A stretch of 64,000 nucleotides of DNA from Naegleria gruberi (Eukaryota). Made by a program: the position numbers and the translations under genes. The notes under the pieces were generated by a model. It did not search any database, had not been told where the DNA came from, and saw only the letters and a list, made by a program, of their open reading frames with translations. How positions within the stretch are numbered: the first letter of the stretch is position 1; the number at the start of each line of letters is the position of its first letter. The stretch is from the NCBI GenBank assembly GCA_000004985.1, contig GG738909.1. One strand, 5' to 3'. Shown in pieces: positions 1 through 64,000 of this stretch.

Positions 1-1318
1 AAATCCACAAATTAGACTCACATCCACACTCTCCACATTTCAATTCTGTTGTTATTTGTTCGGTATATCTACACACTGGACAATTACCATCTCCCCACTT
101 GGTCAGACAATTGCAGTGGAATTGATGGTTACAAACTGTTGTAATAATTCCACTAGCACCTGAATCTAATCTATCCAAACAAACTGGGCATGTTGGTAAT
201 TCATATCTCTTTTCATCTTCAGAATGTCCATGATCTTTGCATTCTGGCTCTGTACATTGGGTTTCAGTGTTGGTATTTGGAGAAGTAGCATTGGATCCAG
301 TATGAAGTTGAGGATCATTGCAACTTCCAACAATGAACATATCCTTGGAAGATTGGATATCCAAGTGACTGCCCATCATATCAGGTCTACTTGTAAATTC
401 AACACTCTTTACAAATACAATCTTGCAATGCTCAGGATCGAGAGAATTGAAAGGTCTTCCATTATATTGCACAAAGAAAGAATCTGCATTCCTTTGTTCA
501 TCAAATTGCAATAATACCATATACTTGTTTGGTGATTCGTCCCTTAAAATTCTCGTCTTTTCAATATTACACTCAAAGCAAGCAATAAATTCAAAAAAGT
601 CCGCAATAGAGATGAAGGAAGGAACTGCCAAGATGGATACCAATCTACTTCTCTCCTCTGGTAGCTCATCTTGCTCCATTCCACTCATTAATCCAAAGAG
701 TTCATCCTCACTTGGGCCTTCTTCTGAAATTGCTGAATTATTTACAGAATCCACAACATTAAGCAAATTGCTTGCCATTGGTCTCTTCTCTGCTGATCTT
801 GGCACTGTATTAAAGTCATCTCCTTGAATATTTTCATTAACTGCATTGGTAAAACTTCTTGGTGTTCCATGTTTGTACAATTTAATAATACCAGTAATCA
901 ATTCAACATTCGGATTACCTGATGAGAAGAAAATGTGTTTCGGTTCATAATAATTTTCTATTAATTCTTCCTTTGTTGATTGACTCAGTGCATTAATATC
1001 TAGAGTTTGTGTTGTTGTTGTTGATGATGATGAAGAAGCTGATGCTGAAGAAGATTGCACTGCTTCCTTCTTCTTATTCTTCTTCTTTTTCTTATCCGAT
1101 GATGATGAAGAGGATGATGAATTTGTCTTGTTGGTGCTTAGCATGTTAATTTGATGATGAGAAATACAATTCAATATTGTGCTCTTATGTTCCTTCAACA
1201 ATTCTACTTGTTGATTTGCTCTTTTAGAGTAGGGTAGTAATTGATGATTTAAATGTTTTTCTCTGAGTCGTTTCTCTACCAATTCCGAATCAGAAGTGAA
1301 TACCTCTATTGAAAACAT
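1..1318 (-). CDS. BRAP2/IMP-like E3 ligase. Partial: ATG at 1318, C-terminus runs off the window start. Contains a BRAP2 domain, a RING finger and the start of a ZnF-UBP.
   Basis: Minus-strand translation is continuous from the ATG at 1318 to position 1. It was probably left off the ORF track because it has no stop inside the window. Motifs match human BRAP: FFSSGNPNVELITGIIKLYK; NKYMVLLQFDEQRNADSFFVQYNGRPFNS; RING CPVCLDRL...CNHQFHCNCLTKW..CPVCRY; then ELKCGECGCESNLWI (ZnF-UBP start). Confidence 0.85.
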   Translation of the reverse strand, partial: MFSIEVFTSDSELVEKRLREKHLNHQLLPYSKRANQQVELLKEHKSTILNCISHHQINMLSTNKTNSSSSSSSSDKKKKKNKKKEAVQSSSASASSSSSTTTTQTLDINALSQSTKEELIENYYEPKHIFFSSGNPNVELITGIIKLYKHGTPRSFTNAVNENIQGDDFNTVPRSAEKRPMASNLLNVVDSVNNSAISEEGPSEDELFGLMSGMEQDELPEERSRLVSILAVPSFISIADFFEFIACFECNIEKTRILRDESPNKYMVLLQFDEQRNADSFFVQYNGRPFNSLDPEHCKIVFVKSVEFTSRPDMMGSHLDIQSSKDMFIVGSCNDPQLHTGSNATSPNTNTETQCTEPECKDHGHSEDEKRYELPTCPVCLDRLDSGASGIITTVCNHQFHCNCLTKWGDGNCPVCRYTEQITTELKCGECGCESNLWI

Positions 1319-1603
1319 ACAATAATATATTTACGGTATGTAAATACTAATTTCAAGGTATTTAATATTACTATTTTAAATAACGAATATTATATAAATT
1401 CTTCTCTAAATCCGAACCGATGAAAAGCAGTGAGGTCGGCCTTTCAATTCCGCGCTTTTTTTTTTGAATTTTTATTTTTAATTTTTCTCTCAATCTTGGA
1501 ACTTGCAATTTCTCACTTCTCATTGAAAACAGCAATAAGGAGAAAACAGTTTAGTTTTAAAGACTTGATGCTACCAAGGAATAGAATAAACAGTTAAAAA
1601 ACT

Positions 1604-4600
1604 TTATTGAGAAGAGTGAATAATGAAAACAATTAAGATTATCAACCAAAATAAAGAAATTGCGAATGAAGAATTGGCAGACGAAACTCTATCACTATTC
1701 TTTGGTACGACAATACTTGAATTTTGAACCTTGACAGATTGTCCAGGAGTTGGTTTAGTTGAAGATGTCACTGGTTTCACAGTGGAAGTCATAGCAGAAG
1801 GTTGTGGTTTTGGTGATGGATACAAGGATGGTTGTGGCTTTGGTGATGGATACAGAGATGGTTGTGGTTTTGGTATAATTGAAGAACAATTGAGTCCTGT
1901 GAAACCATTCAAACAAGTGCACTGATCTGGTTTCGTACAGTTTCCATTACCTGAACAAACTGATGAGGAGTTGGTACTTGAAATTCCAAAGCAATTGAAC
2001 ATGTCGCACTCAACACCACTGTATCCACTCGTTGGACATGAAACTGGAGTTGGAGCTATGGCTTGATAGATTATTGAAGAGGTTGCAGTGGATTGAGTAA
2101 TTTCAATTCTTCTCTTATCTTGAATATCCTTTCTTTGTAAATAACTCAAATTGATTTGAGTTGTAATTAATCCGCCAATAGTTTGTAAAGTAATCTTATA
2201 AGATGAATCCTTTACAATTTCTTCAACTTGGGTTATATTGACATTTTCACCAGTTTTCAATGGAATTAACAATGTGACCATTAAGGCATCTTTCACATTT
2301 TCCACATAATGAACAAGTGAAGTGGCAGGTGTTGGGTCGACTCCTCTTTGAATATCAAATCCAAGAATAAATGGAGTAGTTTGAGCAATTGCATGATAAG
2401 CTAATGTTGAGGTAGAAAGTGGAATAATCATCAAATTTGGAACTCCTGTATCGTTGGTGACGAGAGAATTGAATTTTGAATCAAATTTGACATTGGTAGT
2501 TCTCAAATGCCAACGAGCTTGATAATGATGAGGATTTCCATCGGCAGACTTCAATGTATCAATAGCAACATACATATTAATACCCAAATTGTGAGTTGGC
2601 TTGACAAATAGGAATTCTCTTGTGTGATTGGCAGGAAAATAAGAAGTATTTCTATAAGCATCAATATAGACACCTCTGGCATAGTCAATCAATTGAGTTG
2701 TTTCAAAAACTGGAAGTGGTGTTTCCTTTTTTCCATATCCTGTCAAATCATTTGCAACTCTATTGACACGTTTCTGGGAGAAACCATCCACCATGACAGT
2801 ATTGTGAGATTCTGTTGATGTTGCAAAGGTTCTGTAAATAGATTGCTCATATTCACCACCACCATTATCAAACAATAATCTTCTTCTTCCATAAGGGTCA
2901 ATAATTACATTCAATTTGTCCTGATGTTCGTGTCCATAACCAAGTGGAGAAATATCCATCAAGGCATAGTTATCTGAGCTAGACCATCCGCTTCTCATGA
3001 CCATAAACCCACAATCTTTGAGGAGAGTGCTGTTGAATGATGGAGCTGGATTGACATTTCTGTTCATGAGCCATTTGATGAGAGCAGAATCTGGGAAATA
3101 TGAAGCATAGGTAGTGATATAATTGTAAACCTGATAATCCCATCCATCGTTCAAAGGACCTGGCATGTAGAGTGAAGGTGTCATGATTGAAATGTCAAAT
3201 TCCAATGCCTTTTGAAGTCTGTTCACATAATCTACAGGAAATTCATTCACAATACCAACAGTTTTGGCTGTCAAATATAATCCAATAATATTGTCAATTG
3301 AAACATGATGATAACCAGTTGATAATTCATATTGAGCACCATCTGAAAGGAATTGAGCAACTGACTCATTGTACATGGTTGAGATTGCGATAGATCTCCA
3401 AGTGGAAGATAATTTAAACTCGGGAAAAACAGCACCTGCCGTAAACAAACCATTACATTCCATAGTCAACCAATTTCCAGTAGTTCTGTAAGTATGCAAA
3501 TAGATTGCTTGTTCATAAATACTCTTGACAAGTGTATGTAAATCATCGCATGGTAAAACTGTCAAGAATCTATGATAAATTTCAGCCCATGAAGTTGACA
3601 AACGAATACCAGCTTCAATTGTTCTCCAAGCGCTATAACCAGCTTGATTGGCAAACGTTGGTCTTGGTTGACTAATCACCCATGAATTCAATTGAGCAGC
3701 AAACAAGTTAGTAATATTCTGAGCTAGCTCCATTTGAGAAGTTCCATTTGCATACCACAAGGCACGTCCCAAATCAGTCCAAAATGACATTCTATTCAAT
3801 TGCCATGTCCATTCAGCATCATATGGATCTGGAGATCCTGGTTGAGCTGTTGGATTGTAATTCCAATTGATATTCTCAGGATCTGCAAACGTGTATGGAA
3901 TGCTTACAACGGTGATTTTTCCAGACAAAGTTTCCTTTGCCTTTGTAATATATGAACTGGCAATTCCTGCTGAGGAAATCTTTCGAGGATTGAAACTCCA
4001 TGGTACGTTATTTCTTTCAAATTTCAAATAGGTACAAAAAGCACTCTTAGCTTTCGAATAATCCTTATCCTGAACTGCTTGTTTCACAGAAGAAAGTTGT
4101 GGAATACTAAAATTCAAAGCATTGAAAAATTCCACATCACCTACTACTGGTCCAACCACATCAAACATACTGAAATCTGACATTTTTACCTCAAGTGAAG
4201 TATTTGTCTTGGAAGTTCCCCAATTTGTGTAAAAAACCAACTGGTCAATCTTATCCCAACCAAGTGGTGTTCTTACAGTACTGAAATCTGATCTTTTCAA
4301 TGTGAATTTCTTCCATCCTGTGAAATCTAACACGACATTATACATGTAGTAATCAGCTCCTGTTTGTGCAGAGTCCTCACTTCCCATATATAGATAAATA
4401 GTGTTGCAGGAACATGGAGAGTTGACTTTGAGATAAAATTGAATGTAAGTGGCAGTGGAAAAATCCATAATTGAAGAAGAAAGGTTTAGATTATTTCTTG
4501 CTATTTGGAAAGTACCAGAAAGGGACATATTCCAAACTACAGAACTTGCCACACTATTAATTGACAAGTCATCAACATCCGGATAATCCAAACTGTCAAC

Positions 4601-4789
4601 CTTTACGAAATTTCCCTTCCAATCTTGCGTATTATTACAATTTGAAATAAATTTCTGATTCACAATTGTCGAATTGACCTTATGTGAAAATATTGTGAAA
4701 AGAAACACAACACCCACGACAAGCAATAGAAATTTCAACTTGTTGGTGTGAAAATTGTGAACAAAAATGGCGGTTTGTTGTTTTTTCAT
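1604..4789 (-). CDS. Secreted heparinase II/III-like (polysaccharide lyase family) protein. Has a signal peptide, a C-terminal EGF-like module, PKPQPSLYPS repeats and a hydrophobic tail (possible GPI/TM anchor).
   Basis: 1061-aa ORF. N-terminal hydrophobic signal (LLLVVGVVFLFTIFS). The motif GYGHEHQDKLNVIIDPYGRRRLLFDNGGG...STESHNTVMVDG matches the heparinase II/III C-terminal signature GHxHxD...vDpG...HNTvxvDG. EGF-like Cys pattern CPTSGYSGVECDMFNCFG...CSGNGNCTKPDQCTCLNGFTGLNC near the C-terminus. Confidence 0.65.
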   Translation of the reverse strand: MKKQQTAIFVHNFHTNKLKFLLLVVGVVFLFTIFSHKVNSTIVNQKFISNCNNTQDWKGNFVKVDSLDYPDVDDLSINSVASSVVWNMSLSGTFQIARNNLNLSSSIMDFSTATYIQFYLKVNSPCSCNTIYLYMGSEDSAQTGADYYMYNVVLDFTGWKKFTLKRSDFSTVRTPLGWDKIDQLVFYTNWGTSKTNTSLEVKMSDFSMFDVVGPVVGDVEFFNALNFSIPQLSSVKQAVQDKDYSKAKSAFCTYLKFERNNVPWSFNPRKISSAGIASSYITKAKETLSGKITVVSIPYTFADPENINWNYNPTAQPGSPDPYDAEWTWQLNRMSFWTDLGRALWYANGTSQMELAQNITNLFAAQLNSWVISQPRPTFANQAGYSAWRTIEAGIRLSTSWAEIYHRFLTVLPCDDLHTLVKSIYEQAIYLHTYRTTGNWLTMECNGLFTAGAVFPEFKLSSTWRSIAISTMYNESVAQFLSDGAQYELSTGYHHVSIDNIIGLYLTAKTVGIVNEFPVDYVNRLQKALEFDISIMTPSLYMPGPLNDGWDYQVYNYITTYASYFPDSALIKWLMNRNVNPAPSFNSTLLKDCGFMVMRSGWSSSDNYALMDISPLGYGHEHQDKLNVIIDPYGRRRLLFDNGGGEYEQSIYRTFATSTESHNTVMVDGFSQKRVNRVANDLTGYGKKETPLPVFETTQLIDYARGVYIDAYRNTSYFPANHTREFLFVKPTHNLGINMYVAIDTLKSADGNPHHYQARWHLRTTNVKFDSKFNSLVTNDTGVPNLMIIPLSTSTLAYHAIAQTTPFILGFDIQRGVDPTPATSLVHYVENVKDALMVTLLIPLKTGENVNITQVEEIVKDSSYKITLQTIGGLITTQINLSYLQRKDIQDKRRIEITQSTATSSIIYQAIAPTPVSCPTSGYSGVECDMFNCFGISSTNSSSVCSGNGNCTKPDQCTCLNGFTGLNCSSIIPKPQPSLYPSPKPQPSLYPSPKPQPSAMTSTVKPVTSSTKPTPGQSVKVQNSSIVVPKNSDRVSSANSSFAISLFWLIILIVFIIHSSQ
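1800..1877. repeat. 30-bp tandem repeat, about 2.6 copies, encoding PKPQPSLYPS linker repeats inside the heparinase-like gene
   Basis: ggttgtggttttggtgatggatacaaggat repeated with 1-2 substitutions. The minus-strand translation is SPKPQPSLYPSPKPQPSLYPSPKPQPS. Confidence 0.9.
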
Positions 4790-4931
4790 TTTTTTTCTGA
4801 TTTTTCATCTTTTAAAAAATTACTACTCGAACATTGTTGTAATCAATCAACAATCAACACAGAAGATTGTGTAGAACGATCCTGACCTTGTTATGTCATA
4901 TTTACTAATACTGCAATCATTACAAAAACAT

Positions 4932-5639
4932 TTAATTCAATCTTCCATAATTAGGTTGTCTCGAATTTCTTCTCGTAATGCAAACGATACAACAAATGCA
5001 ACAACACAAAATCAATAAACAGAACAAAACAACACCAATAATCAAACCAGCAGTCACTCCACCAGAGATTGTACCTGGTGATTTGTAAACAATTGCAATA
5101 TTGTAGACATTTCCATTTGAAGCTTGACAAGTTGGTGTGAAATTGTCAACTGAGGAACACAACAAAAAATCAGAAGTGAAAGCTAGTTGACCTCCCTTAA
5201 TATTAAAACAGATTGGAATGCTGTCGCCGTCATATGACAAAATTGCATTGTAAAGATTACTGAGAGGTCTTGGAATTATGGTGCTAATTGTCATTTTAAA
5301 ACTGCCAATGACATGTGAAATTGTAATGCCATTACTAGTTGACACCATTTGAGTGAATGGAAGAATAGTTTGATCACATTGATCGTTAAATAATGTCATA
5401 TCACCTAATAACCAAGAACCAGATTCGATATCTGAAGTGGCAAGAGCAGAACGTTGTTGTTTAGTTTCGGAAAGTTTCTTCATGTATTCGGAAAGGTCAG
5501 ATTCAGGATAATGTTGATGAGAATGATCAATCATTTGTTTGATGGATTGGGCTAATGGCAAAGATGAAATTTGTTGAGTGGAGAGATGAGTCAACACACC
5601 AACAATGATGACAAGAATTAATAAAACGACTGTTGACAT
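4932..5639 (-). CDS. Small type-I membrane protein with signal peptide and a Cys-rich transmembrane/juxtamembrane C-terminus; function unknown
   Basis: 235-aa ORF. N-terminal signal (VVLLILVIIVGVLTHLS). C-terminal LIIGVVLFCLLILCCCICCIVCITRRN is a TM segment followed by a poly-Cys palmitoylation-like patch. Located between two secreted/membrane protein genes. Confidence 0.5.
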   Translation of the reverse strand: MSTVVLLILVIIVGVLTHLSTQQISSLPLAQSIKQMIDHSHQHYPESDLSEYMKKLSETKQQRSALATSDIESGSWLLGDMTLFNDQCDQTILPFTQMVSTSNGITISHVIGSFKMTISTIIPRPLSNLYNAILSYDGDSIPICFNIKGGQLAFTSDFLLCSSVDNFTPTCQASNGNVYNIAIVYKSPGTISGGVTAGLIIGVVLFCLLILCCCICCIVCITRRNSRQPNYGRLN

Positions 5640-5750
5640 TTTTTTGTTTTCGAATTGCCTTTGAAAAGGTCAAAGTTCTTTTACAATGGACATTAGCTTC
5701 TAATTAGAATGAGAGTACCAGCTGGCAATTTATTATCAATTAGAATTTAT

Positions 5751-8676
5751 TTAGATTTTAGTTGCAGCACCCTTATTCTTCAATTTCAAAACACAACAAG
5801 TTGTGATAATGATTGCAGAAACGACACCAATGACCAAGACAGAACCAACAATGGAAACTACAATGGCAATGATGGCTTCATTGCTCAATCCAGCTGATGA
5901 TCTTGGTTTGTTTTCCTTGATTAAATTGAGGTCGATAACTGAGAAGGATGTCAAGTGACTAGTTTTACATGTCATGGTAAAGACAAGTGTGTTTGAGTCA
6001 ACGTTTGATTTGACTAAAACTGTTTCAACACCATCATTCTTCCATTCGTTGAATTCAGTATTGAAATACATGCAAGTGTAATTAAATGGTTCCTTGCTGT
6101 CATAATTTGAGACAAGTACATCTTTAAAGTAAATGTCAATTGGTGTTGATAGTTCTTTAACTTTGAATGGAGAACCATCTGATTGAAGAATGGAAACAGT
6201 AACAATTGGACTGCTGATTGCTTTCTCAACTTGGGATGGATTCTCCTTTTCTTTATCTACTTCGTAGACAGAACTTACTAGGGTTAAATCGGTAGTTGGG
6301 GTATTTTGATTGGAATTGTTGAGTTGAGTATTAAAATTTGGAGGGAAGGTTACGGTAATAGTATCTGTCTTTTCAAAGACAACAACCTTGGCATCTAATT
6401 GTTCCAAATTTTTAACTGGTTCAGTTTTGAGTTCTCCACCAGAGGTAAGATTGTAATTGAATGATTCAATAAAGAATGGATCCAACTTTCTAACTCTTCT
6501 ATTTTCATAATCAGCAATAAATATCTGACCAGTGGTTGGTGAGATTGAGATTGTAGTTGGAGTGTTGATTGAGGCAAAGGTAGAAATTTGTCCATCTCCA
6601 TTCAAAGATGCAACTCCAGTACCAGCAATTGTTACAAGTTTACCATCAGAATTGATTTTTCTAATTCTATGATTATTAGTATCAACAATGAAGATTTCAC
6701 TACTGATTGGAGAAACTTCAACATCTATTGGCAAGTTCAATTGAGAGTTAGTGGCCAAAATGTTTTCCCCGGAATATCCTGCAACGCCAGTACCACAAAT
6801 AGTTTGAATGATACCATCAATGTTGATCTTTCTAATTCTATGGTTACTGGTGTCTGCAATGACAACCTCACCGTTTGGTAAAACAGAGACACCAGAAACG
6901 TTGAACAATTGAGCTTGAGTAGCCAATTGACCATCTCCTGAATAACCAGCAACGCCAGTTCCAGCAATAACAGTAGAAGAACCATCTTGTGAAATACGAA
7001 TGACTCTGTGAGTTTTTGGATCAGCAACATAAATCATTCCATTAAAGATAGCAATACCATGTGGTCTATCTGATGTTTTGGAACCAGTTACTGTAGAGAT
7101 GAGATTGTCCTTGATCTTTCTAATTCTGTTCATGTCAGAAATGAATAATTCACCTGATGAGAATTCGAGAGCTTTAGGATTGTTGAGGTAAGTACTCAGA
7201 GCAAGAACATTATCTTGATTGACTACATTTTCATAGGAACCACCAGCAAATGGTGTAATAATACCATCACTACCAATTCTTCTAACTGTATCTTCAGCAA
7301 TATCACTGATAAAAACTTCACCACTTGGTGAAACAGCAACACCTCTTGGTTGGAACAATTGACTCTCAGTGGCCAACTTGTTATTACCCAAATATTTAGG
7401 TTGTCCATTACCAGCAACACGTCTAATAAATCCACCAACGTCAACCTTGGAAACTGTGTAAAGATCAGCAAAGTAGACCTCACCATCAAAAGATGAAACA
7501 CCACCAGCAATAACAGGAGAATCAACACCTTGAACGCCAGCAGTACTTCCTCCCATAACACCATTACCAGCAATAGTATTAATGAAACCATTAGTACCAA
7601 CAACTCTGATTCTATTATTATTGGTGTCAGCAATGTAAAGTGTAGTAGTTTCAGCAAATTCAATATCAGTTGCTGAGATACCAGCCAAGATTGCCAAACC
7701 ACCATCTCCACTGAATTTGTCAGTGCTACCACCAACAACCAATTCAACAGTACCATTTTGATTAATCTTTTTAACACCAATACTGTCAACAAAGTAAAGT
7801 TCCTTTGTTTCAGGATTGATTGAAAGACCCATTGGAGATTCAACACCTACTGTTGTTGTTTCATTGTTGACTGGTACGCGATAGAGGGAACCAGCAATAA
7901 TAGAAACTAATCCAGTTTCGAATGAGTATGATTTGATCATGTGAGCAGCAGTGTCAGTAATGTACAATTGTTTTTCATCGTGAGAAAGTTTGACAGCTTT
8001 TGGAAAGTTAATTTTGGCTTCACTGGCAGGAACAGGAGAAACTTCATTCAAGTCAAAACCAAATTTACCACAACCAGCAATTGTTATAATAGTGCCGTTA
8101 GCAAAGATTTTTCTAATTCTGTGATTTTCAGTATCCTAGGTTGAAAATAGATGAAATTAAGAGATCTCACAATTAGAAAAAACTTACAGCAAAGTAAATA
8201 TCGTTAGTGGAAGAGAGTTCAACTTTTCCAGGATTGTTAATGTTAGCTTGAGTTGCCAATTGACCATCTCCAGAATATCCAATGATACCATTACCAGCAA
8301 TAGTGGTTGCTTTTCCTGTATTGATATCAATTTTTCTAATTCTGCTATTAATTCTGTCTGTTATTATTTTAATCAGTTATAGAGAATTCACATGAATTGT
8401 AAAACATGCAAAGGAATTTAAATATTCTAAATATTGAAAGATAAACTCACCTGAAACATAAACGTTTCCAGTTTTACGATCAACTTTAACTTTGGTTGGT
8501 GAGATTGAAACTTGTCCTGCATTCACATTATCATCAAATCCACCTCCTGCAATTGTACTAATCCTATAGAGAGGATCCAATTTTTGTTGTTGTGCATACA
8601 CTATTGATGAAGTTAACAGGGCAATTAGCAACAAGCTAATAATCAGCCACGAGGAATGAGATTGAGAGGCCATCAT
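5751..8676 (-). CDS. NHL-repeat (six-bladed beta-propeller) cell-surface protein with signal peptide and C-terminal TM anchor. Three exons: 8676..8451, 8357..8188, 8135..5751.
   Basis: Exon 1 ORF begins at the ATG at 8676 (MMASQSHSSWLIISLLLIALL, a signal peptide). Introns are GTGAGT...ACAG (8450..8358) and GTAAGT...CTAG (8187..8136). Phases check out: 226 + 170 nt = 396, then in frame into the 766-aa ORF. Repeated NHL-type units: ...YFAD/IADT.NHRIRKI..DG.I.TIAG.G..GY.GDGG.AT.A.L..P.GV. C-terminal TM: AIIAIVVSIVGSVLVIGVVSAIIITTCCV. Confidence 0.8.
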
Positions 8677-10653
8677 TATAAAGTACAGACAGCTTTTTTT
8701 TCAAATCAGACGAATCACCCGTCTTGTGTGTGCTATTGAAAAACCAAATCCACAATTATAATTATGAAGAACCTAAGCCTTGTCTTAGACAAAATTAACC
8801 CCCTCTTTGAGAAAGCACTTCCATAAATAATGACTTGGTTGACCAATAATTTTTAAAAATGTTAATTTCCAAGGTTTTGTAAAGTATTGATTGACTGTTG
8901 ACTCTCATAACGTCCTTCCTTCTCGCGTTGTATATATTGATGATGAATGGAGGCAAAGTAAAATCATCACAGGACACAGGCAAATATATATATTAAAATT
9001 CGGAGAAACACATAGGAAAACAATCATGGAAACTCCACAATTTGCCCATTAATCAATGCCACTCACTTCACAATTAGCCTTCCATAAACAAACAACTAAA
9101 TTTCTTTACGGAAGTGATTGTTGTCCCTTTTAGATGATGAAGAATAGGAGGACAATGTCTTCGTATAATTTATATAGTCTAGTAATTCATTTTAGAAGAA
9201 GAAGAAGTAGTGATAATATTATCCTTTAAATATTCATTAATTTAACCATGATGATGAATGTTGTTTCGCATCATGTGTGTATAGTAACGTGTTGATGATT
9301 TTTTTTTCTTTGCTTTTGTGGAACTTGTTTCGAAGATTTTATTTTTAGATTTTGGGTATCAAGCAGTAATTTAAACTCCTAATTCGGAGCTCTATTTCTA
9401 ATTGTTGTTACTGCAACACAATATTCATGAAAATAGAGAATTAATTTTTAAATTATTTAAAAAAAATGTGATTATCGAAAGATATGATGTAAAACACGAT
9501 GAATAATTATTTTCAGAGTTGGATTTCAAAATTGAATGCAATTTAAACAACATTAATTTTAATTCTTTATTGATATGCACTCACACATGGATTGAAGGAG
9601 AACAATTTGATATATTATTATTTAATGGAATTATTTCCGAATTTTCGATCATTAACAAAAACAACCACCCGATTTAAAATGTTGAAGAAAAAGGATGCAA
9701 ATGGCTCCATAATTATTTCAGTAATAATGGATATTGCAATATCATATCATTTTGATTCCAATGCAAGAAATGTAATCAAGTATGCCAAGTTGAAATGCTA
9801 ATGCATCATCAAGATCATCAAATATTAAGGACTCACTTTTGGAATAATATTGAAAGATTGGTCAAATCTCTGTCTACATAATATAGAAAACGAAGAATAT
9901 TCCAATTGAAATATATTCCACTGATTAAGCACCAGACGGTTTTATAGATGGTCGGAATAGTTTATCAATTCTCGATTAATCCTTGATCTTATCTCGGCAT
10001 GAGAACACATTGGATGATTATTAATATTGTGGAATTTTTATAATGAAGTGAAATGATTGCATTGGAATAAGTTTTTGAAAACTGATCTTTGAAAAGATTC
10101 AAACAGGTAGCATTTATTTCCAAAACCATTAAAAAATTCCATCTAAGAAACCATCTCTGCATGCACATCAGTCGGAGAAAGTCTTCACTACAATTTTGTG
10201 CTTGGTAGCTTTTTTAGGGTCGGAGCAACCCTCACTTATCTACAAAAGTCATTGAGGAAAAATAACTACTTTCCTTAATAGCATTAAAGGTGCTGACCTC
10301 TATCTTAAATAGTGAGGTAAAACACCCATTGGATTTATCTCTCACATAGACAAGATACATCATAACCAATCATCAGTACCCCTTTCTTCATCTTGCTTCA
10401 CTTTTTCATGCGAGTCTAAGGTGGACAAACCCCAAACTTGCTGCATCTTTTGAATCAAGACAGATCTGTCATTAATTTGCCCTCTGACCTTTTTAGAACA
10501 TTGAAGCAATGATTGTGAACACAACGCAACTATGCTTCTAGTATTCCAAAAATCAAAAAAAGCGTCTCAACCTTGTTGGTGTTGTTGATACTGAGTACTA
10601 CTTGTTCATCAAAGTAAAACACAAACGGCAAACAACAACGATCGAGAAGACAG

Positions 10654-12378
10654 ATGTTGCCTTCCTTGTCCGATTTATTTGGGCAAGATGATGGCAAAGA
10701 TGCCAACAAGATGCCTAAACAACAACAGCTTACTATTAGTAATCCATCATCAACCAACAACAACAGCATCAACAACAACATGATGTTTGTGGGGCAACAA
10801 CACCATCATGCAATATTGGCCAATTCCAATAATGGGCTGCAACAAGATATTGCTATGCATCATGTACATGGATCATCTAATGTGAATGCCTTTGATGAAG
10901 CATCTACATCTAAATTTCAGAATTCTGTTGCCAATTATCATCATCAGTTTGTTCCATCGACAAGAACGACATTGGATAGTGTGGGGAGAAGTAGTCAATC
11001 TTTCACTGCTGGTAGTAATAACAATAGTTCAAACTTAAAATCTAATCTTACACCAGCTTTGATACATGCAACATCATGTACTCCAAACATGATGTTTTCA
11101 AAAATAGTGAATAATAGTGGCATGCCAACATCTACATCATTGAGCATGCATGGATCGATGCATTCAACTCATCAACAACAAGTACATGAAATGTCTAAAA
11201 ACAACGATGCATGTTTGCATGTATTTGATACAAAAACAACACCACTACCTAACTTTAGTACTACAACTACCACCACAGCGAGCAATATAAATGGTAGTAA
11301 TCATAGCAATACTAATGGCAATCCACCACCCTCTTCATCTTTGAATTACAAAACACAAGATGCAATACTGCCCAACAATTTATCACCTCCAACAACAAAC
11401 TCTTCCCAACAAATGTACTTTTCTAATCCTATACAATATTCCCCTCAAGCTAACCAATTGCATGCATCCAATAATAATTTAAACAATAGAGGGCAAAATA
11501 ATGGAAATAATAATGATCAAACGGCAATGCATGATTATCAACCTTCTTCCTCTGCTTATATATATGAACGAAATTCACCAATATTGCTTCAAAACGAAGT
11601 TTATAATAATGGAAATGTATCTTCTTCATCATCTACTAATAATACTGCTAGGAACTCATCCACAAAATCAAATGTAAATGATACATCTACTAATGTGGTA
11701 AATACTTCTCAAAATGGATCATTTCCAAGTCGGTTTGAAAATTATCAACATCATGATTTACAATCATCCACACATCCGGTTATTAAGGAAAATCACCTTA
11801 ATACCATTTTTAATGGAATATTTTATGAGGATGCAGAAAATTCGAAACGGAAAATTGAGGATGCAAGTAATTCATCAAGAAAAAAGAGAAAGAATGAAAA
11901 CGAAACGAAACATTCAATTAACAATTCGGAATCATTCATTAATCCACCTTCAATAATTACCACACCTAAATCATTGAATCGCCAATCCAATACCACCAAT
12001 AGCTCTTCTAAGAAAACTAAATCAGAAATTAATAATACGAAACAGCCTCTCAAATCGCCCTCAGGTTTATCAGATAGTTCTACAAATTACGCGACACATA
12101 ATTCACTCTCGACAGTACCACAAAACTCGATTCAATTCATGAACTTCTCGATATCAGACAAATCGAAAATTAAATTTGTGAATGCTAGACATCAACAGAT
12201 AGGAATTAATGACGGTGCATGGACTGAAAAAGAGCATGCAGATTTTATGCGAGGACTAAACGAGTGTGGAAGAGGCAGATGGCGAGAGATTGCCGAAAAC
12301 TATGTTCTCACTAGAACGAGAACTCAGGTAGCCAGCCATGCCCGTAAATATCTAGAAACCCCACCCAATAAAAAGTAG
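10654..12378 (+). CDS. SHAQKYF-class Myb-domain transcription factor with a long Q/N/S-rich low-complexity N-terminal region
   Basis: 574-aa ORF. C-terminal WTEKEHADFMRGLNECGRGRWREIAENYVLTRTRTQVASHARKY matches the SHAQKYF/MYB-related single-repeat domain. The remainder is poly-N/Q/S. Confidence 0.8.
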   Translation: MLPSLSDLFGQDDGKDANKMPKQQQLTISNPSSTNNNSINNNMMFVGQQHHHAILANSNNGLQQDIAMHHVHGSSNVNAFDEASTSKFQNSVANYHHQFVPSTRTTLDSVGRSSQSFTAGSNNNSSNLKSNLTPALIHATSCTPNMMFSKIVNNSGMPTSTSLSMHGSMHSTHQQQVHEMSKNNDACLHVFDTKTTPLPNFSTTTTTTASNINGSNHSNTNGNPPPSSSLNYKTQDAILPNNLSPPTTNSSQQMYFSNPIQYSPQANQLHASNNNLNNRGQNNGNNNDQTAMHDYQPSSSAYIYERNSPILLQNEVYNNGNVSSSSSTNNTARNSSTKSNVNDTSTNVVNTSQNGSFPSRFENYQHHDLQSSTHPVIKENHLNTIFNGIFYEDAENSKRKIEDASNSSRKKRKNENETKHSINNSESFINPPSIITTPKSLNRQSNTTNSSSKKTKSEINNTKQPLKSPSGLSDSSTNYATHNSLSTVPQNSIQFMNFSISDKSKIKFVNARHQQIGINDGAWTEKEHADFMRGLNECGRGRWREIAENYVLTRTRTQVASHARKYLETPPNKK

Positions 12379-12572
12379 TTCCATAGTTGGAAATCATCCA
12401 ATTTGAGGAGGGTAACCAAACTTGCTTCATTACTATTAAGTTTCGTCTCATTTTCATGGATTTATGAATAGTATTCAATAGATTTTAGAAAAGATGTCGT
12501 TTACATGCACATTCTTTTTTAATTCAATTTATGCTTAACAAATTTGAACTCAATTTTTTAACTAAAAAAAAA

Positions 12573-13384
12573 ATGAGTTTTTCTTATGGACCTTACTATG
12601 CCGTTCACAGAGGAAGAAATCCTGGAGTCTATCTCAAATGGGATGACTGCAAGGAACAAGTACAGGGCTTCTCTGGTAATTGTTACAAGAAATTTTCATC
12701 CATAATATTTGCCGATTGGTTTGTTGAAGAAGGACCAAAGAAATTCAAAAAGAGAATTCGTTTCCATTCCAAAGATTGGGTTTCAAGTGGGAGTGAAGTT
12801 GAGGATTGTTACTATGATGATGATTTATCGGATGCTAATGATGATAGAGAAGTTTATGTTTGTGGAAAACAATTCCGAAAGAGAAGAAAGAATATTGGTG
12901 ATGAAGCGAATGATTGTAGTCATGCTCCTGTTTGTAGATATCATCTGGAGGGAAATTGTCGATTTGGAAGGAATTGCAGATTTTACCATCCTCCAAGAAG
13001 TGTTATCACAAGAATGAAAAGTAATAGTGAAGGAAATAGACATCATCCTAATGATGATCAATAAGCAATAATGAGAATCAAAAACAAAGTAGTAATAGTG
13101 TCGTTAATATTAACGTTAATAATTCTGCAACTTCAAATTCTACTACCACTTGTCCAGGAGCTAATCAAAATGCAAGTAGAAAAGTATGTAGATATTGGTC
13201 ACAAGGAAATTGCAGATTTGGAACGAATTGCTGGTTCTATCATCCAGCACCAGCAGCAATTTCATCATCATTACAAAATAATGTTACTGCTACTAATCCA
13301 TCGAATCAGCAGTCTAGTAATTCAGTAATTGTGAATTCTTCTGTGCCTGCTGAGCAAATTTATTATGATAGTAGTGATAGATGA
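12573..13384 (+). CDS. Protein with an RNase H1 N-terminal-like (caulimovirus ORF VI-like, dsRNA/hybrid-binding) domain followed by two CCCH zinc fingers. Two exons: 12573..13020 and 13158..13384.
   Basis: MSFSYGPYYAVHRGRNPGVYLKWDDCKEQVQGFSGNCYKKF matches the RNase H1 N-terminal domain consensus (YYAV..GR.pGIy..W.ec..qv.g...a.yKkF). First CCCH: CRYHLEGNCRFGRNCRFYH. The second CCCH (CRYWSQGNCRFGTNCWFYH) is in frame 2 with no start codon. A 137-nt intron joins them in phase, with donor AAAA|GTAATA at 13021 and acceptor CCACTTGTCCAG| at 13157. The stop TGA is at 13382-13384. Confidence 0.55.
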
Positions 13385-14358
13385 TGGAGATGATTACTAT
13401 GGTGGAAGCTCGTTTAATTATGGAATGAGTTTTAATGATCTAAATATGTTGTTGTCTTATGGAGTGAAACCGTGGGATGATGATGCTGATGATTTGCTTG
13501 ATTTTCTTCATGAAATGTAATTGAATCTTTGGAATTCCTTAAAGAAATTGGTGTAAAATCTCAACATTAAGATTTTGTTCTTTACATTTACAACTGTCAA
13601 AAATAATATTCAAATATCATTCTAATGATAATTAATTCTAGAATTGGCAACAAACAAATTTAGAGCGATATCAAATTCTTGCCAAAATTGGACGTATAAA
13701 GAAAGAATTATTAATTGAAGAAGAAATTTAAATGATTAATCTCTAATCTTGTCAATTTTCTGACCACAGTTTGTAAATTGTAAATAATTCGTGCTCACGT
13801 TTCGAATAACAATTTATCAAAACAAAATGGGTCAACGAAACACCAAGAAACCAGACACTCAAGAACCTGAAAATGAAACTGTATCCACTGACCTCATTGA
13901 TTGTGTAAATCTCATCATTAATGGTCAAGAATATGTCCTTATTGAAAACCATTGGGAAAACATTGAATTGAAACAAGATCCTTTATCTTATCTTTCACAG
14001 GAAGTGGAAAAATGCAAGCTATCCTCTTGGTAACACACAACGATGATTACTATTTCAAAAGCTTTAAGGCATTACTGCCATTTTGATTATCCTTTCAATT
14101 ATAGAGAACTCTCATTCGTATATTATCATTGAACAAAGAGGTCTCATCGAAGATTAATGTTGAAATCAAATTCCACACCTTAATATATCAATTATATCAA
14201 GAGAATCATCATCAGTACGGGTTGCGGTCATTTCGTCGAACAATTCACAGAGGAAGCACTTTCACACTTTCTCTTCTGCTGAACCAAATATAAAAAACTT
14301 CAAAATATTTGAATAATTTTTTAAAAATTTTAAGATTGAAAAAAAATTCATCATCACA

Positions 14359-15801
14359 ATGACCAAGAAGAACACATCATCATCAGCAAGCTCATCCGCA
14401 TCAAAGAAGAAATCAGGAGGTGGTGGTGACGATGATATGAAATTCCTCATGGAAATGCAAAAGAAGAATGAAAAGGAAACAGTCAAACAACAACAACAAT
14501 CGAATGGATCATCGAAAAAACAAACCACCAAACAACCAAAAGATTGGCCTTCCGAACAAACTCAACCAGAACCTACAGTCCCAATCAAGTATTTATTCAA
14601 GGATGAGAAATTCCCACAGGGTGAAATTTGTGAATTAGGAACCTATGATTATAAAACCAAGAGATTTCATCCTTCCGAATTGAAGGAAGGAGCACAAGAA
14701 AAGGATGAAAAATTACAAGAACGTCTCCAGGAGGCTAGACATGCTGCTGAAGTTCACAGAACTGCTAGAAAATGGTTCAAGACTATTGTTAAACCTGGAA
14801 TGAAAGTTATTGATGCTGCTGAAACTTATGAAAATAAGGTTAGAGAATTATTGGAAGCTGATAAGAAAAAGTCTGGACTTGCTTTCCCATTGGGTTGTTC
14901 ATTGAATCATGTTGCTGCTCACTATACACCAAATAGTGGAGATGAAACTGTTATTGGAAAGGATGATGTGATTAAATTCGATTTGGGAACTCATGTTAAT
15001 GGTACAATTATTGATTCTGCATTCACAATGTGTTGGAATGATCAATATCAACCATTATTGGATGCTGTCAAAGATGCCACTAATATGGGTGTTAAGGCTG
15101 CTGGTATTGATGTCAGATTAGGTGATGTTGGTGCTGCCATTCAAGAAGTTATGGAATCTTATGAAGTTGTATGTGTTATTTTGAATACTTTGATTTATTA
15201 ATATTTTTGGATTTCAATTATTTCAATTATTTCAATTATTTGAAATTCACAAATATTCAATTAATTTATTGAACAAATTAATAATGGAATATAATAGACA
15301 ATTAATGGAAAGACTCACAAGGTTAGAAGTATTGAAAATTTGTGTGGTCACTCTGTTGAAAGATATCGTGTCCATGCTGGTAAATCAGTTCCAATTGTTG
15401 CTACTGAAGAAAATACCAAGATGGAAGAAAATGAATTTTTCGCTATTGAAACTTTCGGTTCTACTGGTAAGGGTTACATCAATGAAGAAGGTGTCTGTTC
15501 ACATTATGGCAGAGAATACACATACAATGGTGATGGTTCTGAATTGAGAAATAAGGATTCTAAAGATTTACTCAAAGTTATCAATGAAAACTTTGGATCC
15601 ATTCCTTTCTGTCGTAGATACTTGGACAGAATTGGCCAAAAGAAATATCTTACTGCTCTTCGTGATTTGGTAAACAATGGTATTGTCAATGAATATCCAC
15701 CATTGGTTGATGTTAGAGGTTGTTACACTGCTCAATTCGAGCATACTATTTTCTTGAGACCAACCTGCAAGGAAGTTTTGAGTAGAGGATCCGACTATTA
15801 A
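14359..15801 (+). CDS. metap2: Methionine aminopeptidase 2 (MetAP2, peptidase M24 family). Two exons: 14359..15168 and 15298..15801.
   Basis: Lys/Ser-rich N-terminus followed by [28 protein letters not shown]...[13 protein letters not shown]...[17 protein letters not shown]. After a GTATGT...ATAG intron (15169..15297), the sequence continues [34 protein letters not shown]...[17 protein letters not shown]. It is collinear with human METAP2 ([39 protein letters not shown]). Confidence 0.9.
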
Positions 15802-16924
15802 ATGCATTTTACAAAAATCTCCTTTAAGAATATAATACAACAACACGACAACTGTAGTCGACATTTTTGACATGTCATGTAGTTCTGTAGTGGAACTATA
15901 TGATGGACTGTACGACTCATCAACTCTAGTTTCTAACACGAATCTGATGGATGCAAAAATGTCATTCAAAATAAATAATCCCAATTCCTTCCTCTAATTT
16001 CAACGATTCTACTTGCATTTCCTCCAATTCACTTGGAACTAAGGTGTAAACTCTCTAATTCCTAGGTTTAAATCCTTAAAGAAACTCTCAAAGTGAACAA
16101 CCTTTGGACATCCTTGGACATTTTTCGTTCTCTTTCCATCTTCACAACAATAACCACCACAATCCAATGGACATCCTCATGATATCCTCGTGCCATCAAG
16201 ATCGATCTCAGTAGTAGCACCAACGACGAATGAATCAATTAAAGAGATCAACTACGACACTTTAAAGCGATTTGTACGACCATTCAATGCGCTCAAAAAG
16301 CGTTGTTCTATGTTTTTTTTAATATGCAATAATCTGCTTAACAACGAACGTCCATTAATAAAGCGTTCTATTCATGCTTGGGGAATTTTCGCGCCCAGCG
16401 GCCCATAAATGAAAAAACTTTTCAAGTTTGAAATCTTTTCAAATATTATTGAAAAAAAACACACAACATTGATCACCTTCAAGTTCAAAGCACGTGAATT
16501 GCTGCTTACGAGAAGATTTTGAATCAAGTTTGAGATTCAATTAAAGATATCGAATTTTTTGAGTTTTGGATTGACTAATTTCAATTCATATACAAAATAG
16601 GTGAATTAACAATTCAGATTGTACAGCATAGAATCGAGTTTCAAATCCTAATATATAAAAAGAGCAATTTAATCATAGACTAATAACAATGATACCAACA
16701 TCCTCCTCCTCATTGCCGTCATCATCATTACTCTCAAAGATTACTCCACAACAGGAACAACAAATTGAGGATGGAGAAGAAGAATTAACTGAATACAATG
16801 CATTATCAATAACAAAACCTCATGATCATCATCAGCAGCAGCACACCAGCAGCATTCAGTTTCACCCTCAACTACCTCCACTTCTTCATCAGCATCAATA
16901 GATGAAAGTTATAAGTGCTACGAA

Positions 16925-18184
16925 ATGTCCACCACTATTCACGATAATACAACACATGGAGAGCACTTAGAAGTTAAATCTCCACTGTTCATACAGCAGA
17001 ACACTTCAAAATCATCATCATCAACAACCTATTATAGTAGTTACGACCATGTACAAATACAAACAGTAGAAATGACCAAGGCAGAGAATGCGAAATTGTT
17101 TGGAAATGCAGTGGATTGGATATTGAATGCGATTGTGTTGCCAGTGCTCAATTGGACTAGTATTCCAATATTGATATTTTTCATATTGATGAGCAACTTT
17201 CAATTGATTGCTTTTGAATGGTTATTCGAATCTGAGGGAGATTTTTTCAATACTGTAGATTTTGATATCATTGCAACAATTGACAAGTATTTAATGTTTG
17301 GATTGGCAATGCCACACGAATTGTTGGCCAATTTGTATCATCCATTCTTGGATGTCTTCTTTGCCATTCCATATCTGGCTCACTTTGTCTATCCACTTGC
17401 AGTTTATCCAGTCATTGTTTGCATTTTCCTGTGGAAACCTAACAGAGAATCATTGAAAGAAACAGTCATCATACCAACCTATCAAATGCTTCGACGATTC
17501 ATCCCTGGAAAGAGTTCGACCAATGAATCTTCACTCAATGATGATATTGTTTCGTCCTACACTGGAAATTCAACCGATTCCTCCATCTCTCCAAAATATC
17601 AAGTTTCTAACTACAAACTCAAATGCTACTTACTCTCATTGGGTGTCATTTCAATCATTCAGGTTACATTATGTTTCTTCTTCCCAACAGCGCCACCTTG
17701 GTTCAGAGATAACACCATTAAATATGAAGAATACTATGAGATGATTGGTGATGCAACACTCGATATGCCACTTCCAGTCTTTCCACTCTATGCACCAGAG
17801 GCAAGATTTGAAATGGTTGATCGTTTAATTGGTTATGAATTATTTGCAGGAATTTATGGAAAGGGAACTATCAAGTTTGGAAGTTTCTACTCCCTTCATG
17901 TTGGTTGGACTGCCATTATTACCTTTATTGAACTATTTGTTGTTTATAAGCAAGAATCAAATGTTGATGAAGAAAGTTTGACAAGAAGTGAAAAGAGTGG
18001 AAAATCTTGGACTTTTTATCAAATATTCATGATTCAATATTTGGTTTGGATTTTCCTGGCGAGTATGTACTCTGCTCATCACTTTATGATTGATGGACTT
18101 GTGGCAGTCGTGCTGGCAGTTATTATTACAAAATTGTCAACCATGATTATTAAGAATGATTCAAAACCAAAAAAAGAAAATTAA
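16925..18184 (+). CDS. Multipass membrane protein of the PAP2 superfamily (Aur1/IPC-synthase or sphingomyelin-synthase-like)
   Basis: 419 aa with about 6 hydrophobic helices. Candidate PAP2 C2 and C3 motifs are SLHVGWT (S-x-H) and YSAHHFMIDGLVAVVLAV (H-x3-D). The exact family assignment is uncertain. The upstream small ORF 16689..16901 could be a 5' exon. Confidence 0.5.
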   Translation: MSTTIHDNTTHGEHLEVKSPLFIQQNTSKSSSSTTYYSSYDHVQIQTVEMTKAENAKLFGNAVDWILNAIVLPVLNWTSIPILIFFILMSNFQLIAFEWLFESEGDFFNTVDFDIIATIDKYLMFGLAMPHELLANLYHPFLDVFFAIPYLAHFVYPLAVYPVIVCIFLWKPNRESLKETVIIPTYQMLRRFIPGKSSTNESSLNDDIVSSYTGNSTDSSISPKYQVSNYKLKCYLLSLGVISIIQVTLCFFFPTAPPWFRDNTIKYEEYYEMIGDATLDMPLPVFPLYAPEARFEMVDRLIGYELFAGIYGKGTIKFGSFYSLHVGWTAIITFIELFVVYKQESNVDEESLTRSEKSGKSWTFYQIFMIQYLVWIFLASMYSAHHFMIDGLVAVVLAVIITKLSTMIIKNDSKPKKEN

Positions 18185-18499
18185 AAAAAAGAAATAAAAA
18201 AGTAAAAAAGAAATTTAACATAAAAATTGACAACTTTTTGGAGAGAATCCAAATTAAAAGTAATATTTTAATTGTAATAGTTGATTGTGCCAGTTACTCT
18301 ATTATTTGAAAATTGTATCATAAATGTTTTCGTCTGAAATGATTAATAGTTGGCAAGTAGCAACAGTCATGATGGACCAGTTCAATCAGAATCCAACGGT
18401 TTGGAATATTGGAAAGAATGTGAGAAGCAAACTAACAATTAAGGTGGTTGCATTGAAAAGTAAAACTTGAACTAGTGAAAAGAACTGGTGAAAAAACAA

Positions 18500-18511
18500 A
18501 TAAACAAAAAA
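18500..18511 (-). terminator. RNA polymerase III oligo-T terminator immediately 3' of 5S copy 1
   Basis: Minus strand reads ...GUAGUC-TTTTTGTTTATTTGTTTTTT (plus-strand A-runs at 18491-18511). Confidence 0.7.
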
Positions 18512-18629
18512 GACTACAGCACCACAGGTTCCCAAGTTGTCTCCAACCTCAGTACTGATGTGGCTCGACGATGCTTAACTTCTCAAATCGGACGGGATGA
18601 GGTGCATTCATCGTGATATGGCCGTAGCC
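18512..18629 (-). rRNA. 5S ribosomal RNA gene, copy 1 (about 118 nt)
   Basis: Reverse complement reads GGCUACGGCCAUAUCACGAUGAAUGCACCUCAUCCCGUCCGAUUUGAGAAGUUAAGCAUCGUCGAGCCACAUCAGUACUGAGGUUGGAGACAACUUGGGAACCUGUGGUGCUGUAGUC. It carries the universal 5S blocks ACGGCCAUA, CAUCCCGUxCGAU, AAGUUAAGC, AGUACU and GGUGCUGUA. Helix I closes between the 5' GGCUACGGC and the 3' GCUGUAGUC. The GGUUGGAGACAAC...GGGAAC block resembles dictyostelid 5S. Confidence 0.85.
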
Positions 18630-18738
18630 ATTCATAAACCTAAAATATGAAATATAAATGTATTATGATTATAAAAAGATTGAAAAAAATCAATTTCAGT
18701 GAATTACAACATTAGGGTAGTTCAATAACTTGAATTTA

Positions 18739-21285
18739 TTATTCAAGTACAATAACCATTGATTTCTGATCGTGATATTTCCACTTGATTGGATCTGTTT
18801 CGAGTGGAGGAAACATGATTCCAGTCTTATTGTAATTATATCCTCTTGAAATGGCAAGAAGGAAAAAGTCTCTGTTTTGCTTCAAGTGTTTCGGCAGCTC
18901 ATTCAAGTTGTTAGCATTGGCTCTCACTGCCAATTCAGCAATTTCCAAGTCCTCCTTCAAATGATCTGGGAAATGAACGTAACTGTTTGGATATTTAAGT
19001 AAGGTAGCTTTGGCAAGTTTGCTATTTAACTTGAATCTTGGTGGTAAATTGTTAATATCAACAAATGTTGGTGTTTCCATAATTGCCCTTTCTACAATTT
19101 CCTCATCAATGATACTCTGATCAATATTTTCAAAGCAAAGATATTTTGGACTCTCGTTTCTTAAATATTTACAGCATTCGATTGTGTATAAAACCATTTC
19201 TCTATCTTTTTGGAACTTTTCACTCATAACTAAAATTTTAGGGAAATTCCTGACTGCAATCTTGAACAATTCTGGATTGTTGTAGACCTTCTCGTCAAAC
19301 ATGAAAATATTAGTTCCAAACTCTATGGATTTCTTTATCCACTCAATATTTTTCATTACCTTATTATAAAACATTGGTATTACAGTCATGTCACATCCAG
19401 ATTCCACAATAATATTACAAATTTCGTTATTATCTTGAATTTCCTTTGAAAATCTCTGCAATTGATAAGGGAAAGCTTTCAAAGTCCTCTTGGCGAATTC
19501 AAGATTAGTAGTTAAAAAATCAGGTGTGCATTTTTTTCTCTCGATTTGCTTATTTTTTACAGTGTTGATTTCATCGTGTTTAATTTCCCAAGTGGTTTCA
19601 GATCTGAAATTTTTTCTGCAACTGTAAATAAATAATTGATCCAATACTGGAAAATATGGCGCAGCTTCGAGTATCAGTTCCATTTCGTTTTCCAACCATG
19701 TATTTCTGAAATTTTTACAAATTGTTGGATAAATTGGCACAATTTGCTTCATTAATTCGGTATCTTCTCTCAATTCTGTGTGAAGATGCTTGTACAGAGT
19801 AGGTTGATAAACTTCCTTATTCTTCAAATTTTGACATGCCAATTTGAATAAATTTGCCTGGACTTCAAGGGGAACAGTATTATCACATATTACACTTGTA
19901 AAGTTTTCACCAAGGAGTGATATTGCCGATTTACACAATTCAGGATGTTTTTCAAAGTGTCTCCATTCTATTGGAATATTTCCAAATGTTGATGGAGCTA
20001 ATTTGATAATTTCTGAAAAATCATTTTCAGTATAAGTATACTTTTGAGCTGATTTGATATTGTACTCTGCCATGAATTTCAAACCATCAGGAATAGTTTT
20101 AAAAACCCTTCCTAAAAATTCGTAATCTCTCTTATCTAGTACCTTATTTTCAATCACTCCATAACATGAAGTTTCGAATACTGGACCGTAAACTCTATCA
20201 TCGTTCGTAAGGAAAGCCTCCATAATCACATCCTTGTCTTGAATTAGAGATGGATGCAGAGTAATCTTTTCAAAATTTTGCAATTTCTTGTGCGTAGGCA
20301 TTTTGGATCCGTGATAGAAAATCTCTCTGAAATGGTTCAGGAAAAATATAACAAAATCCTTGTTTGATTTCAGATCTTCTGGTAAATTCTGGAAGGGGAT
20401 CAATGATAAACGAGCTAACAGGTAATAAATTGAATTATTCTTGATGGATGACAAGAATTTGGAAAGCCATTGATCCTTTGTCTTATCTACATATAATTTT
20501 TTCTTGACATTGTCAAATTCTGGATAATCGGTTGGACCATATTGATCTATTTCCTTTGGTCCCCGAGGGAATGTAATAGATTCCTCAATTCTTTCATAAA
20601 GTTGTGGAATAATCTCTCCTTGTGAAACTGACAATTCTAAAAGGTCTATTAACTCGTTCCAAATTCCATATTCTTTCTGAAAGAGATGGTACTCCGAATG
20701 GGATTGACGAAGGTGTGCTTTTTTCAAACTACGAGTATCGTACACTTTGAAATTTTGAATCACAATCGCAAGACACTTGTCAATATTCTTCAACAGCGAT
20801 TCTGGACAATCTTCCAAATTTTTCAAGTGAATTCTGCAATAATAATTCAAACAATCAGCCTTCAAGAATTTGAATTTTCCCAACAAGTAATGCACAACCG
20901 ACCTCATCAACTTGTCATCCGATGGCAACTCATTAAAATCATTCATTTCACGAATAGTTGAACTGTACTGTAATAGGTTAATCACCCTAAAGGCTTTATA
21001 CAAATTACTATTCACCACTCGGAAGTAAAATTGCTGATCGACAAGCATTGCCTCGAGCATTGTTTTTGGATCAAGAAAATCACTCACATAATCTTGAATT
21101 TCGGGTAACAAATTTCGGAATGGAAAAAAAAAGGATGATGAGGATGATGAATCGACAAGCATTGCCTCGTCCTGACTTGTTTCCTGATGATGATTCTTTG
21201 GTTCATCATGGAGTGTACCTGTTGTTGATGGTTCTTGCATTTTTTTTTGATGTTCTTTAGTGGTAGATTCATTGTAAAAGTTCAT
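18739..21285 (-). CDS. Hypothetical 848-aa protein with weak repeated DUF4116-like (F..D.E.VL.AV..N) motifs; no confident family
   Basis: Long uninterrupted ORF with typical coding composition. Recurring units include KDFVIFFLNHFREIFYH, ELFKIAVRNFPKILVMSEKFQKDREMVLYTIE and LKQNRDFFLLAISRGYN. The last about 17 codons (IKWKYHDQKSMVIVLE*) lie inside the duplicated 5S block. Confidence 0.6.
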   Translation of the reverse strand: MNFYNESTTKEHQKKMQEPSTTGTLHDEPKNHHQETSQDEAMLVDSSSSSSFFFPFRNLLPEIQDYVSDFLDPKTMLEAMLVDQQFYFRVVNSNLYKAFRVINLLQYSSTIREMNDFNELPSDDKLMRSVVHYLLGKFKFLKADCLNYYCRIHLKNLEDCPESLLKNIDKCLAIVIQNFKVYDTRSLKKAHLRQSHSEYHLFQKEYGIWNELIDLLELSVSQGEIIPQLYERIEESITFPRGPKEIDQYGPTDYPEFDNVKKKLYVDKTKDQWLSKFLSSIKNNSIYYLLARLSLIPFQNLPEDLKSNKDFVIFFLNHFREIFYHGSKMPTHKKLQNFEKITLHPSLIQDKDVIMEAFLTNDDRVYGPVFETSCYGVIENKVLDKRDYEFLGRVFKTIPDGLKFMAEYNIKSAQKYTYTENDFSEIIKLAPSTFGNIPIEWRHFEKHPELCKSAISLLGENFTSVICDNTVPLEVQANLFKLACQNLKNKEVYQPTLYKHLHTELREDTELMKQIVPIYPTICKNFRNTWLENEMELILEAAPYFPVLDQLFIYSCRKNFRSETTWEIKHDEINTVKNKQIERKKCTPDFLTTNLEFAKRTLKAFPYQLQRFSKEIQDNNEICNIIVESGCDMTVIPMFYNKVMKNIEWIKKSIEFGTNIFMFDEKVYNNPELFKIAVRNFPKILVMSEKFQKDREMVLYTIECCKYLRNESPKYLCFENIDQSIIDEEIVERAIMETPTFVDINNLPPRFKLNSKLAKATLLKYPNSYVHFPDHLKEDLEIAELAVRANANNLNELPKHLKQNRDFFLLAISRGYNYNKTGIMFPPLETDPIKWKYHDQKSMVIVLE

Positions 21286-21522
21286 ACTTCATTGAATTTG
21301 CATTACCTGACACATTACAGTGTTGCCTAGAGTGATATCTCTACAGCAGGAATACTCTCAAATTTAAAATTCCTTAGATCTCTCTATGAATCCACTGGTG
21401 GCAATAATCTCTAACAGAATCAAAAAAATGATAAATTTATCAAGATTGATTTCTTTTTATTTTACAACAATAAATATTACAAAATATGATACAAAAACTC
21501 TTCTGAAAAACAAGCAGAAAAA

Positions 21523-21765
21523 TTAATCACGCTTTGGCTTTTCTGGAAGAATTGGTGCCCAATCGAATGACATTGGATCACGAACATCAATTGGTCTATG
21601 GAATGTAACCATTTCTGCTTCATTATTTGGAGTTGTACTTGGAATTCCAAAGTAGGTTTTGCACATTTGAGTGAAAATATAGGATCCAGCAGCAACGGTA
21701 GTGAAAATAGTCAATTGCTTGAAAGGTTTCTTGGCTTGAAGGTAGTGGAAGTTAATGGTGGACAT
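21523..21765 (-). CDS. NDUFA4/COXFA4-like small respiratory-chain subunit (80 aa)
   Basis: MSTINFHYLQAKKPFKQLTIFTTVAAGSYIFTQMCKTYFGIPSTTP... resembles NDUFA4 (..[36 protein letters not shown]..): QAKK, one TM helix, short basic tail. Confidence 0.55.
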   Translation of the reverse strand: MSTINFHYLQAKKPFKQLTIFTTVAAGSYIFTQMCKTYFGIPSTTPNNEAEMVTFHRPIDVRDPMSFDWAPILPEKPKRD

Positions 21766-22136
21766 GATGTTAGAGATTAATTCGGTTAGTTGATTTTTTT
21801 CTGTTTGGTTTTATTCGAAATGCTGGTTTTTGAGGTTTTCATGATCAAGAACCTTGTTATCGACATGAACTGTTTGGAGAAATGATTCTTCTTTCATGGT
21901 TTTTTTGATTTTTTGAGTGACGTTTGTTTGTGATCTCTGTTTTACAATGAAAAGATTCTTAATACAAAATATGATTCTTTTGAATGTTGAAAAACCTATT
22001 GCATGACAATTTTATTCTTCAGATTAAATACCATTCTTAAATGATCCTTTTCAATAACAATAATTTCTTCTATTTATTGAAAAAAACTAAATTTTGGAGT
22101 TCGCTCCAGAAATAAAGGATTTTATTGTTTCATGGT

Positions 22137-22392
22137 AAAAAAGACTACAGCACCACAGGTTCCCAAGTTGTCTCCAACCTCAGTACTGATGTGGCTCGAC
22201 GATGCTTAACTTCTCAAATCGGACGGGATGAGGTGCATTCATCGTGATATGGCCGTAGCCATTCATAAACCTAAAATATGAAATATATATGTATTCACCT
22301 CATCAAAGACGCAAGAATTGTTCGTGTAGTTCAATAACTTAAATTTATTCAAGCACAATAATCATTGATTTCTGATAGTGATATTGCCACTT
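22137..22392. repeat. Copy 2 of a roughly 290-bp duplicated block (copy 1 at 18505..18790). It holds the 5S gene plus about 160 bp of 5' flank, including a fragment homologous to the last 16 codons of gene 18739..21285.
   Basis: Near-identity over 18505-18645 versus 22137-22277 and 18721-18790 versus 22328-22392. The segment between them has diverged. Copy 2 retains the frame IKWQYHYQKSMIIVLE* versus IKWKYHDQKSMVIVLE* in copy 1. Confidence 0.8.
22143..22260 (-). rRNA. 5S ribosomal RNA gene, copy 2; sequence identical or near-identical to copy 1
   Basis: Same 118-nt sequence as 18512..18629 on the minus strand. Followed on the minus strand by a T6 run (plus 22137-22142 AAAAAA). Confidence 0.85.
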
Positions 22393-22804
22393 GATTGTTA
22401 GAACCATATCTCCCTTGATAGACAACATGAGCTGATTATTTACAACAATGGATGGGACACATTCCTATTCAATCACATCAAATGTTATATGTTCAAAACC
22501 ATCCATCAATCCAATTTTCCATCTCTTCATCTCTCTTAAAACCAACTCATCAAAATATTTTTTTAAATTTCGTATCACCACGGAATTCCCGCCTTCTTGT
22601 TCAGTTAAGGTTGCTATTGTCTGCTTATTCGCACCAACAAAAGAAAATAAAACAACAACAATAATAGTGTATCATCTATTAATATAACAATAAAAACACG
22701 GGAGGCATCCATCGTGTAATAATACATTGAGTATAGGTCTTTGGAAAAATTCAGTGAGAGGTTGAGAAAAAACAAATTCGTAAATAATAACGACTAGAAA
22801 AAAA

Positions 22805-25800
22805 ATGCAAAGTCTTAGCCCTACGGGAGGTTCAAGTGTAGATATTAAAAAGTTAGCCTCTGTAGGATCATCGGCCTCTTTGATATCTGCGAGAGGACAT
22901 CAGGAGAGTGCCATGTCTTCGGTTTCTGGAAGTAAGGACTGGTCTAATTTGTCAGTCTTTTCATCATTTATCAATAATTCGACTTTTCCAATTGAGGATT
23001 TACATAATGTTGCACAAGCTTTAAAGCCTCCGGAAAAGACGATTCCATCCTCTTCGCAAAAGGGACCAACAATATTTCCTAAATATCAAAAGAAGATTTT
23101 GATTAAATTTAAGGGAAGAACTTTCATCGATATTCCTTACTATCCTTACGTGAATGATGATGCGGAAACAGAATCAACAACATCAAAATCACCAGGACCA
23201 AACCAAAAGAAGAAACCTTCATCAGCATCAGGAAAACGACCTGGATCTTCTAATAGTACTAAAAAGGGAGCAAATAATTCTGCCATTTCTACAGAGAGTA
23301 ATACAACTACCAATGATGATGGTTCAATTCAAAAATTGTGGGAACACAGAGTGGTTTATTTTGTAGCAAGTAATTATGGAGGAAGTACAGGTTTTGTGGA
23401 ACTACATCAAACACTAATTGACTCACAAGAGTATAACATCGAGAAGGAACATACCATCTACATGGAAACCTTACAAGATTTAGTTTATTTCGAATCTTGC
23501 CCATTTGTATCATTTGTAATTAGAAGAGAATTTGATCCTGCCACACCTCCAACAACTGTAGAAAAGAAAAAGTCTTCTAAAAAGGAAGCAACTCCATCAA
23601 ATGCTGGAAATAAGAAAGATAATACACCTCCTGCACCAGGTCTTCCAGCAACAAATACCACAAAAAAGGTACAGAATAATATTGGTTCAGCAAATCAAAT
23701 ACCTTTGGAAGAACTACAGGAAGGAATGATTGCTGATATTAAGGCAGCTTTTGGAAGTCATTGCGAGATTCTCCATTCTTACAGAGCTTCGACAATTCCA
23801 CTATTTGTAAATGACAAGTTTGGCTATACAAAATGCAAATATGAATTTGTTTATAGTCCAAAGTACAAATATTGGTCTTCATTGTTAGACACTAAGAGCG
23901 AAACAGCCTCGAATGGTTTTGATGAGTCATTTAAATCAGAAGGTATTTCATCTGCAAGATTCAGTGTCAATGCCTTGTCATTTACGCCACCACAAGATTA
24001 TAGTGAATTTATGCACAATATTAATATTAGGTTTGAGGTAGCTGAAGGAGCAAGCATTCTCTCGGAAGATGTTCAAAACAAACTCAATCCAATGATGGTT
24101 TCAATTTCTTCACTGAAGGATCTCCCAAATGAAAGCTACCTATCTGATAGATGTAAGCCTGTTTCTGTATCGTATTCCATCAGAGGTAAAACTTTCAAAA
24201 CAAAGGGCTATCACCATGATTCACTGATTAATCTTGGCTATCAAAGGATTATTTATCTGGGAAATTCAAATGAGATGGAAATGTACAGAGATTATTTTAT
24301 CAGAATGCCAATAGTTTTCGAGACACACGACAGAGACCCTAAGGATGGTATCGCCAAGTTCTTTGGTAAATCAGAGGTAGCTCTTAAAACGTTAATTTTA
24401 AACTCTAGGGGAAGAGATATTTCAGACAATTTCCAAATTCAAGGCTACACAATACTACCAGACGAATACGAGAAGGCTGTAAAAAGAATTGAAGAGGAAA
24501 AGAAAAAGGCTCAAACTCAAGAAGAGGAAAAGAAGGCCAAACCGAACACAAAATCTCCAAAGAATTTGAATATGAAGAGTCCGTCTGTTGAATCTCCAAA
24601 GAATTCTCTCAATGATTCTGTATTTACTGTAGAGTATTCCATATTTGAGGGAAAATATGTCGAAAAGAAGAGTTCGATAAAGATTCAACTCAGATTTAAT
24701 ACACCATTCCCACAATTTACAGAGACTGAGAAGAGTACATATCCAATCATTTTAACCTTTGATTGGGAGAATGCCAATCTAATTCAAAAAACAGAACAAA
24801 TATTTAATCAATTTTTCATTAAGCCAATGCCAGCAAAGAGTCGATCAGATTTGTTTGGTGGCATGCCAAATTCAGGAACTATGAATGGTGGAGGAGCAAA
24901 TCTTTCTCCAGTCAATCAATTTAATACTCTGTCATTATCTCCAGAATCGGCTTCCTCAGACATGACTCCAGGAGGAAAGAATTCAGGAAAGGATGTTTTC
25001 AAACACTTTTGTGGATTTGAAATTTGCGATGGTAAGAAACGTTTAATGGTTATTGAGGCCACCTCAAAAGATGCCTTCAGGTACCTTACAGGGCATTTAG
25101 AAAAATACATATCCAAAGAAAATCAACCTGTAAATATAATGTATGACCCAACCTATTTCTATTCGAATAGACTCTATGAACAGCTTGTGCTTGGACCTAA
25201 ATCAGATAGGGCAGAAGATAAAAAGCCAGCTGGAAGGAGATCATCTGTTCAAATTGAGATTGATCAAAAGAAGCCAATCATTAGATTGAGACTCCAAGAT
25301 ACATTTGAAAATATCCTCTCCACAAAAGATATGTACATTAAGAACAAAAAGTCAGAGGATGTCAAGATACTATCAGCATTATCCAAATTGAATCACATCT
25401 TTATGGTGGACACTATTAATCAAGTGATTGAAAACAGTCTCCTTCCAGATTCCTCCCTCTTGATGAATATTAAGGAGAGACATTGTGATGACGGCCTAAT
25501 TGAAATTGATTCAATTATTGCTAATAACCAAAAGAAGAGACAAGAAGAAGAACAAATGCACACCAAACATATGAAGGACAAGGCAACAGAGGAGTTGTAC
25601 AAATCACCTCAAACTGTTGAAGATTTGGCTCTTCACTTGGGAGAGGAAATTGGTTTCGAGGGTATTCCACTCATTGAAACACCTCAACATTTACCTCCTC
25701 CAGAGAAGGTCTTATTTGAAGGGGAAGAGAAGAGAAAGAAGAATAGAATCAAGAACTGGAAGACAAATCCTTCAGGATTCTCTCTGGATGAAGTATCTGC

Positions 25801-26557
25801 ACCAGAGAAGAAATACTGGCTTTATATTCCTCATTTGAAAGGACATCTCATTGCCTCCTTCCCACCAATGGCAAAAGAACTTCCACCATACAATTTGCAC
25901 AGCTATATGACTGGTGTGTTGGTTCGTTCTGATAGAAAACATCCACCTCCAAAAATCAGAGCCTACACAGCTTTTGGAAGTCCTGGAACAAAGAATAGAA
26001 AACCTGAAATTACCATATCTCCGGATACAATATATTGCATTTTAGTTTCATCATGGACTCAAAGAGCTAGCACTCGAGTTGATAATCAACTTGATTCAAA
26101 GATTAGACAATCTCTCAAGAGAGCAGTTGGTTCACCAGGAAAGAACTACATTAGAGGAAATTTTTCCACAGTTAGAGAGCTATCCCAACAATCCTCCATG
26201 TATAAACAGCAAGAAGAAGTGGAAAGATCAAGCAAAAAATTCATTACAGTTCCAACCTATCCAGACCAGCGAAAGCAAACAGAAAAGTCAATCGAATACA
26301 GAAATACAGCACCTCCAACCAACAAGCCAACCTGGGTTAAAAGAGGTAAAACCTCTTCCGTGGAGGACAATAGACATCCAAAGAAACCAGATCAAGCCAG
26401 AATTGATGAACTCAACATGATTGACCTCTTTGACAAAACCCTAGAATCACACCGAGAAAACAAGAGCACACTCTTCTCCCCAAGAGGAGTAGCTCAAGAA
26501 GTAGTACCACCACCCAATCCACCAAACCTCTCCATCAAACTCCCTAAGCTTAAATAA
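22805..26557 (+). CDS. Hypothetical large protein (1250 aa), S/N/K-rich, no recognisable domain
   Basis: Single long ORF with coding-like composition. Mixed low-complexity and globular segments. No motif I can place. Confidence 0.6.
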   Translation: MQSLSPTGGSSVDIKKLASVGSSASLISARGHQESAMSSVSGSKDWSNLSVFSSFINNSTFPIEDLHNVAQALKPPEKTIPSSSQKGPTIFPKYQKKILIKFKGRTFIDIPYYPYVNDDAETESTTSKSPGPNQKKKPSSASGKRPGSSNSTKKGANNSAISTESNTTTNDDGSIQKLWEHRVVYFVASNYGGSTGFVELHQTLIDSQEYNIEKEHTIYMETLQDLVYFESCPFVSFVIRREFDPATPPTTVEKKKSSKKEATPSNAGNKKDNTPPAPGLPATNTTKKVQNNIGSANQIPLEELQEGMIADIKAAFGSHCEILHSYRASTIPLFVNDKFGYTKCKYEFVYSPKYKYWSSLLDTKSETASNGFDESFKSEGISSARFSVNALSFTPPQDYSEFMHNINIRFEVAEGASILSEDVQNKLNPMMVSISSLKDLPNESYLSDRCKPVSVSYSIRGKTFKTKGYHHDSLINLGYQRIIYLGNSNEMEMYRDYFIRMPIVFETHDRDPKDGIAKFFGKSEVALKTLILNSRGRDISDNFQIQGYTILPDEYEKAVKRIEEEKKKAQTQEEEKKAKPNTKSPKNLNMKSPSVESPKNSLNDSVFTVEYSIFEGKYVEKKSSIKIQLRFNTPFPQFTETEKSTYPIILTFDWENANLIQKTEQIFNQFFIKPMPAKSRSDLFGGMPNSGTMNGGGANLSPVNQFNTLSLSPESASSDMTPGGKNSGKDVFKHFCGFEICDGKKRLMVIEATSKDAFRYLTGHLEKYISKENQPVNIMYDPTYFYSNRLYEQLVLGPKSDRAEDKKPAGRRSSVQIEIDQKKPIIRLRLQDTFENILSTKDMYIKNKKSEDVKILSALSKLNHIFMVDTINQVIENSLLPDSSLLMNIKERHCDDGLIEIDSIIANNQKKRQEEEQMHTKHMKDKATEELYKSPQTVEDLALHLGEEIGFEGIPLIETPQHLPPPEKVLFEGEEKRKKNRIKNWKTNPSGFSLDEVSAPEKKYWLYIPHLKGHLIASFPPMAKELPPYNLHSYMTGVLVRSDRKHPPPKIRAYTAFGSPGTKNRKPEITISPDTIYCILVSSWTQRASTRVDNQLDSKIRQSLKRAVGSPGKNYIRGNFSTVRELSQQSSMYKQQEEVERSSKKFITVPTYPDQRKQTEKSIEYRNTAPPTNKPTWVKRGKTSSVEDNRHPKKPDQARIDELNMIDLFDKTLESHRENKSTLFSPRGVAQEVVPPPNPPNLSIKLPKLK

Positions 26558-26612
26558 AAAACAATTTTTAAATTAAATTTTGTGATTTCAAATATTTTTT
26601 TAAAATTAAAAA

Positions 26613-28309
26613 ATGAACGACAAGACACTTGTGGGCAAACTCGACAAGTTAACCAACACACAACAATCTATTCAAGGTTTGTATTGGTGATGATAGCATG
26701 ATGATTCGAGCAAGAACGGAATGATTTATATATTTATAAAATGTATCAACAACAATATGTTTTTATGATAAATGATCAAATTGGTTGAAAATATAATGAT
26801 GAATAATGATGACAATAACAATAATTTGTGTTGGAATTTTGTACGGAATGTATTCATGTGATTACACTTGATCCAAAATATCATGTAATGAACACTTGTT
26901 TGAACAACAACAAATTAGCCTTGTCACTTTGGGTTATTTACCACGTCAAGAAGGCTCAAGAAATTGTTTCCATTTGGGCTAGAGAAGCTAAGAAGGCAGC
27001 ACCAAATAGAAAATTATGCTATTACTACTTGGCCAATGATGTTATTCAAAATTCGAGAAAAAAGACCAATGCTTTTGTTGAACAATTTCAAGCAGTGCTA
27101 CCAGGATCACTCCGAGATAACATCTCACTCATGACAGAGAAGGATCGTAAGTCCTTGCAACGTATTTTCAGTATTTTGGAGGAGAGAAAGATTTTCACAG
27201 CTGATTTTTCGAGTGAGTGCAAGAGTGTTATTGATGGATCGCTTGGAGGTTCATCATCTAATACTTCCTCTGATAATTCTCGTAGTAGTGGTAGTGGTAA
27301 AGAAAGATCATCCGAGTCAAATCCTCTTAAGAGAGAAAGACCAAGCAGTAGTAATACTTCGTCATCTTCCAATGATGCCTTGACATTACTTGCCAACACA
27401 AATTCTGTTGTTAAAAGTCTTGTACAATTCAATGAAATTGTTCAAGCTAATCGTGTCGATCAAAAAAATTTCACAGATAATGATAAACTTGTTCAAGAAT
27501 GTAAACAACGAGTATTGGATAGACATGAATTGAGAGAAGATCAATTGGGTAAGTACATTTGTGGAAATGTGGATATATTTCTGTACTTTGAAAAATCAAA
27601 AACTAACTCGATAATTTTCAAATTAAATTTTCATTCATCCATTAATATATTTTCATTATTTAATCACATTCATTAATAATTTAGCTCATTCAACACCTTT
27701 CACATTAAAACAATTACAAGGTGATGTTGAAGGAGTGCTCACAAAATGCTCTGATTATAAATTTGCGCTTGCAAAGGAAAATAACAAACGAAAGGAATAT
27801 ATGACAGCACTAGAACAAGAATTGAACGAACAGAGAAACTTGTTTAATCAGTATAATGACTTGATTAAAGTATGTAGAACATGCAATGTTTTTAAAACTA
27901 ATCTCTTAAAACCTTACTTAAGGAATGGAATGATAATTACCTTGTCGATTTGCAAAAAATCTCAACCTCTCTCGAAATTCATCTCAATAGCAAACAATTC
28001 AATGGTAATGATGACGATGTATTGACGGGAGGTAATCAAGATGATGGCGATATTGTTGTTCCAACTTATTCTGATGACTTTTTCAAAGTGGATGAAGATG
28101 AGGTAGAGCCATCAAATAAAAAGTTGAAAACAGAACCAAGTTATGACGAAGATAATGAAGATTTATTCACTGAAACTAAGCCTATTTCTACAACCAATAC
28201 ACTCAATTTGGTTAACTCTATATTGAGTGCATTAGGAAACAAGAATACCAGTGGTTCTCACCAACCATCAGAGGAGTATGAACCTAATGAATATCCACCA
28301 TTCGATTAA
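26613..28309 (+). CDS. Rtt103/RPRD1-like CID (RPR) domain protein, C-terminal-domain-interacting type. Four exons: 26613..26676, 26919..27548, 27721..27869, 27923..28309.
   Basis: Exon 1 is MNDKTLVGKLDKLTNTQQSIQ, then a GTTTGT...TTAG intron. Exon 2 begins ALSLWVIYHVKKAQEIVSIWAREAKKAAPNRKLCYYYLANDVIQNSRKKTNAFVEQFQ. It is collinear with human RPRD1B (QSVQTLSLWIIHH...LNLLYLANDVIQNSKRKGPEF). Introns GTAAGT...ACAAG and GTATGT...TTAAG join the downstream ORFs in phase. Total length is 1230 nt, 410 codons. Confidence 0.8.
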
Positions 28310-28368
28310 CTTGTGTTAGTTGATCTAAGTTTACTTGTAAATTTATCGAATAAACCTTAAATTATTCT

Positions 28369-31300
28369 TTATTTCTTTTTGGAAGGATTTGTGTGAACTG
28401 AACGTTCATGTCTTCTCAAGTTGGAACAAGTAGTAAATGTCTTTCCACAACCTTCAACATTGCAAACGTATGGTCGTTCTCCTGTGTGAATTCTCATGTG
28501 AGTTTGTAAATCAGAACGACGAACAAACTTCTTGTTACATCCCTCAAATGTGCAAGTGTAAGGTTTGTTGCCAGAGTGAAGTCTCAAGTGGCGTTTAAGA
28601 TTGGCAAATTGGGCAAACTCCTTTCCACAAGCATCACATACATATTCACCTTTTGAGTTTTTGGTAGCATTCTCCTTTGTAACTCCTTTAGACAATCCTA
28701 CTTCATCATCATCGTCATCATCCAACTCAGCCAACTCGTCTTCAAGTGTTGAAGAGCTATTGACAAAGTGATTAATAGACATGGTCTCATTACTACTAGA
28801 ATCAATATTCAACCTTAACAGGTGAGTTCTTGTTGTTGTGGTTGCTGTACTTGGTGTTGATTGACCTTGTGAAGATATGGATGGTGAGTAATTTGGTGGA
28901 TTAAGCAAACTAGTATTCATGGCATTGGTAATGTTAGTAGCCAACAATTGTCTTGGACTTGTTGGTGCATTATATTGTGGCTGTTGTTGTTGCTGTTGTT
29001 CGAGCAATGCATTAGAGTGATAGGATAAATCCAATTGTTGTTGTGGTTGTTGATTGAACTGCATGTTTTGTGGAATATTTTGTTGAAGATTTTGCATGTT
29101 TTGCATCTTGAATCCATTGTTGTTAATGACATTATAGTTCATATTACCATTTTGAATATAGTTTGGTGTTTGCAAAATATTTTGTTGTTGAGGGTAGAAA
29201 TTAAGCTGCATTTGTTGGAGAGTATTATTATTGACATATTGGTTATTGAACTGTTGATTATTAAATTGATTTGTGACTGGATTTTGAAATTGATTAAAAT
29301 TGATGAATTGTTGTTGATTGTTTTGATTGTTTTGATTGTTTTGACTGTTTTGATTTACAAAAATGGTATGAGATTGAGGAATTTGGACATTAGTATTGTT
29401 AATTATTGGCTGTTGTTGAACTTGTTGGAGTTGTTGTGGATTGGTGAGGAGTTGAGTATAGCTTTCATCTTCGTTGGTAAGAGAAAGATTGCTCAAACTT
29501 CTATCAATATTCATAGTGTAATCATCTTGTTGATTGGAAACGATTGGAACGTTGGCAGGTTGAGAAAATTGTTGTTGGACTGTTGGCTGCTGTGTAAATT
29601 GTTGGAATTGCATTTGATTAAACAGAGCATTTTGCTGATAAAGATTTTGCTCTTGTTGTGATACTTGACTGTTTTGACCATTATTCGAAATGACAGAATT
29701 CCTCTTGAATACTTTTCCAAAAAATCCAAAAAGTTTGTTCTTGCCATTCGACTTTTCATCTTCACCTTGTTGAACTGGTGACTGTCTATTGTTTTGTTGG
29801 GAAAATTGTTGAAGATTATGGAAAGTTTGTAAATGTGGATTGTTCATATTGTTAGCTACATTCATAGATCTCTGTAACTGGTTATTGTTATATGGTACAT
29901 TTGTGGTGGAATTGATAAGATCATGAGAATTGAATTGTTCAAGGTTAGGTTGTTGCTGAGCTGCTTGATTGTGTTGTTGTTGAATAATTTGATTCATGTA
30001 AAGATGAGGACTCATTGGATAATCTTTCTGTTTCTTTTCTACGACATAATTGTCTCTTGGTTTTCTCTTTCTTTTGGTACCATGATCTTCCTCTTGTTCT
30101 ACCTCACGTGCTGAATATTCCGAATAACTAGATGATGTAATTTCAGATTCTTCAAATGAGCGAGAATAAGAGTTGTTGTTCTCTCTCAATAATTGTTGAA
30201 GTTGAGAAATTTGTTGGGCATTAACAGCATGTGGATCAGTGAGAGGGCTTGGTGATATTAAACTTCCAGTTGAAAATCTTCTTGAATCATTGGAATACTT
30301 GGTACCAAAATTTTCCTCTCTTGGTAAACTAGGTTCAATAATATCTAGCCCACCTCCTTCTTCAATATTATTCAAAATTGATCCACCAAATGAGGGAGTT
30401 ATCATCGATCCAAGAGAGAAGCGATGTCTTAAATTTGGAGTGAAACAATCGTTTTGTGTATCATCTGCACTGCTACCGTATGTGTATGCCATTGAGTTTT
30501 TCATTGGAGTGTGACTACTATTATTATTTTCCAAACTATTATTAATATTTAAGAATTTAGATTCTTTTCCAATTGGTTTTCCTTTTTCAGATGTATTATC
30601 TTGTTCGGTTGGAGGTGGTTTAACAATATTAATCAAAGGTTCAGGTTGTACTGTTTTTTGCTCTTTAGTTATCATTATTGGAATTGTTGGTTTTTCCTGA
30701 ACAGGAAGAGGTGGCTGATCATAGGAATCAATTCCTGGAAGCTTTTGATCATCTGCATTCATGTCCTCTTTGATTCTCTGGTATAGAGAAATACTATTAT
30801 TAAAGAGTAATTCACTAGAGTCGCCTGCTGTGAGGAGACATTTTGAGGTTCCAGACAATCTCAACTCTTGATTTTCTCCAAAACTATAACTCGAAGCATG
30901 CAACAATGATCCAAAGTTTGATAAATTTCCACTACTAGCATCCATACGATTGTAACTACTTCCTGGTTTGAGATTGGAGTCACCACTCTCACCAAAATGA
31001 TTTGGAATTAAAATATTACTCAATGATGGTGTATTCATGCTGCTCACTACTTCATCATCGTCATCATCTATGGTCGAACCACTTGGCACTGAAGTTGACA
31101 ACTTTTTTTGACGGTTAATATTGAGATAAATATTGTCAGAATCAGAAAATTCCATTGGTGAAGGTAAATTTGCTCCAATAGTCATTAACTGTAAAAAAGA
31201 TTGTCAAAATGATAGACGAAAGATCAATACTTACTGGTGTGCTCAGAAATTTTCTAGTCAATGCAAAAATTCCAGTTGCAATTAATGATGACCTAACATC

Positions 31301-32530
31301 ATCAATTCTCAACTTGGAAGTAATAACTGGACCTTTAGGGAACGGAGAACTGGAAAATATTGCACTCGGATTAATATTGTCACCAATTGGAGGAGATGAA
31401 GAAAATGATGACCAAACAGTTGAATTTGTTGATGTTCCCAAACTATTATTCACATTCTTTCTATTATCTATTCCAATAGGTGAATTTTTGATAAAATGTG
31501 GACTCTTCTTTGGAATAACAACATTCTCTTTCGCAATCGGTTGAGTAGAAGTACTTTGGTTGATCTGTTGTTGTGGCTGCTGATTTCTAGGAGATAAATT
31601 AAATGTAGTCGATGATGGTGAAGTCACCTGATGAGGCATTGAAGGAATTGGTTGTTGAGTATTTCGAGGAGAAACTCCACTATTCTTCTTTGAATGGGAT
31701 CGATGTCTCTCATAGGCAATCATTTGATTATTTGGAGAAACTCCAGCCGATGATGATTGATTCAGTGATGATAAACCTCCTTGTGATGTACCTCCACCTG
31801 AACCAGCAGGTGAAACAGGTGATGTAGAATTTGATGAGTTATTATTACTATTATTATTCATAAATAATTGAAATGAAGGCAATCCTCTATAGGATGAGGG
31901 TGCAATATGATCATGATGACTCTGACTACTCTCATCATCAATTAATTTTGATTTACTTTGAGTGGGTGGCAATCCCGATTGAACCAAATTAGTTCCTTGA
32001 TTATTATTATTAACATTACCAACATTATTAATTGTTAAATTATTAGCACTATTAGCTCTTGAAATATTATAAGGACCACTCGTGCTTGATGTTGTTACAT
32101 ATTGTTGAAGTTGTGGTGATGATATTGGGTTGTTTTTGTTGTAATTTTGATTGGCGGGAAAAGTTGTCGAAGAAACAAGAGAAAAATTGTGATGATGATT
32201 AACACCGACTCGCATGAAGGTTTCTTCCGTTGTGGTTGCCGTGTTGTTGTTATTAGTATTATTATTTGATGCAACAACAGAGGTGTTACTTGATGATGAC
32301 GTCGGATATTGGTGATGGTAATTGGGAGGCTGGTAATTATAATGATGATGATTATTGTGATGGTGATGATTATCTAGAGTTGTTGATTGTTGTTGCTCTA
32401 ACAACAGGTTGCCTTTATTGTTGGTTGTCGTCATTGGACAAAAACCACAGGCGAGTAGAGGTTTGTTGGTGAGTTGATCTGGTAATGGTGATGGAAACAA
32501 GATTAAAGGAGTTTTTTTCTTGAATGTCAA
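28369..32530 (-). CDS. Large C2H2 zinc-finger protein of about 1370 aa: three C-terminal C2H2 fingers, and the remainder N/Q/S-rich low complexity. Two exons: 32530..31235 and 31188..28369.
   Basis: C-terminus: YVCDACGKEFAQFANLKRHLRLHSGNKPYTCTFEGCNKKFVRRSDLQTHMRIHTGERPYVCNVEGCGKTFTTCSNLRRHERSVH. The 462-aa and 938-aa track ORFs are joined in phase 0 by a 46-nt intron (GTAAGTATTGATC...TTTTTTACAG, 31234..31189). The upstream ORF's read-through stop lies inside the intron. Confidence 0.7.
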
Positions 32531-32748
32531 ATGTCCTCAGGTCAATTTGGTGATGGTTGAGCAATGACCAACCACACTTAATTGCAAACAGAAAGATAAT
32601 AATCCACTCTTTGTCTTTTAAAATATGGCTCCTTATTTCTTCTTTTTATTTCAAGTTTACAATTCACAAGCTATTCCAATAATTAGAAACCCCAAACACA
32701 ACAATCACAGAGTGTCACTGAAATTTTAAATTTTTAAATTTAAAAAAA

Positions 32749-34619
32749 ATGCAAAACTTGTCTTTGGATGATATCTTTTGTGTGATGGAATTTTTGCCCA
32801 GTCATGATTTGGCGAATGCTCTGATGACTTGCAAGGAGTGGTATTCCTTGGATCAATTTGAACCATTCTGGAAGACAATTCTACAACACTATCTTACTTC
32901 AAATATTATTTTACTATACGGAAAGATTGTCGGAGTTCATAAAGTCTCCATGACGATCAAAAATTATTGGGATCTGCCAAAGGTGAAGAAAACACTTAAA
33001 ACAGGTAATACAAAGGAAAAGAAGGCATTAATTTCATCTTTGAGATCTCTCAAGACGAAAAAAAACTCTAAACTCTTTACTATAGATAGATCAATATTGA
33101 ATATGTTTCTTACCTCATATGATATTCACATATTGCAGGATAAGACAGCTTCTAGAGAGTCTTTGAAAAAATTTATTATTCATGATGAAGAAGTTGGACC
33201 AACAGATGAAGAAATGGATGAATTTGATAATGGAGAAACGTCATCAGAGAGCAAGAGACCAGCAGTGATTGGCAAAAGATTCAAATACTTGATGGAAAAG
33301 CAATTATACTCTAAGAGAACTGTTATTATTTCTACATTCTTAATATCAACAAGAGTAATTATTATCATCGTGCAGATGAGGCTTTCATACTTTCATTATT
33401 AAGTACATGTTTAGGAAAGGAATATAGAAGTGAGACGTGTTCCGTAGAGGATTACCAACTTGGAAAGGAAGCCTTTTCATTATTTTTCAAATTTCATGAA
33501 CAGTTAGATTATGCTGACAAATGTTGGGCCTCAATATTAGATTTGTGCGTTATGAGCTTGAACGAGTTTGTAAAAGTAGAGGATTATGAGGAGGTTTTGA
33601 AAAAGATTTTGGAGGTCAAATATACTTTCAGTATTGATCTCTCATTGGTTGAATATATATTTTTCCAAACTGATTGCTGTACGAACGGTCTTCTGCCATT
33701 AATAACACAAATACTTGAAAAAAATAGAATGGAGGGCTCCTTTACAAATTACATGATGTATCAGAGTATATATGATATGACTGATGAGCTGAAACTTGCT
33801 AAACAAGTTGCTGACTATTTTACATATTTGGAAAAGTTCAGAACTCGTGAACAAATAATGCAAAGTCACCTTAATGATTTTATTATTTCATCAATGGGAA
33901 GATTGCCAGATACTTATATTGATGAGCTCTTGAAGCTATATCCTATTGATCTTAATTCAGTTTCATTCTCCGATTGTGCACGATTTCAAGTTACTGAAAA
34001 GATCCTAGAGATTGCCAATAGAAGAGGAATTTATTATCCTCTAGAGACTGTAGAGAAAGCCATTGTCGACATATATTACACTCGCTCTTCCTATAATACC
34101 ATCAAATACATTATGGAGCACTATAATTTGGATATTTACGAGATTGAGAAAAGAACCAAATTTTTCTCTAGATTTTTAGGATCGCTCTTAAGATATGATA
34201 TCAATACTGAACAATTGAAATCAAATATTGAAACAATATTCCCAAACTCACCAATAGAATGGAAAAAATTGGCAAGCATACATGATGGAATTAATGAAAT
34301 TACTGAAAGAATCATTAGTCTTGTTCAAACTTGTTGTGAGAGACCGTCAGGTGAAGAGTTACTTTATTTAAGGGAGTGTTTTACACCAAATATTTTTGAT
34401 CTGAATGTCATGGTACGATCACTGTCCAATGCAACACCTGCATGTTCCCTCACTCTCTATAATCTTACCATGTATTCTGAAGATGAGAAACTCTCTGACC
34501 ATATGGATAGAATGCTTAATGAGCAAGATTTTTCACATTTTACAGGTATTGATTTTGCAAATTACGGTCCATCAGATCCTAGATATTTAGTAGCAGTTTA
34601 TCGATTTGTCCACCAATAA
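32749..34619 (+). CDS. F-box domain protein; likely two exons (32749..33354 and 33435..34619) with a C-terminal domain of unknown function
   Basis: N-terminal LSLDDIFCVMEFLPSHDLANALMTCKEWYSL is an F-box. An 80-nt candidate intron (GTAATT...GTGAG, unusual GAG acceptor) joins it in phase to the 358-aa ORF. The two may instead be separate genes. Confidence 0.45.
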
Positions 34620-35266
34620 ATCATATTTAATAACAATAGATTCAATCAGGAACATTATGTCTAAAGATTAAATGCAAGAGAATTGTCAATATTGACAAAT
34701 TCTATCGGACTGATTTCAAATGAGGGAATGAGCCTATATCTATTACAACTCGTACGAATGGAATCTTTGGAATTAATAATAATTGGCATCCGAGTTTTTC
34801 CGAAAGGGCTCACTTTCTCTCAATTTCTTCCTCCCGCAATCGCAAGTTTAATCCGGTTGTAAAATAGTGGGATAACAATAAGGAAGAGAGTCGTTATCTT
34901 TGTGAGGTATTGGCACATGCCAATAATCCTTTTCTCCTTCTCACTACAGACCAATTCAAAGAAGTATCAATTCCATGATGATGTTGCTCCATTGGAGGAT
35001 CATCAAAATTTCAATCAATTTCCCATTAACATTTGAACTCTCTCTTGAAAATACGTGTTTTCTTCTCTTTCTCTTTACAACATTAAGATATTTTCTTCAA
35101 CTTTCAATATTTCCCGAATCGACCTATTTAAAGAGTAACAAACTTCGCTCAAGTGTTGGATAAATCAAACTTAAAAAAAACTCCTCATCTCTTTTCCGCG
35201 TTTTTTCAGAGCCTTGTTGAAAAGAGAAGTTTTAAATAGATTCAAAAAGAGAGATTTATATAAAGA

Positions 35267-36952
35267 ATGACTGAGACAAGTGGTAGGGTTGTTGCTTCTG
35301 CTGATTTGAAAGAGGTGGTTGATGATCAAGTACAACAACATGCTGATGTTGTCGATAATCATCATCAACAACAATATCAGGCTAGTGCCGAGAAGGCTAT
35401 TGCTAATGGTCAATCGGATGTTGTAGTTAATGATGCTCAAGTTTTGGACAAGATGGGAGAAATTACAAAGAATGAAATGAATCAAACAGAGAGGTTTTAT
35501 TTGAGGAAGATTGTTGCCAAGACATGTAGTGATCCACCTAATTTGATAATTTATTCATTGATTATTTTATTTGGGCTATCTTCGTGGATTGCAGTGAATG
35601 GCATCTATTCAGAGATACCTCTATTGGGTTATGTCATGCCAGAAGGGTATGCTATTGCTGTGGATATGAATTTGAGTTTACAATTGGCTAATATTGTCCC
35701 CTTCATGTATTTTGTGTTTATGATTTTCAAAAAGATGATTCAAAGAAAGCTCAAACCAACTACGACAAGGAAGTCAACATTTGACATTGTGGATACAGTA
35801 TCTATTTTGAGCTTATTTGTGATTGGTATTGGAGCATTGATTGGCATGTCGTTTTTGTGGAATATTCCAATTAATGGAAGGTCATGGCCATTTTTAATAA
35901 TGATGTTCTTGGTTGGAGTTAGTGATTGTACCTCAACATTGTTGTTTTATCCATTTGTATTACATTTCAAACATGCTTATTCAAGTGCTCTATTAATTGG
36001 AGAATCCTTAACTGGTTTGATAGCTTCCATTATTTCCATTATTCAAAATTCAACTCCAACACCATTGTTCCCATTTTGGGTATTTTGCATCATTATTGCA
36101 GGTATCACTGCCATTAGTTTGGTTTCTTATTGTTTATTAAGATTTTTACCATACTCTAAAAAGGAATTGAGAAGAGATGTTGATGCTTTGGATGAGGAAA
36201 CAAGAGAATTAATAGTGAAAAAACGACCACTCATGACATGGTCTACCGTAAGGTTGATTTTTTTCCAATTCTTGATAAGCTGTTCTGAAAACGGAGTTGT
36301 TGTTTCAATCATGCCATATGTCTTTGCTCACTACAAACATCATGCCACATTGTTGCAGTATGCTATCACCATAGGTATGATTATCAGCCCAATAGCTAGT
36401 GGCGTTGCTTACCTCGTTCCATTTTACAACTTTTTCATTGCCATGTTCTGCCACTTGATTTGGATTGTTGGTGCTTGCTTTTTAACAGTTATTGCATTCA
36501 ATAATCCAAATCCTCCATTGAAATACTCGACAGCTTTCGGAGGATTCCTAGTGGTCGTGGCCATTCTCACAAAGGGATTCATGTCATTCTGTAAAACAAA
36601 AGAATTTTTACACAGCCATCAAGTCATTGAAAAGCAGGACGAAATGATTTATAAGAAATTATTATTGGAATCTAGAAAAAAGACTGAACAAACTCAACAT
36701 GTGGAAGAAAAACTCGAGCAAATTGAACCAATTAGTACTGAACAACAAGAAGCAACAATCGTTCCTAATGGAGAGGAAATTATTGACCTACCAATCAATC
36801 AAAAGAAATTAACCTTTGGAGAACGTTTAAGAGATGCTCTAACTCAAATGGATTTGAATCCTTTCCGATGTGCTGGTTTTGGAATTCAAATTGGAGCTCT
36901 TGTAGCTACAGTTACAGTGAAATTATTCTCAGACGCTCATTATTTTTCATAA
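35267..36952 (+). CDS. Riboflavin transporter of the SLC52/RFVT family (DUF1011), 10-11 TM helices, with a cytosolic loop and C-terminal tail
   Basis: LIILFGLSSWIAVNGIYSEIPLL, ...DCTSTLLFYPFV..., GESLTGLIASIIS mirror human SLC52A3 ([47 protein letters not shown]). Confidence 0.75.
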   Translation: MTETSGRVVASADLKEVVDDQVQQHADVVDNHHQQQYQASAEKAIANGQSDVVVNDAQVLDKMGEITKNEMNQTERFYLRKIVAKTCSDPPNLIIYSLIILFGLSSWIAVNGIYSEIPLLGYVMPEGYAIAVDMNLSLQLANIVPFMYFVFMIFKKMIQRKLKPTTTRKSTFDIVDTVSILSLFVIGIGALIGMSFLWNIPINGRSWPFLIMMFLVGVSDCTSTLLFYPFVLHFKHAYSSALLIGESLTGLIASIISIIQNSTPTPLFPFWVFCIIIAGITAISLVSYCLLRFLPYSKKELRRDVDALDEETRELIVKKRPLMTWSTVRLIFFQFLISCSENGVVVSIMPYVFAHYKHHATLLQYAITIGMIISPIASGVAYLVPFYNFFIAMFCHLIWIVGACFLTVIAFNNPNPPLKYSTAFGGFLVVVAILTKGFMSFCKTKEFLHSHQVIEKQDEMIYKKLLLESRKKTEQTQHVEEKLEQIEPISTEQQEATIVPNGEEIIDLPINQKKLTFGERLRDALTQMDLNPFRCAGFGIQIGALVATVTVKLFSDAHYFS

Positions 36953-37089
36953 TCAGATATAAAGTAAAATATCTGATTAATTTTCAAAATTTCCAAAAAT
37001 AGCAAAACGTGACCATCACGTTTATGCTACAGACTTATTATCATTCAAGCATTGCGAGCACGTTTTGTTTTCAATAATTAAAAAATAAG

Positions 37090-39816
37090 ATGCAAATGCT
37101 TCACATTTTGATAATAAGCGTTTTCCTCACGTTGTTGACACCAGCCATATGTCAATTTATTCCACCTGATATTGAAGTCAAACCTATTATTACTGGCCTA
37201 AAGGGACCCTCTTCACTCTTTTACCAACACGACAGTCTCTTCATCCTAGCAACTAATCAACAAATTCTACTCAAGACAGACTTTCAATCAAAGCCAAACA
37301 TTATTCTTGGCATTAACAACACTTTTGGATACAATGGAGATGGAAAACTTGCAAAGGACACCACTTTAAGTAATCCTCACGGTTTACATGTGAATGGCTC
37401 GTTCATTTATATTCCAGATAAATGGAGTCAGCGCTTGAGAATGGTCAACAAGGAAACAATGATTGTTCAAACAATTGCTGGAAATGGAATCTGTGGTTTC
37501 AGTGGTGATGGACAAAAAGTTGGAGTGCCAAATACACAATTGTGTAATCCACAAGGAGTTTTTGTGGAGAAAAATGAGATTTATATTGCAGATACTTTCA
37601 ACAATAGAATTAGAAAGATAGATTCGAATAATTTTCTTTCGACTGTTGTAGGGTCTAGCTCAATTGGTGGGTTTTCAGGGGATGGAGGTCTAGCAACAAA
37701 CGCCAAACTCTTTAGACCTGAATCTGTATTTGTGTATATGAATCAAGGCCAAACTGATATATTGATTGCCGACACTTTTAATAATAGAATCAGATTAGTC
37801 AAGAATGGTATAACCTCAACAATAGCAGGCGGAAATACCCAAGGATACAATGGAGATGGTATTCTTGCTAAAGATGCGTATCTATGTCAACCTAGCTCTG
37901 TATTTGTTACAACAGTTGGTGAAAGTCTTATTGCTGATTATTGTAATCACAAAATTAGAAGAATTTTCACAAATGGAACGATAACTAGTTTACCAATACA
38001 GGTCAGATATCCAAAATCCATTTTTCTTGATCAAACAAATGGCAATCTTTACATCTCTGAATTGGTTGATGGGACAGTTCAACAAGTGACATTTTACTGT
38101 AAAGAAGGATACAAATTGAATGATTTTCTTGTATGTGAACCTGTTTGCCAACAATCATGCAATACGAAAGGTAAATGTTTGGCTCCTGATGTTTGTGAAT
38201 GTCAGGACAGATACTATGGTGAGTTCTGTGAGGAGTTTACATGTTTTGGAATCTCAAAGGATCATCCAATGGTTTGTTCTGGACATGGATCTTGTATTTC
38301 TCCTGATTCATGTGAATGTGAAGTTAATTACTTTAACAGTAACTGCTCAGCAACTTCTTGCTTTGGAAAGAACTCAACCGAGCCATCTGTTTGCAATTCA
38401 CATGGTAAATGCACTTTATTCAACACATGTAAATGTGAATTCAACAAATATGGTGGCAATGAGTGTGAAATTCCTCTATGCAATGGAAAAAACTCTTCAG
38501 ATCCCAATGCATGCTCTGGTAATGGATTCTGTAGCACTGTCGTTTCTCCCGCTTCATGCATTTGCACTCGAGATATGAGTGGAGCATATGTAGGATCTGA
38601 TTGTCAATACCCAACCTGTATTTCAATCCCCTCTTACGAACCGAGAGTTTGCAGTGGAAATGGTCGTTGCTATGGATTTAATTTGTGTGAATGCAAAGAA
38701 GGATACGAAGGACTGTTTTGTGAATCAGTTACATGTGGAACTGGTTGCAAGATAGCTGCTTCAATTCCTGCGAGCGTTGTAGTCGGAGTTTGTGGTGTTA
38801 TTAGTTTGGTTTTGTTTCTGACGAGAACGAAACTGAAAGAATTTGCTAAAAAGCTCACATATACTGAACTTAAAGATATAGAGATAGTACCTTATCAACA
38901 TTTCTACATTGCTACAGAAGATGAAAAATACGAATACAAACTCAAAAGAATATTAGGAAAGGGAGGATTTGGTAAAATTTATGTTTTTGATGAGATTAGT
39001 GATGGGCAAACCATTGAAGTTGCAGTGAAAATCGTTGAGTCAGTTGATATGTCTGTTCTTAATGAGCCTACAACTATGAGTAGGTTACAACATACCCATA
39101 TTGTACCTATTCGTCGTTTTACAATTGTTGGTGATGGAAAGTATACTTGTTTAATTATGCCACTGTATCTCTGTGATTTGAGAAAGTGGTCTCAAAGCTC
39201 ATTGATGACCATTGAACTGATTATTGAAATTGTTAAGCAAACTGCCTTCAATATCTGCACAATATGAATATGGTCCATAGAGATCTGAAACCAGAAAACA
39301 TACTAGTTGAATCTCCAAATCCTTCACAGGATACGATCATTGATATATCCTCATTCCACTTGCGTGTTGGCGATTGGGGATCAGCCAGATTCGAATCTGT
39401 TGAGACAAGCAATGGTTTCACAGCACAGTACTGCTCACCAGAACATTTTCAAGAAGGAATAACTTCCTGCAACAAGAGTGATATTTGGAGTCTTGGATGT
39501 ATTCTCTATCAATTACTCTCATCAGATTACGAATCGAAACTAAATGTAGTGAAACAAAAAACTCAAAGTGATGAAGACGATAAGGAAATTAGGGAAACAG
39601 TAAGGGGAATGACCAAACTGGATGATTCATTCAAGCTTAATTCCATGTGTGATTTAATGCTAAATATGATCAAGTTCAACCCAGAGGAAAGGTAAGTTTG
39701 CTTTGAATCTAATAATCTTAATCATAATGGATAGAATATCTGCTGATGAAATATTGCACAGATTGAGTACCATTAATAATCAGTCAATGGATATAGCTCA
39801 GAATTCTGGCAATTAA
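37090..39816 (+). CDS. Receptor-like Ser/Thr protein kinase. Layout: signal peptide, NHL beta-propeller, 7-8 EGF/tenascin-type Cys repeats, TM, kinase. The catalytic domain is interrupted by a -1 frameshift near 39250. The final small exon 39735..39816 follows a 43-nt intron.
   Basis: Signal MQMLHILIISVFLTLLTPAIC. NHL units (FNNRIRKIDS..., ADTFNNRIRLV..., YCNHKIRRI). EGF-like CxxxGxCxxxxxCxC repeats. TM VVGVCGVISLVLFLT. Kinase motifs LGKGGFGKIY..VAVKIV. The frame then changes between ...LIIEIVKQTA and LQYLHNMNMVHRDLKPENILV..DWGSA..., which are two overlapping track ORFs (37090..39267 and 39264..39695). Then ...FNPEER|GTAAGT..ATAG|ISADEILHRL. Confidence 0.75.
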
Positions 39817-39939
39817 GTATTCACTCTTTTAACACAATACAATATGAATTATTCAGAGGCATTTTCCATACATTTTTGTTAGTATCCTGTCAACCTTAAA
39901 ATTCCAATTTCGAATAATCATTTTAAAAAAATTCTCATC

Positions 39940-41161
39940 ATGTCCTTCGATCTTCTTCCATACGACGTTCAAGGTCACATCCTAAGTTTTCTTTCCTTCC
40001 GAAATGGAGTCAAATGGATGTTCATCTCCAAAGTTTGGTACCAATTATTGAGAGAACATTTATTTTCTCAATATTATTATTGTATTACACTTTATGGAGA
40101 TAACTATTTGCAAAGGCAGGGTCATGCTGCTGTTCCGTATGGTGAGGATAAGTTGATTTTGTTTGCAGGATATGATGGTCATGTAACTGATGAACAGGTA
40201 AGTTGATTGTAAAGTTTTTAATAATATTAAAATGTTTATTGTATATTTTTTCATTACATAGACCAACGAATTGATGGTTTATGATTTGAAAAAAGATTAT
40301 CTTAAACACTTACAAAGATTATCAAAAAACTCCAAAAAAGTTCCAATAGGAAGATCTTTCTTTCCAATGTGTTCTATTGGAAACAATGAATTTGTTTTGA
40401 ATGGAGGATATTGTGACTTCATAACTGATAAGCAGTTGAACGATACTTGGACAATCTCCATTCAAAATAACAATCAACTCGAATGGAAACAAGTCAATCA
40501 AAGTGGTGAAATTCCACCCATTATGGACACCCATTCACTGGTTCACTACAATGGATATTTAGTTTTATTTGGAGGAAGTCAATCAGTTTCTGATGAATTT
40601 CAAAGTGTTTATCATGATATCTATGTTATGAAATTAGAAACTGGAGTTTGGTATAAATTGATATTGGATAGAAATAGTATTTCACCTGGGAATATCACTG
40701 GTCATACAGCACATTTAATTGAAGGAACAAATCAAATGATTTTATTTGGAGGACGAACAAATCAAGGAATTCAAAATCAAATTTGGATTCTTCACATTGT
40801 TTTACCAGATAATTCCAAATATTTCCAAGAATATTCAAAATGGGAATTAGTTAAACCAGTTTCCAAATTAATTCCACAACCAACACTTTATCATGCCTCT
40901 GTTTTGGTTGGTGATGAATTATTTATTTTCGGTGGATGGTCCACCTATAGCTCAACTAATCAATTTCTTGCATTCAATTACAAAACAAGAAACTGGAGAG
41001 ACCTTTCAAAATTAGTAATTGGTCGGACAATCAAAGAAGAATTGCCTTATTCATATGGACATACTTTGACTCTGGTGGGAAATAAGATTGTTTTGATTGG
41101 AGGATGTGGAATTAATGGTTATCAAAAGAATGTTTTAGTTTTTCTTTCATTGAAAAACTAA
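39940..41161 (+). CDS. F-box/Kelch-repeat protein. Two exons: 39940..40197 and 40262..41161.
   Basis: N-terminal LLPYDVQGHILSFLSFRNGVKWMFISKVWYQLL is F-box-like. Intron CAG|GTAAGT...ACATAG| in phase 0. Downstream repeated Kelch-type units (GGY..., W....GE.P..., H..V.Y.G.L.LFGG). Confidence 0.75.
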
Positions 41162-41193
41162 ATAATCTAGAAGAAAGTTCCTAAGGATGAAAT

Positions 41194-42176
41194 TTAATGT
41201 TTATGATCCAATTCGAATATGTAAAAGTCATAAACTGGTTTGAAACCAAACTTTTCATAAATTCCAATTCCCATTTCAGTTGCTTCTAAAACCATTTTCG
41301 TGTAACCTAATTGTTTGGCCATGTCTATCATTGAAACCATGAGAATGGTTGCAAATCCTTGGTTTCTGTGTCCATCACGAGTTGCCAAATGATTAATAGA
41401 AGCAACATGTTTTCCCATCACTAATTTTCCACAAGCAACTATTTCCACTTGTCCATTCGAAAGTTTTTGCTTAATTCCAACAGTGAAACTTTTCACAGAC
41501 GAATCTGGAGCAACTGTCGAAGTATCATTTCTAATAATTTCCTTCAAATTATCAGAAATTTGTGGAACACCACTAAATGCATCGGATTGACAAGTCCAAA
41601 ACTGAACCATTTCCTCTGGACTTTTCATTTCTACCAATTCGAATGATTTCTTCTCATTTTCACAAATCTTTCGTCCAGAAAATATTGGAATTGACGAGTA
41701 TTCCATATTTTCCACCATCCATCTTCTCTTTTCCTGATAATATTCAGTCAAATCTTGAATTTGTAAAAGCATGACAGTTTGCATTGTCAAGCTAGAAAAG
41801 CATTCTTTCAAATTCATCTTTTCAAGCTAGAAAAGCATTCTTTCAAATTCATCTTTTTGTAAATGTAAGTGGAGCCAAATTTCAATCGTTCTTGAACTTT
41901 TTCACTCCACAGCAATTGGTATTCTTGTAAGAGAGTCAAATTTTCACTTGTGGCCATATTAATCTTGCAATAATAAAACTGTGGAGTGCCATTGAGTCCT
42001 AAATTTGAAATCCTCGTGGCTGTGTCCATCACATCCTTGGTGTATCCACCAAAAACCTCCAGATACTCCAATCCTACCAATTCAAAGTGACTCATCGTGG
42101 CGTGAGAAGTCGTAAACTCTGCAAAACTATCCTGCACCATACTCATGAGTGCATTCTCTCCTTCCAAACTTGCCAT
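41194..42176 (-). pseudogene. GNAT-family N-acetyltransferase gene split into two ORFs by a frameshifting 35-bp perfect tandem duplication
   Basis: Downstream ORF (41194..41817) carries the GNAT acetyl-CoA motif RNQGFATILMVSMIDMAKQLGYTKMVLEATEMGIGIYEKFGF. The upstream ORF (41814..42176) ends ...YIYKKMNLKECFSSLKR*. The downstream ORF begins MNLKECFSSLTMQTV, because the segment is duplicated. Deleting one copy restores a single ORF of about 315 aa. Confidence 0.6.
41787..41856. repeat. Perfect 2 x 35-bp tandem duplication (tcaagctagaaaagcattctttcaaattcatcttt) inside the GNAT gene
   Basis: Direct reading of 41787-41821 versus 41822-41856. 35 is not a multiple of 3, so the duplication frameshifts the reading frame. 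Confidence 0.85.
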
Positions 42177-43436
42177 TTTCGTGTTTTAAATTTTCAAACT
42201 ATTGTGAGCGGTATTATTAATATTTGTTACATAAAAAAACAATATTTTGCAAATCTTATATGTTGTGGGCTATGAAGCAGTTTCTAGCACAGTGCAAGTT
42301 ACTCGTTTTTTTTGAATCAAAAAAAGAATGCACTAGACGGAGTATTTAATGTACAAATAAGGATGTGATATGAGAAAGAGGAATGGACTAATAAGGACGT
42401 CAGGCAAAGAGAGGTTTTGGTTCAAGATTGGTTGAGGCACTGACAATATAAATTGAAATTTGGTTATTAATGTCTCTTGCATCGTAAAGACCTGAGAGAC
42501 GATGTCAGTCTACAACCATTAAGTTTAGGGTGGATGTTAAGTGGTTGGTTGGACTGAGTCTGTCTGTGGTATTTCCTGGTTAACAGTGAAGCTTGTAACA
42601 AATTGAGTTCCACTACAAATTAACAGCAAGCTTGTGACTTGGCTTGAAATTGAAATTCCCAAGTTGAGAGGAATCTTAGTTATCAAAACATGGAAACGAA
42701 TCTTGTTAAGGTTAAATTAACTGTCGCATGCGGCATACATTTCATCCCTACACTTGCACTGAAAAGATTTTTTTGTCAATACCTTAAGTTGACCAATTTT
42801 GTTTTTTTCAACATCTTTGTAAAAGACCTTTCGTCTACAGTTTAGGTGAACCTTGGACTACGGTTCCTACTACTGTTTTTTGACCATATTGGCAGAACTA
42901 ACACCATACTTGTTAAGCCACAAGATATAGTTGTGCGGTGCCAAATATTGAAATTTGTCAAAAGTCACAAAATTCTTCTTATTGAAATAGTGCTGAACAC
43001 CACAAATATTTTGGAAAACACCATTTCCACGTAAATATTAATTACCTTTTCAATTTTTATGTATCCATATTTCTTTCCATGTCAACATCCCTATTTATAA
43101 AATATTAAAATATTGAAGAGTGACAGTTCACATAGCCATGTAAATTGTAAATTGAAACTATTTTAAATTCTGTAGTTGTACTGTAGAAATACTGTAGTGT
43201 TAGTAGTTGGCTTACAATTAACTACATTATTACTATGCTTATTAATATTTTTTTCAAGTTGACCAAATTTTGACAAGTATTATATTAGTTTCTCAACACT
43301 ATTACAAGATAAACAAATAGTTTACTAATAGTTTCTTATAAAACTATTCTAAACATTTCATTCCATAAAATTGCAAGTCAACCAAGTGTTAAAAATTTCA
43401 ATTTAACAATTTTATTGTACAAGTTTTTTGTTGAAT

Positions 43437-44189
43437 TTAATTCAACCAAGATTGACAGGTAGTTACATCACCTCTCTTTGCAGTTCCAACAGGTGGGAAT
43501 CTCAACCATTCTCTCATTGACACTTGACTTTTACCTAATGTGGAATCATGCATTGGCATGGTGACAACACCTTGAGAAGCACCAACTCCCCATTCAGGGG
43601 AATACAAATCAAAGATAATATTACGTGAGTGATCGAGATTTTGTTGAGCATCTCTCCAACCTTCTTGGAAAGTTTGACTGGTGACTTTGATTGGTTCAGT
43701 AAACTTGGTATTGTTAGCTCTGTAATAGAATGAATAGTAACCAAATTGTGCAATGGCATCCTTTGGAATTGGATATTGAGTCAATGGATCAACGTTAGTG
43801 GAATTCAAACTGACAACTGTCAACATGTCAGCATAAACTCTAATCAATGGACTGCCAAAGAATCTAGATTTGTTAGTAACAGCACCAACTACTGAATATC
43901 CCTCAAAACTTCCCTTTTCCAATCTGAAATATTTTGGTTGACTGTTGGCATTTGTAAAATCAATTCCAAATCTGGTTTTAAAAAATTGCAAACCTTCATT
44001 CAACTTGGCATTTGTAAAACGTTGAGTATTCAATGGATATTCCATTCTCTTTGGAATCAAATCGAATGGTAAAGCATCATCAAATAATAAACTCAATTCT
44101 GCATCTAAAAGTTTACTTGGATCGCAAGCTGCTGATGTGAAATTTACAATACAGCTTAGCAATAATAATGTTACAAGGAGTTTGTACAT
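43437..44189 (-). CDS. Secreted hypothetical protein (250 aa) with signal peptide; N-terminal region resembles the pre-domain of the divergent neighbour gene
   Basis: MYKLLVTLLLLSCIVNFTSAACDP is a signal peptide. DPxxLLDA...YP...FxxxFGIDFT pattern shared with 44687..46624 (DPQEFDAQ...YP...FYRNQYGLDIS). Confidence 0.55.
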   Translation of the reverse strand: MYKLLVTLLLLSCIVNFTSAACDPSKLLDAELSLLFDDALPFDLIPKRMEYPLNTQRFTNAKLNEGLQFFKTRFGIDFTNANSQPKYFRLEKGSFEGYSVVGAVTNKSRFFGSPLIRVYADMLTVVSLNSTNVDPLTQYPIPKDAIAQFGYYSFYYRANNTKFTEPIKVTSQTFQEGWRDAQQNLDHSRNIIFDLYSPEWGVGASQGVVTMPMHDSTLGKSQVSMREWLRFPPVGTAKRGDVTTCQSWLN

Positions 44190-44686
44190 GATGTGGAGTG
44201 TGTGTTTGGTTGTTTTTTTTTGGATTTTGTTTATTGAAATGAAGATTGATTGGCGTTTTGTTGAAATTGAGTGACTTGTGGCAGGCTGAATTGATTGAGG
44301 ATCTAATTATACGACAGGAAGGCGCTGTTCTCTGTTACATTATGAAATCGCCCACTATTTATTATTGAACATGTTTGTAAATCTAAGAGTTTTGCTTCCT
44401 TTTTAAAAAACATGTCACTTGCCAATAAAATATAAAAAGTAATGTTTTAATAAACAAAGAAGGAAACAGCCATGTAAGTAAACTAAATAACCTGCTCCTA
44501 TTTAAAATACCGACCTGAAATGTTGATGTGTTCAAGAACGCCAGCTGTCACTTCAACTCATTTCACACACAACCTGCCTCAATAACCAGAGAACTCGATT
44601 CTTTAAATACCTACACCAAACAACTCCAAATACCTTTCACAACACAAAAAAACAAAACAACTTGTATAATAATTAAACTGTATAAT

Positions 44687-46624
44687 ATGTCAGCAAAACA
44701 ACTGACACGATTCCTCGTGTTTACAATGCTGCTGATGATTTCAACACTCATCATGATGGTAAGCTCCTACTCACCTACCACAGAAACTGATCCACAAGAA
44801 TTCGATGCTCAATTCCACTTGTCATACTTGGCAGATGGCATCCAAGCAGGTGACATTGCTCCAATCACTCGTTATCCAGATGCCTATGAAAAAGCCACTT
44901 CTTTCTATAGAAATCAATATGGTTTAGATATCTCTGATAATGGTTCTCGTCTCCCACCTGGCACTCAATTTTTCACATCAGTCGGTGATAAATATGTCGT
45001 TGAATATGCAAAGGTTCGTGGTTATCCAACTTTGGCTGGTTCTCAAGATTTGGGAGTGTATGATGATGCCTTTGCTATCATGCTCACTCAACCACTTGTT
45101 GTTCATGGTGCTTATGGAGGTAAGAATGGTACTTGGGTTGATAGTGGCTCAGTATTGCCATTTGGGTTTTATACCTATTTTTGGAAGGTTAATGGAACGA
45201 CTGCCTTTCCAAGAATTACTTGGTCTAGTCCAATGCCAATGAGAATTTCAGCTGATGGTTCATTGGTTGTCGATTGTGAATTGACTTCAAATATTTGGGG
45301 TAAAGGAATGGCTAGAGGTTTGAATTTGATTAGAATTAATCCTGCCACTGGTCAATATTATGTCTCTGTTGTCAGTTCTCATACTTTCCCAGTTAGTCAA
45401 ACTGATATTAGTCCAAAATGTGCTGCCATTACCACTGAAAAGGATATTTTCAATGAAGATTTCATTATCAAGTGGAATAATGTCTTGTTGGCAACTGTCA
45501 GAGATTTCAAAGTTGCTCCACCTGTTGCTTCCAGAGCTATGGCTATTGTTCACTCTGCTGTTGATGATGCTTTGGGTTTCTGTAGAAGATTGAGATATAC
45601 TGGTAGACCATGTGATTATGCCACCATTGCTACAACTGTTTCCTATGCTGCTCATAGAGTTCTTGGTCAATTGTTCCCAAATAATATTGATTGTTATACT
45701 GCTGCTTTAAAGAGCGCTTTGAAATGTAATGGTTGTCAAGAATATGAAAGCTCAGAATTAACTAGAATTGGTAAGGTTGCAATCTTGGCTGCCGATAGAG
45801 TTTTGAGATCGAGAGATAATGATGGTAGTTCTGATTTTGTTGATTATCAATTCAGAGATGGTCCAATGGATTATCAAAGTCATGCTCCAAACTATGTCAG
45901 AATTCCATTGTTGCCTCAATGGTCAGCTGTTGAACCATTTGGAATTCAAGATGTTGAAAGTTTCAGACAAGGTCCTCCACCACAAATTGGAACTCCTGCA
46001 TTCGAAACTGCCTATGATGAAGTTTTCTTGTACGGTAGAAATGATTCGAGCGTTAGAACCTTCGATCAAAGAAGAATTTCTTGGTTCTGGGATGATGGTG
46101 CAGGTACTGCCACTCCACCAGGTCACTGGAATGTCATCCTTCAATCAATTATTAGAAGTCAAGGAATTACTGACACTTTCAAGATTTCAGCCATGTTCAA
46201 ACTCTTGGGTTGTTCAGTTGCTGATGCTGGTATCGTCTCTTGGGATCACAAATATTTCTATAATGCCCTTCGTCCAGTAACTGCTGTCAATAACAGAAAT
46301 AGAAATCTCAATTGGTTCCCTCTCTTGGCCACTCCACCATTCCCAGAATATACAAGTGGACACTCAACATTCTCTGGAGCTGCTGCCAGAATTTTGAGTT
46401 TATTGTTGGGTAGTGATGATATAACCTTTGATGTGACAAGTGATGGTTACAAGTATCACACCAGAACTTTTAACAGATTGTCAGATGCTGCTAAGGAAGC
46501 TGGTAAATCAAGAATTTATGGTGGTATTCATTTTGAATATGCCAATCAAGCTGGTTGGAATTCTGGTGTTGCTGTTGCCAATGCTGTTTACAATCAATTG
46601 TGTAGAAATGGAAATTGTCTTTAA
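44687..46624 (+). CDS. Secreted/membrane-anchored PAP2-superfamily protein with vanadium-haloperoxidase/acid-phosphatase-like C-terminal catalytic motifs
   Basis: First ATG of the track ORF is at 44687 (MSAKQLTRFLVFTMLLMISTLIMMV, a signal/anchor). C-terminal KYFYNALRP (KxxxxxxRP), YTSGHSTFSGAAA (SGH) and SRIYGGIHFEYA (SRxxxGxH, with A where the canonical D sits). Confidence 0.6.
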   Translation: MSAKQLTRFLVFTMLLMISTLIMMVSSYSPTTETDPQEFDAQFHLSYLADGIQAGDIAPITRYPDAYEKATSFYRNQYGLDISDNGSRLPPGTQFFTSVGDKYVVEYAKVRGYPTLAGSQDLGVYDDAFAIMLTQPLVVHGAYGGKNGTWVDSGSVLPFGFYTYFWKVNGTTAFPRITWSSPMPMRISADGSLVVDCELTSNIWGKGMARGLNLIRINPATGQYYVSVVSSHTFPVSQTDISPKCAAITTEKDIFNEDFIIKWNNVLLATVRDFKVAPPVASRAMAIVHSAVDDALGFCRRLRYTGRPCDYATIATTVSYAAHRVLGQLFPNNIDCYTAALKSALKCNGCQEYESSELTRIGKVAILAADRVLRSRDNDGSSDFVDYQFRDGPMDYQSHAPNYVRIPLLPQWSAVEPFGIQDVESFRQGPPPQIGTPAFETAYDEVFLYGRNDSSVRTFDQRRISWFWDDGAGTATPPGHWNVILQSIIRSQGITDTFKISAMFKLLGCSVADAGIVSWDHKYFYNALRPVTAVNNRNRNLNWFPLLATPPFPEYTSGHSTFSGAAARILSLLLGSDDITFDVTSDGYKYHTRTFNRLSDAAKEAGKSRIYGGIHFEYANQAGWNSGVAVANAVYNQLCRNGNCL

Positions 46625-47019
46625 ATAAAATGTAAAATTTCCAAAACAAGGACTTGCTTTTATTGAAATTATTCTCGATTATATTATCATTAATGATATC
46701 TTGTTGCAACATGTTGATGATTATTTAAGTGTGTGCCAAATGTTAATCAAATGTTCTTGTTGAAAGGTGTGAGGAAAATTGTAAAGTGAAATGCAAAAAC
46801 AATTAAAATAATTTATTGTGTTGATGAGATTCATTAAATAAATAATATTTGAGGGGTTTCTATACAAAAGGAAAAGGCACTCGAGTTATAAATTACAGTT
46901 AGTTCTTATTCTTCACAATCATTCTCATGTTTGCGAAAGAATGTTTTGAAAAAGATCAAAAATCTTCAAAGAGTTTTCGACCCTTGATCAAAGATTAGCG
47001 CACATTAAAGATAATCTGA

Positions 47020-47196
47020 TTAACAATTCTTGTGACTTCTTTCTTCCTTGGTAGCCTTTTCTTCTCTTTGGAAATGATCTTCACCATAGGCCATCTTGTA
47101 TGCATCAGAGATGGTTTTAACTTGTCCTCTCATCTTATCGTAGACTTGTTCAATGCTTTCTTGATTCTTGTTGGTTTGAGCAGCTGAGGAGTTCAT
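47020..47196 (-). CDS. Small hydrophilic 58-aa protein with highly biased (C/G-ending) codon usage, consistent with a highly expressed or stress-type gene; identity unknown
   Basis: Minus-strand ORF MNSSAAQTNKNQESIEQVYDKMRGQVKTISDAYKMAYGEDHFQREEKATKEERSHKNC*. It falls below the 60-aa track cut-off. Preferred codons are tac/gac/acc/aag/atc/tcc, unlike the surrounding genes. An AT-rich 5' flank with a distinctive CGCG palindrome lies about 100 bp upstream. Confidence 0.45.
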   Translation of the reverse strand: MNSSAAQTNKNQESIEQVYDKMRGQVKTISDAYKMAYGEDHFQREEKATKEERSHKNC

Positions 47197-47294
47197 TCTT
47201 AATGTTGTAGTTTGTTGTTGTAGTTTTTTTTTGTGTTTTGTAGTGGCTTGTATTCGTGCATTTCTCGCTTTTATACCATCTCGGTAATTTTCCT

Positions 47295-47318
47295 AACGCG
47301 AATTAGGATTTTCGCGTT
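47295..47318. promoter_or_regulatory. Perfect palindrome AACGCGAA-N8-TTCGCGTT upstream of the small 58-aa gene; candidate transcription-factor site
   Basis: 8-bp inverted arms with an 8-bp spacer (aacgcgaattaggattttcgcgtt), about 100-120 bp 5' of the minus-strand ATG at 47196. CG dinucleotides are rare in this sequence. Confidence 0.35.
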
Positions 47319-47952
47319 TTTTAATTATTTGCTGCGGCCACAAGGATCATAAGGTCCCTCCTTTCATAATGTATAGAGAGTTTACAATGTTTCGTACAGT
47401 TTGTGAAGTATATTGAATAGATAGATGCAGTTGTTATATTAATAGTAAGGAGAATGAAGGAAAATTTTGAGGTATTTTTAATGATAATGTGGTGATGAGA
47501 GTAATGTCATTGCAATCAATAAGAAGAAACAAAAATCTTATTTAATCAAAATTTGTTTCTTCCAGCTCAAATAATATTCGAATATTTCACGTGAACCAAC
47601 CCCGTACAATAATTCATCAGCACCCCATGACCTCAGAAGTATTGGCGCCAAAAAAGCTACAACTTTTAGAATGTTTATCGCGCAGCTTGTAAAGTTAATC
47701 TCATTCAATTCTATAAGGCTCGATCAAGCACAAGCCCTTAAAAAGAACTGTTTCTTGTTGAAAAACATCCCGCGCTCATTTTCTACAGTCATCATTAAAT
47801 TAAATTAAAAAAATAATATCATGATGAAGCTCATCAGATAAAAAAGTACTCACGCGTAGCATTGGACGTCCTGAAAAAAGGTATTCTTAATGAGTTTGCT
47901 CAATAACTAATATTAAACAACATATGAACCTTTATTAACAATAATAAACAAA

Positions 47953-49066
47953 ATGCGCACGCAATATCTCATCTTGTTTTCAATCCTCTCACTTTTCCTT
48001 GCCTTGTTCTTCTATCAACAAGTACAAGAATCAAAAAAAACAACATCATCACTCGATTTTAAACAAGGAATGTCTTCAGCAACAACTTCTGGAAGAGGAT
48101 TAAAAGCCATTGTAGTAGGATCAACAGGTTTGGTCGGAAAGAACGTTGTCAGAGTCTTGTCTCAACAAAATCCTCAAGAATATGCCAAGATTGTGGCCAT
48201 TTCGAGAAGAAAGGACAATCCATTCAATTATGAAACAAGTGTTCCTATTGAACATATTACATTGGATAGTTTGGATAATTTGGATCAAATTTCTGATGTT
48301 TTTAATGAAGTAGAGTAAGTTTTTAGACGAATCATCATGAAATTAATATTTAAATAATCAATTTATTATAATTAATCAATTGATTGCTATTATCATGTAA
48401 TATTCGGAAATTATATTTATTTGGAATATAAACAGTGAAGCATATTGTTGCTTGGGAACAACTATCAAAAGAGTTGGAAATGATAAGCAAAAGTTTAGAC
48501 ACGTTGATTTTGATTATCCAGATTCATTTGCTAATTTGGTTTACAAATCATTCACCAATGCTGCTCAGAACACTTCCGAGAATTTGAAACAATTCTTCCT
48601 TGTCACTTCTACAGGAGCTGATAGCAGTTCAATGTTTTTCTACAATCAAGTGAAGGGAGATATTGAAAAGTCGGTTGCTCAAAAGCAATTGGATTATCAA
48701 CAATTTACTCAAGGAAAATCACTCAATCAATCTTCTTACTGTCACATTATCAAACCAGGTTTATTAATTGGAGAACGTGAAAATGATGAAAGATTTGGAG
48801 AAAAGGTTGCTCAAAATTTGAATAATTTATTATCGTGGGCACTTCCAAGAAGTGTGAGTGGAATTAAGGGAGAGGAAGTTGCCAAAGCAATGCTTCAAAT
48901 TGCTGCCACAACAAGACAACAAAAATTGGATCTTTTGAAGGAAAGAGATTCTCATTCATCTGTTGGAGGAGTGGATCAAGCAACTCGTTTCACAAATCGA
49001 ATCTTTGCTCATGGAAATGCAAATCTCAAAGATTATTCAGATGAGTATGATCTTACTCGTAAATAA
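47953..49066 (+). CDS. HTATIP2/TIP30-like NAD(P)-binding oxidoreductase. Two exons: 47953..48314 and 48436..49066.
   Basis: Rossmann motif AIVVGSTGLVGKNVVRVL. After the GTAAGT...AACAG intron: (D)EAYCCLGTTIKRVGNDKQKFRHVDFDY...FFLVTSTGADSSSMFFYNQVKGDIEKSV, collinear with human TIP30 ([23 protein letters not shown]...[28 protein letters not shown]). Confidence 0.75.
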
Positions 49067-49173
49067 TTGATCTATATATTTCTATATATATTTATTTTCA
49101 AAATATCAAGTTGTTATTATGTACATTAAAGTTTGTGTGTAAATATTACAAGTAGAGAGAGTTTTCAAAAATT

Positions 49174-50301
49174 CTACTTTTTCTTTTCTTTTTGGGATTC
49201 AAAGAACTTTTGAGCATGTGAAGCGACTTGAGTTCTTGTTCTATATCAAGTAGTAGTATTGGAAATTATTATAGAAATTAGAATAAAACATTCGAATTAA
49301 ACTTACCTGGTTTTGACATACTTTTCAGCAATTTCTCTCCATCTCCCTTTTCCACATTCGTTCAATCCTCTGACGAAATCTTCATGTTCCTGATCTGTCC
49401 AAGATCCATCATTGATTCCAATTTGTTGATGTTCAGAATTTACAAATTTGATTTTCGAACTGTCAGACGAAATTGAAAAATTCATAAATTGGAATGAAGA
49501 TGCAGAACTAGAAGTGGAATTTGGTGATTTCCTTGAAGTGCCACTATTTCTTTTCACCAATTTTGGACTATTCGTTATTGGTGAGCTAGATTCTGAACTT
49601 TCGTCATGTTTCCTCTTTTTCTTTCCATTATTTTCAGATGCATTTGAAGAATTTGAAGCTGTCGTTGCCACACTTGGAGTGAAACTCAATGGCGATGTTC
49701 TATTTGGACTAATTATTGGTTTAAAAGTTGCTGGTGATGTTGCAGAAAGATTACTTGTCGTAGTTGACCATTTGTTTTGAAATATTGGAATAGGTTGAGT
49801 AATTGTATTTGGACTATTAGGTTGGATTTTCAAATTAGATTCGTCCCATTTCCTTGTATTGGAATAATTATCAGAGGCAATGTCAGTTGACTTCCACATC
49901 CCATTTATGTATGCATGTTGCTGTTGTAAGAAAGTGGACGAATGATTAAATCGCTGCTCCTCTATGAGAGGACTTGTTGAAATGTTATGGTTGTTGTTAC
50001 TGGAAGGTAATGTTGTAGAAGAAGTGCATGTGTATGAAGTAACTTGTTGGTTATTCGAATGTTGTTGACTATTCGAAAGTAGATGGTGATGAGTATTATT
50101 ATTGAGAGAAGTATTATTGTTGTTATTGTATGATTTGAACCCTACAACAGTAGAATTTTGAACAGTATTTTGATTATTAGAAACATCAGTATTGACTTTT
50201 AACTGTTCCAATTCCTTGACAGATGGCAGAATCACTTTCTCTGGACTATCATTTAAAAGCGAGGCTATCGAAGGTAATTGCATTCTTTGAATTGAGATCA
50301 T
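49174..50301 (-). CDS. SHAQKYF-class Myb-domain transcription factor, paralogue of 10654..12378. Two exons (50301..49307 and 49240..49174), with the intron inside the Myb domain.
   Basis: ...FMNFSISSDSSKIKFVNSEHQQIGINDGSWTDQEHEDFVRGLNECGKGRWREIAEKYVKT-R|GTAAGT (donor at 49306). A 66-nt intron, then acceptor ATATAG| followed by TRTQVASHAQKFFESQKEKKK*. The C-terminal block is about 80% identical to the paralogue. Confidence 0.8.
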
Positions 50302-53104
50302 GAATTATCTTTTCAATGTCAAAAGTCAACAGGCAAAATGTTGTTTGTTATTAATTGTGTAATTCAAGATTATCCACTTACATTGAGAATGATATTATGT
50401 TTCTTTTTTTTGAGTTTTTAATCCTATTATTCACCTTTTCACTCCCTTCAATTTAGTCGCATGGTATTGCGACAGGTGGCAGTTGTGGAAAACAAACCCA
50501 AAAAGTTGAAGAGAAATATCCTCTGCCTCATGTGTTGGTGATAAGGAAATTTGGAAATTTAAAAATGTTTGACCACAAATGATGCAAAAACACAACACAA
50601 AAAATGAAGAATCCAAACGAAACTGGAGGAAACCAAATGAAACAGATGGACAATTTATCTTGATGTGTTTATGGAACATGTGTCCAAATAAATCTGAGGA
50701 TTATACACCTATTATCATTGTAAACATTCGTAACCCTCAAATTTGCGCTATGACGCAACGATTGATATTGAACGAATTCTTGCGACTCTTCCATGAATGT
50801 AAAAGGATAGGTAAATTGAGCAGTGATTAACAGATTGAATTAACACTGTGCTGGAATCCTGTAAAATACTTATTAGATTTGTAATTAGGATAACAATTAT
50901 TCGAAAGGTGTTGACCTTCATAAATAGGCATTGACTGCGAGAAGGATAGTGTTGAATCTCTGCAGTAACACAGCTAATTACAGATCTACTGTGTTTCTTA
51001 TGCGTTTGTTGATGGTTTTATTCGAAAGTAAACTAAACAACATTTATTTCGAATAGATAATAACCAATTAATTGTAATAAATGCAATTTTCATGCAAGAG
51101 ATTCTAATCGCCTAATTGTCTCTTTGAATTCCAAATGTTTCTAATACCCTCTTTAAAATCTCAAATTAGTAATCCAACGTTCATCCATAAAAGTGCTCAT
51201 CCACCAATATAGTAACTGTATCTAATAAAAATGGCCTGAAAATGAGAATCGTACATTAAATGCACAATATTTGATATTATTCAATGTAAAATCTTCCTAC
51301 ATTTTGAATGTGCATGATTTTAACGTATTAACTCTTTCAGATTTTTTAGTTTCTTCCAGTAATCCGAATCTTTGTAATACAGATGTGAGTAATTCAATCA
51401 TTCCCATCATACTGATACAGCACGTTTACTTCAAGTTTGACAAGATTTGGGGGAAATGAAATTTTTTTTTTTAAAATTTAAAGTATTTCATCTTTCAATT
51501 TTGATTTGGCAAGTAAACTCAACTCCATTTGAAAAGAATCTGTAACGATAATATTTTATTCAACAAAATGCTAATTTCTCGATGGAATTAAGGTAGTTTT
51601 GAAATCTGACTTCAAATTATGAATCCTCGCATTGACATACCCCTTGGGGTGGCAGCATTCTCAAAAATATGTAGAAATGAGTAAGAACGAGTGGTTAGGT
51701 GTTGTTCTATTGAAATGCTTATTTTGGATTTGACAGCAGAAGAACAACAAAATTTTTTCTAAATAATTTATTTTCTTTCAAAAAACGCGTCAAATTTGAA
51801 GTAAACGTGCTGTACTGTTTATTAATTTATACCGAGTGTATTGTTATCACATCATTTAAATATTCGAAAGGTTTACAGTTTTTTGAGTATGAGGTTGTAC
51901 CAGGACGAAAGCGCACCTTCTAATACCTCATTTGAAATAAGCTTGTGAGGATTTCTGAGATTAGTAACCAAGATGGAAAGAGCAAGCATCAGGGGAAACT
52001 AATTATCAGAAAGGTTTCACATTACATTCTTGATTAACGTGAACTTCTTACACACAAAAAGGATAAAACTTTCATTTGGAAAGTGTTTATCTTCCTTTAA
52101 GACATGGGTAATTTCCATATTATTTTAAAGTTTACAGTTAATTGAATTTGAGATTTTCATCAATATGCATCGACATGCCAAAGTTAAACAAACAACATTG
52201 GTAAATGTTCTTAATGAAATTGAGTTTTGTCAATTCAACACATTGTTGATGGTTCTAATGATTGTAAAATAACAAAATTAAATAGCAGTAGCACCTTGAT
52301 ACCAATATTTTAATTCTAAATGTTGTGTATGTCAAGTTAACGCTGTTTGGAGCTTGGTATTTGACAGGAGTCAATTTACCATCATGAAAATCTAGGTGGA
52401 TTGGAACAGATTGCTGACAGAAGTTACTGAGCCATATTCGAAAGAAAGGGATTTGATGTTTATTACTGCAGAGGCTACAAATAATGTTGATTCTTACTTT
52501 CCAACATTTAACTTTCAAGAGGGATATATTAGATGATAAAAGTCAATAGAACAGTATCCAAATTATGATGAGACTTTCCATCTGGTGGGAGTAATCCATG
52601 AAATTGGAGAACTTTGCAAGACTTTAGAAGATTGTACTTCAAGCCAATCTTTAAGACCAAAATGTGGATAAATACGATTCTTGCTTGGCTGTCTGGTTAT
52701 TGTTGGTTGTTCATTCAACAACTAGCCTTTAAAGATTGAAAATTTCCCACTGGAAAACTATTAAAATAAAATTAAATTCAAACAATTAATTCACCATCCC
52801 GAAAATTTGATGACCCTTGACGTCTCATTTTTTTGATAATGTAATTTGCCTTACTCTATTAAACTTTGATGAAATCACATCCAAGAAAAACCGTTAGCTT
52901 AGCTCTTAGTTTCAGACTCGTAACATGAGCGAGCCAAATAAGTACCACCTACCAAGAAAAAAAATTTTGTAAATTTTTTTTTAAATTTCTTCAACGCTAA
53001 AAAATACATCAAAACTCTACGCGGCTCGTTGTATTGCTGTTTTGTGGTAAAAGAAAGATCATCTCTGTGTTGTTACACTCTTTACATATAAAATACACAC
53101 GAAA

Positions 53105-56100
53105 ATGGATATGCGTGGATTGTCAGTGTTCATTTCCGACATTAGAAAATGTTAGTATATTGTTTTTTTGTTGGTTTTTTAACTGGCTTTTGGATATGAT
53201 GTTTTTGTTGTTGTTGTTTAAATATTCTTGTCATTATTAATTATAATCGATCCTGATCGTATTGTTGTATTATAATTACTTCCTTTTCAACAATACCAAT
53301 ACGATATTTAACAATGATTTAACTTGTGGATTATACACTCAACAATAATAATACAATAACAAAATAATAACAACAACAAATACTTGCGCGATGATACAAT
53401 AATTGCTCGCTGCTCTATCCAACACCTCTATTGTTGGTCGTCATCGATAATAACAACAACAAAATTTTTATTAATATTACACAATAATTAACAGCAACTA
53501 CAAAGGAAGAAGAACAATCTAAAGTAGAAAAAGAATTAGCCAAGATCAGAGGTAAATTCAAGAATGGTGGAGCTCTTAAAGGATATGATCGTAAGAAGTA
53601 TATCTGTAAATTGCTCTATATTTACATGCTTGGTTATGAAATTGAATTTGGTCACATTGAAGCCGTCAATTTGTTGGCTTCACCAAATTACTCTGAAAAA
53701 CATATGGGTTATCTTGCTTGTTCATTGTTGTTGAACGAAAATCACGAAATGGTTACACTTATTACCCAATGTATGAAGAATGATTTGAATAGCAAAAATC
53801 CAAATGATCAATGTTTGGCACTTACAGCTATTGCCAACATTGGTGGTAAGGAACAAGCTGAAGCTCTTGCTCACGACGTACAAAAATTGCTCATCTCCAA
53901 CGAAACCAAATTGACTGTCAGAAAAAAGGCTGCTCTTACTCTCTTGAATTTGCATAGAAAATACCCAGAAAGTTTGCCTCCAGATTCTTGGTCCGAAAAG
54001 GTTATTGCTCTTATCAATGGTAGAGATCTTGGTGTTATTACCAGTGTTATGAGTTTAATTTTGGGACTTGCCGAAAAGAATCCAGAAGCTTATCAAGATG
54101 CAGTTTCAAAGACTGCTCGTTTATTGATGAAGTTGGTTTTGAACAGAGAATATTCTACATCATATTTGTACTACAAGATTGCTGCCCCATGGTTGCAAGT
54201 TAAAGCTTTCCAATTACTCCAATACTACCCAGTTCCAGAAGATAAGGCCATCTATGACTCTATCATCCAAGCTATTGAAAAAGTTATTCAAATTGCTAAG
54301 AAATCAAAGGAAACTACATCAAAGAGTGTGAGTCAAATTAATGCTGCTCACAGTGTTCTCTTCGAAGCAATGAATCTTGCTATTCACTACGATTCATCAA
54401 AGACAATCTTGGTGACAGCTTGTTCCATGTTAACTAAATATTTGAAGGATAGAGAAACTAACTTGCGTTATCTTGCTCTTGATACTCTCTCACGTATGGC
54501 TTACTCTCAATTCGATGAAGTTTTGGCTACTATCAGAAAGGAACAAGATACCATTTTACTTGCTTTGAAGGATCCTGATATCAGTATTAGAAGAAGAGCT
54601 CTCGATTTGTTGTACAGTATGTGTAACAGAGATAATGCTGGTGAAATTGTTGGTGAATTGCTCAACTATTTGCCACTTTCCGACTATGCTATCAGAGAAG
54701 AATTGGTTTTGAAGATTGCCATTCTTGCTGAAAAGTTCTCTGTTGATCTCACTTGGTATGTCGATGTTGTTCTCAATTTGATTTCCCAAGCTGGTGACTT
54801 TGTTGCTGATGATATTTGGCACAGAGTTATCCAAATCGTCACAAACAAGGGTGAAGAATTACAAAAGTACACTGCTCAAACTGTTTTCAGTGCTGTTTCT
54901 TCTCCAGCTGCTCATGAAACTTGTGTCAAGATTTCTGGTTACATTTTCGGTGAATTTGGTGACTTGATTGCTGATAATCCTCAAACTGATGCTTTTTCTC
55001 AATATGAATTGATCTTGTCCAAGTTCAACTTGTGTTCAACCACTACTAAGTGTCATTTGTTCAACTCTTTGATGAAGTTGTACAATTTGTATCCTGATAA
55101 CCAAGGACTCCGTGATAATATTAAGGATGTTTTCGAAAAGCACACCAATTCTTTCGATGCTGAATTGCAACAAAGATCTGCTGAATATTTGGCTCTCATC
55201 AATACTGGTGATGAAGATCTTATTCAAGCTGTCATGGATAACATGCCAATGTATCCAGAACGTGACTCTCAAGTCATTAAGAGATTGATGGAAAAAGAAG
55301 CTGCCAAGAAGCGTGGTGCTACTGGTACAGGAAGAGAAAACAACGAAGACGAAGAAGAAGAAAATCCAGATTTGGATGTTCAAGTACCTGAAACCAAACA
55401 AGGTGGAAATGATTTGTTGGATATGCTCGATATGGGTGGTTCTTCAAATAACAATAATGCTGGAGGATATAGTATGGATGACATTTTGGGAGGATTTGGT
55501 GGACCAGTTTCTCAACCACAACCAACTAATAATGGAGGAGGTTTGAGCATGGACGATATTTTGGGAGGATTTGGTGGACCAGTTACTCAACCACCTGTTC
55601 AACAACCACCACAAAACAATGTTGGTGATTTCTTTGGAGGAGGTGTTAACATTGCTGCTCAAGCTGCCAACATGGGTAAGCAAAAGAAGGAACAAAGAGA
55701 TACTACCGGATTCAACTTTGATGATGTTGTAGTTGCTAACAGAGATAATGCTCTTGAACAAAACGAACAAGTCCATCAAGACGCTGCTGTTAAGCATCAA
55801 GTTTTGCTCAAGTCTAACGAAGGTGTTGCCATTGAAGACGAACATTTGCAAGTCAAGATTAAGACTGAATATCACGGATGTAAGGGTAGACTTATTCTCC
55901 TCTATGGTAACAAGACTACTAATCCATTGACTCAATTCAAGGTTCACATTCTCGTTCCAAAGGAATTGGAAGCTCAAATTTCCAAGGTTCCACCAATGAT
56001 TTCACCAAAGACTCAAGTCCAACAATACGTTGACTTGGTTGCTAAGGGCCCATTCAGCCAATTGACTGATTTGGATTTGTACTTTGAAGCTAATCGTAGA

Positions 56101-56502
56101 TATTACAGATTCAACATCAAGTTGCCAATCGTTCCACACAAGTTTGTTGAACCATTGGTCATCCAAGGTGCTGAAAACTTCTTTAAACAATGGCACGCAA
56201 TTGGAAAGGAACAAGAAGTCCAAAAGATTTTCCCATGCACTCCTGTATATTCTGATGTAAATGCCTGTGCTAAGGTTTTGTCTGAAGGTTTCCGTTTGGC
56301 CATTTTGACTGGTATTGACAATCCAAGTAATATTGTTGCTGCTGGTTCTTTCTTCTATGATCCTGTTGGTAAGGTTAACGTTTTATTACGTCTTGAATAC
56401 AATGCTCCAAAGCAAGCTTACAGATTAACTGTCAAGGCTCAAGATGCCACTATTGCTCAACAAGTTTTCAATTACATCTTACAAGAACTCACCTCCCAAT
56501 AA
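53105..56502 (+). CDS. ap2a1: AP-2 complex subunit alpha (alpha-adaptin). Two exons: 53105..53150 and 53495..56502.
   Basis: Exon 1 is MDMRGLSVFISDIRK, followed by donor GTTAGT, a 344-nt intron and acceptor TTAACAG|. Exon 2 begins STTKEEEQSKVEKELAKIRGKFKNGGALKGYDRKKYICKLLYIYMLGYEIEFGHIEAVNLL, collinear with human AP2A ([55 protein letters not shown]). HEAT/ARM trunk, G/Q/P-rich hinge, C-terminal appendage. Confidence 0.85.
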
Positions 56503-56677
56503 TTTAAATAAACCTAATTTATTTACTTCGTGTAAAAATGATTAATCTATTATTTGAGCTAGCTCCAATTAGACATTTGCAGCCTATTTATTGGAGAGAT
56601 TCTCAACTTTGTTCATAACATTTACTCCAAAGTATTATTTGGAGATAGGTAGGCTTCATAACAGAGCTCAAAATAAA

Positions 56678-59181
56678 TTACTCCAAAGTATTATTTGGAG
56701 ATAGGTAGGCTTCTTGATTGATTGTCAAGGTAATATTATCATTGTTTCTTGTTGGTGTTTTGGGTTCATTCAATGTTTCAAGATTTGCAGAATTTTTCTT
56801 TTGTAAAATGTTTAAACTTGTTCTCAACATGTCAGTGAAGGATGGAACAAGAGCTGGAGTGTGATGTTTCTCATGCAACATGTAAGCAATACATTCACCT
56901 TTTCCTTTCACATTTAAATGTCTTTCTTCAAAAGTGAAACCCAAATCATAAACTCTTTCGTAGGTTGATCTGGAAATTTGAATTCTTCCTGGAATTGAAT
57001 TAGATTCCATTCTTGAAGCTGTATTAATTGTATCTCCCCATAAATCCTATTTAATTAAATATTAAGATGAAGTATTGAAAATGTACATGTTAAAATGTTA
57101 AAATGTTGAAATTAAAAACATACATATGCAAATTTCTTCCTCCCAATAACACCTGCAATAACACTTCCAGTATTAATACCAACACGAATATTAATTTGTT
57201 CAGATGGATGTTTTCCTGATTTTGAATTAAATCTTTGTAAAACATCAAATGTATCAATGGAAAATCTCAAAATTCTTTCAGGATGATCTGATTGTGCATT
57301 CAATCCATGTAATCCACCCACACAAAAATATGAATCTCCAATCGTTTTAATCTTTTCCAAATTATACTTGTCTGTCAAATCATCAAATCCAATTACAATT
57401 TCATTCAACATTTGAACCAATTCAGATGCTTGAATTCCAGTACTCAATTTTGTAAATCCCACCATGTCACTAAAAAAACATGAAACATCATTGAATTTCT
57501 CTGCAATATAAGTTTCTCCTGATTTCAATTTACTTGCTACTGCACTTGGTAAAATATTCAATAATAATTCTTCAGAATGTTTCTTTTCTTCTGTCAATAA
57601 TGAATTATGTTTCTTCTCTGTTGTAATATCCTTAATGAAACAAGTTACAACACTTTGAGAATTGTGAAGAGTGGCAAAAATATTGACACGTGATGGGAAG
57701 CTTGTTTGATTCTTTCTGATACATTCCAATTCAATAGAATCTCCTTTCGAATCACCTCTTGCTGCATTCACCAACATTTCATCAATGAGGTTTTTAATTT
57801 TCGATTGCTCATTCTTTTCAAATAATTGATACAATGATCTTCCAATCGTTTCTGTTTGATTGTATCCAAATATCTTTTGAGCTGCTGGATTGAATATTTC
57901 AATATCAACCTTCTCTCCACTGCACATCACTGCTCCATCTACAGATGCATTCAAAATGCTTCGAACTTTTGAGTCACCTTCCCCTAAATTTGACTTCTTT
58001 TTGAGGAGGGAAGACAATGTATTTGGAATATGGTGATGTACAATGTAATTCTTGATATTTTCATTAGAATCCATTAACTCAATTGATAAATAGTTAAAAA
58101 GAAGACGAAGTTGTTGGACAGAGTTGGCATGTTGATGTAAGGACCAACGAATGGCAAGTGAAATGGAGATAATTGCAATAAATCCAACGAAACTGAATGC
58201 GTAGACAAGTTCTTCATCAGTTATGGCAGCATCTTTTGAAAAAACAGTAGAAAAATCAATCAATTGATCTGAAATGGCTCTGGAAAGATGGAAATGTTTA
58301 ACAAACGTTTCGAACAGCTTCAAGTTATTAATTTTTCCGTTTTCATCCATTAGCTCCATTATTTCATTGGAAATTGTGACGAAATTTGTAATCATATCAT
58401 CAATTCCCATAACGCACGAATGATTACCATCTTCTTTAAACATGTCAGTCAATGTACAATTTTCCTGACCTGCCACGAGTAAATTTACATCATCAAATTT
58501 TCCAAGTATGGTATTTTCTGGATTCTCTCCAATGGATGTTCCATAAATACATAAATTCCAATGGTTTTTCAAGTCACTTGATTTTTCAGTAACATAATGC
58601 TTTGGATTGGATGTAAAATTGTATAAATTAGAAACTCTGAAGAAAGCATCATTGTTGGAGCGAAATCCAGATATAATATACTTCTCAGTGATAAAATTAC
58701 TCAAATATTGAATATCTTCAAAAGTTTGGAATGATTCTTTCATAATAACATAGGATCCGTAACATTGATTCACATTTTGTAAAGTTTCCAATAAGAATAG
58801 CCCACAACAAACTGAAACAATTAGAGAGAGAATAAGAGCCAATACAACTACAACACTCCTTGGATATTTCCAAACACTCTTGACTGGATGAGTTGATGTA
58901 TCATCATTGACTACCTTACTCAATTCATGGAATAATCTTCCTGCATCATTTTTTGAAACATTCTTCTCAATGAGAAGAACTATCTTTGTTATAACAGATA
59001 GATCTAACTTAGAGTAGAATACATAAAGAGATGTATAGAGGAAGTAGACTGTCACAATGATGGAAAAGTAAATGATAAAAGTATTAGTAATTAGTTGAGT
59101 TTCATCCTTTGAACTGGAAACAAAATTCACACAAAAATCAGAATAGGCAGTAACCATTCTCTCGGAATTAAAGTACTGCAC
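56678..59181 (-). CDS. ACG-like sensor nucleotidyl cyclase. Layout: TM, extracellular domain of about 230 aa (CHASE-like), TM, PAS-like region, class III adenylyl/guanylyl cyclase catalytic domain. Last intron 57123..57047. Probably continuous with the 59208..62087 ORF through a 41-nt intron.
   Basis: Cyclase motifs FSDMVGFTKLS, KIKTIGDSYFCVGGL, INIRVGINTGSVIAGVIGRKKFAY|GTATGT..AAATAG|DLWGDTINTASRMES. PAS-like IFNPAAQKIFGYNQTETIGRSLYQLF. Two TM helices flank a Cys-containing extracellular segment of about 230 aa. Confidence 0.75.
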
Positions 59182-59207
59182 ATGATTAGAATAAAACTCT
59201 AGAACAA

Positions 59208-62087
59208 CTAACTTACCAATAACATAAAGGGATAACTTGACAGAAAACTCTCTAGGTCTGCTAGTCCAAATTTAGAAATAGTTTCAGAGTGTGTATAGAA
59301 TAAATTTGTAATATCTGCAATAGTGGTATTAGTAGTGGTCGAAATGTTATAAACCTTATCGATTTCTGTTGCTGGCCATGAAGTTGGTAAATTGAAAGTG
59401 TAATAAATTTCATGATATTCAGAGTACATTTCCTGTGTGAATTTTCCGTCATGAACCAATTCTCGCACTGATTTCAAAATGTCCCTGTAAGTATTAATGT
59501 GTTCTAACATTTCTTCATGATAATGTTCCAAAGAAGTATATCCATACTTGGACATGACATTCATCCATTCAACCATTGAGTGATTGTACAAATATGTGAT
59601 TGGTTGAAAAGCTCTCATACTAGACATGATCTGAACAGAGGCGCCAACTGGAGCACAAGCTGTTTCCACTATTTTAACAGTGCCTGAAATATAGGATGAG
59701 AATGAAACACTCAAAGCCAAACTAACACTCAAAAACAAGATGGAAAATAAGACAAATAGAGAGAAGAGGAAAACTTGGAGAGTGTGTCTGTGTGGAAGGC
59801 TCAGTGAAGTTCTGAATACGTTTTCCTTTCTAAATTCTGGATTATTCTCAATTCCATTGAATTCTGGATTGGTTTCTGCCTCTTTCTGATCGCCATAGAA
59901 TGAACTGCTCTCACTTCTAATGTCGTGTTCCTGGAGATGGATACCAATATTTGGGCCTTCTTGTGTTGGAACTATTCTGTTTTTAAACTTGGACTTTTGA
60001 TTCCTCTTCTTTCTTAATTGAGCATTTCTTTTGGTTTCTTCCTCTTCCAAACTTGATGCTTCAGCATACAGCTCTTGAGCAGCATCCTTATTAAACTTGA
60101 ATTCTTCAATGTATTTGGCAAAATTTCGTAATAAATTCTTGTCATTCTTATAAATTGCCAACATGTTCAAAAACTTGGTTTCACATTCATTGGAAATAAT
60201 TCCCATTCTTACAATGATTGATTCAATCTTATCCCTCAAGACACATTCCTGGAGCATTTCCTTCCAGAACATTCTGTGAAGGGCTTTCAATTCATTTTGT
60301 CTCCTTTCGAGAATGAACATTACTTCACTCATTTCTTCAGTATTTTTGGCATTTGGATTAATTTGATGAACTATAATGTCAACTTCCTTCTGTTTCAAAT
60401 AGATGAGGAATCTATACCATGTATTTGGTCTCTTTTTTATGGCTCTCCTTAAAATTCCTTTGGAAAATGTTGTGGCATTGACATCATTTACGAGACAATT
60501 TGATGCTATAGAACTTGATAAGAGAAGAATATCATTATCGAGTTGTGAGTTGAGTGATGATATACCTCTAACAAGAGAAAGAGACATTTTCAGATTGCTC
60601 AACATATTTGGATTGCTGGAAAGAGTTGGATCTTCTTCATCTGTTGGAATCTTTTCCTTAATGGAGAATTTCAAAAAAAGTTTCAGATAATTCAACTTTT
60701 TGGATTCTAGAAAGTATTGGTAAATATTAATGGAATCCTTCTCGATTGCCTTTTCCAGTAAATCAGGGAAACCATTATTAGATTCATTTCTAATACCTTC
60801 AATTACAATAAATCGAACACTTCTAATCAAAATTCTTGTAATCGCCTCCATTACCATCATTCCAACAAAAAAAGAGATGATAATCATTGCCAAAGTCATT
60901 CCAGCTAGACCAATTCCCAGCACATTATCAACTGACTTGTAAATTGCCGAAAGATTTGGATTATTTACAACGCCACTAATTAGAGAACCAAAACTTGAGA
61001 AGATCCTTGCAGATAACACTCCAACCATAATGGAATTCTCAAATCTCTTAAAATATGGAACGTTTTTCGAAAAACCAATCATTAAACCAATCGAAACTAT
61101 CAAATGCACAATCGATCTGATAAATGCATACTGAGGAGGAATCACATAATGTGAAAGAATTTGGAATTGAGTACAAATCATTGTTCCAATAAGGAAAATT
61201 GGATGATCAGAAGTGAATGGAGAAAAGTGTTGGGGATGACAATTCGTCACAATTAATAGAGAAAAACATGATAATATCATTTGAATGATTATTCCAATAA
61301 TCATGATGGCCATGAAGGCAATATTAATAGTTGAATAACATTCAATGTTCTGGTTTGAATATTGTAAAAAACGGTTGAGAACTGAGACAGAACCAAGATT
61401 ACAATCAAGTGGTGTTGTCAATAGGTAAACAGCTGGAAGAGAAACGAGTAGAAAAAGTTTCGAACCAAGGGCCAAACCTTTCTTTGTCCATTTCAAATAT
61501 TGAGAAGTTGTTTTGTAAGCATACACACTCCAAACCAAGTAAACAATAAATAACAGCTCTACAGCTATAACCACAAACGCTAGAGCCAACGAACCTATAT
61601 AAGGTAACCTTTCGAATGATAAAGTCAAAGGATAGTTCAATACAGAAAAAACCCATGTTCCCCACTCTCCGTATTTCATTTCCATTCCAAGATTTGGCAA
61701 GAATATACCAATCCAAAATACATAAGTATGAAATAGTAAACTAATCAAATAGGAATATAGACCTTCTCTTAATTGTGCCTCTTGCATGAAGAATATAAAA
61801 TCCATAAGTTGATTTCTGAGCTTGATTCCAATCGAAATCTCAGAGCCAGTAATATCTGTTGTTGAATATTTGGAATGTTGGGACGAGAAGGATACATTTG
61901 ATGAGCTAGAGGTATGTTGTCCATGAACTGAGGGAATATTCAGATAACTTGTTGGAGTCGTCTGGTTTCTAGCAACGGTTGACCCACGACGTGAAGTACT
62001 AGCAATAGAGATTGAATCCTCTTCTATGGCAATATTGTTGTTGTTAGTATTATTCAATTGATTTATACTAGCATTGGGATGCAACAT
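59208..62087 (-). CDS. Large multipass membrane protein: about 9 N-terminal TM helices, a cytosolic region of about 330 aa, then further TM and an extracellular segment. The C-terminal end is most likely spliced (59216..59176 intron) onto the ACG-like cyclase ORF downstream.
   Basis: The ORF ends ...SYPFMLL followed by GTAAGTTAG (the stop is inside a consensus donor). A CAG acceptor sits 41 nt later, in frame with YFNSERMVTAYSDF... of the next ORF. Hydrophobic helix clusters at residues about 100-440 and about 750-775. No family recognised. Confidence 0.55.
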   Translation of the reverse strand: MLHPNASINQLNNTNNNNIAIEEDSISIASTSRRGSTVARNQTTPTSYLNIPSVHGQHTSSSSNVSFSSQHSKYSTTDITGSEISIGIKLRNQLMDFIFFMQEAQLREGLYSYLISLLFHTYVFWIGIFLPNLGMEMKYGEWGTWVFSVLNYPLTLSFERLPYIGSLALAFVVIAVELLFIVYLVWSVYAYKTTSQYLKWTKKGLALGSKLFLLVSLPAVYLLTTPLDCNLGSVSVLNRFLQYSNQNIECYSTINIAFMAIMIIGIIIQMILSCFSLLIVTNCHPQHFSPFTSDHPIFLIGTMICTQFQILSHYVIPPQYAFIRSIVHLIVSIGLMIGFSKNVPYFKRFENSIMVGVLSARIFSSFGSLISGVVNNPNLSAIYKSVDNVLGIGLAGMTLAMIIISFFVGMMVMEAITRILIRSVRFIVIEGIRNESNNGFPDLLEKAIEKDSINIYQYFLESKKLNYLKLFLKFSIKEKIPTDEEDPTLSSNPNMLSNLKMSLSLVRGISSLNSQLDNDILLLSSSIASNCLVNDVNATTFSKGILRRAIKKRPNTWYRFLIYLKQKEVDIIVHQINPNAKNTEEMSEVMFILERRQNELKALHRMFWKEMLQECVLRDKIESIIVRMGIISNECETKFLNMLAIYKNDKNLLRNFAKYIEEFKFNKDAAQELYAEASSLEEEETKRNAQLRKKRNQKSKFKNRIVPTQEGPNIGIHLQEHDIRSESSSFYGDQKEAETNPEFNGIENNPEFRKENVFRTSLSLPHRHTLQVFLFSLFVLFSILFLSVSLALSVSFSSYISGTVKIVETACAPVGASVQIMSSMRAFQPITYLYNHSMVEWMNVMSKYGYTSLEHYHEEMLEHINTYRDILKSVRELVHDGKFTQEMYSEYHEIYYTFNLPTSWPATEIDKVYNISTTTNTTIADITNLFYTHSETISKFGLADLESFLSSYPFMLLVS

Positions 62088-62563
62088 GTTTTTTTGTAGT
62101 TGTTTTGTTGTAGACTTTCGTTTGGAATGAATCTAAGAATTATTTTCTAATCCATTGTTTGAAACTTTCTGATTTAAACTTGATAGAGAATTTGGATATA
62201 AATAGAAATATTAAGCAGTGTACCGTTAGAATTTAAAATACAATAATGAGCTAGATGTGTTTTCAGGTAATGCACATATACAGATTATGTAATTCTTGAA
62301 GAAGTATTAAATAACTTCATTTAACTTCATTTAGCTAGAATGCTAGCACCATACAATTATACATCAGATTGATTCATTATGAAAACATGTCTGTGTCCAT
62401 TTAAATACAGTTCCCTGTTTGCATTCCGTGCTTGTAATATAATAATAATTACTATCATCATTAGTGATAATTATCACTACATATTCGAAAAATCAGCTGC
62501 CAAGTATCATCTGTAGTTTTTTTTACGTTATTTTTGGTGGGAAATTTTTAGGGAAAGTTTTCT

Positions 62564-63926
62564 GTGGAGGAGTGTGATAAAATTTTCAAAGCAATAGATA
62601 AACCAAATTTATATCTTCTAACAACGTTTCTTAAAAAACCAATAGATATGCAAAGGAAAAGGGACTTGTGGAAGCAATTTGATAACATGATTCAGAAAAT
62701 GTCAATTCAACAAAAGAAAAAAACATCAATTCATATTTGTGGAATTTCATCATTAGGGAAATGTGCCAATACAATTTCCAATCGGCAATGGATTATTTCT
62801 ACTTGGTGAAGAGAAAATCTAGCTTTATTGGAGAAGTACACTTTGAATAATTTATTAAATTCGTGCAGTACTTTTGGAACGTGGGAGGCTGAGTTTATAT
62901 TTCGAAACATTGAGGCACGTGACAAGTTTCATTATTCCTGCTACATCAAAGCTGGATGCACCACAAAAGAATCTGCTTTAAAGCTGGAAGAATTAATTAT
63001 TAATAGTGGATTTTTCAATGATATAATTGTCCAAACAAGCCTCATTTCTATGTTCTCCAAGTGTGGGTTATTAGAAAGGTCTATTGAACTGTTCAACAGC
63101 ATGGAGAAGAAACCAACAGCAAGATGGAATGCAATGCTTTCCGCATACGCACATCACTCTCTTTACAATGAAGTACTACTGTTATTCAGCGAGATGGAGG
63201 AATCTTCAATTGAGACGGACAAGCAAACTTTTAGCTATGCTATTCTAGCCCTATCGAGTCTTGGAAAATCTCACTATCATGCACTAATCAAGGGATGTAT
63301 TAACAGTTCGAATTTCTCAAGCTTTGAATGTTTTAGAGCTGATGAAAAGAAAGCGAATTCCACTAAGCTCTCGAATATTTATATCACTCATGAATGAATG
63401 CATCAAAAGTGGTATTTTGTATGATGCAAAAGTTTTACATCAAGAAATTGTTGAAAATCTACCTTCTTTTTTGTCTGATCCCTTTCTGGTAGTGTCATTA
63501 ATTAATATGCTTGGTTGTTTCAATCAGTCCCAGGCAGTATTGGATGTTTTTGGTGGGTACAATGGACAAGATGTGGCCGTGTTAAATGTTACATTGTCAG
63601 CTCTTTACAAGGATGGTTTAATTCATAATGCTCTCAATCTATTCTATGAAAATACGAAAAATTACAAGTTTGATGAAAAAACATTTACAATTATTTTAAC
63701 AATGTGCAAAGACATGCAAAACGACGATAGTGTAAAGGGTCAACAATATTTTGAAATGATGAAACAATATGAAGTTGAACCAAATATCTTCCATTATACA
63801 TGTCTTATCAAGTGTTTTCTCTCAGAAAAGCAATTTGAAAGGGCTCTGGATATTCTCTTTGATATTCATTTGAAAGGAATTCTAATTGATGATGCTTGCT
63901 TTAACTCTTCCGGGGGGTCTCTTTAA
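62564..63926 (+). pseudogene. Plant-type PLS-class pentatricopeptide-repeat (PPR) protein gene, with an in-frame TGA (62807-62809) and a +1 frame change near 63300. Either disrupted or mis-assembled. The 3' end may continue past the last stop.
   Basis: PPR/PLS-like units: SLISMFSKCGLLERSIELFNSMEKKPTARWNAMLSAYAHHS, EVLLLFSEMEESSIETDKQTFSYAILALSSLG, ALNVLELMKRKRIPLSSRIFISLMNECIKSGILYDAKVLHQEIVEN, DVAVLNVTLSALYKDGLIHNALNLFYENTKNYKFDEKTFTIILTMCKD. Three track ORFs (62564..62809, 62828..63397 and 63324..63926) are separated by one stop and one frame change. Confidence 0.6.
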
Positions 63927-64000
63927 ATCATGATCATTATGAAAATTACAATGGAATTGCATCAAATAATCATCACGATGAAGGAAACTTTTCATTCTTC

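What the first reader, a model, noticed from the sequence alone, without database searches (positions are those of the whole stretch)
12573..13384. Unusual domain combination: RNase H1 N-terminal-like (Cauli_VI) nucleic-acid-binding module fused to tandem CCCH zinc fingers
The N-terminal 45 residues fit the small dsRNA/RNA-DNA hybrid-binding fold found at the N-terminus of eukaryotic RNase H1 and caulimovirus P6. No RNase H catalytic domain follows. Instead two C-x8-C-x5-C-x3-H fingers (RNA-binding, TTP/ZC3H-like) occur, the second reachable only through a 137-nt intron that I inferred from splice signals. A hybrid-binding plus CCCH protein could be a small RNA/R-loop-binding regulator. I have not seen this architecture described.
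Basis: partly seen in the sequence, partly recalled or inferred. Interest (0 to 1): 0.5.

Follow-up and report, generated by a model that had tools for sequence, protein, structure and literature searches.

The report
Hybrid-binding plus CCCH gene, frameshifted here
The unusual protein design is real and is conserved in Naegleria and its relative Acrasis, but it comes from a single uninterrupted gene. The proposed intron is only a way round one of two small deletions that break the reading frame in this reference genome.

Summary
The window is Naegleria gruberi NEG-M.

**Confirmed**
- The ORF at 12573 starts with a genuine RNase H1-type hybrid-binding domain (HBD): PF01693, E=2e-17. An AlphaFold model of the orthologue P0001 superposes on human HBD 3BSU at 0.5 Å.
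- No RNase H catalytic domain follows.
- Two CCCH fingers are present. Their spacing is C-x7-C-x5-C-x3-H, not C-x8.

**Not supported**
- The 137-nt intron. A 97.8%-identical metagenomic orthologue (L001/P0001, 316 aa), a 42%-identical one (P0002), an Acrasis kona protein and a metagenome protein all encode HBD, CCCH, CCCH and a C-terminal module in one uninterrupted ORF.
- Against L001, the window lacks 1 nt at 13056/57 and 2 nt at 13380/81. This puts finger 2 out of frame and creates the TAA at 13062.
- The "intron" interval is open coding sequence in L001. It has 30% GC and a GTAATA donor. Real introns in this window have GTAAGT or GTATGT donors and 14–21% GC.

- A conserved C-terminal helical hairpin (LLSYGVKPWDDDA…, 13380–13517). 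The same module occurs in fungal TPR/ankyrin-CCCH proteins and in tiny algal proteins, and no Pfam family covers it.

**Other points**
- The annotated model EFC38240 wrongly fuses the gene to the upstream Myb gene.
- The likely role is a non-catalytic reader of duplex plus single-stranded RNA. This is inferred, not shown.

The parts
12573..13064 (+). First open segment of the gene in the NEG-M reference. It runs from the ATG at 12573 to a premature TAA at 13062-13064 and gives a 163-aa product with the HBD, an acidic linker and finger 1.
   Evidence: Residues 1-161 are collinear with orthologue P0001.
12591..12728 (+). Hybrid-binding domain (RNase H1 N-terminal / Cauli_VI fold), residues about 7-52. 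The equivalents of human W43, F58, K59 and K60 are kept as W23, Y38, K39 and K40.
   Evidence: Pfam PF01693 E=2.4e-17. Sequence matches to 1QHK and 3BSU. Model against 3BSU gives TM 0.95, rmsd 0.5 Å. Binding residues are taken from PMC6846478.
12933..12989 (+). CCCH zinc finger 1, CRYHLEGNCRFGRNCRFYH (C-x7-C-x5-C-x3-H).
   Evidence: Sequence. Pfam zf-CCCH_4 and zf-CCCH above cut-off.
13021..13157 (+). In the orthologue this is part of the N/S-rich coding linker between the two fingers, so it is not an intron.
   Evidence: The matching L001 interval is open and in frame, and only 1.4% of shuffles are stop-free. GC is 30% against 14% in the MetAP2 intron. The donor is GTAATA.
13056..13057 (+). 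Frameshift site 1. One nucleotide is missing relative to L001 (GATG[C]ATC). This creates the TAA at 13062 and moves the downstream coding sequence into another frame.
   Evidence: Pairwise alignment of L001 and the window.
13058..13384 (+). Middle segment, open only in the shifted frame. It holds the N/S-rich linker, finger 2 and an S/N-rich linker, and ends at a TGA at 13382-13384.
13187..13243 (+). CCCH zinc finger 2, CRYWSQGNCRFGTNCWFYH (C-x7-C-x5-C-x3-H), out of frame with the start codon in this reference.
   Evidence: Sequence. Pfam zf-CCCH_4 and zf-CCCH above cut-off (protein 3).
13380..13381 (+). Frameshift site 2. Two nucleotides are missing relative to L001 (GATAG[TG]ATG). This returns the coding sequence to the frame of the start codon.
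13380..13520 (+). Conserved C-terminal module plus stop: an acidic run, then FNYGMSFNDLNMLLSYGVKPWDDDADDLLDFLHEM and TAA. It is predicted to form a helix-loop-helix hairpin.
   Evidence: The last 22 residues are identical in P0002, which is only 42% identical overall. There is 87% DNA identity to L002 over 84 nt. The AlphaFold model has pLDDT about 90. Profile searches recover the module in other proteins.
12375..12610 (+). The 'intron' of the public gene model EFC38240.1 / NAEGRDRAFT_53145. It fuses the upstream Myb-like ORF (10654-12375) to this gene and removes the first beta-strand of the HBD. It is very probably an annotation artefact.
   Evidence: Sequence of P0009. In orthologue loci L002 and L003 the upstream neighbour is a different gene, followed by a stop codon and a 103-nt spacer. 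Pfam places HBD profile position 1 at residue 7.

Best explanation
**What the locus is**
The locus is the Naegleria gruberi copy of a small, intronless gene conserved in Heterolobosea. Its full product is about 316 aa and has four ordered parts joined by disordered acidic or N/S-rich linkers:
- an N-terminal RNase H1-type hybrid-binding domain with no nuclease domain;
- a first C-x7-C-x5-C-x3-H zinc finger;
- a second finger of the same spacing;
- a short, highly conserved C-terminal helical hairpin (…LLSYGVKPWDDDAxxLLxxL).

**State in this reference**
In the NEG-M reference the frame is broken twice relative to the intact orthologue: by -1 nt at 13056/57 and by -2 nt at 13380/81. As written, the sequence encodes only a 163-aa protein with the HBD and finger 1. 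Finger 2 is out of frame. The C-terminal module is back in frame but lies beyond a stop codon. Neither is a real gene structure.

**Mechanism (inferred, not shown)**
The intact protein is probably a non-catalytic nucleic-acid reader.
- The HBD docks across the minor groove of an RNA:DNA hybrid or of dsRNA. It would use the conserved Trp and Tyr-Lys-Lys surface.
- The two flexibly tethered CCCH fingers hold adjacent single-stranded RNA.
- The acidic C-terminal hairpin recruits a protein partner or mediates self-association.
For: **Organism and annotation**
- Four window ORFs are identical to N. gruberi proteins EFC38242, EFC38243, EFC38246 and EFC38285.
- The annotated model is P0009 = EFC38240.1.

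**Domains**
- Pfam finds PF01693 at E=2.4e-17 and two zf-CCCH fingers.
- The HBD matches 1QHK and 3BSU by sequence.
- The HBD part of the P0001 model superposes on 3BSU with TM 0.95, rmsd 0.5 Å and 42% identity.
- In the full P0001 model the HBD and the C-terminal hairpin have pLDDT above 90, the fingers about 80, and the linkers below 50.

**Single-ORF orthologues**
- P0001: 316 aa, in synteny with MetAP2, 97.8% DNA identity.
- P0002: 320 aa.
- Acrasis kona P0030: 549-nt single exon.
- P0016: 531-nt single exon.

**Frameshifts**
- The two coding-region indels are at 13056/57 and 13380/81. The other 13 gap openings in the 3.9-kb alignment all lie outside coding sequence.
- tblastn shows frames 3, 2 and 3 for the three gene segments.

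**Against the intron**
- The stop-free interval in L001 is matched by only 1.4% of shuffles, and its GC is 30%.
- Real introns in the window have GTAAGT/GTATGT donors and 14-21% GC.

**Binding residues**
- W43, K59 and K60 form the HBD binding surface in human RNase H1 (PMC6846478). Hybrid recognition uses backbone contacts to 2'-OH groups plus aromatic stacking on deoxyriboses (PMC4132731).
- The equivalents W, Y, K and K are present in the window protein (alignment).
Against: - No transcript or read data could be consulted. Splicing in NEG-M cannot be excluded outright, and the GT…AG pair does exist. Removing it would give a finger spacing of 20 residues, close to the 10-12 residues of the compact relatives P0016 and P0030.
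- Whether the two deletions are real mutations or consensus errors of the 2010 Sanger assembly is undecided. My estimate is roughly 2:1 in favour of real.
- The functional mechanism rests only on domain homology. No member of this family has been studied.
- HBDs also bind dsRNA, so a preference for hybrids is assumed rather than shown.
- The role of the C-terminal hairpin is unknown.
Confidence: 0.75

Rival explanations
1. The reference sequence is wrong at both sites because of consensus errors. Under this reading NEG-M really carries an intact, intronless 316-aa gene like L001.
For: - The two deletions sum to -3. The N-terminal part and the perfectly conserved C-terminal module therefore sit in the same frame.
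- Downstream sequence shows no extra decay: 6 substitutions in 464 nt after site 1 against 5 in 484 nt before it. Finger 2 and the C-terminal module are unchanged at the protein level except for N280S.
Against: - Neither site is a homopolymer (GATG[C]ATC and GATAG[TG]ATG).
- Two consensus errors within 325 nt of an 8x Sanger assembly would be unusual. This rests on my own knowledge of such assemblies.
- Every other indel against L001 falls in non-coding DNA, which is what real divergence looks like.
Confidence: 0.3
2. The gene has a 137-nt intron (13021-13157) that joins finger 1 to finger 2, and the 224-aa protein ends at 13384.
For: - A canonical GT…AG pair exists, and splicing gives an open frame carrying both fingers.
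- The same sites exist in L001, where the interval would be 138 nt and therefore in frame.
Against: - The interval is coding and open in L001 (1.4% of shuffles) and has coding-like GC.
- The donor GTAATA differs from GTAAGT/GTATGT in three real-looking introns of the window.
- All four intact relatives are intronless.
- The model would discard the most conserved part of the family, the C-terminal module.
- The public model, built by JGI, stops at 13062.
Confidence: 0.05
3. The public annotation is right. The HBD/CCCH sequence is the C-terminal part of a 724-aa Myb-like protein (EFC38240.1).
For: The model exists in NCBI and UniProt. A GT…AG pair at 12375-12610 joins the frames.
Against: - The splice removes the first 13 residues, including the conserved YYAV strand. 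All HBDs of the family begin there, right after the start codon.
- The window has its own ATG after an A-run, just as in L001 and L002.
- In L002 and L003 the upstream neighbour is an unrelated gene with a stop codon and a 103-nt spacer.
Confidence: 0.03
4. The frame changes are decoded by programmed ribosomal frameshifting or by insertional RNA editing.
For: The only support is that the net shift is zero and the C-terminal module is back in frame.
Against: - There is no slippery heptamer at either site.
- The shift needed at site 1 is -1 (or +2), within 5 nt of a stop.
- The shifted frame itself has TGA codons at 13052 and 13055.
- No such mechanism is known for Naegleria nuclear genes (own knowledge).
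Confidence: 0.01

Closest known systems
Eukaryotic RNase H1 (for example human RNASEH1, yeast Rnh1)
   Same: The N-terminal hybrid-binding domain has the same fold and about 42-48% identity. The Trp and (Phe/Tyr)-Lys-Lys binding surface is conserved.
   Different: There is no RNase H catalytic domain anywhere in the gene. Two CCCH fingers and a C-terminal hairpin take its place. The database name 'ribonuclease H' given to the Acrasis orthologue is therefore misleading.
Stand-alone or non-catalytic HBD proteins: caulimovirus P6/viroplasmin, and bacterial and eukaryotic 'viroplasmin family' mini-proteins
   Same: They use the HBD as a nucleic-acid-binding module without nuclease activity. Relatives P0069 and P0100 are an HBD plus the C-terminal hairpin only.
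   Different: Apart from the HBD there is no similarity to P6. None of 37 HBD loci in viral contigs carries a CCCH finger or the C-terminal motif.
Tandem CCCH RNA-binding proteins (TTP/ZFP36, MBNL, CPSF30)
   Same: Two CCCH fingers of the ssRNA-binding type are present. The closest solved fingers by sequence are MBNL1 and MBNL2, and by fold CPSF30 and MBNL1.
   Different: - The spacing is C-x7-C-x5-C-x3-H, not the C-x8 of TTP.
- The linker is a disordered 66 residues, not a fixed 18-residue one.
- There is no YKTEL lead-in.
Fungal TPR-CCCH and ankyrin-CCCH proteins (Rhodofomes, Plicaturopsis, Auricularia, Boletus, Basidiobolus), all uncharacterised
   Same: They have two CCCH fingers followed by an acidic stretch and the same C-terminal …GFxxxExxxLLxQGVKPWDDDAWDVL hairpin.
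   Different: Their N-terminal module is TPR or ankyrin repeats rather than an HBD.

Membership tests
PF01693 Cauli_VI / RNase H1 hybrid-binding domain | Profile match above the curated gathering score | tested here: met
   63.3 bits against a cut-off of 21, E=2.4e-17, residues 7-45, profile positions 1-39 of 44.
PF01693 Cauli_VI / RNase H1 hybrid-binding domain | Small beta-beta-alpha-beta-alpha fold superposable on a solved HBD | tested here: met
   The AlphaFold model of orthologue P0001 (pLDDT above 90 over residues 8-60) matches 3BSU with TM 0.95 and rmsd 0.5 Å.
PF01693 Cauli_VI / RNase H1 hybrid-binding domain | Nucleic-acid contact residues (human W43, F58, K59, K60) | tested here: met
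   W23, Y38, K39 and K40 align with them. The residue roles come from PMC6846478. Binding itself was not tested.
RNase H1 (type 1 ribonuclease H) | RNase H catalytic domain (PF00075) with the DEDD active site | tested here: not met
   No PF00075 or PF13456 hit in any reading of the locus or in the orthologues.
CCCH zinc finger (PF00642 / PF18044) | C-x7-8-C-x5-C-x3-H spacing and a profile match above cut-off, present twice | tested here: met
   Both fingers are C-x7-C-x5-C-x3-H. For each finger zf-CCCH_4 scores 28.4 or 27.6 bits (cut-off 24.6) and zf-CCCH scores 26 or 25 bits (cut-off 20.5). In this reference, finger 2 is out of frame with the start codon.
TTP/TIS11 tandem zinc-finger family | Two C-x8-C-x5-C-x3-H fingers 18 residues apart, each with an (R/K)YKTEL lead-in | tested here: not met
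   The spacing is x7, the linker is 66 residues in P0001, and there is no YKTEL. The family definition is from my own knowledge.
Spliceosomal intron at 13021-13157 | GT…AG borders | tested here: met
   GT at 13021-22 and AG at 13156-57.
Spliceosomal intron at 13021-13157 | Donor consensus, low GC and non-coding character like the genome's real introns, and presence in orthologues | tested here: not met
   - The donor is GTAATA against GTAAGT/GTATGT.
- GC is 30% against 14-21%.
- The interval is open and in frame in L001 (1.4% of shuffles).
- All four intact orthologues are intronless.
Spliceosomal intron at 13021-13157 | Spliced junction seen in transcripts | not testable with these tools
   No RNA-seq or EST data could be accessed.

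The most novel reading that the evidence does not exclude
HBD-CCCH-CCCH-hairpin proteins are a dedicated class of non-enzymatic readers for R-loops or for dsRNA-ssRNA junctions, specific to Heterolobosea. Their C-terminal 'GVKPWDDDA' hairpin is an undescribed, widely distributed eukaryotic protein-interaction mini-domain. It is also found on fungal TPR/ankyrin-CCCH proteins and as free 60-90-aa proteins in green algae. Through it, RNA-bound CCCH proteins would couple to a common, still unknown partner.
Probability: 0.2. Interest if true: 0.6.

Novelty: new variant of a known kind. Interest (0 to 1): 0.35.

Why it matters
- **A natural R-loop probe.** HBDs are widely used as engineered R-loop probes. 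A natural protein that joins an HBD to ssRNA-binding CCCH fingers, with no nuclease, would be a ready-made candidate reader of R-loops or dsRNA junctions. It occurs in a deep-branching eukaryotic lineage.
- **A new module.** The conserved C-terminal hairpin is a separate, apparently unnamed module shared across Heterolobosea, fungi and green algae. It could point to a common partner of CCCH proteins.
- **Annotation.** The public model of this N. gruberi locus is wrong: it carries a false Myb fusion and stops at a premature stop codon. The reference also has two frame-breaking deletions that should be re-checked.
- **Limits.** The family is small and unstudied, and this copy may be a pseudogene. 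The immediate significance is therefore modest.

Tried and rejected
- **Exact look-ups.** The 163-aa and 177-aa window ORF products were looked up to find an independent NEG-M sequence of the locus. Neither is on record.
- **JGI metagenome scan with P0001.** It returned only one locus with an HBD alone (L004), so no further close relatives were found.
- **Viral contigs with the family profile.** Of 37 HBD loci, none carries a CCCH finger or the C-terminal motif, so there is no sign of a giant-virus origin.
- **Paralogues.** None in the window.
- **C-terminal module.** No PDB match by sequence or by Foldseek. No Pfam match at threshold, only a sub-threshold similarity to DUF6698. The afdb50 library was unavailable.
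- **Literature.** Searches for the architecture, the locus identifiers and the motif strings found nothing relevant.
- **Programmed frameshifting or editing.** Rejected for lack of slippery sites, and because the shifted frame has stop codons just upstream of site 1.
- **A tiny intron to bridge site 2.** Rejected, because the only GT…AG pair there spans about 10 nt.

Full report
**Source.** Four long ORFs of the window are identical to Naegleria gruberi proteins EFC38242, EFC38243, EFC38246 and EFC38285 on a 250,472-bp scaffold. The window is therefore from the N. gruberi NEG-M reference genome. It is AT-rich (about 34% GC), gene-dense and intron-poor.

**What is in the sequence.** An ATG at 12573, preceded by an A-run, opens a 163-codon ORF that ends at a TAA at 13062-13064.
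- Residues 7-45 match PF01693 (RNase H1 N-terminal / Cauli_VI) at E=2.4e-17, 63 bits against a cut-off of 21.
- Residues 121-139 form a CCCH finger, CRYHLEGNCRFGRNCRFYH.
- A second finger, CRYWSQGNCRFGTNCWFYH, lies at 13187-13243 in a different reading frame.
- Both fingers pass the Pfam cut-offs for zf-CCCH and zf-CCCH_4.
- No RNase H catalytic domain is detected.
- By sequence, the N-terminal domain matches the solved yeast RNase H1 N-domain (1QHK, 5e-9) and the human hybrid-binding domain (3BSU, 3e-6).
- The human residues that form the binding surface (Trp43, Lys59, Lys60, with Phe58; PMC6846478) align with W23, K39, K40 and Y38.

**The intron.** A protein search found two relatives.
- P0001 (316 aa) lies on a 3,853-bp metagenome contig (L001). 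The contig is collinear with window 12539-16424 at 97.8% DNA identity and includes the downstream MetAP2 gene.
- P0002 (320 aa, 42% identity) lies on two short contigs.
- Both are single uninterrupted ORFs with the order HBD, acidic linker, finger 1, N/S-rich linker, finger 2, S/N-rich and acidic linker, then an identical C-terminal peptide LLSYGVKPWDDDADDLLDFLHEM.

A base-by-base comparison of L001 and the window shows 15 gap openings.
- Thirteen lie in intergenic or intronic DNA.
- Two lie in this coding region: one nucleotide missing between 13056 and 13057 (GATG[C]ATC), and two missing between 13380 and 13381 (GATAG[TG]ATG).
- The first deletion creates the TAA at 13062 and shifts finger 2 out of frame.
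- The second returns the sequence to the frame of the start codon. The C-terminal 46 residues (13380-13517, TAA at 13518) are therefore in frame with the N-terminus but lie beyond the stop.

- In L001 the same interval is open and in frame. Only 1.4% of composition-matched shuffles are stop-free.
- Its GC (30%) is close to that of the flanking coding sequence (35-37%). The MetAP2 intron has 14% GC and the intergenic DNA 25-26%.
- Its donor is GTAATA. The three real-looking introns I could find in the window start with GTATGT or GTAAGT and have 14-21% GC.
- The two more distant members of the family are also encoded by single exons. These are Acrasis kona KAL0482325.1 and a JGI metagenome protein.

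I conclude that the intron is an artefact of bridging a frameshift. I cannot exclude it absolutely, because no transcript data were available.

**The public model.** The annotated protein for this locus is EFC38240.1 / XP_002670984.1 / D2VY09, NAEGRDRAFT_53145, 724 aa.
- It joins the upstream Myb-like ORF (10654-12375) to "GRNPGVYLKW…" through a 236-nt intron (12375-12610), and it stops at the 13062 TAA.
- That splice removes MSFSYGPYYAVHR, the first strand of the HBD. In every relative this strand starts right after the initiator Met.
- In the P0002 loci the upstream neighbour is an unrelated repeat protein, followed by a stop codon and a 103-nt A-rich spacer.

The fusion is therefore very probably wrong as well.

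**Real mutation or assembly error?** This cannot be settled with the data reachable here.
- No second NEG-M-derived sequence of the locus is on record. P0001's 90% cluster has a single member.
- For real mutations: neither site is a homopolymer, and all other indels look like ordinary divergence.
- For errors: the two deletions sum to -3, and the downstream sequence shows no extra decay. Finger 2 is unchanged at the protein level, and the C-terminal region shows only one conservative change, N280S.
- My estimate is about 65% for a real truncated allele or young pseudogene, possibly one allele only. I give about 30% for a reference error and the rest for other explanations.

**The family.** An exhaustive phmmer search of 1.84 billion representatives with P0001 gave 3,037 hits.
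- Almost all are proteins with an HBD only or with CCCH fingers only.
- Among the best 150 plus the earlier hits, six carry both an HBD and a CCCH finger.
- Four of the six have the full architecture: P0001, P0002, P0016 (176 aa) and P0030 (Acrasis kona, 182 aa, auto-named "ribonuclease H").
- The other two are the mis-fused N. gruberi model P0009 and P0020, which has the order CCCH-HBD-CCCH.
- P0069 and P0100 have an HBD plus the C-terminal motif and no fingers.
- A profile search of 5.8 billion proteins returned the same four full members. The next hits are ordinary RNase H1 enzymes.
- Only the best 150 of the 3,037 hits could be inspected, so these counts are lower bounds.

The architecture is rare, and so far it is seen in Heterolobosea and a few metagenomic eukaryotes. 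Viral contigs hold many HBD genes, but none has fingers or the motif.

**The third module.** The C-terminal peptide is the best-conserved part of the family.
- It shows 87% DNA identity between the window and L002 over 84 nt.
- The same module, consensus …(N)MGF(T/S)xxE(L/V)xxLL(C/S)(Q/Y)G(V/I)KPWDDDAWDVLxAL, ends several other protein types. These are basidiomycete TPR plus 2xCCCH proteins, a Basidiobolus ankyrin plus 2xCCCH protein, and a 3xCCCH protein.
- It also occurs as free-standing 58-90-aa proteins in Edaphochlamys and Gonium.
- It has no Pfam match at threshold. There is only a sub-threshold similarity to the N-terminal part of DUF6698.
- It has no PDB relative by sequence or by fold, and no literature hit.
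- AlphaFold predicts a helix-loop-helix hairpin with pLDDT about 90, both alone and within the full-length model.

**How it probably works.**
- Shown: the domain identities, their order, the conservation of the HBD contact residues, and the disorder of the linkers.
- From established knowledge: HBDs bind RNA:DNA hybrids through backbone contacts to 2'-OH groups and aromatic stacking on deoxyriboses (PMC4132731). They also bind dsRNA, less well (own knowledge). CCCH fingers of this type bind single-stranded RNA.
- Inferred: the intact protein is a non-catalytic reader. It anchors on a duplex (an R-loop hybrid or dsRNA) and holds adjacent single-stranded RNA. The acidic C-terminal hairpin serves as a protein-interaction handle.
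- As written in NEG-M, only the HBD plus finger 1 would be made.

**Comparison and verdict.**
- It is not an RNase H1, because the catalytic domain was tested for and is absent.
- It is not a TTP-type tandem finger protein, because the spacing, the linker and the lead-in all fail.
- It is a new, apparently undescribed arrangement of known modules plus one unnamed module. It is already present in public databases but unrecognised there.
- Interest is moderate to low: a small, unstudied lineage-restricted family whose copy here is broken.

Noticed in passing
window 13380-13517; also P0136, P0094, P0163, P0174, P0179, P0181-P0202: A conserved C-terminal mini-domain (…GFxxxExxxLLxQGVKPWDDDAWDVLxAL), predicted to be a helical hairpin. 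It is shared by heterolobosean HBD proteins and by fungal TPR- and ankyrin-CCCH proteins, and it stands alone in 58-90-aa proteins of Chlamydomonadales. No Pfam, PDB or literature match was found, only a sub-threshold similarity to the N-terminal part of DUF6698.
   Followed up: partly
window 10654-13064: The public N. gruberi model EFC38240.1 / NAEGRDRAFT_53145 (724 aa) fuses a Myb/SHAQKYF-like gene to the HBD-CCCH gene through a 236-nt 'intron' (12375-12610) that cuts off the first HBD strand. This is probably a mis-annotation.
   Followed up: yes
window 14359-15900: A methionine aminopeptidase 2 gene (Peptidase_M24) with one intron of about 128 nt starting at 15169-15172 (GTATGT…ATAATAG, 14% GC). 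Its exons have no indels against L001.
   Followed up: partly
window 13828-14045: A small ORF (MGQRNTKKPD…, about 68 aa) between the HBD gene and MetAP2. L001 lacks 20 nt (14026-14045) at its 3' end. It has no Pfam hit on record in L001, and its function is unknown.
   Followed up: no
window 27549-27684 and 48315-48435: Two further candidate introns with GTAAGT donors, TTTAG or AACAG acceptors and 18-21% GC. They were used only as a baseline for intron features.
   Followed up: no
L002 3-515; L003 3-425: In the P0002 species the upstream neighbour of the orthologue is a protein made of repeats (…SLQSDREIVLEAVKQN…) instead of the Myb gene. Synteny upstream is therefore not conserved.
   Followed up: no
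L006 (JGI 3300062135, 41-kb contig): The compact family member P0016 sits next to a gene resembling a bacterial alpha-L-rhamnosidase, on a densely packed contig of unknown organism. The contig's origin was not determined.
   Followed up: no

What the first reader, a model, noticed from the sequence alone, without database searches (positions are those of the whole stretch)
18490..22400. Two dispersed 5S rRNA genes embedded in a duplicated ~290-bp block that also carries the 3' end of a protein-coding gene
Identical 118-nt 5S genes (minus strand) at 18512..18629 and 22143..22260, each followed by a T-run Pol III terminator. About 160 bp of conserved 5' flank is duplicated with them. In copy 1 this flank supplies the last about 16 codons and the stop of gene 18739..21285. 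Copy 2 retains a cognate but orphan ORF fragment (IKWQYHYQKSMIIVLE*). In Dictyostelium discoideum 5S is encoded on the extrachromosomal rDNA palindrome. Chromosomal, dispersed 5S copies next to Pol II genes suggest a different organisation. They also suggest 5S-associated segmental duplication or a 5S-derived mobile unit. The conserved upstream flank may hold Pol III upstream promoter elements.
Basis: partly seen in the sequence, partly recalled or inferred. Interest (0 to 1): 0.55.

Follow-up and report, generated by a model that had tools for sequence, protein, structure and literature searches.

The report
Two known Naegleria 5S genes, locally duplicated
These are two ordinary, already catalogued chromosomal 5S ribosomal RNA genes of the amoeba Naegleria gruberi; one was copied about 3.6 kb away in a short DNA duplication that also carried the tail end of a neighbouring protein gene.

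Summary
Rfam calls two identical full-length 5S rRNA genes on the minus strand, at 18511-18629 and 22142-22260 (105 bits each). Each ends in a T6 run.

The shared flank is not one continuous block:
- A proximal 35 nt is 34/35 identical and has a TATA-like box at -29.
- A spacer (50 vs 28 nt) cannot be aligned.
- A distal 77/74-nt block is 92% identical. In copy 1 it is the last 16 codons, the stop and about 24 nt of 3'UTR of an 848-aa DUF4116 gene. In copy 2 it is an orphan.

The organism is Naegleria gruberi, not a dictyostelid. A 2012 paper (PMC3369914) lists 279 putative 5S genes in this genome. They include scaffold_65 50510 and 54141, spaced 3631 bp like our pair.

The gene's C-terminal tail also aligns with its N. 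fowleri homologue and a N. gruberi paralogue. The block therefore began as coding sequence, and copy 2 is the derived copy. I found no target-site duplication, no poly(A), and no further copy in the window. The N. fowleri locus holding that homologue has no 5S gene.

Verdict: a small local DNA duplication within a known dispersed 5S family. I see no mobile element and no new kind of organisation. Interest is low.

The parts
18511..18629 (-). 5S rRNA gene, copy 1 (119 nt)
   Evidence: Rfam RF00001, 105.4 bits, full model. The Box A consensus matches at +50..+64. Box C matches with 2 mismatches at +80..+97.
18506..18511 (-). T6 run, the putative Pol III terminator of copy 1. Its first T is the last base of the Rfam match.
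   Evidence: Sequence. The similarity between the two copies stops exactly here.
18630..18664 (-). Proximal upstream region of copy 1 (35 nt, 34/35 identical to copy 2). It carries the TATA-like TTTATATTT at -29..-21 (18650-18658).
   Evidence: A TATA box upstream of N. gruberi 5S genes was reported in PMC3369914.
18665..18714 (-). Spacer of copy 1 (50 nt), not homologous to the spacer of copy 2
18715..18791 (-). Distal duplicated block, copy 1. It holds the last 16 codons (IKWKYHDQKSMVIVLE), the stop codon and about 24 nt of 3'UTR of the DUF4116 gene.
   Evidence: (family D5)
18739..21285 (-). 848-aa DUF4116 protein gene. Its 3' end lies 109 nt upstream of 5S copy 1, on the same strand.
   Evidence: ORF. 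Pfam DUF4116, E 1e-22. Homologues: N. fowleri FDP41_007355 at 37% identity, and N. gruberi paralogue NAEGRDRAFT_68823. Both have an alignable C-terminal tail.
22142..22260 (-). 5S rRNA gene, copy 2 (119 nt), identical to copy 1
   Evidence: Rfam RF00001, 105.4 bits
22137..22142 (-). T6 run, the putative Pol III terminator of copy 2
22261..22295 (-). Proximal upstream region of copy 2, with the TATA-like TATATATTT at 22281-22289
22296..22323 (-). Spacer of copy 2 (28 nt), unrelated to the spacer of copy 1
22324..22397 (-). Distal duplicated block, copy 2. It is an orphan copy of the DUF4116 gene's 3' end: 68/74 identical with a 3-nt deletion at the tandem stop codons. Within the 16 codons there are 3 non-synonymous changes and 1 synonymous change.
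   Evidence: Only a 27-aa ORF (22345-22428, minus strand) lies here. There is no room for a gene before the divergent 1250-aa gene that starts at 22805.

Best explanation
The window is nuclear DNA of Naegleria gruberi, about scaffold_65:32001-96000 of the JGI assembly. The two features are intact 5S rRNA genes with the hallmarks of Pol III transcription. Each has internal Box A and Box C-like elements, a TATA-like box at about -29 and a T6 terminator.

They belong to an already tabulated family of about 264-279 chromosomal copies. These are scattered among protein genes, often in loose pairs 1-5 kb apart. The 18S/5.8S/28S genes sit on a separate extrachromosomal circle.

The pair arose by a short local DNA-level duplication of about 290 bp. 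The copied segment ran from inside the last 50 nt of the DUF4116 coding sequence, through its 3'UTR and the 5S promoter and gene, to the Pol III terminator. The copy landed 3.6 kb away in the same orientation, in the intergenic region upstream of the 1250-aa gene.

In copy 2 the gene fragment has no function and is drifting: 8% divergence, a 3:1 ratio of non-synonymous to synonymous changes, and one indel. The 5S gene itself stays identical under purifying selection. The AT-rich spacer between them was later changed by an indel or replacement.

What is shown:
- the 5S identity and the species;
- that these loci were already catalogued;
- the extent of the similarity;
- that the distal block began as coding sequence.

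What is inferred:
- a single duplication event;
- its direction, from copy 1 to copy 2;
- the later change to the spacer;
- that both copies are expressed.
For: - **5S calls:**
- **Promoter and terminator elements:**, plus PMC3369914.
- **Species:**
  - The AP-2 alpha ORF is 100% identical to a N. gruberi protein and 87% identical to N. lovaniensis.
  - Table S1 of PMC3369914 lists scaffold_65 50510-50626 and 54141-54257. Their spacing is 3631 bp, the only adjacent gap of that size and equal to ours.
- **Family structure:**
  - 264 full-length copies on 113 scaffolds.
  - 39 adjacent gaps below 10 kb, with a minimum of 1104 bp.
  - 73 of 264 copies have a neighbour within 10 kb, against about 12% expected at random.
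- **Ribosomal DNA circle:** it carries only 5.8S, 18S and 28S (PMC5805870).
- **Bipartite homology with sharp ends:**
- **Direction:**
  - The tail TDPIKWKYHDQKSMVIVLE aligns with the tails of the N. fowleri homologue (DDYVKWEIFSDSSSEIVVRLV) and a N. gruberi paralogue. The block is therefore native to the gene.
  - Copy 2 has only a 27-aa orphan ORF.
- **Lineage:** there is no 5S within 10 kb of the N. fowleri homologue's locus. That fits a gain in the N. gruberi lineage.
- **Selection on the gene:** a related environmental Naegleria 5S (L008) differs at 1 nt but has unrelated flanks. Selection alone can therefore keep the gene identical.
Against: - The spacer between the two homologous segments cannot be aligned (50 vs 28 nt). 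Both neighbouring segments are 92-97% identical. A single clean duplication needs a second event to explain this.
- I could not read the other roughly 260 N. gruberi 5S loci. The proximal 35 nt, or even the distal block, could be shared more widely than this pair.
- Expression of either copy was not tested.
- The mapping to scaffold_65 rests on spacing and one protein identity, not on a direct sequence comparison.
Confidence: 0.75

Rival explanations
1. The whole unit (5S + DUF4116 gene + intergenic DNA, about 3.6 kb) was duplicated in tandem. Nearly all of the second gene copy was then deleted. Only its last 50 coding nt, its 3'UTR and its 5S gene remain.
For: - The copies are direct repeats 3631 bp apart.
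- The repeat period covers exactly one 5S plus one gene plus the intergenic DNA.
- Loose direct pairs are common in this genome.
Against: - There is no trace of further homology upstream of 22397 (score 19 against shuffles of 20.7 +/- 2.5).
- That position is occupied 408 bp later by the divergent 1250-aa gene. In a N. gruberi-like environmental contig, that gene's product is annotated with Pfam PF28302.
- The model needs a precise deletion of about 3.3 kb, so two large events instead of one small one.
Confidence: 0.12
2. The distal block, the proximal block, or both form a functional or mobile 5S-associated module that is shared by many 5S loci. This could be an upstream Pol III control element or a 5S-carrying transposable unit. 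The DUF4116 gene would merely overlap one copy of it.
For: - The block keeps 92% identity while the adjacent spacer is unrecognisable. That could mean it is under constraint.
- The 5S family is large and dispersed.
Against: - The block's coding part is homologous to the C-termini of the N. fowleri homologue and a N. gruberi paralogue. No 5S lies within 10 kb of the N. fowleri gene. The paralogue's locus could not be read.
- Changes in copy 2 look neutral: 3 non-synonymous, 1 synonymous, and one indel.
- There is no target-site duplication, no terminal repeats and no poly(A).
- The block has no special RNA fold (z = -1.1 and -0.8).
- The window holds no other copy.
- The Naegleria-like 5S locus L008 shares neither block.
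Confidence: 0.05
3. Copy 2 is a retrocopy. It would be a 5'-truncated reverse transcript of a DUF4116 mRNA that read through the downstream 5S gene.
For: - 5S copy 1 lies only 109 nt downstream of the stop codon on the same strand, so read-through is conceivable.
- The copy is truncated at its 5' end inside the coding region.
- Its 3' end coincides with a transcript-end signal.
Against: - There is no poly(A) or A-rich tail after the T-run...TTTTTTACCATGAAAC.
- There is no target-site duplication of 5 nt or more.
- A Pol II transcript has no reason to end at a Pol III T-run.
- The spacer is not collinear between the copies.
Confidence: 0.03
4. The second copy is an assembly artefact, a local mis-assembly of the same sequence.
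For: The 5S gene and 35 nt upstream are almost identical in the two copies.
Against: - The distal block differs at 6 positions plus an indel.
- The spacers differ in both length and sequence.
- All outer flanks are unique and encode different genes.
- An independent environmental contig (L001, 98.6% identical) supports the assembly to the right of copy 2, from 22582 onwards.
Confidence: 0.01

Closest known systems
The chromosomal 5S rRNA gene family of Naegleria gruberi (PMC3369914, Table S1: 279 BLAST hits; entries R33432 and R33431 on scaffold_65)
   Same: - These appear to be the same two loci: the spacing of 3631 bp is identical.
- The gene length is about the same (117-119 nt).
- The TATA box, internal control region and T-run are as that paper describes.
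   Different: - That paper gives only coordinates and summarises the arrangement as 'tandem'. Its own table shows dispersed copies and loose pairs.
- It does not describe shared flanks.
- The co-duplicated gene fragment is a detail added here.
Dispersed 5S rRNA genes that evolve by birth-and-death. Examples are Neurospora crassa and other filamentous fungi, and Schizosaccharomyces pombe. This comparison rests on my own knowledge (Selker et al. 1981; Rooney & Ward 2005). The birth-and-death literature for 5S also appeared.
   Same: - Many solitary copies lie among Pol II genes.
- The genes are near-identical but the flanks are unrelated.
- New copies arise by small duplications.
- Each copy has an upstream TATA-like element plus an internal promoter.
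   Different: - This is a different eukaryotic supergroup (Heterolobosea).
- Here a just-recognisable duplication event is caught, with a piece of the neighbouring gene attached.
5S genes on the Dictyostelium discoideum extrachromosomal rDNA palindrome
   Same: Both organisms keep their large rRNA genes on an extrachromosomal element.
   Different: - In Naegleria the element is a roughly 14-kb circle with 18S, 5.8S and 28S only (PMC5805870). The 5S genes are chromosomal.
5S-derived retroelements: SINE3 and other 5S-SINEs (own knowledge), and Cassandra TRIMs (bioRxiv 10.1101/2023.07.14.548913)
   Same: A 5S sequence is found at new genomic sites together with non-5S sequence.
   Different: - There is no LINE-like or A-rich tail, no LTRs and no target-site duplication.
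- The 5S is full-length and intact.
- The extra sequence lies upstream and comes from the adjacent gene.

Membership tests
Eukaryotic 5S rRNA gene (Rfam RF00001, Pol III type 1 gene) | The sequence and secondary structure match the 5S covariance model above the gathering score, over the full length. | tested here: met
   105.4 bits against a gathering score of 38, model positions 1-120, for both copies.
Eukaryotic 5S rRNA gene (Rfam RF00001, Pol III type 1 gene) | Internal control region: Box A, intermediate element and Box C. | tested here: inconclusive
   - The Box A consensus quoted in PMC3369914 matches once, at +50..+64.
- Box C matches with 2 mismatches at +80..+97.
- The intermediate-element pattern is too degenerate to be informative.
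- PMC3369914 reports an internal control region for N. gruberi.
Eukaryotic 5S rRNA gene (Rfam RF00001, Pol III type 1 gene) | A run of 4 or more T directly after the gene, acting as the Pol III terminator. | tested here: met
   Both copies have a T6 run at the 3' end, counting the gene's last base.
Eukaryotic 5S rRNA gene (Rfam RF00001, Pol III type 1 gene) | The gene is transcribed and its product is built into ribosomes. | not testable with these tools
   No expression data are available. The copies are identical, so reads could be assigned only through their flanks.
Dispersed chromosomal 5S family of N. gruberi (PMC3369914) | The locus appears in the published list for the JGI Naegr1 assembly. 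| tested here: met
   - scaffold_65 entries 50510-50626 and 54141-54257 are 3631 bp apart. That gap is unique among the 151 adjacent gaps and equals ours.
- No direct sequence comparison with the scaffold was possible.
Tandem 5S rDNA array | Many head-to-tail units of uniform length, with only a non-transcribed spacer between genes. | tested here: not met
   There are only 2 copies in 64 kb. An 848-aa gene and an 80-aa ORF lie between them. Homology is limited to about 240 nt.
5S linked to the large rDNA unit (Dictyostelium palindrome, Saccharomyces) | The 5S gene lies next to 18S/5.8S/28S genes on the same element. | tested here: not met
   The window has no SSU, LSU or 5.8S hit, even at E up to 1. 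The Naegleria rDNA circle carries 5.8S, 18S and 28S only (PMC5805870).
Retroposed 5S / 5S-derived SINE | An A-rich or LINE-derived 3' tail, with target-site duplications. | tested here: not met
   There is no A-run after the T-run. The longest direct repeat in the 40-nt flanks on either side of copy 2 is 4 nt.
Retroposed 5S / 5S-derived SINE | The 5' limit of the copy lies at the transcription start. | tested here: not met
   Homology extends 35 nt upstream, and a further 74-77-nt block lies beyond the spacer.

The most novel reading that the evidence does not exclude
This pair may be a caught-in-the-act example of the general way 5S genes multiply in Naegleria. In that reading, short-range, DNA-templated copy-and-paste moves a unit of about 0.2-0.3 kb (promoter, gene and terminator) that sometimes drags adjacent sequence along. 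This would explain why 28% of copies have a neighbour within 10 kb, against about 12% expected at random. Shared flank fragments could then be used to reconstruct the genealogy of all roughly 264 copies. They could also be used to ask how 5S dosage is matched to the thousands of copies of the extrachromosomal rDNA circle reported for Naegleria.
Probability: 0.3. Interest if true: 0.35.

Novelty: already known. Interest (0 to 1): 0.12.

Why it matters
It matters little on its own. The result corrects the taxonomic frame: this is Naegleria, not Dictyostelium. It also shows that both loci were already in a published table.

Three minor points may be useful:
- The 2012 paper's summary of a 'tandem' arrangement is contradicted by its own coordinates. 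These show dispersed copies and loose pairs.
- Statements in the rDNA-circle literature that all Naegleria ribosomal DNA is extrachromosomal overlook the roughly 264 chromosomal 5S genes.
- The orphan gene fragment is a clean marker of the direction and approximate age (about 6-8% divergence) of one 5S gene birth. A genome-wide analysis could exploit such markers.

Tried and rejected
**Searches that led nowhere**
- Exact-protein look-ups of the 848-aa, 419-aa and 80-aa window ORFs, and of the N. gruberi proteins P0003 and P0124, found nothing on record. I therefore could not fetch other N. gruberi loci.
- The search for homologous proteins with the 848-aa ORF returned nothing.
- A chimeric query of the 419-aa and 1250-aa ORFs returned only one environmental protein. 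No loci orthologous to the genes right next to the 5S copies could be obtained that way.
- The AP-2 alpha loci of N. lovaniensis (L002) and Willaertia magna (L003) contain no 5S gene and show little synteny.
- The metagenome scan with a 26-nt 5S core gave 14 loci. Only L008 is Naegleria-like, and its flanks are unrelated. The rest belong to other organisms.
- Scans of bacterial/archaeal genomes and of viral contigs gave 0 hits.
- The metagenome homologue locus L020 has no 5S gene.

**Ideas tested and rejected**
- Extended homology beyond the block: a 28-nt stretch in the MAFFT alignment looked suggestive, but it is not above shuffles.
- A structured RNA in the distal block: it folds no better than shuffles.
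- Target-site duplication or poly(A): none found.
- A templated origin of either spacer from elsewhere in the window: no second copy exists.
Full report
**Observation**

Rfam (RF00001) calls two full-length 5S rRNA genes on the minus strand, at 18511-18629 and 22142-22260. Each scores 105.4 bits against a gathering score of 38. A relaxed search (E up to 1) adds nothing else in the 64 kb, and ARAGORN finds no tRNA. The two genes are identical. Each ends in a T6 run, after which similarity stops abruptly.

The shared 5' flank is real but comes in two parts:
- 35 nt directly upstream are 34/35 identical. Together with the gene and T-run they form a 159-nt repeat, 18506-18664 = 22137-22295.
- A spacer follows that cannot be aligned: 50 nt in copy 1 and 28 nt in copy 2.
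- A distal block follows, 18715-18791 against 22324-22397. It has 68/74 identities plus a 3-nt indel at a tandem stop codon.

Probes from the proximal and distal segments hit only these two places, with zero expected by chance. Local alignments of the sequence beyond either end score no better than shuffles.

The distal block of copy 1 is the last 16 codons, the stop and about 24 nt of 3'UTR of the 848-aa ORF 18739-21285(-). That ORF carries a Pfam DUF4116 domain (E 1e-22). Copy 2 has only a 27-aa orphan ORF ending in IKWQYHYQKSMIIVLE. The divergent 1250-aa gene starts 408 bp further on, so there is no room for a paralogue.

**Which organism**

GC content is about 34%. The genes include PAS-cyclase, NHL-repeat and DUF4116 proteins. 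The AP-2 alpha ORF (53611-56502) is 100% identical over the part of the query it covers (59%) to a Naegleria gruberi predicted protein on a 250-kb contig. It is 87% identical to N. lovaniensis and 76% to Willaertia magna. The window is therefore N. gruberi (Heterolobosea), not a dictyostelid.

**What is already known**

PMC3369914 (PLoS One 2012) searched the JGI N. gruberi assembly with BLASTn and reported 279 putative 5S genes. It found them not linked to rDNA units, and described an internal control region, an upstream TATA box and T-run terminators.

Its Table S1 lists scaffold_65 50510-50626 (R33432) and 54141-54257 (R33431). Their spacing is 3631 bp, exactly that of our copies, and it is the only such gap in the table. 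The window therefore corresponds to roughly scaffold_65:32001-96000, and both loci were already catalogued.

I parsed the table:
- There are 264 near-full-length copies on 113 scaffolds.
- The minimum spacing is 1104 bp and the median adjacent gap is 33 kb.
- 39 adjacent gaps are below 10 kb.
- 73 of 264 copies have a neighbour within 10 kb. About 12% would be expected for random placement in a 41-Mb genome.

The family is therefore dispersed with loose local pairs, not tandem in the classical sense, although the paper's Table 1 scores it as 'tandem'. The Naegleria 18S/5.8S/28S genes lie on a roughly 14-kb extrachromosomal circle (PMC5805870).

**Origin and direction of the duplication**

An exhaustive profile search with the 848-aa protein found no self-match. 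The ORF seems to be missing from public proteomes. It did find three homologues:
- N. fowleri FDP41_007355, 37% identical and aligned to residue 846 of 848.
- A protein from a JGI metagenome.
- The N. gruberi paralogue NAEGRDRAFT_68823.

In the alignment, the C-terminal tail TDPIKWKYHDQKSMVIVLE pairs with DDYVKWEIFSDSSSEIVVRLV in N. fowleri and TDPFEWKV...IKIEH in the paralogue. The tail is therefore ancestral coding sequence of this gene family, not something supplied by a 5S-associated element. It follows that the copy-2 block is a derived fragment of this gene. It is not a fragment of the paralogue, whose tail differs.

Its changes relative to the gene look neutral: K>Q, D>Y, V>I, one synonymous change, one 3'UTR change and one indel.

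The N. fowleri locus holding that homologue (L018, VFQX01000003.1) and a second assembly of it (L019) share a Myb gene and the SLC52 transporter with the window. Neither has a 5S gene within 10 kb on either side. The metagenome homologue locus L020 has none either. The 5S genes at this locus are therefore a gain in the N. gruberi lineage, or less likely a loss elsewhere.

**Mechanism**

The simplest account is one short DNA-level duplication of about 290 bp. It spans the gene's last 50 coding nt, its 3'UTR, the spacer, the 5S promoter, the 5S gene and the terminator. The copy was inserted 3.6 kb away in direct orientation.

The putatively neutral positions are the distal block and the proximal 35 nt. 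They differ at 7 of 109 aligned sites, or about 6%. This is compatible with a single age. The 5S gene itself is held identical by selection. An environmental Naegleria-like 5S (L008) differs at only 1 nt while its flanks are entirely unrelated.

The mismatch between the spacers needs a second event. That could be an indel or replacement, or a conversion tract from a third 5S locus. This remains unexplained, and neither spacer has another copy in the window.

Transposition or retroposition is not supported:
- The longest direct repeat in the 40-nt flanks on either side of copy 2 is 4 nt.
- There is no A-tail after the T-run.
- There are no terminal repeats.
- The distal block has no special fold.

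An assembly artefact is excluded by the diverged block, the different spacers and the unique flanks. An independent environmental contig, 98.6% identical, supports the assembly from 22582 onwards.

A tandem duplication of the whole 3.6-kb unit followed by deletion cannot be excluded, but it needs more events.

**Promoter reading**

The Box A consensus matches once at +50..+64, and Box C matches with two mismatches at +80..+97. A TATA-like TTTATATTT (TATATATTT in copy 2) lies at -29..-21. This is consistent with PMC3369914. Only this proximal segment is a candidate upstream Pol III element. The distal block is not.

**Limits**

I could not read the other roughly 260 N. gruberi 5S loci. Whether the proximal 35 nt is family-wide, and whether other close pairs share flanks, therefore remains open.

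**Verdict**

This is an ordinary birth event in a known dispersed 5S family. Interest is low.

Noticed in passing
window 18739-21285(-), 22805-26557(+), 16925-18184(+): Three long intact ORFs have no exact or close self-match in the protein collections, although other N. gruberi proteins are present there. They are the 848-aa DUF4116 ORF, a 1250-aa ORF and a 419-aa PAP2-like ORF. They are probably unannotated or mis-modelled in the public N. gruberi annotation.
   Followed up: partly
L001 (ENA ERZ929261, contig k127_415157) against window 22582-26709: An environmental metagenome contig is 98.6% identical in DNA to the window, and its protein is 99% identical to the 1250-aa gene (annotated PF28302 there). 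A N. gruberi-like strain is therefore present in that sample.
   Followed up: partly
L004-L007, L009-L013, L015, L016 (contigs VFQM010.../VFQO010...): Eleven metagenome contigs carry a different 5S gene, 77-85% identical over most of the gene (L012 holds only the first half). Each sits in unrelated flanks. This looks like another protist with dispersed, solitary 5S genes that shares the same loop-C motif.
   Followed up: no
PMC3369914, Table 1 against Table S1: The paper scores N. gruberi 5S genes as 'tandemly arranged'. Its own coordinates show copies on 113 scaffolds, a minimum spacing of 1104 bp and a median adjacent gap of 33 kb. That is dispersed copies with loose pairs.
   Followed up: yes
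window 28369-31185(-): A 938-aa protein has three C-terminal C2H2 fingers, one of which hits the Pfam TFIIIA_zf-C2H2 model (33 bits, cut-off 27). PMC3369914 reported no TFIIIA in N. gruberi. With so few fingers it is unlikely to be TFIIIA, but I did not examine it.
   Followed up: no
window 6573-8302(-) and 37327-37893(+): Diverged internal repeats (families D1, D3, D6 and inverted pair I2) lie within two large ORFs. They look like repeat domains of paralogous proteins.
   Followed up: no
window 55453-55594(+): Two 67-nt direct repeats, 87% identical and 75 nt apart, lie inside the AP-2 alpha adaptin gene between its N-terminal and C-terminal domains. This region may be why the public gene model covers only 59% of the ORF.
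   Followed up: no
L018 (N. fowleri VFQX01000003.1:61024-83543) against the window: The homologous DUF4116 gene, a Myb gene and the SLC52 transporter are neighbours in both species. Their immediate flanks are rearranged, and the N. fowleri locus has no 5S gene.
   Followed up: yes
Literature on the Naegleria rDNA circle (PMC10112140, PMC10586121): These papers state that all Naegleria ribosomal DNA is extrachromosomal. The roughly 264 chromosomal 5S genes are an unmentioned exception. They also raise a dosage question, given the roughly 4000 circles per cell those papers report.
   Followed up: no

Follow-up and report, generated by a model that had tools for sequence, protein, structure and literature searches.

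A disrupted NHL-EGF receptor-like Ser/Thr kinase gene in Naegleria gruberi, with a likely small and recent deletion in kinase helix alphaE

PknD of Mycobacterium tuberculosis (sensor PDB 1rwi/1rwl) is a bacterial single-pass Ser/Thr kinase that carries an extracellular six-bladed NHL propeller and has no EGF stalk; its kinase is N-terminal and its propeller C-terminal. Teneurins and teneurin-like proteins (PDB 9ifo, 9pt5, 6cmx and 7ban) combine membrane-proximal EGF repeats with a distal NHL propeller; they are type II proteins that possess a YD-shell and a toxin-like C-terminus and contain no kinase. NAEGRDRAFT_74151 (UniProt D2VYK3, EFC38129.1) is an uncharacterised predicted protein of 1395 aa from Naegleria gruberi that contains NHL, EGF_TEN and Pkinase domains and a TM segment. 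Our search found no literature on this protein or on NHL/EGF receptor kinases of Naegleria. An NHL-EGF-TM-kinase layout with teneurin-type EGF modules also occurs in two metagenomic proteins, P0014 (1457 aa) and P0044 (1370 aa). Finally, two Willaertia magna proteins, KAL9654627.1 (REJ domain plus kinase) and KAL9653454.1 (ankyrin repeats plus kinase), bear kinases of the same heterolobosean clade as the gene described here and have no NHL/EGF ectodomain.

The locus that we compare with these systems lies on the + strand of a 64,000-nt stretch of DNA, referred to below as the window. A 725-codon open reading frame runs from an ATG at 37090 to a TGA at 39265-67 (span 37090..39267) and terminates within a protein kinase domain. 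From 39237, directly past a TAA at 39234-36, the -1 frame is free of stops and reads ANCLQYLHNMNMVHRDLKPEN... through 39691. In this frame the kinase domain resumes, crosses a 43-nt GT-AG intron (gtaagt...atag) at 39692..39734, and finishes in a last exon (39735..39816) that closes with a TAA at 39814-16; splicing of the intron joins ...FNPEE-R-ISADEILHRL... within subdomain XI. The downstream part of the -1 frame comprises 152 stop-free codons, a run that has a probability of ~9e-6 by chance given that ~7.3% of random codons are stops at the local base composition. In size class and donor the intron matches others of the window, which measure 41-53 nt and have the donors GTAAGT, GTATGT or GTAATA (59216..59176(-), 31234..31189(-), 13021..13065 and 27870..27922, in addition to 39692..39734). 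A sequence-only reading of this DNA had already placed a frame-broken gene at 37090-39816 and located the frame switch between kinase subdomains V and VIb; the 725-aa ORF and its -1 frame continuation agree with it on both counts. For domain searches the frames were stitched by using base 39246 twice, which is the minimal +1-nt repair, and the intron was removed, yielding an 894-aa protein.

The same reading had judged the architecture to be uncommon in amoebozoa. The host is in fact N. gruberi NEG-M: the AP-2 alpha ORF of the window (53611..56502) shares 100% identity with its N. gruberi counterpart, compared with 87% for N. lovaniensis and 76% for Willaertia. Naegleria belongs to the Heterolobosea (Discoba) and not to the amoebozoa, so the argument from rarity is void. 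The window also contains four ORFs that exactly match the N. gruberi models NAEGRDRAFT_73934, _59552, _73938 and _81655 on a 250,472-bp scaffold, and NAEGRDRAFT_73938 is the gene immediately upstream of the locus. For the locus itself, nothing near-identical was present among 5.8 billion clustered proteins, and an exact look-up of the 725-aa product in a 15-billion-sequence collection returned no entry.

The predicted protein begins with a start codon and a predicted signal peptide (MQMLHILIISVFLTLLTPAICQ; 37090..37155), recognised as a hydrophobic N-terminal window with a cleavage site placed by eye only. It is followed by a six-bladed NHL beta-propeller (aa 39-335; 37204..38094). The stitched protein matched Pfam TEN_NHL with 56.8 bits (E 2.4e-15; cut-off 27.1) and NHL with 33.4 bits (cut-off 20), and six blades were delimited, by motif count and by eye, from the blade ends ...ILLKT, ...RLRMV, ...RIRKI, ...RIRLV, ...KIRRI and ...VQQVT. 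Among solved structures the ectodomain matched a teneurin-like protein (E 2e-52), NHLRC2 and TRIM71, and the NHL region matched the PknD sensor 1rwi weakly (E 2e-5). Next come five tandem, complete six-cysteine EGF modules of teneurin type (aa 353-544; 38146..38721), counted with a six-Cys regular expression, in place of the roughly eight Cys modules proposed before. Two EGF models exceeded their cut-offs here, EGF_2 with 42.8 bits (against 22.1) and EGF_Teneurin with 26.9 bits (against 24.3), whereas EGF_TEN, which models the whole array, reached 45.5 bits, under its 65-bit cut-off. Hydropathy analysis (Kyte-Doolittle, 19-residue windows >1.6) revealed two hydrophobic segments only, the N-terminal signal-like peptide and a helix at aa 555-578 (IAASIPASVVVGVCGVISLVLFLT; 38752..38823), which is the predicted single transmembrane helix. 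Thus the proposed receptor-kinase architecture of signal peptide, NHL propeller, EGF modules, single TM and cytoplasmic kinase is borne out by HMM matches and hydropathy, with both the NHL and the EGF matches exceeding curated cut-offs.

From this domain order we infer a type I receptor topology. Teneurins and teneurin-like proteins are the best Pfam and PDB matches of the ectodomain and share its membrane-proximal EGF repeats and distal propeller; in contrast to these type II proteins, the stitched protein had no Pfam matches to a teneurin YD-shell/Rhs core or toxin-like C-terminus, and it ends in a kinase. PknD resembles it as a single-pass Ser/Thr kinase with an extracellular propeller, but has the reverse domain order, and the two kinase domains are not specifically related.

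The Pfam Pkinase alignment begins at aa 616 of the protein. Its N-lobe and the first half of helix alphaE (GKGGFG, VAVK, ...IELIIEIVKQTA) are encoded in frame 1 at 38935..39246, and its C-lobe (LQYLHNMNMVHRDLKPEN, DWG, SPE, DIWSLG) in the -1 frame at 39246..39691. Only when the frames were stitched and spliced did the domain align over model positions 1-259 of 263 of Pkinase (PF00069; 127.9 bits, cut-off 31.7, E 7e-36). All of the catalytic motifs are kept, namely GKGGFG, VAVK, the alphaC Glu (LNE), HRDLKPEN, DWG, SPE and DIWSLG. The DWG motif corresponds to DFG with the Asp retained and Phe replaced by Trp, as is also the case in NAEGRDRAFT_74151. We considered a receptor tyrosine kinase or a member of the TKL group, the latter raised as a query in the earlier reading, and rejected both: the catalytic loop is of the Ser/Thr type and not the HRDLAARN or HRDLRAAN of Tyr kinases, Pkinase outscored PK_Tyr_Ser-Thr (PF07714; 93.8 bits), and the nearest solved kinases were PDK1 and CDPKs (E ~1e-18). 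By sequence, the kinase groups with a heterolobosean 'DWG' clade.

Among 1.84 billion representatives scanned exhaustively with HMMER, the best single-domain match was NAEGRDRAFT_74151; nothing exceeded 42% identity to the full kinase part, and a 154-aa fragment reached 51%. The two N. gruberi proteins share the order of signal peptide, NHL repeats, teneurin-type EGF modules, TM and C-terminal Ser/Thr kinase, their kinases are 39-42% identical with DWG in both, and the flanks of the break are near-identical. The locus thus has both the domain order and the specifically related kinase by which we define a NAEGRDRAFT_74151-like family, and on this comparison NAEGRDRAFT_74151, which is encoded on another scaffold (261,328 bp), is its true same-architecture paralogue. 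They differ in several respects: the ORF of NAEGRDRAFT_74151 is intact, its ectodomain is far longer and contains additional NHL and EGF units, its juxtamembrane segment is also longer, and its catalytic loop reads HRDLKQTN where the locus has HRDLKPEN. The Willaertia kinases are 31-34% identical to that of the locus and have canonical alphaE spacing. The kinase domains of P0014 and P0044 are 68% identical to each other and only 25-26% identical to it, suggesting an old split or an independent fusion.

Next we analyzed the break itself. The assembled sequence does not offer a single continuous frame with canonical alphaE-to-HRD spacing, being broken at 39240-39248 and stopped at 39265. This break (caaACTGCCttc) falls in the sole stretch that is open in both frames, 28 nt at 39237..39264, and the premature TGA (39265..39267) that closes the assembled 725-aa product overlaps the ATG of the downstream ORF at 39264-66. 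Within the break the bases AACTGCC are read as part of KQTA in frame 1 and of NCLQYLH in frame 2. Comparison with relatives showed that restoring one base does not restore the helix. Where the paralogue NAEGRDRAFT_74151 reads IELVLEIIKQIASALDYLHSKGMVHRDLK, the +1-repaired protein has IELIIEIVKQ--TALQYLHNMNMVHRDLK; the two sequences agree almost completely on either side, and helix alphaE is two residues short (KQ--TALQYLH versus KQIASALDYLH). BLASTP against NAEGRDRAFT_74151 placed this two-residue gap exactly at the frame break, as did a MAFFT alignment with 21 other kinases. When the 150 best cluster representatives were aligned with phmmer, a two-residue query gap at the break was by far the commonest pattern (154 domain alignments). 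Similarly, the distance from the alphaE Gln to HRD is 12 residues in the +1-repaired protein and 14 in NAEGRDRAFT_74151 and the two Willaertia kinases, and insertion of two X residues at the break raised the Pfam Pkinase score from 127.9 to 134.6 bits.

Judged from these alignments, in which the relatives share only 31-42% identity with the locus, the lesion probably measures 7 nt and not 1 nt. A loss of 7 nt, that is two codons and one base, would account in a single event for both the frame shift and the residue deficit, and argues against a simple base-call error. The 1-nt error in a homopolymer or CC run proposed earlier is accordingly not the best fit to the family-conserved spacing, although a 1-nt loss in a kinase with a naturally shorter alphaE is possible. 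We speculate that the ancestral sequence was caa-ACT-GCn-AAC-TGC-ctt, encoding KQTANCLQYLH, for which EQTISCLDYIH of Willaertia is a comparator, and that it held a slippage-prone direct repeat AACTGC-N-AACTGC. A 5-nt insertion, as suggested by the phmmer alignment to PDK1 (EIVNCLQYLH), was also modelled and rejected; it gave the lowest Pfam score (125.1 bits) and would leave alphaE four residues shorter than in NAEGRDRAFT_74151, and the EIV shared with PDK1 is a local coincidence.

Based on these results we lean towards a real small deletion, which would make the locus a recent pseudogene or a null allele. An appreciable possibility, which we do not favor, is that the gene is intact and that at 39240-39248 the draft consensus either dropped one base or misrepresented a heterozygous indel. 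The NEG-M genome was reportedly sequenced by the Sanger method. The state of the rest of the gene bears on both explanations: identity to NAEGRDRAFT_74151 is 41.6% upstream of the break and 45.3% downstream, so that conservation is undiminished past it, and the motifs and the intron are intact. As the gene shows no other sign of decay, the lesion must be either very recent or not real. The CC/TT dinucleotide context of the break is likewise one in which a consensus artefact might arise. Against an artefact stands the shape of the lesion, since a 1-nt repair leaves alphaE two residues short, relative to close relatives, exactly at the break; base-call errors are almost always of 1 nt, and a 7-nt loss is unlikely in a Sanger consensus.

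The neighborhood of the locus can be argued in either direction. At a distance of 2 kb, a perfect tandem duplication of 35 nt (41787..41856) interrupts a GNAT-type acetyltransferase gene, and deletion of one copy gives a single acetyltransferase ORF of 315 aa. A PPR gene at ~62.5-63.9 kb shows both a change of frame and an in-frame TGA. That other genes of the window look disrupted too could mean that its quality is locally low. However, a perfect 35-nt duplication is no base-call error, and neither the acetyltransferase nor the PPR lesion, like that of the kinase gene, looks like one; moreover, the four neighboring ORFs with public models match them exactly, and long ORFs (848-1250 aa) run without interruption. 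Naegleria is described as a diploid, heterozygous organism (PMC9928731). The three disrupted genes within the 64-kb window fit recent mutations in such an organism, clonal and long-cultured, and could equally fit a poorly assembled stretch.

We also assessed whether expression could bypass the break, through programmed -1 ribosomal frameshifting, transcript slippage or editing, or termination and reinitiation at the ATGA to give a separate C-lobe, and consider this very improbable. In favor of a bypass, neither frame has a stop over 39237..39264, and the upstream TGA at 39265-67 shares bases with the downstream ATG at 39264. Neither component of a programmed -1 frameshift site was found at the break: the X XXY YYZ slippery heptamer is absent from 39237..39264, and the downstream RNA fold is no better than that of shuffled sequence (z = +0.42), giving no stimulatory structure. 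There is no homopolymer available for slippage, a -1 shift would still leave alphaE two residues short, and a free C-lobe produced by reinitiation would not be a kinase. We give next to no credence to a receptor kinase that works despite the break, by unusual recoding or as a two-piece kinase reinitiated at ATGA (39264-39267). In a milder form of this reading, the other haplotype would be intact, and Heterolobosea would have invented a family of NHL-EGF receptor Ser/Thr kinases, with their teneurin-like ectodomain, independently. Least probable of all is an unrecognized intron over the junction of a gene that is intact as assembled: the gene does have one short intron, and 127 GT..AG pairs within 400 nt are compatible with the frame, but on enumeration of every pair none was plausible, the sole one with a consensus-like donor (38972..39280, 309 nt) would remove the whole N-lobe and the H of HRD, similarity to the paralogue reaches both edges of the break (IELIIEIVKQ | ALQYLHNMNMVHRD), and the 28-nt dual-open zone is smaller than the smallest intron seen in the window (41 nt), in keeping with the earlier remark that the frame switch leaves no room for an intron. 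A relative in which to read the junction was sought as orthologue DNA in metagenomes, where nothing exceeded 34% identity.

With a real deletion as the preferred explanation, the following history can be proposed. The ancestral gene would have encoded a type I receptor-like Ser/Thr kinase, with a six-bladed NHL propeller on a stalk of five EGF modules, a TM helix and a cytoplasmic DWG kinase; by analogy with NAEGRDRAFT_74151, whose domain order it shares, the intact ancestor would have been a single-pass receptor Ser/Thr kinase in which the EGF modules served as the stalk. If PknD-type and other receptor kinases with a single membrane pass are a guide, ligand binding or surface contact at the propeller may have controlled the kinase across the membrane. 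In NEG-M the gene would have been inactivated by a small deletion, most likely of 7 nt, in the codons of helix alphaE, shifting translation into the -1 frame with a stop six codons on. The assembled allele would then yield only the 725-aa protein, consisting of the ectodomain, the TM helix and half a kinase without a catalytic loop. Whether secreted or anchored, this product is predicted to have no catalytic activity, since the stop precedes the catalytic loop, the DWG motif and the activation segment. As everything else is intact, the event would be very recent, and the locus would be either a recently formed pseudogene or, in a heterozygous laboratory strain kept long in culture, a null allele.

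The locus is a second, unannotated and disrupted member of a small, uncharacterised family of Naegleria receptor-like Ser/Thr kinases. Such NHL plus EGF receptor-like kinases illustrate that single-pass receptor kinases have also arisen in lineages other than animals and plants. If the lesions of the window are real, the NEG-M reference would carry several very recent gene-disrupting indels in this one 64-kb stretch, which bears on users of the annotation and on gene loss in a long-cultured axenic strain. The interest of the locus is local and not general, and it has no bearing on a major open question.

A further NHL gene lies in the same window on the - strand (5751..8676), with three exons separated by introns at 8358..8450 (93 nt) and 8136..8187 (52 nt). 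It had been proposed as a kinase-less paralogue with the same propeller. Its 926-aa product is indeed an NHL-repeat surface protein with a C-terminal TM anchor and a short tail, but the propeller is not the same: there are ~12 NHL repeats and no EGF modules, and the identity to the propeller of the kinase gene (32%) is at the level of the repeats. Judged from its sequence, it is a generic NHL-repeat relative drawn from a large pool of NHL surface proteins.

The NHL-EGF-TM Ser/Thr kinase gene whose frame is broken inside the kinase domain (37090..39816, + strand) appears to have been skipped by the N. gruberi reference annotation. No protein model for either half was found in the public collections searched, whereas the flanking gene at 35267..36952 is annotated (NAEGRDRAFT_73938). 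The downstream kinase ORF has its first ATG where the upstream ORF ends prematurely, sharing two bases with the TGA there (ATGA, 39264..39267). Start/stop overlaps of this type are familiar from termination-reinitiation systems; at this locus the overlap is probably a coincidence.

A GNAT acetyltransferase-like gene on the - strand (about 41197..42176) is split into ORFs of 120 and 207 aa by an exact tandem duplication (41787..41856) of the 35-nt unit AAAGATGAATTTGAAAGAATGCTTTTCTAGCTTGA, and in silico removal of one copy regained a single 315-aa ORF that matches Pfam Acetyltransf_1 (4e-8). The PPR-repeat gene at 62564..63926 (+ strand; PPR_2, 1e-26 for the stitched protein) may be another pseudogene, or its disruption may be a sequence error. 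It carries an in-frame TGA at 62807-62809 and a second break, a frame change near 63303-63312 (...LIKGCINS / RISQALNVLELM...), at which no consensus intron was found.

In the NHL-repeat surface protein encoded at 5751..8676 (- strand), the sequence CKTSHLTSFSV lies about 25 residues N-terminal of the TM helix. Judged by eye, it resembles a GPS autoproteolysis motif; the protein gave no Pfam match to a GPS or GAIN domain. A REJ domain is present in the related Willaertia kinase KAL9654627.1. Neighbouring genes on the - strand encode a DUF4116-repeat protein (NAEGRDRAFT_59552; 18739..21285) and a 1061-aa heparinase II/III-like protein (1604..4789; Hepar_II_III_N, 1e-99), the latter from a family better known from bacteria.

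What the first reader, a model, noticed from the sequence alone, without database searches (positions are those of the whole stretch)
41194..42176. GNAT acetyltransferase gene broken by a perfect 35-bp tandem duplication that re-creates an internal ATG
Positions 41787-41821 and 41822-41856 are identical. Because 35 is not a multiple of 3, the upstream 120-aa ORF terminates 3 codons into the second copy. The duplicated segment contains ATGAATTTGAAAGAATGC, so the downstream 207-aa GNAT-motif ORF starts with the same MNLKECFSSL peptide. Removing one copy gives one clean ORF of about 315 aa. A perfect, non-decayed duplication means the event is very recent, polymorphic, or an assembly artefact. 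If it is real, the locus could still express the catalytic half from the duplicated start.
Basis: seen in the sequence. Interest (0 to 1): 0.55.

Follow-up and report, generated by a model that had tools for sequence, protein, structure and literature searches.

The report
Acetyltransferase gene split by 35-bp duplication
In the Naegleria gruberi reference genome, a perfect 35-base tandem duplication frameshifts a two-domain GNAT acetyltransferase gene that is one ORF in its closest relative, so this is an ordinary young broken gene (or a sequence error), and the annotated 207-residue protein is only its tail.

Summary
Positions 41787-41821 and 41822-41856 are identical, and this is the highest-scoring perfect tandem repeat in the window. 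On the minus strand the duplication splits a gene into a 120-aa ORF and a 207-aa GNAT ORF. Deleting one copy gives a clean 315-aa ORF.

The window is Naegleria gruberi NEG-M, and the 207-aa ORF is the annotated model NAEGRDRAFT_81661. The closest relative, N. fowleri FDP41_013262 (an intronless single ORF), aligns to residues 3-315 of the repaired protein in one frame. More distant paralogues in N. gruberi, N. lovaniensis and Willaertia also carry the N-terminal region and the GNAT domain in one protein. "Two naturally separate genes" is therefore refuted.

The extra copy is not an intron: it has no GT, and real introns in this window start with GTAAGT. There is also no ribosomal frameshift signal.

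The most likely reading is a young loss-of-function allele (less than about 1.5-3% neutral divergence since the break). An error in the Sanger draft could not be excluded. No independent N. gruberi data were reachable, and two other genes in the window carry 1-nt frameshifts. Expression of the catalytic half is possible but unsupported, because its ATG is the 12th in the transcript.

Interest is low. The practical result is a corrected gene model.

The parts
41194..42176 (-). The whole disrupted gene. Ancestrally it was one intronless ORF of 315 codons encoding an N-terminal domain plus a C-terminal GNAT. As sequenced it is 983 nt with a +35 frameshift.
   Evidence: The repaired protein aligns over residues 3-315 to N. 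fowleri FDP41_013262 (BLASTP 1e-77). Both halves hit that gene in one frame by tblastn.
41814..42176 (-). ORF1: the 120-aa N-terminal fragment, made of 118 native residues, then K and R read out of frame, then a stop.
   Evidence: It has no Pfam family. It matches N. fowleri locus L001 8211-8603 by tblastn at 1.5e-18. Conserved motifs include SFxEFT, NGTPQFYYxKIxMA, QEYxLL and ERLxFGSxYxY.
41194..41817 (-). ORF2: 207 aa, identical to the annotated model NAEGRDRAFT_81661 (XP_002671031.1 / EFC38287.1). It starts at native Met108, which lies in the second copy in the sense direction.
   Evidence: Pfam PF00583 scores 35 bits against a cut-off of 20.7.
41822..41856 (-). Copy 1 of the 35-nt unit in the direction of transcription (AAAGATGAATTTGAAAGAATGCTTTTCTAGCTTGA). 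ORF1 reads it in the native frame.
41787..41821 (-). Copy 2 of the 35-nt unit in the direction of transcription. ORF1 reads it out of frame and stops there. It also supplies the ATG of ORF2.
41814..41817 (-). The ATGA overlap, where the ORF1 stop (TGA, 41816-41814) overlaps the ORF2 start (ATG, 41817-41815). ORF2 lies in the -1 frame relative to ORF1.
41206..41667 (-). The predicted GNAT catalytic core (residues 159-312 of the repaired protein), which lies entirely within ORF2.
   Evidence: AlphaFold2 model with pTM 0.70; most of this segment is at pLDDT 63-91, with low-confidence stretches at 159-164 and 311-315. Pfam GNAT hits. PDB sequence hits confined to residues 200-310.
41350..41367 (-). 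The acetyl-CoA-binding motif A, R-N-Q-G-F-A (residues 259-264 of the repaired protein), which is intact.
   Evidence: Read directly from the sequence. G262 is invariant across the family alignment.

Best explanation
This is a Naegleria gruberi gene for a two-domain acetyltransferase: a lineage-specific N-terminal region of about 150 residues followed by a C-terminal catalytic GNAT domain. Ancestrally it was one intronless 315-codon ORF. In the sequenced NEG-M genome it carries a real, evolutionarily very young 35-bp tandem duplication of codons 107-118.

Because 35 leaves a remainder of 2 when divided by 3, translation from the native start runs into a TGA after two out-of-frame codons. The product is a 120-residue fragment with no catalytic domain. 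The allele as sequenced is therefore a null or strong hypomorph, that is, an incipient pseudogene. It may be heterozygous, and the loss is probably tolerated because N. gruberi keeps intact paralogues.

The 207-aa ORF that the annotation calls a gene is simply what remains downstream of the break. It begins at native Met108 because that codon lies inside the duplicated segment.

Shown here: the duplication, the frameshift, the single-ORF ancestry, and the absence of intron or frameshift signals. Inferred: that the duplication exists in the organism and not only in the assembly, that the allele is non-functional, and that the duplication arose by replication slippage or end-joining repair.
For: Organism and gene model. 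The only close database hit is the 207-aa N. gruberi protein itself.

Single-ORF ancestry.
- A full HMMER search with the repaired protein finds N. fowleri FDP41_013262 (453 aa), which aligns to repaired residues 3-315 in one polypeptide.
- That gene is one uninterrupted ORF in two independent assemblies, L001 and L002.
- Both window ORFs hit it in the same frame, and its DNA at the homologous site is single-copy.
- Paralogues from N. gruberi (P0054, 310 aa), N. lovaniensis and Willaertia magna (310-411 aa) also combine the N-terminal region and the GNAT domain in one protein.
- The probability that 108 codons upstream are open by chance in the joining frame is about 1.5e-3.

Not an intron. 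The unit contains no GT, and every frame-restoring GT..AG pair has a weak donor. The two real introns seen in this window start with GTAAGT, and there is no GTA[AT]GT anywhere in 41100-42400 on the gene strand.

Young. The copies are identical and there is no further stop or indel in 945 coding bases, which bounds neutral divergence since the break at about 1.4-3.2%.

Probably real.
- NEG-M was Sanger-sequenced (PMC9928731, Table 1), and from general knowledge such reads of about 700 nt span a 70-nt repeat.
- The window contains no N, so the site is not at a contig join.
- The unit is not a repeat family that could mislead an assembler.
Against: There is no independent N. gruberi sequence for the site. 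Exact-protein look-ups for both ORFs and both neighbouring genes found nothing. Two metagenome scans were empty. Only one N. gruberi genome is in the published genus comparison.

Two other genes in the same 64 kb are split by 1-nt frameshifts: a receptor-like kinase at about 39.24 kb and a PPR gene at about 63.3 kb. This shows that the draft consensus contains errors, or that the strain carries many broken genes.

Loss of function is inferred. No expression or protein data were available.

Only 1 nt of microhomology flanks the unit, so the mutational mechanism is not identified.
Confidence: 0.62

Rival explanations
1. The second copy is an assembly, cloning or consensus artefact. It does not exist in N. 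gruberi DNA, the real gene is an intact 315-codon ORF, and the 207-aa model is an annotation error caused by the artefact.
For: The copies are perfectly identical, and removing one restores the ORF perfectly. Two more genes in the window are broken by single-base frameshifts of the kind expected from draft consensus errors. The reference is a 2010-era Sanger draft with 1,977 contigs. No independent data confirm the duplication.
Against: A 35-nt duplication of unique sequence is not a base-calling error. The site lies inside gap-free sequence, with no N in the 64 kb, so it is not an unmerged contig overlap. The unit is not repeated elsewhere in the window, and there is no pre-existing tandem repeat that could shift a read alignment. 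From general knowledge, a clone-specific artefact would have to outvote the other reads in a multi-fold-coverage Sanger shotgun.
Confidence: 0.3
2. The duplication is real but the locus still makes functional enzyme. The possible routes are: translation of ORF2 (the complete GNAT core) from an internal transcript; termination-reinitiation at the ATGA overlap; -1 ribosomal frameshifting that fuses ORF1 and ORF2; or frequent precise reversion of the tandem duplication, which would make it a reversible switch.
For: ORF2 contains the whole predicted GNAT core plus the confident strand and helix that precede it. The ORF1 stop overlaps the ORF2 start as ATGA, and ORF2 is in the -1 frame. From general knowledge, perfect tandem duplications can be lost by slippage or recombination.
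Against: The ORF2 ATG is the 12th ATG of the transcript. There is no X XXY YYZ slippery heptamer in the only window where a shift could work (C TTG AAA AGA TGA, read). The RNA around and downstream of that point folds no better than shuffles (z = -1.26). ORF2 would lack the first half of the N-terminal region, which every relative retains. The ATGA overlap follows trivially from AAG ATG AAT being read one base out of frame.
Confidence: 0.05
3. The two ORFs are naturally separate genes, or two exons separated by a short intron, and the repeat is incidental.
For: The reference annotation models only the 207-aa ORF as a gene. Short introns of about 46 nt do exist in this genome.
Against: The closest relative and all paralogues encode both parts in a single ORF. 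The one short relative, P0003 at 185 aa, is merely cut by the end of its 995-bp contig. There is no GT inside the unit and no GTAAGT-type donor anywhere in the gene. The break falls inside a duplicated block of coding sequence, and removing that block restores the homologous alignment exactly.
Confidence: 0.02

Closest known systems
Naegleria fowleri FDP41_013262 (XP_044565492.1, 453 aa, 'N-acetyltransferase domain-containing protein'), the closest homologue and the likely orthologue
   Same: It has the same architecture and is collinear over residues 3-315 of the repaired protein (BLASTP 1e-77, with 46% identity in the C-terminal half). It shares the N-terminal motifs and the C-terminal ...YIFELDHK tail, and it is intronless.
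   Different: It is intact. It has a low-complexity N-terminal extension of about 73 aa and several insertions, one of them about 30 aa long just before the duplicated site. The flanking genes are not syntenic, which fits the low N. fowleri / N. gruberi synteny reported in PMC6125883. Orthology therefore rests on best-hit similarity only.
Heterolobosean family of 'N-terminal region + GNAT' proteins (N. gruberi XP_002673207.1 'acetyltransferase', N. lovaniensis C9374_003002 and C9374_004971, Willaertia magna ABK040_000116 and ABK040_003244)
   Same: These proteins are 310-411 aa with a conserved N-terminal helix (xSxFExN), a YLFLPD-type strand and a C-terminal GNAT domain. All members hit PF00583 and PF13508, and most hit FR47 PF08445.
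   Different: They are only 20-26% identical to the window protein. Some carry a C-terminal hydrophobic tail that the window protein lacks. No function is known for any of them.
Tandem (two-domain) GNAT acetyltransferases with solved structures: Legionella VipF (6wqc), 3frm, 4ius, the clavulanate-pathway tandem GNAT (2wpw), MAB_4324 (7q3a), C. acetobutylicum glucosamine N-acetyltransferase (5kf1) and N-myristoyltransferases
   Same: These are the best Foldseek matches to the model of the repaired protein. The alignments span 226-285 columns, so they extend beyond the C-terminal GNAT domain. If the resemblance holds, the break removes half of a degenerate N-terminal GNAT-like lobe that in such enzymes helps form the substrate site (general knowledge).
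   Different: TM-scores are only 0.34-0.41 and rmsd is 6-12 Å. Residues 27-90 of the model have pLDDT below 50. There is no sequence-level match to any N-terminal GNAT. The resemblance is suggestive and is not a classification.
Glucosamine-6-phosphate N-acetyltransferase (GNA1), the name UniRef gives the 207-aa model
   Same: Both have the GNAT fold. Yeast GNA1 aligns to the C-terminal domain of the model (TM normalised to target 0.62-0.66).
   Different: Sequence similarity to GNA1 structures is insignificant (E = 0.13-0.87) and confined to the roughly 55-residue acetyl-CoA motif region. GNA1 chains are single-domain proteins of 159-190 aa, whereas the ancestral protein here has 315 aa and two regions. 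The name should be treated as an automatic label.
Genes inactivated by short frameshifting tandem duplications (unprocessed pseudogenes or null alleles)
   Same: There is a perfect head-to-tail duplication of coding sequence whose length is not a multiple of 3, followed by an immediate premature stop, with an otherwise intact ORF.
   Different: There is nothing unusual here. Only 1 nt of junction microhomology is present, so this is not the microhomology-mediated class.

Membership tests
GNAT superfamily (Pfam PF00583 Acetyltransf_1) | A profile match above the curated gathering score. | tested here: met
   The score is 35.0 bits against a cut-off of 20.7 for ORF2, and 33.9 bits for the repaired protein. 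All 9 family members match.
GNAT superfamily (Pfam PF00583 Acetyltransf_1) | The acetyl-CoA-binding motif A, (Q/R)-x-x-G-x-(G/A), on the beta4-alpha3 element. | tested here: met
   R259-N-Q-G-F-A264 is encoded at 41350-41367. G262 is invariant in the family alignment. The model shows strand 247-254 followed by helix 263-277.
GNAT superfamily (Pfam PF00583 Acetyltransf_1) | Acetyl-transfer activity. | not testable with these tools
   This needs an enzyme assay, and the substrate is unknown.
Glucosamine-6-phosphate N-acetyltransferase (GNA1) | Significant full-domain sequence similarity to characterised GNA1 enzymes. | tested here: not met
   phmmer against the PDB gives E = 0.13-0.87 for the GNA1 chains 1i12, 1i1d, 1i21, 2huz, 4ag7 and 2vez. 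Only residues of about 248-306 are matched.
Glucosamine-6-phosphate N-acetyltransferase (GNA1) | A single-domain architecture of about 150-190 aa. | tested here: not met
   The ancestral protein is 315 aa, and its N-terminal region is conserved in all relatives.
Tandem-GNAT (two-lobed) acetyltransferases | An N-terminal domain that itself adopts a GNAT-like fold packed against the catalytic GNAT. | tested here: inconclusive
   The top Foldseek PDB hits are tandem GNATs (E about 2e-7), but TM-scores are 0.34-0.41 and rmsd is 6-12 Å. Residues 27-90 are modelled at pLDDT below 50.
Gene disrupted by a frameshifting tandem duplication (null allele or young pseudogene) | Homology to an intact single gene on both sides of the lesion, in one frame once the lesion is removed. 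| tested here: met
Gene disrupted by a frameshifting tandem duplication (null allele or young pseudogene) | The lesion is not bypassed by splicing. | tested here: met
   There is no GT in the unit and no GTAAGT-type donor in the gene, whereas real introns in this window use GTAAGT. No cDNA was available, so this is sequence-level evidence only.
Gene disrupted by a frameshifting tandem duplication (null allele or young pseudogene) | The lesion is present in the organism's DNA and not only in the assembly. | not testable with these tools
   No reads and no second N. gruberi assembly were reachable.
Programmed -1 ribosomal frameshift site | A slippery heptamer X XXY YYZ in the ORF overlap. | tested here: not met
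   The only permissive window is C TTG AAA AGA TGA, which contains no such heptamer (sequence).
Programmed -1 ribosomal frameshift site | A stable stimulatory RNA structure downstream. | tested here: not met
   The 131-nt fold has MFE -22.5 kcal/mol and z = -1.26; 23 of 200 shuffles fold at least as well.
Microhomology-mediated tandem duplication | A direct microhomology of several bases (about 4 or more) flanking the duplicated segment in the ancestral sequence. | tested here: not met
   Period-35 identity extends for only 36 nt, which means 1 nt (T) of microhomology.

The most novel reading that the evidence does not exclude
The duplication is real and the locus is not dead. In the first version, the perfect tandem repeat collapses back to one copy at appreciable frequency, so the gene behaves as a reversible on/off (or heterozygous) allele in clonal amoeba populations. 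In the second version, ribosomes terminating at the ATGA overlap reinitiate and produce a free-standing catalytic GNAT domain with altered substrate scope.
Probability: 0.04. Interest if true: 0.5.

Novelty: new member of a known kind. Interest (0 to 1): 0.15.

Why it matters
The value is mainly curatorial. The reference protein NAEGRDRAFT_81661 (207 aa, named 'glucosamine 6-phosphate N-acetyltransferase' in UniRef) is the tail of a broken 315-codon gene, and the name is not supported. Anyone using the N. gruberi proteome for orthology or metabolic reconstruction should treat it either as a pseudogene or null allele, or as a mis-assembled gene.

The window holds three frame-broken genes in 64 kb. 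This suggests that the 2010 Sanger draft contains consensus indels, or that the NEG-M laboratory strain carries a load of recent disabling mutations. Resequencing would settle this cheaply.

The analysis also delineates a small family of 'N-terminal region + GNAT' proteins whose close full-length relatives were all heterolobosean and whose function is unknown. None of this would surprise a specialist.

Tried and rejected
1. Intron hypothesis. I enumerated all GT..AG pairs that restore the frame. There were 155, as expected by chance in AT-rich sequence. None has a GTAAGT-type donor, and none lies within a copy. Rejected.

2. Programmed frameshift. There is no slippery heptamer and no significant RNA structure. 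Rejected.

3. Mobile-element footprint or repeat family. The unit occurs only twice in the window. Rejected.

4. Hairpin-promoted slippage. The repeat finder shows that the copy junction forms a near-palindrome, CTTTTCAAG/CTAGAAAAG, and that an AAAAG/CTTTT inverted pair exists in the ancestral unit. These are short and AT-rich, so I did not consider them evidence for a mechanism.

5. Independent evidence for either allele. Exact look-ups of ORF1, ORF2, the Kelch neighbour and the upstream neighbour found nothing on record. A metagenome scan with the repeat unit gave 0 hits. A metagenome scan with the orthologue alignment gave no relatives. The word-indexed protein search returned only the 207-aa model.

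6. Synteny with N. fowleri, to prove orthology. No flanking gene matched.

7. The N. gruberi genome paper and its review could not be read. The sequencing technology was taken from PMC9928731 instead.

8. Sequence search of the PDB for the N-terminal region gave nothing meaningful.

Full report
OBSERVATION

Positions 41787-41821 and 41822-41856 are identical. This is shown by the direct read, by Tandem Repeats Finder (period 35, 2.0 copies, 100% match, score 142) and by a string comparison. Period-35 identity extends over 36 nt, so the duplicated block is flanked by a single base (T) of microhomology. The unit occurs only twice in the window even with 3 mismatches allowed, and never in 100 shuffles. 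A perfect 35-nt tandem repeat is expected about 3e-13 times by chance.

- ORF1 runs 42176..41814 and gives 120 aa ending ...KKMNLKECFSSLKR*.
- ORF2 runs 41817..41194 and gives 207 aa starting MNLKECFSSL.
- The ORF1 stop overlaps the ORF2 start as ATGA at 41817-41814.
- ORF2 is in the -1 frame relative to ORF1.

Deleting one copy yields an uninterrupted 315-aa ORF.

WHAT GENOME, WHAT GENE

The window is about 34% G+C. The only close hit of the repaired protein in the 5.8-billion-protein collection is a 207-aa 'predicted protein [Naegleria gruberi]' that is 100% identical to ORF2. Its accessions are XP_002671031.1 / EFC38287.1, locus NAEGRDRAFT_81661, on a 250-kb scaffold. UniRef names it 'glucosamine 6-phosphate N-acetyltransferase'. 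The reference annotation therefore models only the downstream ORF. ORF2 matches Pfam GNAT families (PF00583, 35 bits against a cut-off of 20.7), while ORF1 matches nothing.

IS THE UPSTREAM ORF PART OF THE SAME GENE? YES.

An index-free HMMER search of 1.84 billion representatives with the repaired protein found N. fowleri FDP41_013262 (P0002, 453 aa). BLASTP aligns it to repaired residues 3-315 in one polypeptide, with E = 1e-77. The N-terminal motifs are clearly conserved: SFxEFT, NGTPQFYYxKIxMA, QEYxLL and ERLxFGSxYxY. The alignment runs straight through the duplicated codons, with KKMNL-KECFSSLTMQ aligned to KCMKIPREAYVGVTMQ.

The N. fowleri gene is a single uninterrupted 1362-bp ORF in the GenBank assembly and in an independent Logan assembly (L001 and L002). 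Window ORF1 and ORF2 hit it by tblastn in the same frame, at 1.5e-18 and 4.6e-57. Its DNA at the homologous site is single-copy.

More distant relatives of 310-411 aa also combine the N-terminal region and the GNAT domain. They come from N. gruberi (XP_002673207.1), N. lovaniensis and Willaertia magna. The one short relative, P0003 (185 aa, from an environmental contig), is simply cut by the end of its 995-bp contig.

The chance that the 108 upstream codons are open in the joining frame is about 1.5e-3.

Flanking genes are not syntenic with N. fowleri. This is consistent with the published low synteny between the two species (PMC6125883). Orthology thus rests on best-hit similarity.

COULD THE CELL BYPASS THE BREAK?

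Splicing. The 35-nt unit contains no GT. Many GT..AG pairs would restore the frame by chance, but none has a good donor. The two genuine short introns visible in this window, near 31.2 kb and 59.2 kb on the minus strand and each about 46 nt long, both start with GTAAGT. No GTA[AT]GT exists anywhere on the gene strand in 41100-42400.

Ribosomal frameshifting. A -1 shift would have to occur within C TTG AAA AGA TGA. That stretch holds no X XXY YYZ heptamer. The surrounding RNA folds no better than shuffles (z = -1.26).

Independent translation of ORF2. Its ATG is the 12th ATG of the transcript counted from the ORF1 start, so scanning ribosomes would rarely reach it. The ATGA overlap is a trivial consequence of reading AAG ATG AAT one base out of frame.

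ORF2 does contain the entire predicted GNAT core, so residual activity cannot be excluded. Nothing in the sequence supports it, however.

STRUCTURE

I made an AlphaFold2 model of the repaired protein using the 9-sequence family alignment. It has pTM 0.70 and mean pLDDT 65. The features are:
- a long N-terminal helix at residues 2-28;
- a poorly modelled stretch at residues 27-90;
- a beta-hairpin at residues 102-127, with the duplicated residues 107-118 at its low-confidence turn;
- a confident helix at residues 133-146;
- a canonical GNAT core at residues 159-312, with an intact motif A (R259-N-Q-G-F-A264).

The best Foldseek matches in the PDB are two-domain 'tandem GNAT' proteins: VipF, 3frm, 4ius, 2wpw, MAB_4324, C. 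acetobutylicum GlmA and the N-myristoyltransferases. They have E of about 2e-7 and alignments of 226-285 columns, but TM-scores of only 0.34-0.41 and rmsd of 6-12 Å. A degenerate N-terminal GNAT-like lobe is therefore plausible but not established.

Similarity to true GNA1 enzymes is insignificant and limited to the acetyl-CoA motif (E of 0.13 or worse). The UniRef name is not supported.

REAL MUTATION OR ARTEFACT?

This could not be settled. The evidence favouring a real duplication is:
- NEG-M was Sanger-sequenced (PMC9928731, Table 1), and reads of that type span a 70-nt repeat (general knowledge).
- The window has no N, so the site is not at a contig join.
- The unit is unique sequence with no pre-existing repeat that could mislead an aligner.

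The evidence favouring an artefact, or at least calling for caution, is:
- No independent N. gruberi data could be reached.
- The published genus comparison includes only one N. gruberi genome.
- Two other genes in the same 64 kb are split by single-base frameshifts.

The first of those two genes is an NHL/EGF receptor-like kinase at 37090-39695. Pkinase profile positions 1-107 lie in one ORF and positions 118-251 in the next, and a 1-nt insertion near 39235-39265 restores the ORF. The second is a PPR gene at 62828-63926, where a 1-nt deletion within 63285-63395 restores the ORF.

My estimate is about 0.6-0.65 that the duplication is real and about 0.3 that it is an artefact.

AGE, IF REAL

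Identity of the two copies bounds divergence only weakly, at d < about 4%. The absence of any further stop or indel in 945 coding bases gives a 95% bound of about 1.4-3.2% neutral divergence, depending on the assumed indel rate. This is a rough calculation that assumes neutrality after the break. The allele would be very young, and possibly heterozygous or specific to the laboratory strain.

MECHANISM COMMITTED TO

A replication-slippage or end-joining event duplicated codons 107-118. The +35 frameshift truncates the protein after 118 native residues, upstream of the catalytic domain. The allele is a null or strong hypomorph, tolerated because intact paralogues exist. The annotated 207-aa 'gene' is the remnant downstream ORF.

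VERDICT

Biologically this is an ordinary broken gene or a draft-sequence error. It is useful mainly as a correction to a gene model and to an automatic functional name.

Noticed in passing
window 37090-39695 (+), break near 39235-39265: A receptor-like protein kinase (NHL and EGF repeats plus a kinase domain) is split into ORFs 37090..39267 and 39264..39695 by an apparent 1-nt deletion. Pkinase profile positions 1-107 end the first ORF, and positions 118-251 (starting with HRDLKPEN) begin the second. Inserting one base restores a single ORF. No intron signal is present.
   Followed up: yes
window 62828-63926 (+), break within 63285-63395 (probably about 63300-63312): A PPR-repeat gene is split into two overlapping ORFs, 62828..63397 and 63324..63926. 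Deleting one base restores a single ORF, and there is no GTAAGT-type donor nearby. With the kinase and the GNAT gene, this makes three frame-broken genes in 64 kb, which suggests draft consensus indels or a load of recent disabling mutations in NEG-M.
   Followed up: partly
window about 31140-31190 (-) and about 59180-59210 (-): Two short spliceosomal introns of about 46 nt join large ORF pairs: 31142..32530 with 28369..31185, and 59208..62087 with 57112..59181. Both have GTAAGT donors and pyrimidine-rich ...CAG acceptors. I used them here as the local standard for what an N. gruberi intron looks like.
   Followed up: partly
window 40271-41161 (+): A Kelch-repeat beta-propeller gene (PF24681, E = 3e-37) converges on the GNAT gene, with only 32 bp between the two stop codons. 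Its listed start is a TTG, so the true start or an upstream exon was not determined.
   Followed up: no
proteins P0006, P0008, P0010, P0015, P0054 (N. lovaniensis, Willaertia magna, N. gruberi); window gene 41194-42176: The broken gene belongs to a small family of 310-450-aa proteins with a conserved N-terminal region that no Pfam model covers, followed by a GNAT domain. The close full-length relatives named by their sources were all heterolobosean. Two members (P0006 and P0008) end in a hydrophobic tail that looks like a membrane anchor. One unnamed 255-aa protein from a metagenome (P0025) aligns from residue 99 onward.
   Followed up: partly
window 55453-55594: An imperfect 75-bp tandem repeat (1.9 copies, 86% match) lies in the region of the 53611..56502 (+) ORF. 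Because 75 is a multiple of 3 it would preserve the frame, in contrast to the 35-bp case.
   Followed up: no
window 41818-41835: The junction between the two copies creates an 18-nt near-palindrome, CTTTTCAAG/CTAGAAAAG, with 8 of 9 arm positions complementary. It is short and AT-rich, so its relevance to how the duplication arose, or to its stability, is unknown.
   Followed up: no

What the first reader, a model, noticed from the sequence alone, without database searches (positions are those of the whole stretch)
56678..62087. Possible ~1760-aa fusion of an unclassified multipass membrane domain with an ACG-like TM/sensor/PAS/class-III cyclase
Two adjacent minus-strand ORFs (59208..62087 and 57112..59181) are separated only by GTAAGTTAG...TGTGCAG (41 nt). 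The upstream ORF's stop codon sits inside the consensus donor, and the downstream ORF continues in frame after the CAG. Three other introns in this window have the same size class (43-52 nt). The downstream part has the architecture of the Dictyostelium osmosensing adenylyl cyclase ACG (TM, extracellular sensor, TM, cyclase) plus a PAS-like segment. The upstream about 960 aa adds roughly nine further TM helices and a cytosolic domain of about 330 aa that I cannot assign to any family. Ion-channel or transporter-like domains fused to cyclases are known in alveolates, but I am not aware of this layout in amoebozoa. It could be a novel signal-transducing cyclase.
Basis: partly seen in the sequence, partly recalled or inferred. 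Interest (0 to 1): 0.72.

Follow-up and report, generated by a model that had tools for sequence, protein, structure and literature searches.

The report
Annotated Naegleria TmcB–PAS–adenylyl cyclase gene
The two ORFs are one three-exon gene of the amoeboflagellate Naegleria gruberi, already in the reference annotation, encoding a large membrane protein with a cAMP-making enzyme at its end; it belongs to a big, untested Naegleria receptor-cyclase family, so the locus is real but ordinary.

Summary
ORFs 59208..62087 and 57112..59181 (minus strand) are joined by a 41-nt phase-0 GTAAGT...CAG intron. A second, 77-nt intron splits the cyclase domain.

The spliced 1763-aa product is exactly RefSeq XP_002671034.1 / EFC38290.1 / UniProt D2VY24 (NAEGRDRAFT_73946, "predicted protein"). 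The window is therefore Naegleria gruberi (Heterolobosea), not a dictyostelid.

Residues ~95-1300, on both sides of the intron, form one TmcB-family scaffold: a 7-8 TM bundle, a cytosolic TPR_TmcB domain (PF25474) and two TM-loop-TM modules. This scaffold is colinear with a Dictyostelium TmcB/TmcC protein. Only the PAS domain and the class III cyclase are added to it.

The cyclase has all six canonical catalytic residues, with the Lys/Asp pair that predicts ATP specificity.

The same layout occurs in at least 30 of 113 cluster representatives, from N. gruberi, N. fowleri, N. lovaniensis and Willaertia. One paralog encodes it in a single intronless 1736-aa ORF.

It is not ACG-like, not a channel or transporter fusion, and not new. 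Function is untested. Two side points are mildly interesting: Dictyostelium tmcB is reported to regulate cAMP signalling, and a neighbouring paralog has a near-identical PAS-cyclase module but a scaffold only about 30-50% identical.

The parts
56678..62087 (-). Whole coding region of N. gruberi NAEGRDRAFT_73946 (XP_002671034.1, 1763 aa), start ATG to stop TAA
   Evidence: The spliced translation is an exact match to EFC38290.1/XP_002671034.1/D2VY24.
59217..62087 (-). Exon 1 (aa 1-957): low-complexity N-terminus, TM bundle, cytosolic TPR domain, TM8, most of loop 1
59176..59216 (-). Intron 1: 41 nt, GTAAGT...CAG, phase 0, with an in-frame TAG
   Evidence: Sequence. Gap-free paralog alignment across the junction. 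Intron at the same position in L002. The stop is retained in the 98.8%-identical contig L001.
57124..59175 (-). Exon 2 (aa 958-1641): end of loop 1, TM9, TM10, loop 2, TM11, linker, PAS, first two thirds of the cyclase
57047..57123 (-). Intron 2: 77 nt, GTATGT...TAG, phase 0, immediately before the substrate-specifying Asp1642
   Evidence: Restores FAY|DLWGD. L001 carries a 7-nt indel here, so it is non-coding. L002 has a break at the same position.
56678..57046 (-). Exon 3 (aa 1642-1763): last third of the cyclase (D1642, N1649, R1653), tail and stop
60798..61805 (-). N-terminal bundle of 7-8 TM helices (aa ~95-430)
   Evidence: Hydropathy scan. AF2 helices at pLDDT 70-88. Aligned to the TM bundle of Dictyostelium TmcB/TmcC P0111.
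59778..60797 (-). Cytosolic helical-repeat domain (aa ~431-770) containing Pfam TPR_TmcB (aa 594-686, window 60030-60308)
   Evidence: PF25474, E 2e-12, 47.5 bits against a cutoff of 27. The only weak fold matches are TPR or helical-repeat proteins.
59020..59774 (-). TM8 - extracytoplasmic loop 1 (~190 aa) - TM9; interrupted by intron 1
58150..58854 (-). TM10 - extracytoplasmic loop 2 (~200 aa, the most divergent segment between paralogs) - TM11
   Evidence: 31% identity to P0001, against 50% for the bundle
57970..58149 (-). Conserved juxtamembrane linker (aa 1300-1359; QQLRLLFNYL...DSNENIKNYIVHHH)
   Evidence: Invariant L1313, R1314, N1318, Y1319, L1320, S1327; family consensus
57622..57969 (-). 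PAS domain (aa 1360-1475)
   Evidence: PAS_9 E 1.2e-14 and PAS E 4.9e-8. The closest solved relatives are FixL haem-PAS domains at E 4e-7, but the proximal His aligns to Ile.
57508..57564 (-). Helical segment before the cyclase (aa ~1495-1513, LLLNILPSAVASKLK), read as a cyclase-transducer-element-like motif
   Evidence: Aligns to the equivalent pre-catalytic helices of AC8 and AC9. The motif assignment is my own reading, not a tool result.
56873..57504 (-). Class III nucleotidyl cyclase catalytic domain (aa 1515-1699; spans intron 2)
   Evidence: PF00211, E 2.5e-53. D1527, D1571, K1567, D1642, N1649 and R1653 align to the canonical residues of AC8/AC9.

Best explanation
This is the annotated three-exon N. 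gruberi gene NAEGRDRAFT_73946. It encodes a 1763-aa integral membrane adenylyl cyclase.

Anatomy (shown):
- A TmcB-family scaffold covers aa ~95-1300. It consists of a 7-8 TM bundle, a ~340-aa cytosolic TPR_TmcB domain and two TM-loop-TM modules, each with an extracytoplasmic loop of ~200 aa.
- A conserved juxtamembrane helix follows, then a cytosolic PAS domain, a short helical transducer-like segment and a class III catalytic domain.
- The catalytic domain has both metal-binding Asp, the Lys/Asp substrate pair, and the Asn/Arg transition-state pair.

Mechanism (inferred):
- One chain carries all six catalytic residues, so the enzyme should act as a homodimer with two symmetric ATP sites and make cAMP.
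- Activity is probably set by the scaffold and the PAS domain. A cue sensed by the rapidly diverging extracytoplasmic loops, and/or a PAS ligand, would be passed through TM11, the juxtamembrane helix, the PAS domain and the transducer helix to the geometry of the cyclase dimer. This is how other receptor-type class III cyclases work.
- The gene is one of dozens of paralogous 'sensor scaffold + PAS + cyclase' receptors that Naegleria uses for environmental sensing. The ligand is unknown.
For: Gene model:
- Exact identity of the spliced product to XP_002671034.1.
- Neighbouring ORFs are exact matches to N. gruberi proteins on the same 250,472-bp scaffold.
- Junction homology and a conserved intron position in L002.
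- Intron 2 has a 7-nt indel in strain contig L001, while the exons show 29 synonymous against 16 nonsynonymous differences.

Single polypeptide:
- Paralog L003 encodes TPR_TmcB + PAS + Guanylate_cyc in one uninterrupted 1736-codon ORF.
- At least 30 of 113 cluster representatives carry scaffold + PAS + cyclase in one chain. The named ones come from N. fowleri, N. lovaniensis, N. gruberi and Willaertia magna.

Domains:
- Pfam TPR_TmcB, PAS_9 and Guanylate_cyc, all above their curated cutoffs.
- The family HMM aligns Dictyostelium firmibasis TmcB/TmcC residues 7-983 in one stretch (E 1e-42) and residues 1260-1391 to the last loop and TM.
- The TM topology matches.

Catalysis:
- Alignments to AC8 and AC9 C1 and C2 domains place D1527 and D1571 (metal), K1567 and D1642 (adenine specificity), and N1649 and R1653.

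Sensor role of the loops:
- Against the neighbouring paralog, loop 2 is 31% identical and loop 1 is 41%. The TM bundle and TPR domain are ~50%, and PAS-cyclase is 99-100%.
Against: - No transcript data could be consulted, so splicing rests on homology and on the pre-existing annotation.
- No enzymatic or genetic data exist for any family member.
- Both structure predictions were poor (mean pLDDT 62 and 49), and fold searches gave only generic helical matches. The fold of the TM bundle and loops, and hence the sensing mechanism, remain unknown.
- The PAS cofactor is unknown. The FixL-type haem His is absent.
- The number of TMs in the bundle (7 or 8), and so the side on which the N-terminus lies, is unresolved.
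Confidence: 0.85

Rival explanations
1. Two independent genes: a 959-aa TmcB-like membrane protein ending at TAG 59208, and a separate cyclase gene starting at M964 (MVTAYSDF...).
For: A stop codon ends ORF 1, and prokaryote-style gene callers split the locus into 959-aa and 681-aa products. An in-frame Met lies 6 codons after the acceptor.
Against: Only 41 nt separate the ORFs, and they are bounded by GTAAGT..CAG in phase 0. Homology, including the invariant N960, continues upstream of M964. The split would cut extracytoplasmic loop 1 in two. The same intron position occurs in L002. An intronless paralog has everything in one ORF. The reference annotation joins the two ORFs.
Confidence: 0.03
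2. The scaffold is a channel or transporter whose transport activity is coupled to the cyclase. This would parallel the alveolate P-type-ATPase-guanylyl cyclases or K+-channel-adenylyl cyclases, and is the reader's analogy.
For: There are eleven or twelve TM helices and a large membrane domain of unknown fold. The cyclase domain retrieves Aphanomyces and Paramecium P-type ATPase-cyclase fusions, which shows such fusions exist.
Confidence: 0.12
3. The enzyme is a guanylyl cyclase, or a catalytically dead regulatory module, rather than an adenylyl cyclase.
For: Database names are generic ('adenylate/guanylate cyclase'; 'Guanylate cyclase domain-containing protein'). Specificity has not been measured.
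Against: The specificity pair is Lys1567/Asp1642, where guanylyl cyclases have Glu/Cys. All metal and transition-state residues are present.
Confidence: 0.08
4. The PAS domain is a FixL-like haem O2 sensor, which would make the protein an oxygen-regulated cyclase.
For: The best solved-structure matches of the PAS segment are FixL and DosP haem-PAS domains (E 4e-7 to 4e-3).
Against: The FixL proximal His in the motif RSRHDSY aligns to Ile in this protein, and no His is conserved there in the family consensus.
Confidence: 0.07

Closest known systems
N. gruberi XP_002671034.1 / EFC38290.1 / UniProt D2VY24 (NAEGRDRAFT_73946, 'predicted protein')
   Same: Identical over all 1763 residues. It is this gene, with both introns spliced as deduced here.
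   Different: Nothing in sequence. The database entry carries no functional name.
Naegleria/Willaertia 'membrane bound PAS domain-containing adenylate/guanylate cyclase' paralog family (e.g. EFC38208.1, EFC38254.1, EFC39969.1, N. fowleri FDP41_001627, N. lovaniensis C9374_003576, W. magna ABK040_006139)
   Same: Colinear TM bundle + TPR_TmcB + two TM-loop-TM modules + PAS + class III cyclase, in chains of 1400-1800 aa.
   Different: Identity is only 25-48% over the scaffold. The loops are highly divergent. Intron content differs: L003 has none, and L002 has at least four breaks in the tblastn match.
Dictyostelium TmcB/TmcC ('tiny macrocysts') proteins, Pfam PF25474
   Same: The TPR_TmcB domain, the same order of TM bundle / cytosolic TPR / TM-loop-TM / TM-loop-TM, and a colinear HMM alignment over ~980 residues. 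tmcB is reported to regulate cAMP signalling in sexual development (Muramoto et al. 2005, PMID 15817229, as cited in PMC12750705 and PMC8516963).
   Different: The Dictyostelium protein ends ~30 residues after the last TM, with no PAS domain and no cyclase. A Gefionella homolog has scaffold + PAS but no cyclase.
Mammalian membrane adenylyl cyclases AC8/AC9/AC5 (class IIIa)
   Same: These are the best solved-structure matches of the catalytic domain (E 4e-67 to 6e-58). The same catalytic residues and the same pre-catalytic helix motif are present.
   Different: The mammalian enzymes are pseudo-heterodimers of C1 and C2 in one chain with 2x6 TM. This protein has a single catalytic domain that combines C1- and C2-type residues, which implies a homodimer, and an unrelated membrane scaffold.
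Dictyostelium ACG / trypanosome receptor adenylyl cyclases
   Same: A single class III catalytic domain behind a TM-flanked extracytoplasmic region, with presumed homodimeric receptor-cyclase logic.
   Different: No homologous sensor domain was detected. A PAS domain lies between the membrane and the cyclase. The TM-loop-TM belongs to the TmcB scaffold. There are about eight additional TMs and a TPR domain.

Membership tests
Class III nucleotidyl cyclase (PF00211), adenylyl-specific | Catalytic-domain profile match above the curated threshold | tested here: met
   180.8 bits against a cutoff of 21.9, profile positions 3-182 of 183; E 4e-67 to AC8
Class III nucleotidyl cyclase (PF00211), adenylyl-specific | Two metal-binding Asp plus the transition-state Asn and Arg | tested here: met
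   D1527, D1571, N1649 and R1653 align to the canonical residues of AC8/AC9 C1 and C2
Class III nucleotidyl cyclase (PF00211), adenylyl-specific | Lys/Asp substrate-specifying pair (adenylyl cyclase) rather than Glu/Cys (guanylyl cyclase) | tested here: met
   K1567 in EKIKTIGD and D1642 in FAYDLWGD
Class III nucleotidyl cyclase (PF00211), adenylyl-specific | Measured cAMP synthesis | not testable with these tools
   Needs an enzyme assay
TmcB/TmcC family (PF25474) | TPR_TmcB profile match above the curated threshold | tested here: met
   47.5 bits against a cutoff of 27, aa 594-686
TmcB/TmcC family (PF25474) | Colinear homology with a Dictyostelium TmcB/TmcC protein beyond the TPR domain, and the same TM layout | tested here: met
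   The family HMM aligns P0111 residues 7-983 (E 1e-42) and 1260-1391 (E 2e-5). The TM pattern matches: an N-terminal bundle of about 5-8 hydrophobic segments followed by four TMs in two TM-loop-TM pairs.
TmcB/TmcC family (PF25474) | Role in cAMP signalling or macrocyst development | not testable with these tools
   Known only from the literature on D. discoideum tmcB (PMID 15817229, via PMC12750705 and PMC8516963)
Naegleria membrane-bound PAS-cyclase paralog family | Full-length colinear alignment with named members | tested here: met
   35% identity over 92% of the query to EFC38208.1, and 54% over 90% to EFC38254.1
ACG-type / trypanosome receptor adenylyl cyclase | A recognisable extracellular sensor domain (periplasmic-binding-protein or CHASE type) directly coupled through one TM to the cyclase | tested here: not met
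   No such Pfam domain at E<=1. The loop is predicted to be helical, at low confidence. A PAS domain intervenes. The region is homologous to the TmcB scaffold.
Alveolate transporter/channel-cyclase fusions | P-type ATPase or voltage-gated K+ channel domain in the membrane part | tested here: not met
   No such Pfam hit. No such fold match, though the model was of low confidence.
FixL/DosP haem-PAS sensors | Proximal His haem ligand in the F-alpha helix | tested here: not met
   The FixL His in RSRHDSY aligns to Ile (SKIKNL)

The most novel reading that the evidence does not exclude
The heterolobosean fusions may act as a 'Rosetta stone' for the uncharacterised TmcB family. On this reading the TmcB scaffold is a receptor module that directly gates cAMP synthesis. 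It is covalently fused to PAS-adenylyl cyclase in Naegleria and Willaertia. It would act in trans on a cyclase in Dictyostelium, where tmcB loss perturbs cAMP signalling.

The family may also evolve by diversifying its extracytoplasmic loops while gene conversion keeps the output module uniform. Neighbouring paralogs D2VY24 and D2VY33 have PAS-cyclase modules 99-100% identical, but scaffolds only about 30-50% identical.
Probability: 0.3. Interest if true: 0.5.

Novelty: already known. Interest (0 to 1): 0.2.

Why it matters
For the scan, this shows the finding is a correct gene-structure call on a gene the N. gruberi reference annotation already contains. It is not a new amoebozoan signalling architecture.

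Biologically, the family is large and experimentally untouched. PMC9928731 counts at least 81 Naegleria cyclases of all architectures. The only modest new angle is the link between a TmcB-type scaffold and a cAMP-producing domain. That link gives a testable idea for what Dictyostelium TmcB does.

Tried and rejected
- **Word-indexed homolog searches had poor recall.** One search missed the 99%-identical P0015. One search returned only P0015. One search, run with a 28-sequence profile, returned only P0001 and P0016 from the family.
- **Structure prediction was weak.** The exon-1 part (5 sequences) gave mean pLDDT 62 and pTM 0.48. The exon-2 part (4 sequences) gave pLDDT 49. The second model was too poor to search.
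- **The paralog's DNA could not be fetched.** No N. gruberi NCBI record could be retrieved through the look-up of encoding contigs: look-ups of P0001 and P0014 found nothing. I could not fetch the D2VY33 locus to test gene conversion at the DNA level.
- **Chimeric gene model for P0001, considered and thought unlikely.** I asked whether P0001 might borrow this locus's 3' exons. The single H1613Q difference argues for a separate genomic copy.
- **Distant paralog L004.** The ORF breaks within about 5 codons of the intron-1 position, but I could not reconstruct a clean in-frame GT-AG junction. Inconclusive.
- **Internal duplication of the two TM-loop-TM modules.** hhalign gave probability 51%, E 1.5e-4, in register. 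Suggestive only.
- **Literature.** Muramoto et al. 2005 is not held in the library.
Full report
**1. Observation**

The ORF listing reproduces the two minus-strand ORFs, 59208..62087 (959 aa) and 57112..59181 (689 aa), plus a third at 56678..57010.

The minus-strand sequence at the junction reads TTA TTG | GTAAGTTAGTTGTTCTAGAGTTTTATTCTAATCATGTGCAG | TAC TTT AAT TCC GAG AGA ATG. This is a 41-nt GT-AG segment at 59216..59176. Its donor GTAAGT contains the ORF-1 stop TAG, and it sits in phase 0 on both sides.

A second interruption lies at 57123..57047 (77 nt, GTATGT...TAG). Removing it restores the hallmark cyclase motif KKFAY|DLWGDTINTASRMES.

Joining 62087..59217, 59175..57124 and 57046..56678 gives 5292 nt, encoding 1763 aa, with a single terminal stop.

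**2. Is the intron real?**

- Aligning the spliced product with three N. gruberi paralogs gives no gap at the junction: SSYPFMLL|YFNSERMVTAYSDFC against SSYPFMILFNNRNIMTAAYSSFC, DDYAFMWVYYNNDTVIQAFNSFC and TSGDFMFLWTNRNGGSSAFDAYC. The invariant residues F954, M955, N960, A967 and C972 straddle the junction. N960 lies upstream of the alternative start M964.
- A ~40%-identical relative on Logan contig L002 has a 57-nt GTAAGT...TAG intron with an in-frame TAA at exactly the same codon boundary (SYPFMVL|FLNADYVTSAYSDFC). It also has a break at the intron-2 position.
- A 98.8%-identical metagenome contig, L001, keeps the stop and therefore the 959-aa ORF. It carries a 7-nt indel inside intron 2, while its exons differ by 29 synonymous and 16 nonsynonymous substitutions.
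- A window-wide scan for GT[AG][AT]GT...YAG segments of 30-130 nt bridging open frames of at least 100 codons found six candidates: 41, 46, 64, 77, 121 and 129 nt. There are only 20 GTAAGT hexamers on the two strands combined.
- The 1763-aa product is an exact match to EFC38290.1 / XP_002671034.1 / UniProt D2VY24, NAEGRDRAFT_73946.

The reference annotation therefore already contains this very model.

**3. Organism**

Three other window ORFs are exact matches to N. gruberi proteins on a 250,472-bp scaffold: EFC38243.1, EFC38285.1 and EFC38246.1. GC content is ~34%. The window is Naegleria gruberi (Heterolobosea, Discoba), not a dictyostelid.

**4. Anatomy**

Pfam gives three domains above their curated cutoffs:
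- TPR_TmcB (PF25474), aa 594-686, E 2e-12.
- PAS_9 / PAS, aa 1360-1475.
- Guanylate_cyc, aa 1515-1699, E 2.5e-53.

Hydropathy analysis and the AF2 secondary structure indicate the following layout:
- a 7-8 TM bundle (aa ~110-430);
- a ~340-aa cytosolic helical domain;
- TM8 (772-790), loop 1 (~190 aa) and TM9 (985-1009);
- a short cytosolic stretch;
- TM10 (1065-1083), loop 2 (~200 aa) and TM11 (1281-1299);
- a conserved juxtamembrane helix, then PAS, a pre-catalytic helix (LLLNILPSAVASKLK) and the cyclase.

Four TMs lie between the TPR domain and the PAS-cyclase part, which puts both on the same side of the membrane. That side must be the cytosol, because the cyclase needs ATP.

**5.

The data say otherwise.

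- An HMM built from 28 family sequences aligns a Dictyostelium firmibasis 'TmcB/TmcC TPR repeats domain-containing protein' (P0111, 1416 aa). Its residues 7-983 align in a single stretch to HMM positions 28-946 (E 1e-42). Its residues 1260-1391 align to positions 1114-1238.
- Its hydropathy pattern matches: a bundle at 47-275, then TMs at ~702-735, 952-985, 1175-1200 and 1353-1385. It ends 30 residues after the last TM.
- A Gefionella homolog has scaffold + PAS but no cyclase.

So aa ~95-1300 is one ancient TmcB scaffold, intron 1 simply falls inside loop 1, and the PAS-cyclase part is what was added. No periplasmic-binding-protein or CHASE-type domain, P-type ATPase or ion-channel domain is detected.

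**6. How common is the layout?**

An exhaustive phmmer search with the exon-1 product against 1.84 billion cluster representatives found 113 relatives at E<=1e-3. Local domain mapping shows at least 30 of them with scaffold + PAS + cyclase in one chain of 1400-1800 aa. Most of the shorter ones are fragments broken by introns or contig ends.

Named members come from N. fowleri, N. lovaniensis, N. gruberi and Willaertia magna. One N. gruberi paralog is already named 'membrane bound PAS domain-containing adenylate/guanylate cyclase'.

In contig L003, a paralog close to EFC39969.1 is a single uninterrupted ORF of 1736 codons carrying TPR_TmcB, PAS and Guanylate_cyc. That shows the fused architecture is a single polypeptide without relying on any splicing inference.

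PMC9928731 notes that Naegleria encodes at least 81 cyclases used for environmental sensing.

**7. Catalysis and mechanism**

Alignments to AC8 and AC9 place the following residues:
- D1527 (FFSDMVGFT) and D1571 (IGDSY) at the two metal-binding positions of the C1 domain.
- K1567 (KTIGD) and D1642 (YDLWG) at the adenine-specifying positions of the C2 domain.
- N1649 and R1653 (NTASRME) at the transition-state positions.

All six residues in one domain imply a homodimeric enzyme with two complete sites and ATP specificity. This follows from established class III cyclase knowledge; activity was not measured.

The PAS domain is closest to FixL and DosP haem-PAS domains (E 4e-7). However, the proximal His aligns to Ile, so a FixL-type haem sensor is not supported.

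The most likely mechanism is therefore a receptor-type, homodimeric adenylyl cyclase whose output is set by the scaffold, chiefly its two fast-evolving loops, and/or by a PAS ligand. This is inferred from the architecture.

**8. Structure attempts**

These results agree with a TPR-like cytosolic domain. They neither support nor exclude a transporter-like TM fold.

hhalign of the two TM-loop-TM modules gave an in-register match, probability 51% and E 1.5e-4. This hints at an internal duplication but is inconclusive.

**9. Side observation: a neighbouring paralog**

EFC38254.1 / D2VY33 (P0001) lies on the same scaffold. From the run of UniProt accessions I infer it is only a few genes away, outside the window. 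Its identity to this protein, by segment, is:

| Segment | Identity |
|---|---|
| TM bundle | 51% |
| TPR domain | 50% |
| Loop 1 module | 41% |
| Loop 2 module | 31% |
| Juxtamembrane linker | 66% |
| PAS (aa 1356-1480) | 100% |
| Cyclase up to intron 2 | 99.4% (one difference, H1613Q) |

That annotated model ends 'FAYVCF', which is read-through of intron 2. It is probably truncated and lacks D1642, N1649 and R1653.

The step change in identity exactly at the start of the added module suggests recent gene conversion or module exchange between neighbours. I could not obtain the DNA to test this.

**10. Link to TmcB**

D. discoideum tmcB is described as regulating the cAMP pathway during sexual development (Muramoto et al. 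2005, PMID 15817229, as cited in PMC12750705 and PMC8516963). A covalent fusion of the same scaffold to an adenylyl cyclase in Heterolobosea fits that description. It suggests, but does not show, that TmcB scaffolds are cyclase-coupled receptors.

**11. Verdict**

It is wrong on taxon, on the modular parse and on novelty. The locus is an already annotated member of a large, functionally untested Naegleria family. Interest is low.

Noticed in passing
window 56678-58000 (aa 1356-1641), compared with N. gruberi EFC38254.1/D2VY33 on the same scaffold, outside the window: The neighbouring paralog has a PAS-cyclase module 99-100% identical (one H->Q change), but a scaffold only 31-51% identical. The switch is abrupt, at the PAS boundary. 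This suggests gene conversion or module exchange. That paralog's annotated model ends 'FAYVCF', which is unspliced intron 2, so it is probably truncated.
   Followed up: partly
window 62552-63532: About 981 bp are replaced by ~32 nt in the 98.8%-identical metagenome contig L001. The segment includes the 5' part of a plus-strand PPR-repeat gene (ORFs 62828-63397 and 63324-63926, Pfam PPR_2/PPR). An 11-nt TTTTTGGTGGG motif lies near both breakpoints. This could be a strain deletion or an assembly artefact.
   Followed up: partly
window 56622-56657 and 56678-56713: A perfect 36-nt direct repeat: the last 11 codons plus the stop of the cyclase gene are duplicated 56 nt downstream, in the 3' flank.
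   Followed up: partly
window 31189-31234 (minus strand): A candidate 46-nt GTAAGT..ACAG phase-0 intron joins ORF 31142-32530 to the C2H2 zinc-finger ORF 28369-31185. Other candidates that bridge long ORFs lie at 15169-15297 (129 nt), 40198-40261 (64 nt) and 48315-48435 (121 nt) on the plus strand.
   Followed up: no
window 1604-4789 (-), 5751-8051 (-), 37090-39267 (+), 53611-56502 (+): Neighbouring genes include a heparinase II/III-like protein, an NHL/teneurin-like repeat protein, an NHL+EGF protein with the start of a kinase domain, and AP-2 alpha-adaptin, which converges tail-to-tail with the cyclase gene. No tRNA genes were found in the window.
   Followed up: partly
L004 6880-6970 (Logan SRR29240419 contig; distant paralog, 27% identity): The ORF breaks within about 5 codons of the intron-1 position and resumes in another frame. 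No clean in-frame GT-AG junction could be reconstructed. Possible causes are a non-canonical splice site, a shifted intron or an assembly error.
   Followed up: partly
P0115 (Gefionella okellyi transcript, 1754 aa): A malawimonad TmcB-family protein has the scaffold followed by a PAS domain but no cyclase. The TmcB+PAS combination therefore also exists outside Heterolobosea, without a cyclase.
   Followed up: partly
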